Shown here in pieces: positions 1 through 32,000 of a stretch of 32,000 nt of DNA. Position 1 is the stretch's first letter, and each line of letters begins with the position of its first letter. Both the position numbers and the translations under genes were made by a program. This DNA is from Candidatus Lokiarchaeum ossiferum (GTDB lineage Archaea > Asgardarchaeota > Lokiarchaeia > Sigyniarchaeales > Promethearchaeaceae), in the NCBI GenBank assembly GCA_025839675.1, contig CP104013.1, positions 2,190,001-2,222,000 of the forward strand, read 5' to 3'. The notes beneath the pieces are model-generated. The model saw only the letters and a list, made by a program, of their open reading frames with translations. It searched no databases and had not been told where the DNA came from.

Positions 1-2048
1 TTGGGATTATTAGATAATTCAGGAACTTTAAACTTATGAGGACGAAAACCCCAGAATGCCAATTTATCAACACTTAAGGGCAGTTTTTTTCCATTTTTAA
101 AATTGAAATATGAAAAGCTAAATTTGCGAGTAGAAGGATTATAAGAAATGTCTCCAAGTATCTTGATACTCTCTTTATGGTTACTAAATTCTAATCCATC
201 AACAACTAAATCGGAATGTGAAATGGCGAACAATACACAGAATTTAGACTTTAAGTGCTGATTTGTGGAGGAACCATTCATTAACTTTGAAGTTAGTTTG
301 TAGATGAAATCGGGCAAAATAGAATGAGAAATGATTATAATATTCTTAATTTTAATTAATAGATGTAAGATTGCTTGTATTTTCGAGATGGAATTCTCTT
401 CAATCAGATCCAAGGATGGAGAAAGCATCAAAACAAAATGAGAAATATTATTAATATCTCCTTGCATTAACCGAATTTTTTTTGATAGTTTGAAATCTTG
501 GAAAGCAATTTCAGAAGAACTACCATCGAAATCAGTGATATCTTCAAGATTGGTGATTTTTACATTATCTCCATCAGATAAGAAAAATCCATTTTGGTTT
601 AAAATTTGATGAATGTGCTCATCCCACCTATCAATGCTCTTGAAATTTACCTCTTCTACCGAAAACGGAGACACAACCCTATCTTTTTTTTTATGTTGAA
701 GAGGCAATTCATATCGAACTTGATCTTTCGATTTTCGTTCATGGGCCAGATCACTTAAACTAATTTTATTTACTGGGGTATAATGAAAGTCATTTGATTC
801 AATATTCCATTTAAAACAGGGAAAAATAGTACCAATTAACCAATTACAAGTCGATAGAATGGCCGTCGGACTTGTATCGAAAACAATCCACTTTCTTTCC
901 AATTTTTCAGCGACCATCGCTGTCGTTCCAGAACCACTTGTAGGATCAAGCACTAAATCCCCCGGACGTGTGGTCATAGCCATACATCTTTGAATCACTT
1001 TTGGGTTAGTATGTACGGTGTAATGTTTTTTAGCTGCAAAAGTACTTGTAGATGTATCAGTCCATAGATTTGTTAATATCATTGCAGGAAAATCAGATTC
1101 ATAACGTTTTCCATATAGTTTATTGTTAATTATTTGCACTCGATCCAGCTCAATCAACTTTTGAATAGCTGTTTTCTCCCAGCGCCATTCAAATCCATTT
1201 GGAGAAGCGATTTTTTTACCTTGATATTCAATTATGAATTGTCTTTCAAAACGATTTGGCTTCAGAGGATTGATGCGTTTAACTAATTCTTGAGGTTTAA
1301 AGCGGATAATTTCTCCATTTTTGGGATTTTTAGAAGAATAAGTGAATGTTTTGGCGATTTTATCCATAGGACGCTCAGTGAAAAGATTTCGTCGAAAAAC
1401 TTGTTTTTTATCTTTCGCATACCATAGAAGATAATCTGCGATGCCTTGAACCTTATTGGTACTTATAGCCGTTCTAAATGTTATTTGACTGACGCAATTT
1501 TCGATGCCAAAAATTTCATCAAGTAAACAGCGAACATAATGTAAGTTTTTTTCTCCAATTTGAACAAAAATCGAACCACTACTGGTTAATAATTCCCGAA
1601 AAAGAACGAATCTTACTCTGAGATAGGCTAAGTAAGAACTTAGACCATTTTTCCAAGTATCCAGATAACCTTCAGATTGAGATGACCCTGAAGTGTGTTT
1701 TGCATCAAAATTTATTCCAAAAGGAGGATCCATATAAATCATCTGAACTTTAGAACCATATCCCGCCTTTAAAAGAGCATTCATCCCAATTAATGAATCT
1801 CCGTGAATTATTCGATTATGCCAAACTTCATCTTCATCTCCCAAAAATTTGATGTATTTAGTGGTTTCGAATTCATTTTCAAATTTCTCCTTTCCAAGAA
1901 TCATCTTTAAATTGCTTAAAATTTTCTTTGAATCGAAAAAATTAATCGAATTTAATTTGGCTTCGGGGACAGAAAAAGAAGTTTGAGGTTTATCCTGCCA
2001 AGAAATAACGGGTGTTTCGGGATCAATCTTTGGAAAAGAAAAATTCAT
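1..2048 (-). CDS. Type III Mod-like (beta-class, COG2189-type) N6-adenine/N4-cytosine DNA methyltransferase; the C-terminal part runs off the window (about 682 aa visible)
   Basis: Absent from the ORF track because it is open to the window edge. Hand translation of the reverse strand from ATG 2048-2046 gives MNFSFPKIDPETPVISWQDKPQ... I checked the frame at four points down to nt 3 and saw no stop. Motif IV 'IYMDPPFGINF' (D codon 1730-1728) precedes motif I 'VLDPTSGSGTTAMVAE' (D codon 947-945), which is the beta-class order. 'LLDEIFGIENCVSQITF' is typical of Mod-type enzymes. Confidence 0.8.
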   Translation of the reverse strand, partial: MNFSFPKIDPETPVISWQDKPQTSFSVPEAKLNSINFFDSKKILSNLKMILGKEKFENEFETTKYIKFLGDEDEVWHNRIIHGDSLIGMNALLKAGYGSKVQMIYMDPPFGINFDAKHTSGSSQSEGYLDTWKNGLSSYLAYLRVRFVLFRELLTSSGSIFVQIGEKNLHYVRCLLDEIFGIENCVSQITFRTAISTNKVQGIADYLLWYAKDKKQVFRRNLFTERPMDKIAKTFTYSSKNPKNGEIIRFKPQELVKRINPLKPNRFERQFIIEYQGKKIASPNGFEWRWEKTAIQKLIELDRVQIINNKLYGKRYESDFPAMILTNLWTDTSTSTFAAKKHYTVHTNPKVIQRCMAMTTRPGDLVLDPTSGSGTTAMVAEKLERKWIVFDTSPTAILSTCNWLIGTIFPCFKWNIESNDFHYTPVNKISLSDLAHERKSKDQVRYELPLQHKKKDRVVSPFSVEEVNFKSIDRWDEHIHQILNQNGFFLSDGDNVKITNLEDITDFDGSSSEIAFQDFKLSKKIRLMQGDINNISHFVLMLSPSLDLIEENSISKIQAILHLLIKIKNIIIISHSILPDFIYKLTSKLMNGSSTNQHLKSKFCVLFAISHSDLVVDGLEFSNHKESIKILGDISYNPSTRKFSFSYFNFKNGKKLPLSVDKLAFWGFRPHKFKVPELSNNP

Positions 2049-2121
2049 ATATTTAAATATAAATGCTAATATAACTTAAGCATTTTTTGTCAAATTACTT
2101 CAGATTAAGAGAAAAATTAAG
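2049..2121. promoter_or_regulatory. Short divergent promoter region between the two methyltransferase genes, with archaeal TATA-like boxes
   Basis: A 73-nt AT-rich spacer. 'TTTAAATA' at 2052-2059 matches the archaeal TATA consensus TTTAWATA and lies about 65 nt upstream of ATG 2122. On the other strand, 'TTATATTA' lies about 20-26 nt upstream of ATG 2048, which would fit a leaderless or short-leader transcript. Confidence 0.3.
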
Positions 2122-4176
2122 ATGATAAATCGAAGATCCATCCGAAAAATGAAGGAAAAAATCAATGGTCAAATTCAAGATACTTTAATGAAGGATTCTG
2201 ATAATTATGTCTTGAATAAAGATTTTATCCAAAATTATCTAGTCATTCTAGTATTCTTATCAAAATCCGAGTTGTTTACTCATTTTTCCAAATCTCAGCA
2301 ATCCAAATTGAAGAAAACCTTATTTAACATTTTTAAAAAAGAATTCTCTCCTTCTATAACCAATTTTCAAGAAATTCAAAAATTTGTGTCTGTCTTACCC
2401 CCAAACATGACTTTTTTCAGGGACAATCAATTATCTTCGGACCAATTAAAATGGAACAATAATAAAAATGAAGTGAGCATGTATTCTAACATTTTTTTAG
2501 GTCAAAACTCAAAATTAGCAGACATATTTGAGTTTCATGCAATATTACAGACACTAAGATATGATTCAACAAATAAAAAAAGCCAAATTCAAAAAAATCG
2601 AGGTGCTTTTTTTACTCCGCTCAATGTAATTAATTTCATTTTGGAATCCCTAAACCAAAAACTTCTTGATTCGTTTAAAACACGAAAAAAAGTACGAATT
2701 TTAGATTATTCATGCGGTATGGGAGGATTTATCATCTGTACTTTAGTGTATATCTCAAATTTACTTTCAGATTCTACAATTTTGCATGGGGATATAGAAA
2801 TTGAATTTTGGGGAATTGATATAGATATTTTTGCATTAGATATTGCCCAATTTTCACTCAAATTACTAAATAATAATGATAATTTTAATGCAAGTCAAAT
2901 ATCTGTAAGTTTTTTTCATCAAGATTCATTAAAACCCATTGATGATAAGAATATTATTTCAAATGATCTCAACTTAAAATTTAGACACCAATTATGTCCC
3001 TTCAATGAAAAATTTTCAGATTTTATCCTTAGTAATCCCCCATACGTCAGTTGGGGGTTGGGAAGAGTAGGAAAGTTAGGAAAAGACCAAACTCAAATGC
3101 TCCGTCAAAATTTCTCACATTCAGCAGAATATAAGATTAGTTACTATGCCATATTCATAGAACGGGCAATTCAATTATTAAAGAATCACGGTTTTGCCGC
3201 ATTGGTCGTTCCAGATAGTTTTCTAATGGGAAAATACTTTCATAAGCTTAGAAATTATATATTACACACCACAAGGATTCAAGAAATTAATTTATTTCAA
3301 AGGAATTTTTGGTCTGGAGTCGATAGTGGTCTTCCGGTGATAATTATTTTTCAAAAGGATGCAATGAAAATTAAAAAGCAACAAATGATATCACGTATGT
3401 TAAGTTTTTCACCCCAACATATCAAAATACTACACGAGTATCAAATGGATCAACAATATTTTGCGAAAATATCAAGATCTCGATTTCGGCTTCTTTTTTC
3501 AGAAGAATCTCTGTTGTATATTAACCGTTTAGAACAAAATTCAATTCCTTTAGATCAACTATTCGAAATTCATCATGGGATTCGATCCAAAAAAGGAATA
3601 GGAAAAAAAGAAATTACATCAAAATTACGATTAGGATCATCTTGGATGCCTGGTTTGGTATCAGGAAATGATGTAGAACCTTATAAACTATCCTATCGAG
3701 GATTTTATATAAATACTAAACCAGAAAATTTGTATTCAGGTGGATATCAGAGATATCACATAGAACAAAATAAAATTATACTACGTCGAACAAGTGATAG
3801 ACTTATTGCAGCGGTAGATGAAAAAGGATACTATCATACAAACACACTTCTCTACATCATCCCAAAAGAAGGAGTTAAATCCCCAATCTCACTCTATGAG
3901 CTATGTGCATTACTGAATTCCAATTTATTGAACAAATATTATGCCTTGATATCCCTAAAATCCAAACGAACGTTGCCTCAAGTAGAAATAGATATGTTGA
4001 ATAAGATACCTCTTAAAATTCAGAAAGAATCCGCTGAGATTATCCAGTTGGTAAAAAAAATCCATACATTAAAGACAAAAAATACAAGGACCAATGAAGA
4101 AGAACAAGAAATCACAAATTTTTTCGATTTAATTGAAAAAAATCTTGAAAATTTGTACTTAAAATTGAGAATATAA
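2122..4176 (+). CDS. Gamma-class N6-adenine DNA methyltransferase, Eco57I/TaqI-like with a TaqI-type C-terminal target-recognition region; no nuclease domain seen
   Basis: 684-aa ORF. Motif X-like 'RGAFFTPLNVINFILE' (about 2602-2640), AdoMet motif I 'VRILDYSCGMGGFI' (about 2692-2733) and catalytic motif IV 'LSNPPYVSWG' (NPPY = 3034-3045, in frame). The X, I, IV order is gamma-class. Confidence 0.8.
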   Translation: MINRRSIRKMKEKINGQIQDTLMKDSDNYVLNKDFIQNYLVILVFLSKSELFTHFSKSQQSKLKKTLFNIFKKEFSPSITNFQEIQKFVSVLPPNMTFFRDNQLSSDQLKWNNNKNEVSMYSNIFLGQNSKLADIFEFHAILQTLRYDSTNKKSQIQKNRGAFFTPLNVINFILESLNQKLLDSFKTRKKVRILDYSCGMGGFIICTLVYISNLLSDSTILHGDIEIEFWGIDIDIFALDIAQFSLKLLNNNDNFNASQISVSFFHQDSLKPIDDKNIISNDLNLKFRHQLCPFNEKFSDFILSNPPYVSWGLGRVGKLGKDQTQMLRQNFSHSAEYKISYYAIFIERAIQLLKNHGFAALVVPDSFLMGKYFHKLRNYILHTTRIQEINLFQRNFWSGVDSGLPVIIIFQKDAMKIKKQQMISRMLSFSPQHIKILHEYQMDQQYFAKISRSRFRLLFSEESLLYINRLEQNSIPLDQLFEIHHGIRSKKGIGKKEITSKLRLGSSWMPGLVSGNDVEPYKLSYRGFYINTKPENLYSGGYQRYHIEQNKIILRRTSDRLIAAVDEKGYYHTNTLLYIIPKEGVKSPISLYELCALLNSNLLNKYYALISLKSKRTLPQVEIDMLNKIPLKIQKESAEIIQLVKKIHTLKTKNTRTNEEEQEITNFFDLIEKNLENLYLKLRI

Positions 4177-4647
4177 TTTTTTTACTGGTTTTCTAAATAA
4201 CAGGATTACAAGTAAAAGACCAGCAGAAGCTAAACCGAATACCAGCAGTTTCTCTTCAAAATAATTAAATAAAATATTTGTAAAGAGTAAGAAGGTAAAC
4301 AACAGTGCTAGCAAAGTCATGTACATAAGAATTACTTTAAAAATGCTCATATTAAGCATATTGACATGTTTAGGTTCCTTTCGCTTGCAAGTCGTACCAA
4401 TTTTTTCAAAACATTCTAATCTATCTTCATCACTTAATTTTACTGTACAAAATTTGCATTTTTTGGGTAAAATAGCATCAATAATATCAATGGAAGTATT
4501 ATTGTTCAAATGCATTATATCTTGTTGAATTGTATAGATCTCTTTTTCTTGCTCTAAAATGAGTTTTTCCGCACCTAACTGCTTCAACAGTTGTAACTTT
4601 TGCATACTCTCTTGCAATTCATGTAATTTTTCGTTAACATCAGACAT
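4159..4647 (-). CDS. Hypothetical membrane-anchored protein: N-terminal coiled coil, Cys cluster, two C-terminal TM helices
   Basis: 162-aa ORF with an ATG start. 'LHELQESMQKLQLLKQLGAEKLILEQEKE' has heptad character. The Cys pattern is 'CKFCTVKLSDEDRLECFEKIGTTCKRK'. Hydrophobic stretches are 'ILMYMTLLALLFTFLLFTNILF' and 'LLVFGLASAGLLLVILLF'. Its 3' end overlaps the convergent methyltransferase by 18 nt. Confidence 0.55.
   Translation of the reverse strand: MSDVNEKLHELQESMQKLQLLKQLGAEKLILEQEKEIYTIQQDIMHLNNNTSIDIIDAILPKKCKFCTVKLSDEDRLECFEKIGTTCKRKEPKHVNMLNMSIFKVILMYMTLLALLFTFLLFTNILFNYFEEKLLVFGLASAGLLLVILLFRKPVKKLYSQF
4177..4183 (+). terminator. Oligo-T tract directly after the methyltransferase stop codon (candidate archaeal terminator)
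   Basis: T7 run at 4177-4183 immediately 3' of TAA 4174-4176. Archaeal RNA polymerase terminates at oligo-T, but T runs are common in this AT-rich DNA. Confidence 0.3.
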
Positions 4648-4766
4648 AAGGGTTCACTAAGATAGCAGATTCACAATTACGAAAATCAATGTATTACTAT
4701 GTTTAATTAAAGGAATTAACGACCGAATTTAAATGATAGACATTGGGGAGTTTCTAATATTTTTGT

Positions 4767-4808
4767 AAAAAAAATTCAACTTTTGTAGTAAAGTTTAAAA
4801 AAACTTTA
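4767..4808 (-). terminator. AT-rich hairpin plus oligo-T downstream of the surface-protein gene (candidate terminator)
   Basis: On the minus strand just past stop 4812-4810: an inverted repeat TAAAGTTT/AAACTTTA (4789-4796 / 4801-4808) with a 4-nt loop, followed by a T8 run (A8 on the plus strand, 4767-4774). Confidence 0.3.
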
Positions 4809-4809
4809 T

Positions 4810-6714
4810 TTAGTGATTAAAATGTTTATTTCTTGAAATTAAAAATACAATAGCAAGCCCAAATATTGTTATCAACGGGAATAGTGAATATCCAGGGATC
4901 ACTGCATCATTTACACTATTTGACCACTCATCAACAAGAAATGCATCAATTCCAAACCCATAAAGTCCAAGATCATATAGTTTAAACTCATAAATATTTT
5001 CCCCAGCTAATTTGTATTGCTCATTAATTGTATTTCCATAATTATCTACGTAAGATTCATTTGAATATACATGCCAAGTATTAAATTCAGCAGTATCTTC
5101 ATAATCAGATTTCCAGTGCATGAATTGAAGAGGAGGTTCTCCGAAAAGTAGGTTAGGTGATATTTCATCAGGATAAGTCAACCTTAAAGTTATAGGAAAT
5201 GTGACTGCTGATTTATTGGCAGCATTAATCCAAAAAACCACACCACCTCCCTCATAATAGGTATTATCAATTTCAACGTTCCCAAAAACACCATTATATT
5301 CACTTCGTGAATACATATCCATCCTATAATATCCTTCTTGCAGATTTCTTTCCCATTCAGATGCAGTAGAAGCTGCAAAGAACATATTTGTTGAAGTGGT
5401 TAATGTTGTTGATATAGTTAATTTGAATTTAACATCGGAATTGTATTCGAATGAAGGATCTAAAGATGAAATATACTTACCAGATTTCGCATTTCCAGAA
5501 TGAATGTTTTCTGTTTTTAAAAATTCTTGGCGGAGATAACCACCCAAATTTATTTCCATGCTATAATACGATGAACGTCCACTATTATCTACTGCAATAG
5601 CCATAAACCGTAAATTAGTAAAACGTGTTGAATATTGAGCTTCTAACTCAGATAATCGAATTGTTGTTAAAGGTACTTCATAAATTTGGTTAGATGAAAC
5701 ATTTTCAATAATACGATAAGGGTAAGGTTGGCCATAATCACCAAAAATAATGATATAAATTTTATCTAAATCATCATAAAGTGGAGAACTATCGGAATCA
5801 ATTGCAGATGTAACAATCATTGCATTTTGAGTCTCATACATGACAAAATCACCATATTGAGATGTTTTAGTTGCCATGTTGACGATTTGTGGAATATAAT
5901 TCCCCGCTTTTGTTAGATTGAAGCAATCATAGGTCGATTTCCCATTTTCGTCTATAACAAAAAGTTCTATTTTAGACGTAGATCCAACTTTATCATTAAT
6001 AGCAAAAATGGTTTCTAGATTTAAGTTAACATTTGTTCCAGAATATTCGTCATATCCATCGGAAATGCTATTATTATCAACTATAACTGTATAATTAAAC
6101 TTCAGATTATCAGTAGTGTAAACAGTCCATGAAAATGGTTGATAATTATCTGGATAGTAATAAAAATCATCATAATACATGCCTAAAACGGGATTATCCT
6201 CCGTAATATTTACAATCATTTCATGCGCATATATTTGCTGAGTTATTGAATGAAAAATTTCAAAGGTTACGTTGTGGATGCCGATGTTATTCATCACAGT
6301 ATTTTGTAGAGAATAATCAACAGTGAATTCCCAAGTGTTATAAATTTCCTGATAATCCTTTTGTTGACCATCAACGAAAATTCTATACCATTCAAATGTT
6401 CCTCTACATTCCCTATAATTTTCATCGTAAGGTAAGTAAAAATGAATTTGATTTTCAACTTGGTTTTGATATCGTTCTACATAAGTAGGGGCAAAAATAA
6501 ATTGATCAAATGGATATTTTCCCCCTAGATGATTATAATCATACATCTTGTAGGATGACTGAGAATCTAATGGTTGTTCAGAAGGTAGTTCTCTCAATCC
6601 ATTATTAGAAATATCTCGCCCATTATCAATTTTGGTGAAACTACTATTGAATATACATCCAAACATGAAAAGAACTATCAATGTTCTATACAAATAAGCA
6701 CGCTTCATTATCAT
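4810..6714 (-). CDS. Secreted/cell-surface protein, probably a glycoprotein, with an N-terminal signal peptide and a C-terminal PGF-CTERM-like anchor
   Basis: 634-aa ORF. N-terminus 'MIMKRAYLYRTLIVLFMFGCIFNSS' is a basic n-region plus a hydrophobic core. There are many N-x-S/T sequons (NSS, NVT, NIT, NYT, NLT, NVS, NKS, NES...). C-terminus '...VIPGYSLFPLITIFGLAIVFLISRNKHFNH' is P-G-aromatic, one TM helix and a basic tail. Confidence 0.75.
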   Translation of the reverse strand: MIMKRAYLYRTLIVLFMFGCIFNSSFTKIDNGRDISNNGLRELPSEQPLDSQSSYKMYDYNHLGGKYPFDQFIFAPTYVERYQNQVENQIHFYLPYDENYRECRGTFEWYRIFVDGQQKDYQEIYNTWEFTVDYSLQNTVMNNIGIHNVTFEIFHSITQQIYAHEMIVNITEDNPVLGMYYDDFYYYPDNYQPFSWTVYTTDNLKFNYTVIVDNNSISDGYDEYSGTNVNLNLETIFAINDKVGSTSKIELFVIDENGKSTYDCFNLTKAGNYIPQIVNMATKTSQYGDFVMYETQNAMIVTSAIDSDSSPLYDDLDKIYIIIFGDYGQPYPYRIIENVSSNQIYEVPLTTIRLSELEAQYSTRFTNLRFMAIAVDNSGRSSYYSMEINLGGYLRQEFLKTENIHSGNAKSGKYISSLDPSFEYNSDVKFKLTISTTLTTSTNMFFAASTASEWERNLQEGYYRMDMYSRSEYNGVFGNVEIDNTYYEGGGVVFWINAANKSAVTFPITLRLTYPDEISPNLLFGEPPLQFMHWKSDYEDTAEFNTWHVYSNESYVDNYGNTINEQYKLAGENIYEFKLYDLGLYGFGIDAFLVDEWSNSVNDAVIPGYSLFPLITIFGLAIVFLISRNKHFNH

Positions 6715-6743
6715 TTTCTTGAACCTCTCAATTATTAAAAAAA

Positions 6744-7451
6744 TTAAACAATGTTTTGCTCTTCTCTAAGAGTAGAAATCCCAGCAAGTTGTTTTGAAAT
6801 TAAATCTTTTAACCATTTCTTAATTTGAAGAAAATTTTTAACTAAACCCATTGTACTTTCTTCAGGAAAGGGTAGATCTTGCCCTTGTTTTAAAGCGAAA
6901 TCCATCCATTTATGTAATGCGAGTTGAACCAAATCAGCACCTTTGGAATTTTGAAATATAGGAATAAGTGCAGCTCTTTCCCGACATTCACCAATTGCAA
7001 AATAAACTCTACGACTTAATTCTTTTGATAAAGCAAAATGCATTGCTTCATCTACTTTTCTTTCAACTAAAATACATTTGGAAATTTGATTTCGTAAATC
7101 GGAATTGATCGATTGCAGCTGTGATTTGTATTTTTGAAGGTTATCTGCGAGATTTTTGATATTTTCATCAATAGTTTCTTCATTACTCTCAAATAGAGTA
7201 AGAAAAATTTCGTCTTCTTTGTTTAAAATACTGATAAATTGCTTTGATTGCGCATTATATAATAAAGCAACATCTTGAATATGATCTTTTCCAGGATTAA
7301 TTTTGATGGAGAAACATCGAAAGGGAACATCACTTGCGGTAAAATATGCCAATTCAAATAATTCTAACCTTCCCAGTGGATCATAGGCAATCTTGACAGA
7401 TCTATTCCGCCAAATTTTGTTTATCTTTGCAAATTCTTGTAAAAGTCCCAT
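6744..7451 (-). CDS. Hypothetical protein (235 aa), co-oriented directly downstream of SepSecS
   Basis: Long ORF with an ATG start, 54 nt downstream of the spcS stop and 29 nt upstream of the next gene. Mostly helical-looking, and I recognise no motif in it. Confidence 0.6.
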   Translation of the reverse strand: MGLLQEFAKINKIWRNRSVKIAYDPLGRLELFELAYFTASDVPFRCFSIKINPGKDHIQDVALLYNAQSKQFISILNKEDEIFLTLFESNEETIDENIKNLADNLQKYKSQLQSINSDLRNQISKCILVERKVDEAMHFALSKELSRRVYFAIGECRERAALIPIFQNSKGADLVQLALHKWMDFALKQGQDLPFPEESTMGLVKNFLQIKKWLKDLISKQLAGISTLREEQNIV

Positions 7452-7505
7452 TTTTTTCCCTTAAATTGTGTTGATCTTTTGAAAATAAAAAAATTTCGTT
7501 TAGGT

Positions 7506-8897
7506 TCATTTATCTTGGATCTGTATGAAGGCTTTTTTTAACATTTGGATTGCAAGTAAAATATGTTTTTTCTCAACCCCTATTGCGGCATTCATGACTA
7601 CATAAGAGAAAGGTATTTCTGTTTTATTTGTACAAGACCCAAATTCAGACTTATTTAGATCAATGATCCTTGGACCGGTAACGCGTAAATTATATAGAAA
7701 TCCACCTAATTTTGAGATTTGATCTTGAGAAAATTTGGAAAGTGTTAATGCACACGATACTTTGTTTCCACAATCTATTAGCTTTTCCCCAAGATTTTCG
7801 GCAAGATTCTTCAGTTCAGATTGAAGTATGAAAAGATTTTCTTTTTGTTGTTTCATTTTGGATAAGTATCCGTTTTTTCCCATGCTTAGAAGAGACGTTA
7901 ATAAATGCATCGCAGGAGCAGCACTCGCTCTTCCAGCGTACGATTTGCTGATAGTTTGAATTAACTCTGAATTTGGGGATGCAATAATCGCCCCTCCGAC
8001 TGGAGTTAAGAAACATTTATCAGTACTCTGTATTATTGCATCCACCTTCCCTGCATCTATTGCCCCACGAATTATTTTCAAGATATCGCTAGATTGAACA
8101 CCATATGCGTTGTTAATTATATGAATGAGTTCATTTTTTTTGGCAAACTTTGAGATTTCTTTTATATTATCTGGAACCCTCGGGGCAAAAAATGCACAGT
8201 TTGTAATAATTGCACACACAGAATCGGAGTTTTTTTGAAAAATGGATTCAATTTCAGCCATATCAGTGTAAACACCTTCAGAAGCATAATAATTTTTTCC
8301 AAAATGACCCGGTATTGTGATTATCTCGGCTCCAATATATTTAATACCTTTGATGGGTGAATTGTGATCAATTTGAGTCATTAATACCATGTTTTTTTTT
8401 GTAGAGTTTATTTGAAAATGTGCTAAAGCACCTCGTAAAGCTAACCCAAGACTCATACCTGTACCCATGGGTACGACTAGAGAGCTTTTGATATTAGATA
8501 ACCCCAGAGACTTTAAAAGGGAAAAGGAAACTTTGTTTGACAAATTTTGCATTAAAGAGGCACCAGCAGCTTTTGGTTGGGGAGCCGCCAGCTCCCCACT
8601 TCTACCGACACCATGGCAAAAACCACCAATTTGATTAGACAGTAATTGAGTAGAAATTCTCCCTTCTCTTTCTCCAATCCGGATTGATTGTGGATCTTTA
8701 TCAGAATCTAAATGACTAAGAACATAAAGTAATTGAGTTATCTGATCATCATTCCAGCCCTCATCAGGGATAGATCTCTGTTCAAATAGTTGAATAATTG
8801 GCTTTGTATGAGCCCGTAATCCAATCGATGATCGATCCAACATATGAAGTGGAATACCGAGATTTTCAAGCTTCTTTGTAATAGATTTTTCCCACAT
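7506..8897 (-). CDS. spcS: O-phosphoseryl-tRNA(Sec) selenium transferase (SepSecS)
   Basis: Strong similarity, from memory, to human/archaeal SepSecS blocks: 'GEREGRI', 'HGVGRSGELAAPQPKAAGASL', 'VVPMGTGMSL', 'CAFFAPRVPD', 'INNAYGVQSS', the PLP-lysine block 'QSTDKCFLTPVGGAIIA', and 'YAGRASAAPAMHLLTSLLSMGKNGY'. The track starts at TTG 8900; the adjacent ATG at 8897 is the more likely start. Confidence 0.9.
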   Translation of the reverse strand: MWEKSITKKLENLGIPLHMLDRSSIGLRAHTKPIIQLFEQRSIPDEGWNDDQITQLLYVLSHLDSDKDPQSIRIGEREGRISTQLLSNQIGGFCHGVGRSGELAAPQPKAAGASLMQNLSNKVSFSLLKSLGLSNIKSSLVVPMGTGMSLGLALRGALAHFQINSTKKNMVLMTQIDHNSPIKGIKYIGAEIITIPGHFGKNYYASEGVYTDMAEIESIFQKNSDSVCAIITNCAFFAPRVPDNIKEISKFAKKNELIHIINNAYGVQSSDILKIIRGAIDAGKVDAIIQSTDKCFLTPVGGAIIASPNSELIQTISKSYAGRASAAPAMHLLTSLLSMGKNGYLSKMKQQKENLFILQSELKNLAENLGEKLIDCGNKVSCALTLSKFSQDQISKLGGFLYNLRVTGPRIIDLNKSEFGSCTNKTEIPFSYVVMNAAIGVEKKHILLAIQMLKKAFIQIQDK

Positions 8898-9045
8898 CAA
8901 TTCTCATTTAAAAATGTAGTGAACAAGCGTAAAAAGTCTTCCTCTCCAACTTTTATGAATTCATCTTTTCCTTAACATTGTTAAGAAAAAATAGGCCTCG
9001 TCTTTAAATTGGGTATTTTCTTTATATTATTAAAGAGGAAGGAAC

Positions 9046-10155
9046 TTGAGCGAACGAACTGGTACGAATAATAATAGATTTTGGAAAAAGCGTTTAAATA
9101 AACGCACTCGAAAAAAGGATCACGAAAAATTTCATGCTTCAATAGATAAAGACACATCCCTTACATTATATCGAAGAGAAGGAGGGCTTTATCTAATAAT
9201 CAAAAAAGAATTAGTAGAATATGATTTAACAATTAAACCTTCAGAAGCACCAGTCATTAACCAATATCTTAAAGTCCCGGACCCTTTTGAATCCATGTTG
9301 GCAGATATTAAGATATTTGAGAATGAAATCGAACCCTTAAATCTTGGAGTTCAGACCACCTTTGGAGAATCAAAAGATATTAACTTGATTTCAGTCAAAC
9401 TAGCTATAGGATCAGGAGAAGATGATTATGTCACCATAGACGAATCAGATCTATTTGCTATGGATGTGGAACCCACAATGACTGGGTTATTAGATTTCAT
9501 TCAAGCCAATGATAGCATAATCGGAATTTGTGATAGAATATTTGATCATGAAAAAGGAAATATTGTTCTTTTAGAAGCCAAATTAAGAGATCCGCACATT
9601 GGAATTTCATCCATAGAATTTAAAATTTTAAGCAGTCTCCATCAACGAGGGTTATATTTACAAAAAAATATGCGATATGCAGGATTACAACTTTATACGA
9701 TAATTAAAGCAGAAAGTCTAACTCCAGAATTACTCTCCTATTTGAAAGCTATAGATATAGACTGGGAAATAGTTTTCTTGCGCAGAGATTTAGCCATTGG
9801 TGATTGGTTGGAAGTAGAATGTGAAAAAAGTTCAATAAGTTTGAAAGGATATCTTGCTTCGAAATATGAATCCTTAGGTTTCTTTGATGTTAATAATATC
9901 ACCAGAATTGCTATCGTAAATCAACTCAGTTTTAAAATTGTGGTGAGAATGAGTGAACTCCTTAATCGCGTTAAATTTAACAAAGAAGAATTAACTGGAG
10001 GTTCTCCAGACCAAGATCCATTGAAAAAAGCAGAAATTATTGCAGCTGCAAATTTAGCTTGTGCCTATCATGGAATAAAAGTCGATATCAAAATTGATAA
10101 AGAAATTGATCCTCTCGAAATCCAACGATTTGAAGAAGAACTGATTCGACTTTAG
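9046..10155 (+). CDS. Hypothetical protein (369 aa)
   Basis: Long ORF divergent from spcS. The TTG start at 9046 is preceded by the purine-rich SD-like 'GAGGAAGG' (9035-9042). I recognise no motif. The start codon is uncertain, because a TATA-like 'TTTATATTA' sits at 9021-9029. Confidence 0.6.
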   Translation: MSERTGTNNNRFWKKRLNKRTRKKDHEKFHASIDKDTSLTLYRREGGLYLIIKKELVEYDLTIKPSEAPVINQYLKVPDPFESMLADIKIFENEIEPLNLGVQTTFGESKDINLISVKLAIGSGEDDYVTIDESDLFAMDVEPTMTGLLDFIQANDSIIGICDRIFDHEKGNIVLLEAKLRDPHIGISSIEFKILSSLHQRGLYLQKNMRYAGLQLYTIIKAESLTPELLSYLKAIDIDWEIVFLRRDLAIGDWLEVECEKSSISLKGYLASKYESLGFFDVNNITRIAIVNQLSFKIVVRMSELLNRVKFNKEELTGGSPDQDPLKKAEIIAAANLACAYHGIKVDIKIDKEIDPLEIQRFEEELIRL

Positions 10156-10163
10156 TTTTTTTT
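10156..10163 (+). terminator. Oligo-T tract after the 369-aa gene (candidate terminator)
   Basis: T8 run at 10156-10163 immediately after TAG 10153-10155. It overlaps the stop codon of the convergent recJ-like gene. Confidence 0.35.
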
Positions 10164-11673
10164 ACCCAATTTGTTCTTTCACAAATTCATTTACTTTCTC
10201 AATAAAATCTTTCAAATGGGCCGTTTTTATCTTTGCACCCGCTGCCGGAGGGTGCCCACCAGCAGGATTTTGAATTTTTAGTTGTTGACAGGCTTTACGC
10301 ATTACAATACCAAGATCTAAGCCTTTATCCAACAATTCTCGATTTGCTCTAGAAGACACTTTTAAAAAATGATTGTCAGAATCGGCAAACGCGATCAAAG
10401 GTTTATCATGTTGTAAATCTGAGTGAATTAGAATAGAACAAATAGTTCCTATAATTCGTTCATCTATAGTATTATCATAAACAGTTCGAATATATTCATA
10501 TTCACGAATTTGTTTCTTTGCAGATTGAATGGCCCGAGATAATTCTTTTTTATAGTCTTTTTTTTCACTCATGGCATCTGTTAGTGCCTCAGCATTCCCT
10601 AAAAGAGCCGCAATCCCAACACCTTGTTTCCCACGCCTCCCACATGCATTCAATAAACTTGACATTTCTCTAGCATCTGAAACAGAGATTTTTGGGTCAA
10701 AATCTGTTAAAATATAGAAAGTGGTCACTAATTTTTTGATATCATCGGTAGAAATACCTTTTTCTACTAAAGCATATTGAATCAATGCGTTTGTAAGTGT
10801 CTTTTTTTCCATCTCACTTAGATCTATCAAAGTTCGCGAATGGTTCAATTCGTCAGTCGCTTGAATATTTATCCGATTCAAAAATTGGACCACTCCATCA
10901 TAACTACCAGATAAACCTTCAATCTCTAAAGGGAGGGAATAAATTAACGATTGAATTAAAGGACGAGTCCTTGAAATGGCAATATTTTTCTCCAAAATTA
11001 TTTTTCTATCATTCATTGCTTCTTGCAAAATTTTCTGATTAATCCCTTTAAATTCACTTTTGTCGTTGTTATTTTGCATGTCACCAATAGCACCTACAAT
11101 AGCGAGGGCAGCCAAATCTTGATTTTTTTCATTCATTATTTTAGAAAAGAGATAACATATTCCAGCCCCAGAAATTTCATCCTCACCCCGAATATCGTAA
11201 AAATAAGGATTAATATGATTAATTTCAGGAGGATTATCAATTTTCTCTGGCTTGTGATGATCCAATATTAAAAAATCAGTTGTTTTTAATTTTTCTTTCA
11301 AAATCTCATATTGACCGGATCCAAAATCGGTTAAGACAATAAAACGATTATATTTTGATATCTCTTCAGCAATTGTTGCAATATACTGAGATTCTAATTG
11401 ATTTAAAATTGTAATTTGAAATCCAATATTCTCACGAGTGAACATTTTTGCCATAATTGCCGCAGCACTTAACCCATCAGCATCGAGATGACTATAAATG
11501 TGAATGTTTTTTTGGAAACGAGAAGAATCAAAATGTTGGAGACTAACCTTTTTTTGAAGATTAGGAGCGATTTCATCTTGATTTTTTGATGCTCCTTTCT
11601 CAATCTGAGCAAATAGAAAATCTTTAGCCTTTTGCATAGCATTTAGTAGTTCATTTAATGGTATCATACTCAC
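10162..11673 (-). CDS. RecJ/Cdc45-family DHH phosphoesterase (archaeal RecJ-like/GAN-type nuclease)
   Basis: 503-aa ORF. DHH motifs 'HLDADGLSAAAI' (I), 'VLTDFGSG' (II), 'ILDHHKPE' (III), 'GAIGDM' (IV) and the DHHA1 motif 'GGHPPAAGAKI'. The track start at 11673 is GTG; an ATG at 11667 is an alternative. Confidence 0.8.
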   Translation of the reverse strand: MSMIPLNELLNAMQKAKDFLFAQIEKGASKNQDEIAPNLQKKVSLQHFDSSRFQKNIHIYSHLDADGLSAAAIMAKMFTRENIGFQITILNQLESQYIATIAEEISKYNRFIVLTDFGSGQYEILKEKLKTTDFLILDHHKPEKIDNPPEINHINPYFYDIRGEDEISGAGICYLFSKIMNEKNQDLAALAIVGAIGDMQNNNDKSEFKGINQKILQEAMNDRKIILEKNIAISRTRPLIQSLIYSLPLEIEGLSGSYDGVVQFLNRINIQATDELNHSRTLIDLSEMEKKTLTNALIQYALVEKGISTDDIKKLVTTFYILTDFDPKISVSDAREMSSLLNACGRRGKQGVGIAALLGNAEALTDAMSEKKDYKKELSRAIQSAKKQIREYEYIRTVYDNTIDERIIGTICSILIHSDLQHDKPLIAFADSDNHFLKVSSRANRELLDKGLDLGIVMRKACQQLKIQNPAGGHPPAAGAKIKTAHLKDFIEKVNEFVKEQIG

Positions 11674-11759
11674 CTAAAGGAGACAATCTTACTTGTTTTC
11701 CTTTCTTTATTTGTCTTTATATCAAAGCTGTTTAACTAAATCAATTAAAAATATAGAGC

Positions 11760-11766
11760 AAAAAAA
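11760..11766 (-). terminator. Oligo-T tract after the 159/174-aa gene (candidate terminator)
   Basis: A7 on the plus strand, so T7 on the coding (minus) strand, 10-16 nt downstream of stop 11778-11776. Confidence 0.3.
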
Positions 11767-11775
11767 GAAATAAAC

Positions 11776-12255
11776 TTATTTTTGCTCTTCCCTATGATAT
11801 ATTACAATTTTTTCCCATTCTTCGGGATCAGAAAAAATGGAACTCACTCGATCAAAAATAAATTCAGCAATTTTATCTTTTCCATGAGTTTCAACACTTT
11901 TTTTCATTCTTAATCCACTTGATATCTCAATACCCCATACAACTTGATTCAAAATTAATAGATTAAGCTGTTTTCGAGAATTTTTTATGGCTCTAATTAA
12001 ATACCAAGGGGATTTTCCACTTTGATTAATAGTTATATCATTAGAATTGGGACCTTTTACAAAAATATTCTTGCCTGATAAAATCTGACATTTTTTAGGA
12101 TTCTCTTCTTTAAAGGTCTGAACTTTGCGAAGGAAATTTTTATCATGGTCTATAAGTCGTATATGTTTCCCACAGATTTGTTCACAGCTCAAAATTCGGA
12201 TTTCTTTCTTACGATGAAGTTCTTCTGACTCATAAATAACTTCCAAAAATGACAT
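11776..12255 (-). CDS. Hypothetical protein (159 aa from ATG 12255; 174 aa if GTG 12300 is used)
   Basis: ORF lying between coaBC and the recJ-like gene on the same strand. The ATG at 12255 is preceded by SD-like 'GGGGA' about 7 nt upstream. No recognised motif. Confidence 0.55.
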   Translation of the reverse strand: MSFLEVIYESEELHRKKEIRILSCEQICGKHIRLIDHDKNFLRKVQTFKEENPKKCQILSGKNIFVKGPNSNDITINQSGKSPWYLIRAIKNSRKQLNLLILNQVVWGIEISSGLRMKKSVETHGKDKIAEFIFDRVSSIFSDPEEWEKIVIYHREEQK

Positions 12256-12344
12256 TGAAATTCCCCTTATATCACAATTTGTTGTCAGATCATTTAACAC
12301 TTTGTGCTTCTTGAAAAATTAAAAAAAACCAATAACAAAAAAAA

Positions 12345-13616
12345 TCAAGCATTTAGAACAAGAAAATCAATTATTTTTTTGGAAATCGATCGCTTACTTG
12401 CAAGTTCTAGCTTAGTGGTGGCTTTTTGTGAATCAATAATAAACACTTCATTTGTGTCTGATCCAAATCCTTTTCCAGAAATGGAACTACCAGCATGATT
12501 TGCGACGATTAAATTAGCTTTAGATGTTGTTAGACGGTCATAAGCCTTTTCAATAATTTCTGAATCGGATAAATTTGATTCTGCTTTGAACGCAATAATG
12601 TAAAGATTTGGAGATTTTTCTCGGGCTAAAGAGATCAGTTTTGGTGTGGATATTAGATGCAGATCTAAAAATTGTTGATTGCTTGAGATCTTTTTATCTT
12701 GTCGCTTCTCTGGAGTAAAATCCGCTAATGCTGCGGTTGAGATTAAATAATCATATTTCTTGAGATCCAACTCTTTTAACATCGCATCTACAAAATTTTG
12801 AGTGGATTCTACATGGACGACTTTTGCACCAAGGGGGTCTTTGATGATACTCTTCCCTTTTAATAAAGTCACTTCACCACCTCGTGATAAAATTTCTTCG
12901 GATAATGCAATACCCATCTTTCCCGTTGAAGGATTTGAAAGAAAGCGAACATCATCAACCCACTCTATGCTAGGTCCTGCAGTGATCAAGAACTTTTTTT
13001 TGATTAAATCTTTGTTTGGAGAGAAAAAATTAATGACAAAATTAACAACTTCATCTACTGCAGCAATTTTAGCTTTGTTTTCTTCTAATCTAGGTCCAAG
13101 CACTTGTACACCTAAATTTTTTAGTTTTTGAATATTTTCTTGAACAATAGGATTTCGAAACATGGAATCGTGCATAGCTGGGACAATGGCCATTGGGGTT
13201 TTACTACCTAACGCAACCATTGAGATGGCGGTGACAGGATTATCACTTATCCCATGGGAGATCTTTCCAATAGAATTACCTGTTGCAGGACAAATCAGAA
13301 TCATGTCTGCGATACCTTTCGTATTTTCACGTTCTCCAGCAGTAGCGATGTGTTCAATTTTTCCAGTAATTTCAGTAATAACTGGATTACCCGTCGCCCA
13401 TTCTATTAAAGTTGGCTGAATTAGTTTAATTGCCTCTTCTGACATCACAGTAATAACTTCAGCACCATGTCGCATTAATTCCCGCGCTATTGAAGGAGCA
13501 TTTAAAATAGCCACACTTCCAGTTAAACACATACAAATGGTTTTACCTTGTAAATTTTCGCTTTTAATCCCAATTATATCTTTAGTAGGATGAATATGGC
13601 GAATCTGATTTTCCAT
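12345..13616 (-). CDS. coaBC: Bifunctional phosphopantothenoylcysteine decarboxylase / phosphopantothenate-cysteine ligase (CoaBC/Dfp)
   Basis: The N-terminal flavoprotein half has 'ICMCLTGSVAILNAPSIARELMRHGAEV' and 'PAMHDSMFRNPIVQENIQKLKNLGVQVLGP'. The C-terminal ligase half has 'ITAGPSIEWVDDVRFLSNPSTGKMGIALSEE' and 'AALADF'. The track ORF begins at TTG 13640; I place the start at the first ATG, 13616. Confidence 0.9.
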   Translation of the reverse strand: MENQIRHIHPTKDIIGIKSENLQGKTICMCLTGSVAILNAPSIARELMRHGAEVITVMSEEAIKLIQPTLIEWATGNPVITEITGKIEHIATAGERENTKGIADMILICPATGNSIGKISHGISDNPVTAISMVALGSKTPMAIVPAMHDSMFRNPIVQENIQKLKNLGVQVLGPRLEENKAKIAAVDEVVNFVINFFSPNKDLIKKKFLITAGPSIEWVDDVRFLSNPSTGKMGIALSEEILSRGGEVTLLKGKSIIKDPLGAKVVHVESTQNFVDAMLKELDLKKYDYLISTAALADFTPEKRQDKKISSNQQFLDLHLISTPKLISLAREKSPNLYIIAFKAESNLSDSEIIEKAYDRLTTSKANLIVANHAGSSISGKGFGSDTNEVFIIDSQKATTKLELASKRSISKKIIDFLVLNA

Positions 13617-13865
13617 GAGACTAGTTAAAGCACAATTCAAAAAAATATTTCTTATGCCTCAGTATATATCTTTGTGATTACAAGGAATGATAGAATTTTA
13701 GAATTTCCAAAAAGTTTAAATATGTCAAAAAAAGATAACAATCTTTAATACGGAGCGTTTTATTTATTGAACTTGAAAATTGAATTGGAGTTTTGATTCC
13801 TAAGCGAATATATTCATAATCCGACAAAAATAATTCCAACAGCCCACTAAGGCAATTGATCTACA

Positions 13866-16800
13866 ATGGCAAAGAAAGAAACTAAATCTCAAGAAAGCGG
13901 AACAATTAAGCAAGGTAGCGTAGCAGAATTTTTTAGAAAACGAACTCAATTAGTCGGATTTGATTTTGGTCTAAATAAGTTTACTCAGTATTGTATTGAG
14001 TTTGTAGATAACTCTCTCGACGCTTTGGAGAATTTCCATTGGAAAGAAAGTAAGAAACATCAAGATTATGCATTCAAATTGAAAGATGACTTGATTTTAG
14101 AGAATTTTAGCTATTTTATTCCCGTCTTTGAAGAAGATATTCAAGAAATGGAAAGTAAGCTTGAATCCGAAATGGTTGATGATGAGGGTAATAAATTATC
14201 AGAAGATGGAGAATTAATTATCGAGCTTGAAGATGAAGAGGAAAACGATGAATCCCTTGTAATTGATGAAGAAGAAAAACTTCAAACTGAGGAAACTGCC
14301 GATTCAGATGAAGATGATGAAGAAGCGAAAAATATTCGAAAGTTGCAAAAAAAAGCCGATGAACTTGAATCCGAAGTTCAAAACATCATGTATGGTATTG
14401 ATGGATTTCTATATCCTATCAAAGCGATGGTAGAAAGAGAACCATTTGTAATATTTCAATTAACTGAAAGAGAAGCACAAGACGTATATGCAGATGCAAG
14501 TTCAGATTCAAAAGAAGTTTTTGAATATACATTGGATGTATTTGATAATGGAACAGGAATGAGTCCTGGAGATTTGGAAAAATTTGGAAGATATCTTGCA
14601 TCTAGCAAAAGTCAAAAACTTAAACAAACCCGAGGATCCCAAGGGTTTGGATCTCCAAGTGCATTTAGTGATGCACAAAATACCACCGGACAACCTGTAA
14701 CAGTCGTTTCTAAAGATATAAATCACATCTATGCAACTTGTTCCCAATTTTACACAACTTCGAAAAATTCAAAGGAATATATTGTTCCACCTACAGAAGT
14801 AACTTCCATTTTTGAACATGGGACATTTATTTCGCTCAATTTTCTTAATGTTAAATATCGAAAAGGATATATTGATTCCTACATCCAACAAACCGCTCTT
14901 ACCAATCCACACATTACAATAATCTTTCTTGATCCAAATGGTGAAGAAGAAATTTATCCTCGGAGGGTTAAAAACTTCCCCCGAGAACCAACCTACGCTT
15001 TACCACACCCATCATCAGTAAATATTGGCGATTTCCAAGATCAATTACGATCTTCTGAGAATTTAACAGTTAGTGCTTTTTTACAAGATAATTATGTAAG
15101 AATGAGTTCAACCATAGCGAAAAAAATTGTGAAGGAATCTGAAGAAGAACTTGAGCAAATTCTTTCGCTTTTAAATCTCGAATCTGGATATCTTACTTGG
15201 AGAAAAAATCCAGGGCCAATTTATTTTGCGCATAATGAACAACGAATTCATGGTAGATCAAAAAAACCTCGAGATACTTTAGTTATATATGAAGTTAAAG
15301 ATGAAGAGGACTTAGCTCAATATTGGGGAATCCTTAAAGTTTACAACAAAAAATTGGATTCCATTAATAAAAAGAGTAACAAGATCCGTAAACTCCAAAA
15401 ATCAATTATGCGTGAAGTAGATAAAAAACAAATTAAAACTTATAAAAAGGAAATCAGCGGATTAGAAAAAGAAATTGCATCTATTGAAAAAGAAAATCAA
15501 AATCTTAAAAAAACTCTTAGTAAAGCTGTAAAAACATTTAAATTTCTTCCTCAAAATGAAGTGAAGGATTCTAAAATCACCGATAAACTGGAAGATGATG
15601 TAAAAGAGGTTATGACTTCAAAAGCCCACCCATATTCTTTAACCCAAAAACAGACCGAATCATTATATAAGGCATTCAAAGCCCAGAAATACATGGCACC
15701 TCCATCAGATCCTGCAGTTCCTATTGGCGGTAATATTCTGGAAACAACGATGCTTAAAGAATTTAATTTAAACCCCGCCCATCGGACGGATTTGTTCATA
15801 CAATATGAAGCCAAACTCGAAAAACTTACATCAAAAGAATCCGAAATATTTCCCCAAAAAATTTTATCACGATTTATAGTTCCGCCCTACTTGGATCCCG
15901 AATTTTCTTCAGAACAAATGTATAAGGCCAATGAGGAATTAAATCATAAATCATATGCCGATATGTTCCTAAAATATGACATGGTTCATACTCAAGATGA
16001 TGATTTTATAATGGGCTATACACGTTCTCCAACAAGCGGTAAGGGATTAGCTTTCGTAGTAGAAGCCGTTATAGCAATCAGCCCCAAAATACCAAGTTCT
16101 AAACAAGCTCAGCAAGTCCTTATGCGTTATGTGAATAGAACACCAAAGATGCGAGATAATTCAGATTGTGCAATTTGGAAAGGTGTTCAATCAGTTAATT
16201 GGAAAAATTATAAATTGGATACTTTTGACAACGGCATTCCGAAAGGAAATATTCGCATGTTAGTTAATGTTTCTGGACCTTATGTCCACCTTATGTTCAA
16301 ATCTCAATCAAAGAATGCTTTAGCAGAAGATGAAGTATTATTAAAAGAAATTAAATATTGTTTGGAAGCAATTGGTCGGAAGATTCGACAATATCAAAAT
16401 AAAAGAACCAATCGAGAAAATAGTCGTAAACGCTCCAAAGTTATTGAAAAATTTGTGCCTATCTTTGTAAGTTCATTACTTGAAGTTGCTACAACAATAG
16501 ACGCCTATAAAGATTTGAAGGCTGCCAAAATTGAACAACGTATCCTAGATCGACTTGAAGGAAAAATAAAAAAAACACCTGAAGAAATTGAAGAAGAAAA
16601 TTCAAGAAAAGAACAAGAAGATAAAGATCGTATTATTTTGGAAAAGATTCGAAAGCAACAACAGGCTAGAAAGAGAGAAGTGGATAAAGAAATATCTTCA
16701 CAAAAGAAAGATGAAAACTCCGATGATGAAGTTGAGGTAAGTGATGAGAGTGAAAGTCCAAGAAAGGAAGTTAAAATAACACTTTCTGAGAAAATTGCGA

Positions 16801-17282
16801 TGAAACCAAGATCCGCTGATGGCCCAAAACCTGTTCGCACTATCGATGATATCCTATCTAAAGCAAAAACACATTCAAAGTCAAAAGTTTCTTCCAAAAC
16901 AAAATCTTCCACAAGAAAATCAACCAAAAAAGTTCTTAAAGTAAAAGGAACAAAAGCGAAAAAACTTGAGAGTAAATCACCAACATCAGACAAAACAATT
17001 CCGAAAGAACCTATTAAAGTTAAAAAATCACCTCCTGCACCGTCCGCGAAAAAATTGGTCAAACCACAATCAAAAATAAATATTATTTCAGCTGATGGAA
17101 TTCTTAAAAAATTACCTGAAGATGAGTGGTTGAATATCAAAGATCTCATTAGAATATTGGAAATTAAAGATCTAAAAGATGCTCGCTTCTTGCAGCTCAA
17201 ACTTAAACAATTAACCCGTGAAAAACGGCTCCTTATTTCCATTAAAGGAGGTAAAACCTTTTGGAAGTTAAATAAAAAATAA
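13866..17282 (+). CDS. top6B: DNA topoisomerase VI subunit B, strongly expanded (1138 aa)
   Basis: GHKL/Bergerat motifs: N-box 'EFVDNSLDA' (aa 45-53), G1 box 'VFDNGTGM' (aa 225-232) and 'TRGSQGFGSPSAF'. Transducer-domain blocks: 'GLAFVVEAVIA', 'LMRYVNRTPKM' and 'VNVSGPYVHLMFKSQSKNALAEDE'. It sits directly upstream of top6A. Confidence 0.9.
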   Translation: MAKKETKSQESGTIKQGSVAEFFRKRTQLVGFDFGLNKFTQYCIEFVDNSLDALENFHWKESKKHQDYAFKLKDDLILENFSYFIPVFEEDIQEMESKLESEMVDDEGNKLSEDGELIIELEDEEENDESLVIDEEEKLQTEETADSDEDDEEAKNIRKLQKKADELESEVQNIMYGIDGFLYPIKAMVEREPFVIFQLTEREAQDVYADASSDSKEVFEYTLDVFDNGTGMSPGDLEKFGRYLASSKSQKLKQTRGSQGFGSPSAFSDAQNTTGQPVTVVSKDINHIYATCSQFYTTSKNSKEYIVPPTEVTSIFEHGTFISLNFLNVKYRKGYIDSYIQQTALTNPHITIIFLDPNGEEEIYPRRVKNFPREPTYALPHPSSVNIGDFQDQLRSSENLTVSAFLQDNYVRMSSTIAKKIVKESEEELEQILSLLNLESGYLTWRKNPGPIYFAHNEQRIHGRSKKPRDTLVIYEVKDEEDLAQYWGILKVYNKKLDSINKKSNKIRKLQKSIMREVDKKQIKTYKKEISGLEKEIASIEKENQNLKKTLSKAVKTFKFLPQNEVKDSKITDKLEDDVKEVMTSKAHPYSLTQKQTESLYKAFKAQKYMAPPSDPAVPIGGNILETTMLKEFNLNPAHRTDLFIQYEAKLEKLTSKESEIFPQKILSRFIVPPYLDPEFSSEQMYKANEELNHKSYADMFLKYDMVHTQDDDFIMGYTRSPTSGKGLAFVVEAVIAISPKIPSSKQAQQVLMRYVNRTPKMRDNSDCAIWKGVQSVNWKNYKLDTFDNGIPKGNIRMLVNVSGPYVHLMFKSQSKNALAEDEVLLKEIKYCLEAIGRKIRQYQNKRTNRENSRKRSKVIEKFVPIFVSSLLEVATTIDAYKDLKAAKIEQRILDRLEGKIKKTPEEIEEENSRKEQEDKDRIILEKIRKQQQARKREVDKEISSQKKDENSDDEVEVSDESESPRKEVKITLSEKIAMKPRSADGPKPVRTIDDILSKAKTHSKSKVSSKTKSSTRKSTKKVLKVKGTKAKKLESKSPTSDKTIPKEPIKVKKSPPAPSAKKLVKPQSKINIISADGILKKLPEDEWLNIKDLIRILEIKDLKDARFLQLKLKQLTREKRLLISIKGGKTFWKLNKK

Positions 17283-17295
17283 GGAAGAGAAAACC

Positions 17296-18570
17296 ATGGC
17301 GAAAAAGAGTACGCGGAAAACTACCCGAAAAACGACCAGAAGATCAAGCACCAGTAAGAACTCACAAAAAGAAGTCACGGCCAGCAGAAACCTACGTTCG
17401 GGCTTAACAATGAACCAATTAGTTGCAGTCCGGAACTATTTAACTGAGAGACAGAAAGAAGCCGATCGTGGCGATTTTGTTGCCCCAGAAGGAACGGTTC
17501 AGATCGATGAACTAACCATGGATAAAACTTTGGAGCGGATTGATACAGAAATTCGCAAATTGGTATTTCAAATTGAAAATTCTGGCAATCCCAGCTTTTC
17601 AATTCCTAAACGTTCTGCTTCCAATATTATTTATGATGAAGAACAAGATATCTTATTACTTGGGAATCAACAAACTAATAAAGCACTTCTAACCTTGACA
17701 TCCGCTCAAGATACTACTCGAGTTATGGAAGTCATTAAAATAATTCATGAATTGCTCACTAAACGAAAGCATATGACGAAAAGGGAAGTATTTTACGGAA
17801 ATGTAAATCTCTTCAAAGATCAAAAATTCAGTGATGCTTGCATAGAAGATGTCTCGGCACTATTGCATACAACCCGAAATTCAACCGGAATTGTTGCTAA
17901 AGCCCGAGGATCTGCAGTTGGGCGATTAAGATTAAAGGATGGAAATGAAATCATTGATCTGGATCGTCAAGGCTCGGGTTCGTGGAGTATAACACCCATG
18001 ATTGACAAGGTCGATGTTATCGAATCGGACGCCGAATTTATTCTTGTTCTGGAAAAAGACGCCGCCATGATGCGGATTATTGAAGAAAAATGGTGGAAAA
18101 AATTCCCCTGTATCACCCTCACTGCTGAAGGAGTCGGTAACGTAGCCACCCGTATGTTTCTCAAGAAAATCAACTCGGTTCTTAAACTTCCAACATTCTG
18201 TCTCGTCGATGCAGATCCATATGGGCACTACATCTATTCAGTTTATATCCGAGGAAGCAAACGATTGAGTTACGAATCTCCGTTCTTAGCGACTCCAGAC
18301 ATGCACCTTTTAGGGGTTTTATCTCGCGATCTCGACGAATACGGGGTTGATTACAGCTGTCGAATCCCTATGGATAAAGTCGATATAAAACGCCTAGACG
18401 ATATGTTAAGCGAGCCTTATGTCCGTGCGAATCGTCGCTGGCGGGAAGATTTAGAACTCATGAAGAAGATGAAGATGAAAGCAGAAATACAAGCACTCTC
18501 ATCACATGGGATCGAATATTTAACTGATACCTATTTACCTAACAAATTATATTCAGGAGATTGGATTTAA
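17296..18570 (+). CDS. top6A: DNA topoisomerase VI subunit A (Spo11 homologue)
   Basis: CAP-domain catalytic Tyr in 'MTKREVFYGN' (Y167, codon 17794-17796). Toprim Glu in 'FILVLEKDAAM' and the DxD in 'CLVDADPYGHYI'. It starts 13 nt after top6B. Confidence 0.92.
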   Translation: MAKKSTRKTTRKTTRRSSTSKNSQKEVTASRNLRSGLTMNQLVAVRNYLTERQKEADRGDFVAPEGTVQIDELTMDKTLERIDTEIRKLVFQIENSGNPSFSIPKRSASNIIYDEEQDILLLGNQQTNKALLTLTSAQDTTRVMEVIKIIHELLTKRKHMTKREVFYGNVNLFKDQKFSDACIEDVSALLHTTRNSTGIVAKARGSAVGRLRLKDGNEIIDLDRQGSGSWSITPMIDKVDVIESDAEFILVLEKDAAMMRIIEEKWWKKFPCITLTAEGVGNVATRMFLKKINSVLKLPTFCLVDADPYGHYIYSVYIRGSKRLSYESPFLATPDMHLLGVLSRDLDEYGVDYSCRIPMDKVDIKRLDDMLSEPYVRANRRWREDLELMKKMKMKAEIQALSSHGIEYLTDTYLPNKLYSGDWI

Positions 18571-18571
18571 A

Positions 18572-19147
18572 ATGAAGGTATTTCGATTAGACGATGGGCG
18601 AATTTTACAATTAGCAGATAAAAAAAAGATGGATCATTGGGATGCTGAAATGCCATTGCTCTTCATTGGTGATACTCGAGAAAAACAACTGCCCGAATAT
18701 AAAAAAATCTATCCAAAAGCAGTAGTTCAGGAAATTGAGGATTATTTAGAAGATATTTTAGAATCTGTTGCAATTCCAAAATTGATTAATGCTTTAACGA
18801 GTAAAGTTCTTGAAACACGTTTAAAAGTTGCGGAAAATATTGCTAAATTAAGTGAATCAAATCCAGATCAACTCAAAATTGCACTTCCTCATGTGGAAAA
18901 AGCGTTGCAAGATCCAAATAAGCAGATACAGAAACTCATGGAAACAACTTTAAAAAATTATAAGCGGGCACAAAAGCGAAAGGAAACTGCCAAAAAACGA
19001 AAAATTTTAACAAAATTGCGGAAACAAATGGATATCGTTGATAATGATTTTGCTGATGGAAAGATCAATGATGAGCAATATATGATTGAACAAAAAAAAT
19101 ACTTGGTATTAAAACGCGAAATTGAATTAGCGGAACAAGTGGATTGA
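18572..19147 (+). CDS. Hypothetical HEAT-repeat-like protein with a basic coiled coil and a SHOCT-like C-terminal motif
   Basis: The ATG lies 1 nt after the top6A stop, and an SD-like 'GGAGA' sits inside the top6A 3' end. 'AIPKLINALTSKVLETRLKVAENIAKL' and 'ALPHVEKALQDPNKQIQKLMETTL' look like HEAT repeats. 'KRAQKRKETAKKRKILTKLRKQ' is a basic helix. 'FADGKINDEQYMIEQKKYL' resembles the SHOCT motif. Confidence 0.65.
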   Translation: MKVFRLDDGRILQLADKKKMDHWDAEMPLLFIGDTREKQLPEYKKIYPKAVVQEIEDYLEDILESVAIPKLINALTSKVLETRLKVAENIAKLSESNPDQLKIALPHVEKALQDPNKQIQKLMETTLKNYKRAQKRKETAKKRKILTKLRKQMDIVDNDFADGKINDEQYMIEQKKYLVLKREIELAEQVD

Positions 19148-19154
19148 AAGTAAG

Positions 19155-19751
19155 ATGGCTGTTGTAAAAAAATATGAACATCTGGAAGAATTCATTCATT
19201 GTGTAGACATTGGCATCGATACAAATACCGATTTAGTTCGGTGGACCCGTCCTCAAACAAATATTTTTAGATTGGAGATGTTACATGCCAGAGAAATGGC
19301 AAAACCAGGAATTTATCTTCATATTGAGAAATCGAATCGAAGAACTGTATTTATCCGAAAAGAAAAAATTGTTTTTATTATTGTAGCAGACGATTCGGTG
19401 CAATATCAATTGTTGGAAGCAATTTTAGAAGTGACTATGAAAGCCTTTTTTGATTCCTATGAGGATCTTCTAAGTGGGTTTTTAACTGGGATGACAAACA
19501 TGTTTGGTGGATTTCAAAGCTTGATCACTCCGTTATTTATTAAAGCATTGAAAGAAAATGTAAGATGGATTTCAGCTCACTGCAACGTTTGCAATGCTAA
19601 TCACTCCGTTTGCGTTAAAAAATCATTTATTAATAATGCGCCACGGTACCCAGCATCAATCGTATTCAAACATGAAGGGCATGGTCTTTTAATATATATT
19701 GATGGAGATTTCAAGATAAGGGGTCAAGAAGTAGTTGAAATTACAGGTTAA
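19155..19751 (+). CDS. Hypothetical protein: longin/roadblock-like N-terminal alpha/beta domain plus a C-terminal Cys/His cluster
   Basis: Starts 7 nt after the previous gene. 'KIVFIIVADDSVQYQLLEAILEVTMKAFFDSYEDLL' resembles the beta5-alpha2 segment of longin-type domains such as adaptor sigma subunits (from memory). The C-terminus has 'HCNVCNANHSVC...KHEGHGLLIYIDGDFKIRG'. Confidence 0.6.
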   Translation: MAVVKKYEHLEEFIHCVDIGIDTNTDLVRWTRPQTNIFRLEMLHAREMAKPGIYLHIEKSNRRTVFIRKEKIVFIIVADDSVQYQLLEAILEVTMKAFFDSYEDLLSGFLTGMTNMFGGFQSLITPLFIKALKENVRWISAHCNVCNANHSVCVKKSFINNAPRYPASIVFKHEGHGLLIYIDGDFKIRGQEVVEITG

Positions 19752-19756
19752 AGGTT

Positions 19757-19775
19757 AAAAAAAATTTTAAAAAAA
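19757..19775 (-). terminator. Oligo-T tracts after leuS, in the 33-nt gap between convergent genes
   Basis: A8 (19757-19764) and A7 (19769-19775) on the plus strand read as T7 and T8 runs on the leuS strand, directly after its stop (19787-19785). Confidence 0.35.
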
Positions 19776-19784
19776 CCCGAAATT

Positions 19785-22601
19785 TTATTTAATGCTAAGT
19801 GCAGGTTTTCCAGGAAGGGCTTGGTCTTTCTTTTTATTATCTGAGTTTGTTTCTTTTACAATAATTATTTTGGTACCAAGATCATTTTCGAGTAATGCTA
19901 AATTTTCAGTAAAGAATGCATATTCTTCCTCTTGATTAGGGAAAGGCACTGAAAATTTTCCTGGATTTTTAGAAATTCGCCCCAAAAACCCTTTGATTTG
20001 CTTTCCATAACGCTTCAAATCTGGTTTTGACATGGCATTTTTCATTAAATCCCCAAAATTTTTCCCATCCTTAATCATGGAAAGAGTTTCTTCAGTAAAT
20101 TGATTTTTCCAAGAATCAGCAATAATGATTTGAATTTCCTTTGGAACTTCAATTTTTATCAATTTCTGAATATTTTTGACATCATCTAATACATTTTCAT
20201 AACATTGCCAACGTAATTCGATGGATTCATTTATATACTGAGAATCGAATGCAGGCCATTTACAAAGAGAAACATAGGGATCATGTCCCTTGAGATGCCA
20301 TAATTCTTCACACATATGGGGGACGATAGGGGCAAGCATCAATATTAATGTTTCCTGACATTGCCCAAAAAGTTGTTTATTAGGCACCATTTCACAATAT
20401 TTTCGAAGCACATCAGCGAAACCAATGATTTCATTTAAAGCATCTCGAATTAACATTGTTTGATAAAGTTCCGTCACATTTCTAATCATACGATGCAAGC
20501 GATATTGGATATAACCATCGTAAACATCAACTGAATCCCTGGTTGAAATTGGGATATCATTAACTAGATCCCAGATTTTTAACATAATACGATTGTCGGC
20601 ACTACAACCTGCATCTGACCAATCCATTTCCTTTACAGGATTTGCGGCATGCATAATGAAGAAACGAGCAGTATCTGCACCAAATTCCTCGACAATTCTT
20701 TGGGGAGATATCGTATTTCCCAAGCTTTTGGACATTTTGGCAGATTTTAGAATATATTTTGACCCACATGTATTACAAGTTTCGGTTTCCATATTATATT
20801 CTCCCGTCCAATTTCCTTCTTTGTTATAAGATTTGGGCAAGAATTTGTTACAAGATTCGCAATAAGGATGAGGAAGATTAACCATCCCTTGGGTCAAGAG
20901 TGCTTTAAAAGGCTCATTAAAACTATGCAAACCAAAATCGCGAGTTATTTTAGTGAAAAATCGTGCGTAGAGTAAATGTAAGATTGCATGTTCGATCCCT
21001 CCAATATATTGATCAACCGGCCCCCAATATTCCACATCTTCCTTATTGAATGGAACATCACCTAATTTAGGACTAGTGTATTTTAGGAAATACCAAGAAG
21101 AATCCACGAAAGTATCCATCGTATCCGATTCTCTTCGAGCAGCTTTTCCACATTTAGGACATGAAACATTCATGAAAGATTCACTATGTTCCAAAGGATT
21201 ACCAGTCTTACCAAAAACAGCATCTTGAGGCAATTCAACAGGTAATTGATCAATTGGAACGGGAACTACCCCACATTCATCACAAAATATCATTGGTATT
21301 GGTGTACCCCAATAACGCTGGCGAGATACAAGCCAATCTCGAATTTTATAATTTGTTGTTTTTCCGCCTTTACCAATTTCTTTTAACTTCTCTGCAATAC
21401 GATCAATAGCTACTCGATTCTCAACGCCAGAAAAATCTTCAGATTTATCTAATACACCATCTTCAATAAATGCCCGAGACATTTTCTCCCCTTCAAGAAC
21501 AAATCCATCAAAGGGTTGAATAACGACTTTAATGGGAATGCCATATTTTTTAGCAAATTCAAAATCTCGTTGATCATGAGCTGGAACGGCCATAACTGCC
21601 CCGGCACCATAACCATATATAACAAAATTCCCTGCATAAATGGGTATTTTATCTCCATTCAAAGGATTAATTGCATATTTACCCAAGAAAACTCCTTTCT
21701 TTTCAGTTTCATCAGCCATGCGTTTATATCGATCTTGCTCCATCACTTCTTCATAAAATTCTAGATATTCTGCTTCATATTCAGTATCCTTAACAAATTC
21801 TTTGCACCAAGGATGTTCTGCGGCCATGGTCATAAAAGTGACACCAAAAATGGTATCAACTCGGGTAGTAAAAATACTTAGTGTTTTGTCAGTTCCTTCA
21901 ACAGCAAAATCTGCTACAGTTCCCTCACTTCGTCCAATCCAATTTCGCTGCATAGTTTTTACTTTTTCAGGCCATTCAAGATCATCCAACCCTTGAAGCA
22001 ATTCATCAGCATATTCACGGATTTTGTAAAACCATTGGGATAAAAATTTAGGATTCACATCAGAACTACACCGCCAGCATTTTCCATTTATGACTTGTTC
22101 ATTGGCTAACACTGAAGTACAGCCAGGGCACCAATTCACGAGTGATTCTTTCCGATAAGCCAACCCTTTTTCATACATTTTAAGAAAGATCCATTGATTC
22201 CAACGATAATAATCTTTTTCAATGGATGACACTTCTCTTCGCCAATCGTAGCTATAACCGATTCGTTTTTGATTTTCTTTAATACTTGCAATATTTTTAC
22301 GAGTTGTTATTTCTGGATGAGTTCCTTGCTTAATTGCAGCAATTTCTGCAGGTAATCCAAAAGAATCATAACCCATAGGATAAAGAACATTAAACCCATT
22401 CATCCGTTTAAAACGAGCGAGAGTATCACCAATCGTATAATTGCGGAGATGTCCCATGTGCATTTTACCGCTTGGATATGGATACATTTCGAGGCAATAG
22501 AATTTTTTTTTGGAAGGATCCTTTTCCACTTCAAAGATTTTGGCTTCTTCCCATTTTTTCTGCCATCCAAGTTCAATTTCTTGGGGCTTGTATTCAACCA
22601 T
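19785..22601 (-). CDS. leuS: Leucyl-tRNA synthetase (bacterial-type core)
   Basis: 938 aa. HIGH region '[20 protein letters not shown]' and KMSKS '[10 protein letters not shown]'. Blocks '[24 protein letters not shown]', '[14 protein letters not shown]', '[17 protein letters not shown]' and '[18 protein letters not shown]' closely match E. coli-type LeuRS as I recall it. Confidence 0.95.
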
Positions 22602-22694
22602 AAGAGTGTAAGTAAGGAGAAATAAAAAAACTTCTCGAAACGTTTTTTTTAAAGAGGTTCGGAGTTTTTATGAGAAAATAATCATTTAACTCTG

Positions 22695-22982
22695 ATGAAT
22701 ATCATTAAGAATAAGATATCGAATAATTCAGCAGATGAATTTTTCCAATCAATAAACAATGTAATTTCAAATTTTTTTAGCCAGCCGAATAAATTTGTGG
22801 TGTATTTAATTTGGAGTCTTATTTTCTTGGGGGTTTTTGGAGTATTCTGGGCATTTTTTCTGAAAGTAAACAATAACATTAAAACTGGAGAACTGATTTC
22901 TCGCCTATTTATCTGTGGGATTCTTTTTTATATCTTGGTGCTTCTAACAAACATACTTGATTTTTCCCTAAGAGTAGAATAA
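22695..22982 (+). CDS. Possible small membrane protein (95 aa, two predicted TM helices)
   Basis: It is the only sizeable ORF in the leuS-glmS gap. 'FVVYLIWSLIFLGVFGVFWAFFL' and 'LFICGILFYILVLLTNIL' are hydrophobic helices. There is no homology evidence. Confidence 0.4.
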   Translation: MNIIKNKISNNSADEFFQSINNVISNFFSQPNKFVVYLIWSLIFLGVFGVFWAFFLKVNNNIKTGELISRLFICGILFYILVLLTNILDFSLRVE

Positions 22983-22985
22983 AAT

Positions 22986-22992
22986 AAAAAAA
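22986..22992 (-). terminator. Oligo-T tract after glmS (candidate terminator)
   Basis: A7 on the plus strand (T7 on the glmS strand), 17-23 nt downstream of stop 23011-23009. Confidence 0.3.
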
Positions 22993-23008
22993 TATTAGTA
23001 TCTTCTTC

Positions 23009-24859
23009 TTATTTAACAGTCACGCTTTTTGCAAGATTTTTTGGTTTATCTGGATCAAAGCCTTTATAATCCGAAACAAAGTAAGCAAGCATCTGTAATG
23101 GTAATACAAAAGGAACGATAGACATCGCAATTGCATACTTGTTATTTTTGATTGGAACTCGAATAGTATGATGAGAGATTTCGGAAATATTTACATCGTA
23201 ATCCGCAACGACAGATATGATCATAGCACCGCGACTTTTCATCTCCATCACATTTCCAATAATTTTGGGGTAAGTTTGATCTGGTGGAGTGATGAAAACA
23301 CATGGAAATCCCTCTTCAATTAGAGCAATTGGCCCATGTTTAGATTCTCCCGCAGCATATGCTTCAGTGTGAATGTAGGCAATTTCTTTCAACTTTAAAG
23401 CTCCTTCAAAAGCAGCCGAAGTTGAAATTCCCCGAGCTAAGAAATATAAATTAGATTTATAGGCAATTTTATGGGCTAAATTAATTAGAGATTTTTCATC
23501 TTTAAGAATCAAAGCACAAGCTTCGGCAGTATCTAATAGTGCAGATTCATATTTTTCGATTTCATCTGTTGTTAATGTATTCGTGAGTGTTGCGATTTTT
23601 AAAGCAACCATAGATAGAGCAGTCACTTGTGTGCAATATGCTTTTTGGGATGCTACTGCAATTTCAGGACCCGCCGTTGTTATTATAACATGGTCTGAAT
23701 ATCGGGTGAGGGAAGATCCAACAACATTTACCACAGAACAGATCTTTACACCGAATTGTTCTTTAGCATATCTCACTGCTTCGATAGTATCGGCAGTTTC
23801 TCCAGATTGGGAAACGGCAATCAATACAGAATTCGGAGGAATAGTTGGTAATGCATCAACTAACTCGGAACACAAAATTCCTTGAATATAAGGACCTCCA
23901 AATTTAGTAATTTGATATTTTCCCGCTATTGCCGCATAATAAGCTGTTCCCGCTGCAGTGATAAATACATGATCAGCATTGAGAATTGCTTGAGCAAACT
24001 CATCAAGATGTTCTTGGGGCATTCTGACTTGATCAATAATTTTCCGAGGGATTTCATGCATTTCCTTATGCATGAACCATTTGTACTCTTTTCCATCAAG
24101 TACTTTTTGAGCAGCATCCATGGAATAATCAACAGTAAAAATTTCTCGTTTGGCTTTTTCTCCATCATCTACGTGGAAAATCTCACATTTTCCAGGATAT
24201 AAAACTGCAACTTCATTATCATCGAGGATTATTGCATTCCTTGTTAAGGGAAGAAATGCTGGAATGTCAGATCCACAATAGGTTGTTTCATCTTCTGTAA
24301 TTCCAATAACAAGAGGTGATTCTTTTCTTGCAACGACCATATATTCGGGATTATCAGCATCACAAACCACAACTCCATAAGCCCCTTTACATAATTTTAC
24401 TGTTTCAATTACAGAATCTTTAAGATCCAAACCAGTTTTGCGAAATTCTTCAATCAAATGAGGAAAAACTTCCGTATCGGTTTCTGATACTAGTTTATGT
24501 CCACGTTCAGTCAATTTTCTTCGCAAATCTTGATAATTTTCAATAATACCATTATGAACAAGCGCAATTTTTCCTGTGCAATCCATATGTGGATGAGAGT
24601 TATTTGCAATTGGAGGTCCATGAGTTGCCCATCGAGTATGCCCCACACCGAACTGACCAGGCATTTTGTCAAACCAGCCATCAGCGTTGATATCAGCAAT
24701 TCGTCCGGCTTTTTTTCTAAGTTCAATTTTACCATTATTTACAAGAGCAATCCCGGCTGAATCATAACCGCGATATTCCATACGTTCAAGACCTTCACGT
24801 ATAAGTTGCGCAACGTTTATGTCTTTTCGTTTACTAATTAATCCAAAAATTCCACACAT
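23009..24859 (-). CDS. glmS: Glutamine--fructose-6-phosphate aminotransferase (isomerising)
   Basis: 616 aa. N-terminal nucleophile 'MCGIFG', then 'YRGYDSAG', 'GHTRWATHG' and 'HNGIIENY'. SIS-domain blocks 'SQSGETADT' and 'HGPIALIE'. The C-terminus 'KNLAKSVTVK' matches the usual ...KSVTVE ending. Confidence 0.95.
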   Translation of the reverse strand: MCGIFGLISKRKDINVAQLIREGLERMEYRGYDSAGIALVNNGKIELRKKAGRIADINADGWFDKMPGQFGVGHTRWATHGPPIANNSHPHMDCTGKIALVHNGIIENYQDLRRKLTERGHKLVSETDTEVFPHLIEEFRKTGLDLKDSVIETVKLCKGAYGVVVCDADNPEYMVVARKESPLVIGITEDETTYCGSDIPAFLPLTRNAIILDDNEVAVLYPGKCEIFHVDDGEKAKREIFTVDYSMDAAQKVLDGKEYKWFMHKEMHEIPRKIIDQVRMPQEHLDEFAQAILNADHVFITAAGTAYYAAIAGKYQITKFGGPYIQGILCSELVDALPTIPPNSVLIAVSQSGETADTIEAVRYAKEQFGVKICSVVNVVGSSLTRYSDHVIITTAGPEIAVASQKAYCTQVTALSMVALKIATLTNTLTTDEIEKYESALLDTAEACALILKDEKSLINLAHKIAYKSNLYFLARGISTSAAFEGALKLKEIAYIHTEAYAAGESKHGPIALIEEGFPCVFITPPDQTYPKIIGNVMEMKSRGAMIISVVADYDVNISEISHHTIRVPIKNNKYAIAMSIVPFVLPLQMLAYFVSDYKGFDPDKPKNLAKSVTVK

Positions 24860-25248
24860 GTTTTACACCGTGTTGAGACAAGTTTCATTAACAATCCGAA
24901 AGGAAATGCTTTTTTTCATTTATTTTATATGAGTAACCAGCACGACTGCACAAAAATTGAAATTTCTCAATATCTGTTTGTTTGCAGTTAGATCAATTAA
25001 ATGAAAAATATATCTTTCAGTTGAATTTACGTATCTACACAACAAAATATGCGTAATATTTTTAAAAATTTATGGGATCAAACATGAGATCATTAATAAC
25101 TCTCAATATTTGACATATTCTTACAAATAATTTTTCCTTTCAATAAAAGAAAAGAAAAATGAAATATTTCTAAGATTTATTTTTGAACCTTTTTAAAAAA
25201 AGGTGTCTAGAAATGAACCTATATGATCGTGTTGGTTTTTGAGTTTTA

Positions 25249-27558
25249 ATGGTTCTTCAATCAAAACAAAATTCTTTCTATGAATCCCAGAATTCAACTA
25301 AAGATTCATCCCAGCTCCTAACAGAACTAAGATTTCTATTAGAGCATTCGGTTGAAGCCAGAAAAGTAACATTACGTGAATATTTTTCTCTTTTACTTAA
25401 ATTTAATCAACAAGGTTCAGCAAAAAAATTAAAGGATCATTTTCATGAAGATAACTTCAAAGAATCATGTAAAACATCTCACAATCAAGCCTTGTTAGAA
25501 ATTATTATGAGAGTTTTTTCTGAATATGAATCTATGTACTTGGATACGAGTGAAGAGATTCTTTGGCATATAATTGAATATTTAATAGTCAAGTTAAGTG
25601 ATTATCAATATTGTACTGAATGTTTCAATTGGCAAATAAGTGAAATTCCGCGAATGTCAAAAAAAAATGAGAAAGAAAAGCAGAAAAAGTGGTTCTGTTC
25701 TTCATGTCAGAATCGGGTTACTATTTTTCCAAAATTTGAGTTATTTCCAGATTTTCTTGAATATTTCATAAGATTGAATAGTGATGTCTCTAGATTTAAG
25801 AGAATAAAAAAGAAACTCTTTAAAAAATGGAGTAAGGGTCTATCATTTAATTCTAAAAAACACCAACATCTAATAATATTATTTTATGAGTTGTTTGAGG
25901 ATCTTTATTCCTATGCTAAAAAACAATCGGATATAAAAGGAATTTACAAAATATGGTCAATTGGTCAAAAATTTAACTTCATATCACTCTTTAAAGAAGA
26001 TCCCGCTTATGTGTTTGTTGCTGATCATTTAGTGAAACAAATAGAAAGAGCGGATTTTTCAGATTATTCGATGTGTTTGGATTATGTTGGGAAAATGGCC
26101 CCACCGGGAAAATATTCGATTCAAGATTTTCTTTTGAAAGGTGGGATTGAAAAAAATATTGTACGAGCAGTAAGTACTTGTGAACTCGATAAATTTCAGC
26201 ACAGTTTTAATTTTGGGGTGAACAATGGATTAATTCAACATGAAGAATTTCTTTCATCACCACATTTCAATGCTGCATGCTCTCGTGGATTGTTCTTTGC
26301 CTTGAAGAATTCCCATTTTGATAAATTTGAAGATTTAGTTGATTTAATTCATTTTTATGGTATTAATACACCTGCATCAGGAATATCAAACAGATATCGC
26401 CTAATGGGGGAGATCTTTATTAATTCAATTAGAATGCAGCGATTAGATCGTACCTTTTCAATTCTTAAGTTTGGGCTAAAACACAAATTATATAATCACC
26501 CTTCTTCAAAAGAACGTTTACAGCAGATTAAATCTTTGAAAAGGAATAAACAACTTATACAGTGTCTAAAAAATTTAATGGATATTAAAAATGGAGTAAA
26601 TTTGAATGAAATGCTTAACTTCATTTATTACTATTTACCACCGAAAATATTTGAATATTTCACAGATTTATTTGAATTCATAACCGATGAAGATGAATTA
26701 ATCAATTATATGAATGATTTTGTCGATAATTTTACCCTATATGGACTTTCTTTAAAAAAAATTGGAACCACTTCTCATTTTATGAAGAATATTAAAAAAA
26801 TTCTTTCTACAAAAATACTCTATCAAGATGAAGTAGAAATATTATATTCAAAACGTACGATTCTTCTTTCCCGTTCCAATTTATATGAATTAAGGAGACG
26901 CATCCATTCAAAACAACGGAATTATGAGTTTCTCATGTTGGGAATGGTAATGAAAGGAGGGTTGGGCCCACAAGGTTTTGGTTTTGTCTACTTAACACCT
27001 CGTGGCGAAATGGTAGAAATTTGTTCAGATTCTAAAGCAAATGATGCATATATTGTCCATTTTAAACAATTCCTTAAAACAGACTTTATTAATGAGCTAG
27101 AAGCTAAAATTCGCACGCTCTCTCTGACTATATATCAACGAGAACGCCTTTTGGAAATCTTAGAAGGAAAGTTGGGATATTCTCAATTAATAGGATATAA
27201 AAAGGAACAGTTTATTTTACACCAAGTCAAGGATTTTTTGGAAGATGAATTCGACTTTAAACGAATTACATCTGATGAAATATCCAAACTATTTCATTCT
27301 CTAGAAAATAAAATTCATGCCATTCTATCACCAGTATCACTCGTTGATCAATATAGATGCAGATTAGATTTAGTAACACAAGGAAAAGTCAGTCCAGGTG
27401 ACATTGCTAAGCTTACCAGTTTGGGAGAAAAATCTCATTTTGACCTATTGCAAGAACGGTACTTTTATCAATCTATTCTACAAGTATATAAAAAAAAATT
27501 CCAGAATGATGATAGCTTTAGCGATCCGAATGTATATGGTGATATTGATTTAATCTAA
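25249..27558 (+). CDS. Large hypothetical protein (769 aa) with one zinc-ribbon-like CxxC...CxxC motif
   Basis: Uninterrupted 2.3-kb ORF with coding-like composition. 'CTECFNWQISEIPRMSKKNEKEKQKKWFCSSCQNRV' is the motif. I recognise no other domain. Confidence 0.65.
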   Translation: MVLQSKQNSFYESQNSTKDSSQLLTELRFLLEHSVEARKVTLREYFSLLLKFNQQGSAKKLKDHFHEDNFKESCKTSHNQALLEIIMRVFSEYESMYLDTSEEILWHIIEYLIVKLSDYQYCTECFNWQISEIPRMSKKNEKEKQKKWFCSSCQNRVTIFPKFELFPDFLEYFIRLNSDVSRFKRIKKKLFKKWSKGLSFNSKKHQHLIILFYELFEDLYSYAKKQSDIKGIYKIWSIGQKFNFISLFKEDPAYVFVADHLVKQIERADFSDYSMCLDYVGKMAPPGKYSIQDFLLKGGIEKNIVRAVSTCELDKFQHSFNFGVNNGLIQHEEFLSSPHFNAACSRGLFFALKNSHFDKFEDLVDLIHFYGINTPASGISNRYRLMGEIFINSIRMQRLDRTFSILKFGLKHKLYNHPSSKERLQQIKSLKRNKQLIQCLKNLMDIKNGVNLNEMLNFIYYYLPPKIFEYFTDLFEFITDEDELINYMNDFVDNFTLYGLSLKKIGTTSHFMKNIKKILSTKILYQDEVEILYSKRTILLSRSNLYELRRRIHSKQRNYEFLMLGMVMKGGLGPQGFGFVYLTPRGEMVEICSDSKANDAYIVHFKQFLKTDFINELEAKIRTLSLTIYQRERLLEILEGKLGYSQLIGYKKEQFILHQVKDFLEDEFDFKRITSDEISKLFHSLENKIHAILSPVSLVDQYRCRLDLVTQGKVSPGDIAKLTSLGEKSHFDLLQERYFYQSILQVYKKKFQNDDSFSDPNVYGDIDLI

Positions 27559-27997
27559 ATATGGTTATTAAAAAAAAAGAATCAATGGATTTCTATTTTC
27601 TACAGTGCCAATAGCCTTCACCTTTTCTATTTTGAAGGACTTTGATTAAGTGCATGGTAGCGGAGTATTCCAAAGAATTTTCATTCAAGTTTTGATTTGA
27701 GTTTGCTTGCATATTAGAGATTGCTTCCTTACTTATCATAAATATCAACTATTTTGCTAAATTATTATTAATAAAGTGCGAGAATTCTCAAGTAAAATAG
27801 TTATTAATTGCTCAAAAACCTTTAGTTTTAGGAAAAGTATTTATTTGATGAAAGAAAGAATAAATTTCGCCAGAAATTAAAGAGATTTTATCATATGAAA
27901 GTGGAAGCAAAACTTATAAATTTTTTTTTCTTTTAAATTTTAAATTAGAATAAAGGTGAGGTTCTATTTGGCGATTGAATAAAAAAAAATTTATCAA

Positions 27998-29035
27998 ATG
28001 TATTTTTATCTAGGTAGATCATCATTGCCCAAATCATGTAAATTTTTCAGTGAATGCAAGAGTCCTGCCGTATACCAGATACCACATTCTCGATTATCCC
28101 TTTGTCGACAGCATTATTTAAAAAATGTTGAGAAACGTGTGAAAGAATTGATTGAAAAAAAGCATATGTTTCATCCTGATCGCGATGAAAAACTTTTAGT
28201 TGCTGCAAGCGGTGGAAAAGACTCTCAAGTTTTATTGTCGATAATCAAAAAATTATATCCGGTAGGATTGGATGTTGAGGCACTGTATATTGAACTCGGA
28301 ATTTCCCAAGAAAACTATTCTCAAGATTCCGGTATAGTAGCAAGAAAATTTTGTGAAGAATTGAATATCCCATTTCATCAACTCAACGTCAAAGATACCT
28401 ATGGATTCAATATAGACGATATCCATCAGCTCAACGCAGAAGTTGAAGATCGAAAGTGGAAATTTGATAAAGATCCCATGCGGGGGGAATGCTCCTATTG
28501 TGGTACTTTGAAACGGTATATGATCAATAAATTTGCATTTGAAAATGGTTTTACTTGCGTGGCCACAGGCCATAACTTAACTGATGAAACAACTCAATTA
28601 ATGAACAACTTCTTTAATATGGATTTGAACTTCTTGGCAAAATCGGGTCCTGTTGCAGATGTCCATATTCCCAAGCTTGTTCCTAGAGTAAAACCACTAT
28701 TCTTCATCAGCGAAGAAGAAATTGCAATGTATGCATATTTTGCAGATATTGCCCATTTAGGGACAGAATGTGCATATTCCACCCATGTACCGAATATTCA
28801 ATTAAAAAAAGCCCTAAAAGAAATTGAGGATTATCGAAGAGGGAATAATTTAAGTTTAGCGAGAAGATATCATAAAATTATGCAACCAGTTATTGAAAAA
28901 GCAGTCCATTCTGATAAATCAAATGATAAATTATGTAGTGTCTGTGGATTTCCAACTTTTGGCAAAAAATGCAAGTTTTGCAAAACGATTGCAGTTCTAA
29001 CTGACAGATTTCAACAATTGAAAATCGAGTTATAA
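27998..29035 (+). CDS. TtuA/NcsA (Ncs6/Ctu1)-family PP-loop ATPase, tRNA 2-thiouridine synthesis protein
   Basis: PP-loop 'VAASGGKDSQVLL', plus 'CSYCGTLKRY' and 'VATGHNLTDE'. N-terminal Zn finger 'CKFFSECKSP...LCRQHY' and C-terminal Zn finger 'CSVCGFPTFGKKCKFCK'. Confidence 0.85.
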   Translation: MYFYLGRSSLPKSCKFFSECKSPAVYQIPHSRLSLCRQHYLKNVEKRVKELIEKKHMFHPDRDEKLLVAASGGKDSQVLLSIIKKLYPVGLDVEALYIELGISQENYSQDSGIVARKFCEELNIPFHQLNVKDTYGFNIDDIHQLNAEVEDRKWKFDKDPMRGECSYCGTLKRYMINKFAFENGFTCVATGHNLTDETTQLMNNFFNMDLNFLAKSGPVADVHIPKLVPRVKPLFFISEEEIAMYAYFADIAHLGTECAYSTHVPNIQLKKALKEIEDYRRGNNLSLARRYHKIMQPVIEKAVHSDKSNDKLCSVCGFPTFGKKCKFCKTIAVLTDRFQQLKIEL

Positions 29036-29059
29036 TCCTTCAAGGCGACAAATCAGAAA

Positions 29060-29071
29060 TTTTTTATTTTT
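29060..29071 (+). terminator. Oligo-T tracts after the tRNA-thiolase gene (candidate terminator)
   Basis: T6 (29060-29065) and T5 (29067-29071), about 25 nt after TAA 29033-29035. Confidence 0.3.
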
Positions 29072-29112
29072 GGATGAATTTTTAGTATTATTCCTTTTGG
29101 ATTTTTATTTTT

Positions 29113-29188
29113 GGGCCTATGGCTTAGTTGGTAGAGCACCTGGTTCGCAATCAGGGGGTCGGGGATTCAAATTCCCCTAGGTCCACCA
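29113..29188 (+). tRNA. tRNA-Ala (anticodon CGC) with genomically encoded CCA
   Basis: Folded by hand into a cloverleaf. Acceptor stem GGGCCTA/TAGGTCC includes the G3:U70 alanine identity pair. D stem is GCTT/GAGC. Anticodon stem is CCTGG/TCAGG with loop TTCGCAA (anticodon CGC). The variable loop is 5 nt. T stem is GGGGA/TCCCC with loop TTCAAAT. Discriminator A is at 29185 and CCA at 29186-29188. No intron. Confidence 0.93.
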
Positions 29189-29233
29189 CTTTCTCACTTA
29201 AGAAATTTCTGAAGTATCGTTAAAAAGATTTTT

Positions 29234-29836
29234 TTATCTATGAAATTTTTGAATCATTTTTTCGATGATTTTAAGAAATTTTTGGATGGTTGGATGGGTA
29301 AGATCAATGTTTTTTGTTTTAAAATACATCTCCCAATCACTAAGCTCAATAAAATTCTTCATTAATGAAAGATAGTCTTCCTTTGAGTGAACAAATCGAA
29401 TAAATCCATTAGAAATTTCTTCATAGGAAACATGACATCCAATCAACTGATTAAAAGCTGAAGCGAGACGGTAATTTTTCCGTATGGGGTCGATAAGGTC
29501 AGTTCGATAAAGAGTTACTAAATAATTCTGTTTTTCTGAATTAGGGGAAAAATTATAATTGGAAATTTCTGCAATATCATCGAAATTTAAGCCCATTTTC
29601 TGAACTTCCTCAAAAATATAACTGTATATTTGGAAACCATCATCATAAATCTTTTTAAATTGATCTTCTGATTCAAAAATCACTTTTAAATAGGGTTTTG
29701 ATTCCCGTTCTTCAGTAATACACTTTACTCGATCATGTTCCTTGAAAGATCGACTAATTTCATTTAAAAATTGGAGATGGGTTATGTTTTGCTCGGTAGT
29801 AGAGACTATTGATACTTCCAAAACAGGGAGGACCAT
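29234..29836 (-). CDS. Hypothetical protein (200 aa)
   Basis: Clean ORF with an ATG start, divergent from the GNAT gene. No recognised motif. Confidence 0.55.
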   Translation of the reverse strand: MVLPVLEVSIVSTTEQNITHLQFLNEISRSFKEHDRVKCITEERESKPYLKVIFESEDQFKKIYDDGFQIYSYIFEEVQKMGLNFDDIAEISNYNFSPNSEKQNYLVTLYRTDLIDPIRKNYRLASAFNQLIGCHVSYEEISNGFIRFVHSKEDYLSLMKNFIELSDWEMYFKTKNIDLTHPTIQKFLKIIEKMIQKFHR

Positions 29837-29873
29837 ATAATTTTATCAATGAGCCATTATAAAAAAACTTTAA

Positions 29874-30530
29874 ATGTCAAAATTCTTTCATGGAGGTATG
29901 AATGATCGAGCCATTAGCCCAGCCTACCGGATAGAAACGGACCGGATGGTGATTCGATGTTATAACCCTTCGGATGCCCGTTTATTGGCAAAAGCAGTTC
30001 AAGAGAGTAAAGAACATTTACTTCCTTGGATGCCATGGGCGGGAGCAGAACCTGAAGATCTACAAAAAAAAATTGAACGCTTAAGGGGAATGCGAGCAAA
30101 TTTCGATTTAGGGAAGGAATATGTTTTTGGAATATTCAACAAATCTGAAACTGAATTGATAGGGGGAAGTGGACTTCATCGACGCGTTGGAGATAAGGCA
30201 CTCGAAATTGGTTACTGGATTGATGTAAATTATATTAATCAAGGATTTGCTACCGAGATGGCCAAAGCTTTAACAAAAGTTGCTTTTGAGATTGAAAAAG
30301 TAAAACGTGTAGAAATCCATTGTGATCCTAAAAACCTCGCAAGTGCTGCAATCCCAAAAAAGTTGGGTTTTGTACATGAAGCGACTTTACGCCATCGAAA
30401 CGTAACATTTGCGGGAGAATCTCGTGGAACAATGGTATGGTCGATGTTATCAGAGGAATATCAGAATTCTTTCATCCCTCAATTAAATATATCTGTTTTG
30501 GATGCGATAGGGCGGAAATTTGAGATTTAG
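29874..30530 (+). CDS. GNAT-family N-acetyltransferase, RimJ/RimL-like
   Basis: 'RMVIRCYNPSDARLLAKAV...HLLPWMPWA' is an Acetyltransf_3-type N-terminus. The acetyl-CoA-binding region is 'IGYWIDVNYINQGFATEMAKALTKVAF'. 'VEIHCDPKNLASAAIPKKLGFVHEATLR' also fits the family. Confidence 0.85.
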   Translation: MSKFFHGGMNDRAISPAYRIETDRMVIRCYNPSDARLLAKAVQESKEHLLPWMPWAGAEPEDLQKKIERLRGMRANFDLGKEYVFGIFNKSETELIGGSGLHRRVGDKALEIGYWIDVNYINQGFATEMAKALTKVAFEIEKVKRVEIHCDPKNLASAAIPKKLGFVHEATLRHRNVTFAGESRGTMVWSMLSEEYQNSFIPQLNISVLDAIGRKFEI

Positions 30531-30554
30531 ATATTCTTCAAGTTATTTTGTTGG

Positions 30555-30561
30555 TTTTTTT
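30555..30561 (+). terminator. Oligo-T tract after the GNAT gene (candidate terminator)
   Basis: T7 run about 25 nt after TAG 30528-30530. Confidence 0.3.
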
Positions 30562-30644
30562 AGTATCTTAACCCCAAATTTTTTTTGAAATCCTTGTTTT
30601 ATCGTTCTTATTAGAAGTACCCATAACTTAGAAATGTGACTTTA

Positions 30645-32000
30645 ATGAAAGAAGAATTATCAAAAGTATATGATCATCACGCCATTGAAAAGGAATTGTA
30701 TGATTGGTGGGAAAAAGAGGGTTATTTCCGACCCGAAAAAGCTAAAGAATTGGGATTGATTAACCCTGATGAACCCAGTTATTGTATCACACTCCCTCTT
30801 CCAAATGTAACAGGTCAACTTCATTTAGGACATGCCATCACGATTTCCTTAGAAGATTTGATGACACGTTTTAATCGTATGTGCTATAAAGAAACTTTAT
30901 TTATTCCGGGCACAGATCATGCTGGGATCGCCACTCAGAATGTTGTTGAGCGAGAATTATTAAAACAAGGTATTAAACGGAAGGATTTGGGAAGAGAGAA
31001 GTTTATTGAAAAAGTATGGGAATGGAAAGATCAATACCATGCCCGTATTACCAAACAATCAAAAAGCTTAGGAATTAGTTCCGATTGGAGCCGTGAACAT
31101 TTTACCTTAGATGAAGATCTTTCTAGAGCTGTCCGAGAAGCTTTTTATCGCTTATATCAAAAGGGATTAATTTATCGTGGGGAATATATGGTTAATTGGT
31201 GCCCTGGCCGATGTGAATCCGCAATTTCGGATCTTGAAACCGAAGCTGTTGATGAACATGGCCATTTATGGTATATCAAATATCCTATCCAAACCGACAA
31301 GTGGAATGGACCTACGGATAAATGGGGGAGTGGAAATTGGGCAAAGGGAGCAGAGCAATTTATAATGGTCGCAACTAGCCGCCCTGAAACGCTTTTAGGA
31401 GATAGTGCGATTGCTACCCATTCCAAACATCCCGAATATGGCACACTCATCGGTAAACATGCAATTTTACCCGCAGTAGGAAGAAAAGTTGCAATCATTA
31501 CAGACGAACATGTTGATCCCGAATTTGGAACAGGAGCAGTTAAAATTACCCCATCACATGATCCGAATGATTTTGAAGTAGGACAAAGGCATTCATTAGA
31601 ATTCATCACAGTAATGGATCATAAATCCCGAATGCTTCCAAATTTCTGTGAATTGTATACGGGTATGGATCGTTATGAATGCCGCGAAGCGATAGTTGCC
31701 GATTTGGAAAAGGAAGGATTACTTGTTAAGGTAGAACCCCACGTTCATGCCGTAGGTCATTGTTCACGCTGTCATACAACCATAGAACCTCGAGTTTCGA
31801 TTCAATGGTTTGTCAAAACTAAAACTCTTGCTGAAGCAGCCATCGAGAAAGTGAAAGCTAAAGAAACAATCATAATGCCTGAACGGGAAGAACATCGATT
31901 TTATCATTGGATGGGCAATATTCGCGATTGGTGTATCAGTCGCCAACTATGGTGGGGACATCAAATTCCTGTATGGTACTGTAAAGATTGTGGAGAAAAA
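30645..32000 (+). CDS. valS: Valyl-tRNA synthetase, N-terminal 452 codons (continues past the window end)
   Basis: Absent from the ORF track because it is open to the window edge. Hand translation from ATG 30645 gives 'MKEELSKVYDHHAIEKELYDWWEKEGYF'. It includes the HIGH region 'PLPNVTGQLHLGHA', 'PGTDHAGIATQNVVE' and 'YRGEYMVNWCPGRCESAISDLE'. The frame is exact to nt 32000. Confidence 0.93.
   Translation, partial: MKEELSKVYDHHAIEKELYDWWEKEGYFRPEKAKELGLINPDEPSYCITLPLPNVTGQLHLGHAITISLEDLMTRFNRMCYKETLFIPGTDHAGIATQNVVERELLKQGIKRKDLGREKFIEKVWEWKDQYHARITKQSKSLGISSDWSREHFTLDEDLSRAVREAFYRLYQKGLIYRGEYMVNWCPGRCESAISDLETEAVDEHGHLWYIKYPIQTDKWNGPTDKWGSGNWAKGAEQFIMVATSRPETLLGDSAIATHSKHPEYGTLIGKHAILPAVGRKVAIITDEHVDPEFGTGAVKITPSHDPNDFEVGQRHSLEFITVMDHKSRMLPNFCELYTGMDRYECREAIVADLEKEGLLVKVEPHVHAVGHCSRCHTTIEPRVSIQWFVKTKTLAEAAIEKVKAKETIIMPEREEHRFYHWMGNIRDWCISRQLWWGHQIPVWYCKDCGEK

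Follow-up and report, generated by a model that had tools for sequence, protein, structure and literature searches.

Does the topoisomerase VI (Topo VI) locus of Candidatus Lokiarchaeum ossiferum B-35 encode anything beyond the two subunits of the enzyme? The literature describes characterized archaeal Topo VI complexes as simple A2B2 heterotetramers (PMC11894792). A first-pass annotation of the 32,000-nt window analyzed here had proposed that an oversized Top6B, Top6A and two proteins encoded directly downstream (by g3 and g4) could make up a holoenzyme of four kinds of subunit. The reading that we favor, at a probability of about one half, is that top6B-top6A-g3 forms the conserved unit of a lokiarchaeial Topo VI operon, in which g3 would encode a clade-specific Topo VI-associated factor and g4 would be a later insertion.

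Locus layout and the enzyme core

The ORF listing places the four genes, all on the + strand, as top6B (13866..17282; 1138 aa, NEF87_001819), top6A (17296..18570; 424 aa, NEF87_001820), g3 (18572..19147; 191 aa, NEF87_001821) and g4 (19155..19751; 198 aa, NEF87_001822). The ORFs are identical to the annotated proteins UYP45534-45537, named 'DNA topoisomerase 6 subunit B', 'subunit A' and, for the last two, 'hypothetical protein'; g3 and g4 are real conserved genes rather than chance ORFs. The coordinates bear out the earlier description of four co-directional genes, with spacers of 13 nt between top6B and top6A, 1 nt between top6A and g3, and 7 nt between g3 and g4. Co-transcription is likely, since these junctions are too short to house a promoter and the + strand has no run of five or more T between 15083 and 19263, a stretch that includes top6A and g3 in full as well as each of the three junctions; g4 would probably be part of the same transcript. 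Unrelated functions are often mixed in archaeal operons.

Upstream, 144 nt before the top6B ATG, the TATA-box-like octamer TTTAAATA (13715..13722, + strand) is a weak candidate for the operon promoter: it is the only TTTAWATA on the + strand between 13600 and 19800, and the motif is not enriched across the window (10 found versus 13.2 expected). Downstream, the 33-nt A/T-rich spacer that separates the stop codons of g4 and the convergent LeuRS gene (19752..19784) contains short T runs and is likely the termination zone of both the g4-side and the LeuRS transcripts.

Both subunits were identified by motifs and profile matches. Top6B matches NCBIfam NF003218 (2e-92, above cut-off) and Pfam Topo-VIb_trans (1e-27, aa 701-855), and carries the GHKL/Bergerat motifs (N-box EFVDNSLDA, 45-53; G1 DNGTGM, 227-232; G2 GSQGFG, 257-262) as well as the transducer motifs (WKxY as WKNY, 779-782; switch-Lys motif SQSKNA, 813-818). 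Top6A, with a basic N-terminal tail, matches Pfam TOP6A-Spo11_Toprim (5.6e-54) and TP6A_N (1e-17) and has the catalytic-Tyr motif KREVFY (Y167), the Toprim glutamate E253 and DADPYG (305-310). Because every catalytic motif is present in both proteins, the two together are most likely an active A2B2 type IIB topoisomerase. Sequence matches to the solved enzymes of Saccharolobus shibatae (2zbk) and Methanosarcina mazei (2q2e) are significant, and these systems share with the Loki locus the top6B-top6A operon, the GHKL N, G1 and G2 boxes, the H2TH region, the WKxY and switch-Lys transducer, the 5Y-CAP Tyr and the Toprim DxD. In contrast to them, the Loki Top6B is about twice as long, its additions being three insertions, a tail rich in Lys and a C-terminal domain specific to the clade, and the operon adds g3 as a third, strictly linked gene after top6A.

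The fourth gene and its variable slot

The AF2 monomer model of g4 (pLDDT 86.7, pTM 0.86) resolves a longin domain (aa ~14-134; 19194-19556, + strand) followed by a C-terminal β-domain (aa 136-194; 19560-19736, + strand). Foldseek matched the model to VAMP7, SYBL1 and Sec22b (E 2.6e-5 to 1e-3, target TM 0.60-0.74) and also to LAMTOR roadblock domains, and Pfam Longin appears below threshold in 11 of 12 family members. Within the β-domain, C143, C146 and H173 do not vary among family members and at least 90% of the sequences have H176, the Cys and His pairs both lying at β-hairpins of the model; Pfam and PDB comparison gave no match for this domain. The initial description of a longin-like Cys/His protein was therefore apt. 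Over aa ~14-134 g4 has the same α-β-α fold as longin (VAMP7, Sec22b, Ykt6) and roadblock (LAMTOR, MglB) proteins, but it has neither a SNARE motif nor a GTPase fusion, carries the ~60-aa Cys/His β-domain, and is encoded in a topoisomerase operon.

The distribution of g4 argues against a conserved partner of Topo VI, as which it had been proposed. The family is confined to the Lokiarchaeum/Harpocratesius subclade and is missing from Promethearchaeum syntrophicum MK-D1, from locus L014, from the Sigynarchaeum-like clade (L016-18) and from loci L088-L095, all of which keep the giant Top6B and g3. In other lineages its slot is empty or taken by g5, a membrane protein, an Arf-like GTPase or a YdjM-like protein. 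Besides g4, g5 is the recurrent occupant, and a g5 homologue lies away from top6 in L107. As LeuRS is adjacent wherever g4 occurs, plain collinearity explains the position of g4. We thus lean against a role of g4 in Topo VI; it would have been inserted later, within its subclade, into a variable slot between g3 and LeuRS.

What g4 does may then have nothing to do with DNA topology. It could be an Asgard trafficking or GTPase-regulator longin protein that merely landed in the slot, a reading that we regard as possible but tentative. The structural matches of the model and the weak Longin profile fit this idea, as does the Arf-like GTPase that fills the same slot in L088; longin and roadblock proteins have been described as GTPase platforms and are numerous in Loki genomes, which are reported to encode ~41 longin domains (PMC10933270), so that a longin neighbor is not very surprising. 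Weighing against it, no GTPase gene lies beside g4 within the window, the fused β-domain has no known counterpart, and the family is seen only at this operon position.

The third gene and its linkage to top6A

The g3 protein starts with an N-terminal β-hairpin module (aa 1-45), its most family-specific segment, followed by ~2.5 HEAT-like repeats (aa ~46-116), a basic long helix of 45 residues (aa 117-161, 15 K+R) and a terminal helix; the predicted monomer is all-helical over aa 27-189. It had been labeled HEAT/SHOCT-like, and the HEAT half of the label stands at the level of the family profile and the fold: at 20.5 bits, the window protein falls short of the 23.5 cut-off of Pfam HEAT, whereas 17 of 40 family members match (best 1.3e-6), and the family profile also matches multi-HEAT proteins and alphaRep/ARM structures (8e-11). 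The Foldseek match of the model to helical-repeat proteins is weak (E ~0.02, TM 0.33). The SHOCT half found no profile match, neither for the window protein at E<=1 nor among the top 25 families for the 40 members. The C-terminus resembles SHOCT at the motif level only.

As interaction modules, HEAT repeats are generic and functionally unspecific. Residues ~46-130 resemble HEAT, alphaRep and armadillo proteins in sequence and fold, but g3 differs from these in having only ~2.5 repeats, set between the family-specific β-hairpin module and the long basic helix. A search with the family profile against 1.84 billion representatives returned only ~15 full-length clusters, the remainder being generic HEAT-repeat proteins that match aa 45-130. 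Over the same genome pairs, identity is 54-64% for g3, 58-60% for Top6B, 53-60% for DFP and 44-51% for g4.

Across relatives, g3 starts between -10 and +57 nt from the top6A stop, mostly at -4 to +2 nt, in 36/36 checkable loci, a count that comprises the loci with upstream sequence, 17 of them retrieved with g3 as the query. The four-gene order claimed for the window holds in relatives as top6B-top6A-g3 and extends to g4 in the Lokiarchaeum/Harpocratesius subclade only. The linkage persists in Sigynarchaeum locus L018, where identity is down to ~39% for g3 and 52% for Top6A, and all full-length g3 relatives whose context was examined occupy the same post-top6A position. In other Asgard archaea, the top6 loci of Thor, Hel, Heimdall-labeled, Baldr and Hermod genomes share the top6B-top6A core (Top6A identity 48-58%), but g3 was not found in 68/68 of them by a six-frame HMM search, and none has g4 or the Loki-type Top6B C-terminal domain. 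Other additions are lineage-specific: Thor Top6A has N-terminal HhH-like repeats, and the Hel locus combines a giant Top6B with a C2H2 Zn-finger gene overlapping the top6A stop.

Gene order in this neighborhood is conserved well beyond the operon. A divergent DFP gene lies upstream in 11/12 loci and a convergent LeuRS gene downstream in 12/15, and the block SepSecS-GAN-DFP-top6BA-LeuRS-GlmS is common to L. ossiferum, MK-D1 and Harpocratesius. With DFP and LeuRS nearly as conserved in position as the operon itself, gene order alone is weak evidence; the adjacency of g3 is only modestly above this background, and g3 could be simply frozen in place. To our knowledge, neither DFP nor LeuRS is linked to Topo VI.

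These observations would suit g3 and g4 being small, functionally unrelated genes within the 3' portion of a housekeeping transcript, held in position by the stable DFP-top6BA-LeuRS neighborhood, and neither protein has a functional domain that points to DNA topology. We nevertheless consider this explanation unlikely. The start of g3 stays within zero to a few nt of top6A, often overlapping it, and the linkage outlasts the loss or inversion of DFP and/or LeuRS (L012, L016-18, L088, L091, L100). In L088, g3 is kept with an Arf-like GTPase downstream and DFP inverted; in L016-18 it is kept with g5 present and LeuRS missing, L018 also being without DFP; and it is kept with a YdjM-like gene in the flank in L091 and L092 and an unrelated 224-aa gene in the flank in L095. 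New genes have been inserted repeatedly after g3 and never between top6B, top6A and g3, and g3 is as conserved as Top6B.

The enlarged Top6B and a candidate third component

By sequence, Top6B is a complete Topo VI B core that has gained three insertions, a tail rich in Lys and, at the C-terminus, a conserved domain of 74 aa, as mapped by alignment to M. mazei 2q2e_B together with composition and a conservation profile. Insertion 1 (aa 57-221; 14034..14528, + strand) separates the N-box from the G1-box of the GHKL domain and is strongly acidic (53 D+E, pI 4.05), in parts of low complexity. Insertion 2 (aa 425-586; 15138..15623, + strand) falls within the H2TH region, the halves of which align to 2q2e_B on both sides of it, and consists of a small β-rich-looking segment and then a basic coiled-coil-like stretch; Pfam returned only coiled-coil noise for it, and it is partly alignable in the Hel and the Heimdall-labeled loci and not in Thor or Baldr. 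Insertion 3 (aa 633-711; 15762..15998, + strand), between H2TH and transducer, is mostly unaligned in non-Loki Top6B. The Lys/Glu-rich tail (aa 901-1064; 16566..17057, + strand), recognized by its composition and low conservation, precedes the C-terminal domain (aa 1065-1138; 17058..17279, + strand), which stands out by conservation and a pI of 10.2. The sequence pattern of this domain is helix-turn-helix- or winged-helix-like, its profile match being to the DesR HTH at E=0.1 only; it was found in 32 g3-bearing loci and in 0 g3-negative loci. A 245-aa antisense ORF at 16505-17242 was rejected as spurious, being the reverse complement of the Lys/Glu-rich tail.

Top6B had been called oversized, rightly so against the solved chains of 530 aa (2zbk_B) and 621 aa (2q2e_B), and its size is genuine, being conserved across Lokiarchaeia. 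Other Asgard Top6B proteins measure 600-760 aa (Thor, Baldr), 961 aa (a Heimdall-labeled bin) and 1238 aa (Hel). Might the expansion be neutral low-complexity bloat of no functional meaning? The tail, with an identity of 0.13-0.28 among Loki sequences, and the acidic low-complexity parts of insertion 1 look that way, but we judge it improbable for the protein as a whole, as the insertions keep their positions and the protein its total length (1123-1297 aa) throughout the g3-bearing Lokiarchaeia and sequence is conserved in insertion 2 (0.33-0.47) and the C-terminal domain (0.46-0.76). Neighboring LeuRS (938 aa), GlmS (616), DFP (431) and GAN (503) fit Pfam domain models essentially end to end without comparable expansion, so the doubling appears specific to Top6B. 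All three traits, g3, the Top6B expansions and the C-terminal domain, belong to a single clade, and their joint presence therefore does not count as phylogenetically independent evidence.

Of the holoenzyme first proposed, the giant Top6B and the linked g3 survive and g4 as a conserved partner does not: that g3 and g4 are both stoichiometric subunits of an enlarged, operon-hard-wired Topo VI is very unlikely, for all that the g3-g4 gap is 7 nt in the window and 1 nt in L001, that g4 and g5 overlap by 11 nt in L003, that every g4 family member seen is in operon position with no free-standing full-length g4 found, and that the different Zn-finger gene of Hel-type loci suggests that small, putatively Zn-binding proteins recur next to top6A, given the patchy occurrence of g4 among lineages with giant Top6B and g3, the unrelated genes in its slot, the unlinked g5 of L107, the collinearity of all g4 loci with LeuRS, and a g4 that evolves faster than g3 and Top6A.

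We found no earlier description in the literature of g3 as a Topo VI component. In the operon reading that we favor, g3 is a plausible candidate for a third one, with physical association with Topo VI and DNA binding as candidate properties. Its translation would follow directly on that of top6A through the abutting or overlapping stop and start codons, and the conserved N-terminal module and HEAT-like repeats may dock onto Topo VI while the basic long helix touches DNA or the acidic Top6B insertion. On the enzyme side, the acidic insertion enlarges the ATPase domain and the basic coiled-coil insertion the H2TH region, and the insertions, the Lys-rich linker and the basic HTH-like domain may together add contacts to DNA or partners. 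Asgard and eukaryotic TopoVIA/B share extra helices that have been proposed as partner interfaces, and Brinkmeier et al. (2022) suggested that Asgard-specific TopoVIA/TopoVIB helices may serve as such (PMC9665070). The Arabidopsis enzyme with RHL1 and BIN4 resembles the Loki system in concept only, as a core with small, basic, possibly DNA-binding accessories. No homology was detected: the two Loki proteins are of the HEAT-repeat (g3) and longin (g4) types, and an indirect comparison, by Pfam and NCBIfam scans of the two, returned HEAT and Longin matches only and none to RHL1 or BIN4, proteins that archaea are reported to lack (PMC11302465). In the favored reading, lokiarchaeial g3 would be analogous, and not homologous, to the accessory proteins of eukaryotic Topo VI.

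Architecture and transcription of the Topo VI locus

We confirmed the four co-directional ORFs of the first-pass annotation, and exact-sequence look-up assigned them to NEF87_001819 to NEF87_001822 of Candidatus Lokiarchaeum ossiferum B-35: top6B (13866-17282, +, 1138 aa, annotated as Topo VI subunit B), top6A (17296-18570, +, 424 aa, annotated as Topo VI subunit A), and two genes annotated as hypothetical proteins, namely the HEAT-like g3 (18572-19147, +, 191 aa) and g4 (19155-19751, +, 198 aa). The spacers measure 13, 1 and 7 nt, and none of the three junctions has room for a promoter. On the + strand, no run of five or more T occurs from 15083 to 19263, and the sole consensus TATA octamer in + orientation within 13600-19800 lies 5′ of top6B (13715-13722), with none inside the operon. 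Downstream of the g4 stop, the sequence is A/T-rich with short T runs. Together, these signals make co-transcription of all four genes likely, although the octamer motif is not enriched over chance and is therefore weak promoter evidence.

The operon is bordered by a divergent CoaBC/DFP gene (DFP; 12345-13640, −) next to top6B and a convergent LeuRS gene (19785-22601, −) next to g4, with GAN/RecJ-Cdc45-like, SepSecS and GlmS genes farther out. The block 7506-13640, which runs from the selenocysteine-pathway gene SepSecS (7506-8900, −) through a 369-aa gene (9046-10155, +), the GAN/RecJ-Cdc45-like gene (10162-11673, −) and a 174-aa gene (11776-12300, −) to CoaBC/DFP, is collinear with Promethearchaeum syntrophicum MK-D1 and Harpocratesius (L005, L006), showing a very stable gene order in the clade; the 369-aa and 174-aa genes have no Pfam match. 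The window starts with a 684-aa Eco57I/MmeI/TaqI_C-type N6-adenine methyltransferase (2122-4176, +), a type IIG/IIL-like restriction-modification enzyme, followed by three ORFs without Pfam matches (4159-4647, 4810-6714 and 6744-7451, all −). A 769-aa ORF without a Pfam match (25249-27558, +) has a positional counterpart of 771 aa after GlmS in the relative L001.

Top6A carries TP6A_N and Toprim domains with the catalytic-Tyr motif KREVFY (Y167), E253 and DADPYG. Its residues 1-35 (17296-17400), a Lys/Arg/Thr/Ser-rich basic tail MAKKSTRKTTRKTTRRSSTSKNSQKE that is probably disordered, precede the region alignable with other Asgard Top6A proteins. Top6B matches the NCBIfam equivalog NF003218 above cut-off (2e-92) and contains WKxY and the switch-Lys motif besides its N, G1 and G2 boxes. 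When aligned to M. mazei Top6B (2q2e_B, 621 aa), the protein resolved into four core blocks at aa 15-56, 222-424, 587-632 and 712-874, between which lie an acidic insertion 1 (aa 57-221, pI 4.05), a basic, coiled-coil-like insertion 2 within the H2TH region (aa 425-586) and insertion 3 (aa 633-711); the protein ends in a Lys-rich tail (aa 901-1064) and, at aa 1065-1138, a basic C-terminal domain of 74 aa. Scored in 20-aa blocks across nine Lokiarchaeial sequences, identity to the window protein was mostly 0.6-0.97 in the core, 0.16-0.47 in insertions 2 and 3, 0.13-0.28 in the Lys-rich tail and 0.46-0.76 in the C-terminal domain. An antisense ORF inside the Lys/Glu-rich tail (16505-17242, −, 245 aa) is low-complexity and Ser/Phe/Leu-rich, and is almost certainly a mirror of that low-complexity tail, not a gene.

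With three helices and then a β-hairpin that closes in G-K-x-Y/F-W-K, the C-terminal domain resembles a winged helix or helix-turn-helix. This likeness is one of sequence pattern, since Pfam scans returned nothing usable for this domain (nor for insertion 2) and the best match in a PDB profile search, the DesR HTH, was marginal (E=0.1). The neighbouring housekeeping proteins fit Pfam models essentially end to end and lack a comparable expansion; the doubling therefore seems confined to Top6B.

Linkage of g3 to top6A

Comparison loci were collected with a Top6A query (80 Asgard loci), with a g3 query (10 metagenomic loci) and through exact-protein look-ups of homologues of g3, g4 and g5, the last being another family found after g3 in relatives (18 loci). 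The set used for the spacing analysis comprised 37 g3-bearing loci, and L106 was added later. In 36/36 loci with upstream sequence, g3 starts between −10 and +57 nt from the top6A stop, mostly between −4 and +2 nt. This pairing spans MK-D1, Harpocratesius, a Sigynarchaeum-like clade (39% identity to the window for g3, 52% for Top6A) and the still more divergent loci L088, L091, L092, L094 and L095. Six-frame HMM searches detected g3 in 0/68 Thor, Hel, Heimdall, Baldr and Hermod loci, and a six-frame search with --max found no weak remnants of g3, g4 or g5 in Thor, Hel and Heimdall loci. On a neighbour-joining tree of Top6A, 26 of the 27 g3-bearing tips formed one clade, and the remaining one, L088, had a long, deep branch. 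Only ~15 full-length g3 clusters emerged when 1.84 billion representative proteins were searched with the family profile, and top6A preceded g3 in every one whose context was examined.

Given the stability of gene order in this clade, conserved adjacency by itself is weak evidence; the main rival reading, less likely than not, is that g3 is a hitchhiker frozen in this neighbourhood. Background stability was indeed high in the non-redundant set of g3-bearing loci whose flanks were long enough: DFP was kept upstream of top6B in 11/12 and LeuRS within 3.5 kb downstream in 12/15, alongside 29/29 for top6A directly before g3. Four features nevertheless distinguish g3 from this background. Whereas DFP is divergent and LeuRS convergent, g3 points the same way as top6A and directly adjoins or overlaps it; it was retained beside top6A in exactly those loci where DFP or LeuRS had been lost or inverted; insertions entered repeatedly 3′ of g3 and never inside top6B-top6A-g3; and the full-length g3 members with examined context all occupy the position after top6A. 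Within the same genome pairs, g3 identity is at the level of Top6B and DFP, and that of g4 is lower. The best-supported conserved functional unit is thus top6B-top6A-g3, within which g3 is a candidate, judged from gene linkage alone, for a Topo VI-associated factor specific to the clade that would have arisen alongside the Loki-type Top6B expansions.

The AF2 model of g3 (pLDDT 87.2, 40-sequence alignment) shows an N-terminal β-hairpin followed by helices, including a 45-residue helix with 15 Lys/Arg (aa 117-161) and a terminal helix. Residues ~46-130 form HEAT-like repeats, with Pfam HEAT matched in 17/40 members (best 1.3e-6), and the family profile picks up hundreds of multi-HEAT proteins as well as alphaRep and armadillo structures (8e-11). 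The HEAT half of the original HEAT/SHOCT-like label was thereby retained, while Pfam scans of the window protein and family members did not reproduce SHOCT. Foldseek returned only designed ARM/HEAT proteins at weak scores (E ~0.02), with no functional lead. The most invariant positions (F4, Q13, W23, P28, L29 and I32) fall within the family-specific N-terminal module.

A variable position after g3

The four-gene order that had been suggested for the operon held in relatives for top6B-top6A-g3 and not for g4, which is limited to the Lokiarchaeum/Harpocratesius subclade (the window, L001-4, L006-11, L013, L096, L097, L102, L105 and probably L106). The position after g3 varies by lineage: besides g4, it is occupied by g5, which is sometimes followed by g4, by a membrane protein in MK-D1, by an Arf-like small GTPase in the deep-branching g3-bearing lineage L088 (8793-9479), by a YdjM-like protein in L091 and L092, and by an unrelated 224-aa gene in L095, and it is empty in L014. 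We therefore regard g4, as best supported, as a later, lineage-restricted insertion that cannot be counted as a Topo VI component on present evidence. In the Promethearchaeota MAG locus L009, two tandem g4 copies lie 3′ of g3 (7049-7648 and 7693-8277).

The uncharacterised g5 family (281-295 aa, without a Pfam match) comes after g3 in a number of Lokiarchaeial lineages, and in L003, L013 and L106 it lies ahead of g4; our homologue search attributed none to L. ossiferum. Its coordinates are 9154-10011 in L003, 4118-5005 in L012, 6679-7431 in L013, 3559-4404 in L016, 11708-12553 in L018, 3178-3423 in L094, 8001-8882 in L106 and 8001-8867 in L107. In L107, the 38%-identical g5 homologue sits beside GlmS and LeuRS, and top6 genes are absent within 8 kb, which indicates that genes of this position can separate from top6. 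A reading of g4 as a truncated g5 was discarded, as hhalign found no relationship.

The longin-like Cys/His description of g4 proved right. Its AF2 model (pLDDT 86.7, pTM 0.86) contains a longin domain at aa ~14-134 that matches VAMP7, Sec22b and LAMTOR (E 2.6e-5, target TM 0.6-0.74), and Pfam Longin gave sub-threshold matches in 11/12 members. The five-stranded C-terminal domain, for which a Pfam scan returned nothing usable, has invariant C143, C146 and H173 and a near-invariant H176, and is probably a metal-binding ribbon. In L088, ~4 kb beyond the Arf-like GTPase, a 107-aa stand-alone protein (12739-13062, −) resembles the g4 Cys/His domain only (E 1e-4 to 1e-6), so this type of domain also exists on its own.

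Topo VI additions across Asgard lineages

Archaeal Topo VI serves as the model for Topo VI and Spo11 of eukaryotes, whose versions need extra proteins. Reviews describe the archaeal enzyme as plain A2B2 (PMC11894792) and the plant accessory proteins RHL1 and BIN4 as absent from archaea (PMC11302465). We found no publications mentioning the locus tags NEF87_001819-001822 or a HEAT-repeat partner of Topo VI. Asgard-specific helices of TopoVIA and TopoVIB have been proposed as possible partner interfaces (Brinkmeier et al., PMC9665070).

Thor loci (L023 8516-11083; L056 8918-11077; L077 8846-11077; L081 8780-11101) encode a Top6A of ~700-950 aa whose extended N-terminus holds 2-4 helix-hairpin-helix-like repeats in tandem (LPGVGxK...GYxSVxKIA...KKVxGI...AxKIV), joined by Lys/Pro-rich linkers; their Top6B has only 644-760 aa. 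These repeats are a different lineage-specific route to putative DNA-binding modules on Topo VI. In Hel-type loci, a gene for a C2H2 Zn-finger and coiled-coil protein, for which a Pfam scan gave nothing usable, overlaps the top6A stop (Helarchaeota L037 6862-7515, 217 aa, 10-nt overlap; L079 1810-2655, 281 aa, 4-nt overlap); Hel Top6B is also giant (1238 aa), with a winged-helix-like C-terminus different from that of Loki. Coupling of a small gene to top6A therefore seems to be a repeated theme among Asgard lineages, involving unrelated proteins, and the comparison shows that these lineages decorated Topo VI independently: Loki with g3 and a giant Top6B, Thor with HhH-like Top6A repeats and Hel with a Zn-finger gene.

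The undescribed multi-subunit holoenzyme first envisaged here, an enlarged Top6B with two extra operon proteins, is partly supported: linkage retains g3 as a candidate third component, and the lineage-restricted g4 in its variable position drops out as a fourth. At this locus, the B subunit of Topo VI is doubled in size across the clade and a candidate third component is strictly linked to the enzyme genes, which falls short of a demonstrated multi-subunit holoenzyme. Tentatively, at a probability of roughly 35%, Lokiarchaeial Topo VI would be a three-component enzyme in which g3, as a HEAT-repeat subunit, binds A2B2, with the clade-specific Top6B insertions or the Asgard/eukaryote-specific helices as possible contact surfaces, and regulates strand passage or DNA binding; in the subclade of Lokiarchaeum and Harpocratesius, g4 might join as a longin/Zn-binding protein. 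Docking would use the conserved N-terminal module and the HEAT repeats, and the basic helix may touch DNA or the acidic Top6B insertion.

Should g3 not bind, the locus would be a useful warning on synteny-based function calls in a clade of stable gene order. If it does, recombinant Loki Topo VI probably needs g3 for proper study. Together with the doubled Top6B, g3 offers a concrete, testable accessory-subunit candidate in the cultured Asgard archaea L. ossiferum and P. syntrophicum MK-D1, and the locus bears on how Topo VI and Spo11 gained partners. If the three-component reading is true, archaeal Topo VI would have its first accessory subunit in g3, and the partner-dependent Topo VI/Spo11 complexes of eukaryotes an independent precedent among their close relatives.

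Follow-up and report, generated by a model that had tools for sequence, protein, structure and literature searches.

Introduction

Chimeric leucyl-tRNA synthetases (LeuRS) are known from haloarchaea. Andam et al. (2012) described the bacterial-type "LeuRS-B" of Halobacteriales, with a breakpoint near position 780 (PMC3436685), and Fang et al. (2014) characterised biochemically the two Natrialba magadii enzymes NmLeuRS1 and NmLeuRS2, which share the architecture discussed here (PMC4005665). In N. magadii LeuRS the archaeal tail is required for charging and confines charging to archaeal tRNA-Leu (PMC4005665). A chimera and an archaeal-type copy may coexist in one genome, as reported for the haloarchaeon Haladaptatus paucihalophilus (PMC4005665).

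We analysed a leuS gene of the Asgard archaeon Candidatus Lokiarchaeum ossiferum, whose genome is a single contig of 6,035,313 bp with 33.6% GC. The gene lies in a stretch of 32,000 nucleotides, hereafter the window, to which the coordinates of Table 1 refer. The explanation that best accounts for the data as a whole, to which we give a probability of about 0.6, is that of a working chimeric LeuRS acquired already fused from a DPANN stock.

Table 1. Features of the chimeric leuS gene and of its surroundings, in window positions
Feature	Position	Strand	Basis or remark
leuS, chimeric leucyl-tRNA synthetase, 938 aa (P0001)	19785..22601	-	ORF open throughout
Bacterial-type part, aa 1-785: Rossmann fold, ZN-1, CP1, ZN-2, LS domain, KMSKS, helical anticodon-side bundle	20247..22601	-	TIGR00396, PDB, Foldseek, sliding identity
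Archaeal-type C-terminal tRNA-Leu-reading domain, aa 786-938	19788..20246	-	Profile matches, PDB sequence search, structure superposition
HIGH motif, HMGH, aa 48-51	22449..22460	-	Both His invariant in 128 chimeras
ZN-1 putative zinc motif, C158/C161/C175/C178	22068..22130	-	Zinc binding predicted
CP1 editing domain at the bacterial position, aa 219-406	21384..21947	-	PF13603, E 3e-64; conservation
ZN-2, bacteria-specific zinc domain, C440/C443/C481/C484	21150..21284	-	Defined as in PMC4005665
LS domain as Cys4 zinc ribbon, aa 575-621	20739..20879	-	Two CxxC; beta-hairpins in model; PMC6588880
KMSKS motif, aa 622-626	20724..20738	-	
Type II R-M-like methylase	2122-4176		
SepSecS	7506-8900		
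DHH/RecJ-Cdc45-like protein	10162-11673		
CoaBC-like flavoprotein	12345-13640		
GlmS-like	23009-24859		
TtuA-like protein	27998-29035		
tRNA-Ala(CGC)	29113-29188		

A bacterial-type body and an archaeal-type tail

The protein unites a bacterial core with an archaeal tRNA-reading tail, as a sequence-only reading of the locus had proposed; all the LeuRS motifs quoted in that reading are found in the 938-residue frame. The profile of bacterial LeuRS (TIGR00396, leuS_bact) matches residues 4-792 with 943 bits (cut-off 548), from its position 1 to its position 780 of 843, so that the bacterial tail is left unmatched. At the opposite, the whole protein scores under the cut-offs of the archaeal models: 318.6 bits against 648.5 for TIGR00395 (leuS_arch), and 377.2 against 677 for PRK12300. 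When residues 770-938 are queried alone, only archaeal models respond (PRK12300, E 1.9e-23; TIGR00395, E 7.5e-20), and no bacterial model matches; the claimed absence of the bacterial C-terminal module is thus borne out, and the resemblance to archaeal LeuRS holds in statistical alignment.

Comparison with solved structures gives the same picture. The best sequence matches of the whole protein in the PDB are the LeuRS of T. thermophilus, Neisseria and E. coli, over residues 2-797, and its AlphaFold model (pLDDT 90.9) finds bacterial LeuRS as top Foldseek matches. For the tail, P. horikoshii LeuRS (1wz2) comes first both by sequence (E 2e-14) and by superposition of the model (pLDDT 90.2; Z 15.5, rmsd 4.1 over 153 residues), which agrees with the tail being called Pyrococcus-type. 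Human LeuRS ranks second in both comparisons, by sequence as the cytosolic enzyme and by structure with Z 10.0; none of the bacterial LeuRS chains was matched by the tail in the PDB sequence search. Sliding identity places the switch from bacterial to archaeal at about residues 785-800, just past the WP motif.

The bacterial-type and archaeal-type parts of the gene cannot be told apart by GC or GC3 (0.26 versus 0.23), as expected for an old gene, and the closest homologues carry the labels Promethearchaeota or Lokiarchaeota. We considered an assembly chimera and rejected it. In three RNA libraries, all from a single study, contigs run across the junction between core and tail with zero differences—such contigs can neither rank expression nor exclude DNA—and the same architecture recurs in 174 sequences of the Lokiarchaeia group.

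Catalytic, editing and tRNA-reading residues

HMGH, KMSKS, ZN-1 and ZN-2 are intact and conserved among the chimeras, and so are, in CP1, the Thr-rich editing motif and the catalytic Asp346. D79 and Q189 are present; they match D80 and Q190, the bacterial-specific residues of N. magadii LeuRS1, where these equivalents were shown to matter (PMC4005665). In the tail, D807, I811, P933, L935 and I937 align to the tRNA-reading residues D845, I849, P962, I964 and I966 of P. horikoshii, and the final residue is Lys, not Glu.

The host has five tRNA-Leu genes, two of which are misnamed by ARAGORN and contain an intron in the D-loop. In all five the variable stem is short and ends in a GUAG or AUAG loop, and the discriminator is A73; this amounts to the archaeal determinants A47c/G47d read by the archaeal tail (PMC4005665). 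This AG-tipped variable loop is retained in four genomes whose only LeuRS is the chimera.

Homology to N. magadii LeuRS1 and to the LeuRS of P. horikoshii makes it very probable that the enzyme is active, and its mode of recognition may be drawn with equal assurance. The bacterial-type body would activate leucine through HMGH and KMSKS, CP1 would edit mischarged tRNA, and the archaeal-type tail would recognise the long variable arm of archaeal tRNA-Leu at its A47c/G47d tip; the enzyme would thus charge the tRNAs of its own host.

Distribution and probable role of the chimera

Among 151 genomes of the class of the host, 135 have the bacterial-type core (37 of the 40 of high quality) and 75 an archaeal-type LeuRS (18 of 40). 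Both are found in 66 genomes, the bacterial core only in 69, the archaeal type only in 9 and neither in 7, single-copy counts that incomplete genomes inflate. Wherever a fetched locus of the class extends to the 3' end of leuS, it includes the archaeal tail. Of 47 other loci covered by a targeted search, 11 have the downstream neighbour of the gene (19155-19751) next to the chimera, which fits vertical inheritance. In the other Asgard classes the archaeal type prevails (50/54) and the chimera occurs once in 103. This lone chimera (L032, in G061, a genome 78% complete) nests inside the same-order group, and is either a recent transfer or a binning error.

The sequence-only reading had raised the question of a second, archaeal-type leuS, and there is one: the host genome encodes a full, intact-looking archaeal-type LeuRS (848 bits, in the region G000:C1:1379912-1382818). 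Its coexistence tempers the share of charging that can be attributed to the chimera in this host. Second copies that are weak have been reported (PMC4005665, PMC9437257), and one may ask whether the chimera is a non-charging or accessory paralogue, in the manner of N. magadii LeuRS2 or Sulfolobus LeuRS-I, or else an artefact of assembly. We find this scarcely credible: all the catalytic motifs are intact and conserved, separate contigs span the junction, and a permissive search detected no archaeal-type leuS in five near-complete relatives (G158, G136, G157, G219 and G125), the first of which is a single contig of 4.4 Mb. As the sole LeuRS found in these five relatives, the chimera most likely charges tRNA-Leu in vivo, and Lokiarchaeia very probably use it as their working LeuRS.

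The archaeal-type LeuRS of Lokiarchaeia (L001:1468-4410; L036-L065) fall in four separate places of their own tree and read KMGKS in all 26 sequences scored. The host copy pairs with the copy of a methanogen genome (G315, mcrA present) with support 98/98. These archaeal-type copies are possibly secondary acquisitions.

A search with the tail profile retrieved many chimeras outside Asgard; where named, they belong to Woesearchaeota, Nanoarchaeota, Diapherotrites and Nanohaloarchaea. A scan of genome contigs gave mostly bacterial matches and no further chimeras. In the literature searched on LeuRS in Asgard, Lokiarchaeota, Woesearchaeota and DPANN, we found neither a description of this distribution or of the link to DPANN nor a paper on the DPANN chimeric LeuRS, a weak negative as most subscription papers lay outside the search. 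Six of the DPANN proteins are longer, 1066-1094 residues (P0201, P0297, P0313, P0315, P0322 and P0327), and five of them have additional matches to the alpha/beta-hydrolase families PF12697 and PF06821. Another chimera, L208, is sister to the haloarchaeal chimeras; its genome, G318, measures about 2 Mb, is archaeal and lacks mcrA.

Genes around leuS

Convergent with leuS, the segment 13866-19751 (+) carries a very long topoisomerase VI B gene (1138 aa), a topoisomerase VI A gene and two small followers. Three further ORFs, 4810-6714 (634 aa), 9046-10155 (369 aa) and 25249-27558 (769 aa), have no Pfam match at E 0.001. A ValRS gene starts in the window (30636-32000, +; best model PRK05729, 980 bits, cut-off 704) and is the second member of a pair whose other gene lies at G000:C1, about 123100-125900 (best model PRK13208, 749 bits, cut-off 738). 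PRK05729 is a bacterial ValRS model and PRK13208 an archaeal-type one, and this pair would parallel that of LeuRS.

History of the bacterial-type core

Core trees were built on 77 rows and 738 columns, the LS insert being removed, with LG+G4 and C20-PMSF. They are quick, unrooted searches with SH-aLRT values only and 33 bacteria, and the DPANN sequences were collected by similarity to one Woesearchaeota query. The chimeras of the Lokiarchaeia group cluster together (SH-aLRT 99), and this cluster joins two DPANN-type rows, P0301 (of a Nanoarchaeia cluster) and P0377, at 99-100. With both models the Loki cores sit within a 41-row group (97-98) made entirely of chimeras, all 41 carrying the tail. 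The separate phylogeny of the core proposed in the earlier reading thus yields a bacterial-type core, as announced, that groups with DPANN chimeras; with the taxa sampled, its derivation from a direct bacterial donor is rejected.

That a bacterial leuS was transferred directly and independently into the Loki lineage, and fused there, would fit the best bacterial match, which is 50% identical and has a Cys/His-rich LS insert of 36 residues resembling the common Loki insert. However, on the core and with the taxa sampled, the AU test rejects it: p is 2e-5 when the core is forced with the best-match bacteria and 0.004 when it is forced to the bacterial side of the DPANN and halo groups. We hold such a transfer to be very improbable. 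When all chimeric cores, including the three halo-group sequences, are constrained to one group, the fit is no worse than that of the free tree (AU p 0.53), which makes a single origin shared with the halo group possible; the halo core branch is long and shifts between models.

We propose instead that an already fused gene passed from the Woesearchaeota/Nanoarchaeota chimera stock to the ancestor of Lokiarchaeia, and that the chimera was then passed on by vertical descent to become the main LeuRS, the archaeal-type copies being patchy and of mixed origin. We regard this history as having slightly better than even chances. That the enzyme fused in DPANN, once transferred to this ancestor, took the place of the native Asgard enzyme in many lineages is a more tentative proposal, to which we lean less than halfway. 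The direction from DPANN to Loki is likely, not proven, and the main tension with it comes from the leucine-specific domain.

The leucine-specific Cys ribbon

The sequence-only reading had seen a CxxC...CxxC ribbon at the position of the leucine-specific (LS) domain. It is indeed there: C581/C584 and C609/C612, in a 47-residue insert just ahead of KMSKS. In the Loki-group chimeras the insert has 36-47 residues, and 165 of the 166 scored have the two CxxC; none of the 106 DPANN chimeras scored has the ribbon, and the DPANN and halo-group chimeras scored show a loop of 5-6 residues in its place. The LS domain has been proposed, from ECOD, to descend from a zinc ribbon, and a Cys-retaining example from the deltaproteobacterium Desulfotignum was modelled (PMC6588880). 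Most likely the Cys ribbon is thus an LS domain that retained its zinc ligands.

Some bacteria of the best-match phylum have Cys/His inserts of 36-40 residues in a register similar to that of the Loki insert. An HMM of the LS insert gives these bacterial Cys-rich inserts 6-13 bits, above all shuffles for five distinct inserts and not for three, which is only suggestive of a relationship.

The absence of the ribbon from DPANN is where the proposed direction is strained, as a DPANN source would need several losses of the ribbon or one regain. The shared origin could then have run in reverse, or the two could be sister lineages: the chimera would have arisen in or near Lokiarchaeia, which kept an ancestral LS ribbon, and DPANN would have received it and lost LS. 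Besides the pattern of the ribbon, two observations go in this direction, namely that DPANN monophyly on the core is only borderline disfavoured (AU p 0.056) and that in the PMSF tail tree the tails of DPANN cluster apart as one group (97/90). We nevertheless judge this scenario improbable. The position of the Loki cores with two DPANN-type rows is strongly supported, and undoing it, by imposing DPANN monophyly, costs 78 log-likelihood units; moreover the presence of LS varies within one bacterial phylum, which makes it a weak marker.

Origin of the tail

The tail alignment is short (80 rows, 153 columns; LG+G4 and PMSF). The Loki tails form one group, with support 97-98. Loki and DPANN-type tails come together in 94.5% of bootstraps with LG+G4 and 80% with PMSF; for Loki tails and those of the nearest Asgard the values are 0% and 2.5%. 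In the PMSF tree the Loki tails lie beside the DPANN group, not inside it, and six Asgard tails share an open fork with them. The DPANN chimeric tails intermix with archaeal-type tails, one Woesearchaeota tail included. The halo-group tails stand apart from the Loki and DPANN tails in both trees, so that there may have been more than one event in which the tail was joined or replaced. By tail HMM the median scores are 121 bits for DPANN chimeras, 85 for other Asgard, 65.5 for the archaeal type of Loki, 46.7 for the host copy and 0 for bacteria.

The tail might be Asgard-born, a core from the archaeal chimera stock having recombined in the class ancestor with a resident Asgard leuS and kept the tail of the latter. 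No AU test rejects this (p 0.053, 0.286 and 0.428; 0.258 in a further test); the open fork of the PMSF tree is compatible with it, some Asgard tails reach 109-113 bits, and tails elsewhere seem to track their host groups, those of DPANN being mixed with archaeal-type tails and those of the halo group being apart. On the other hand the bootstrap for Loki with the nearest Asgard tails is practically nil, and the tail of the archaeal-type copy of the host is only 24% identical to that of the chimera, the lowest-scoring non-bacterial group compared. Finally, as every row of the core group is tailed, one earlier fusion is simpler. An Asgard birth of the tail thus appears unlikely to us, and the own archaeal copy of the host is disfavoured as tail donor, not rejected.

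The sequence-only reading saw in the gene a case of domain-level adaptation after transfer, to which an Asgard-born tail would correspond, with the class ancestor as the place of the event. Its chimerism stands. That a bacterial gene received the host's own tail is not favoured, since the core goes with DPANN chimeras that were already tailed and the host tail scores 46.7 bits against 121; the AU values (0.05-0.43) leave a host tail unrejected.

Comparison with known systems

The architecture and mechanism of the chimera are already known from haloarchaea, and what is added here, relative to the literature searched, is its range, over an Asgard class and DPANN, and the probable link to DPANN. 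A hybrid enzyme taken for a haloarchaeal oddity now spans both groups, which indicates that a bacterial core can serve archaeal translation provided that the archaeal tail is retained. Should the proposed history be true, the haloarchaeal chimera would represent a single branch within a type of archaeal LeuRS that is widespread, and the transfer would offer a link for relative dating and a hint of an ancient association between DPANN and Asgard. As a marker gene for placing Lokiarchaeia, leuS is unsafe. Comparing Lokiarchaeia in culture that have one LeuRS form with those that have two would allow testing why both coexist, and the Cys4 LS domain offers a natural test of the proposed zinc-ribbon ancestry of this domain.

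Compared with the haloarchaeal chimeras, the enzyme has the same bacterial N-terminal region through the helical bundle, the same archaeal tail and the same junction; it is colinear over residues 3-938 with that of Haladaptatus caseinilyticus (WP_266081785, 39% identity). Both have ZN-2 and the equivalents of D79 and Q189, and in both cases the host has the archaeal tRNA-Leu determinants. They differ in that the present host is an Asgard and not halophilic, in the Cys4 LS ribbon of 47 residues, against 5 in three halo-group proteins, and in their tails, which do not group together.

The chimeric LeuRS of Woesearchaeota and Nanoarchaeota (MBW2983101, MBU1198782, HLD06572; also those of Diapherotrites and Nanohaloarchaea) share architecture and junction, with 45-53% identity, and are the nearest group in both core and tail analyses, but are without the LS domain. 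With bacterial LeuRS-B (T. thermophilus 1h3n/2v0c, E. coli 4aq7) the chimera shares the sequence and fold of the core, the position of CP1, ZN-1 and ZN-2; it lacks their C-terminal domain, and its LS keeps four Cys. With archaeal LeuRS-A (P. horikoshii 1wz2) it shares the sequence, fold and tRNA-reading residues of the C-terminal domain, whereas its whole-protein score (319 bits) stays below 648.5 and the placement of CP1 differs. Lastly, the LS domain of Desulfotignum phosphitoxidans LeuRS has the same zinc-ribbon form just before KMSKS (PMC6588880), Cys3His in that model versus Cys4 here, where the ribbon is class-wide in an archaeal chimera.
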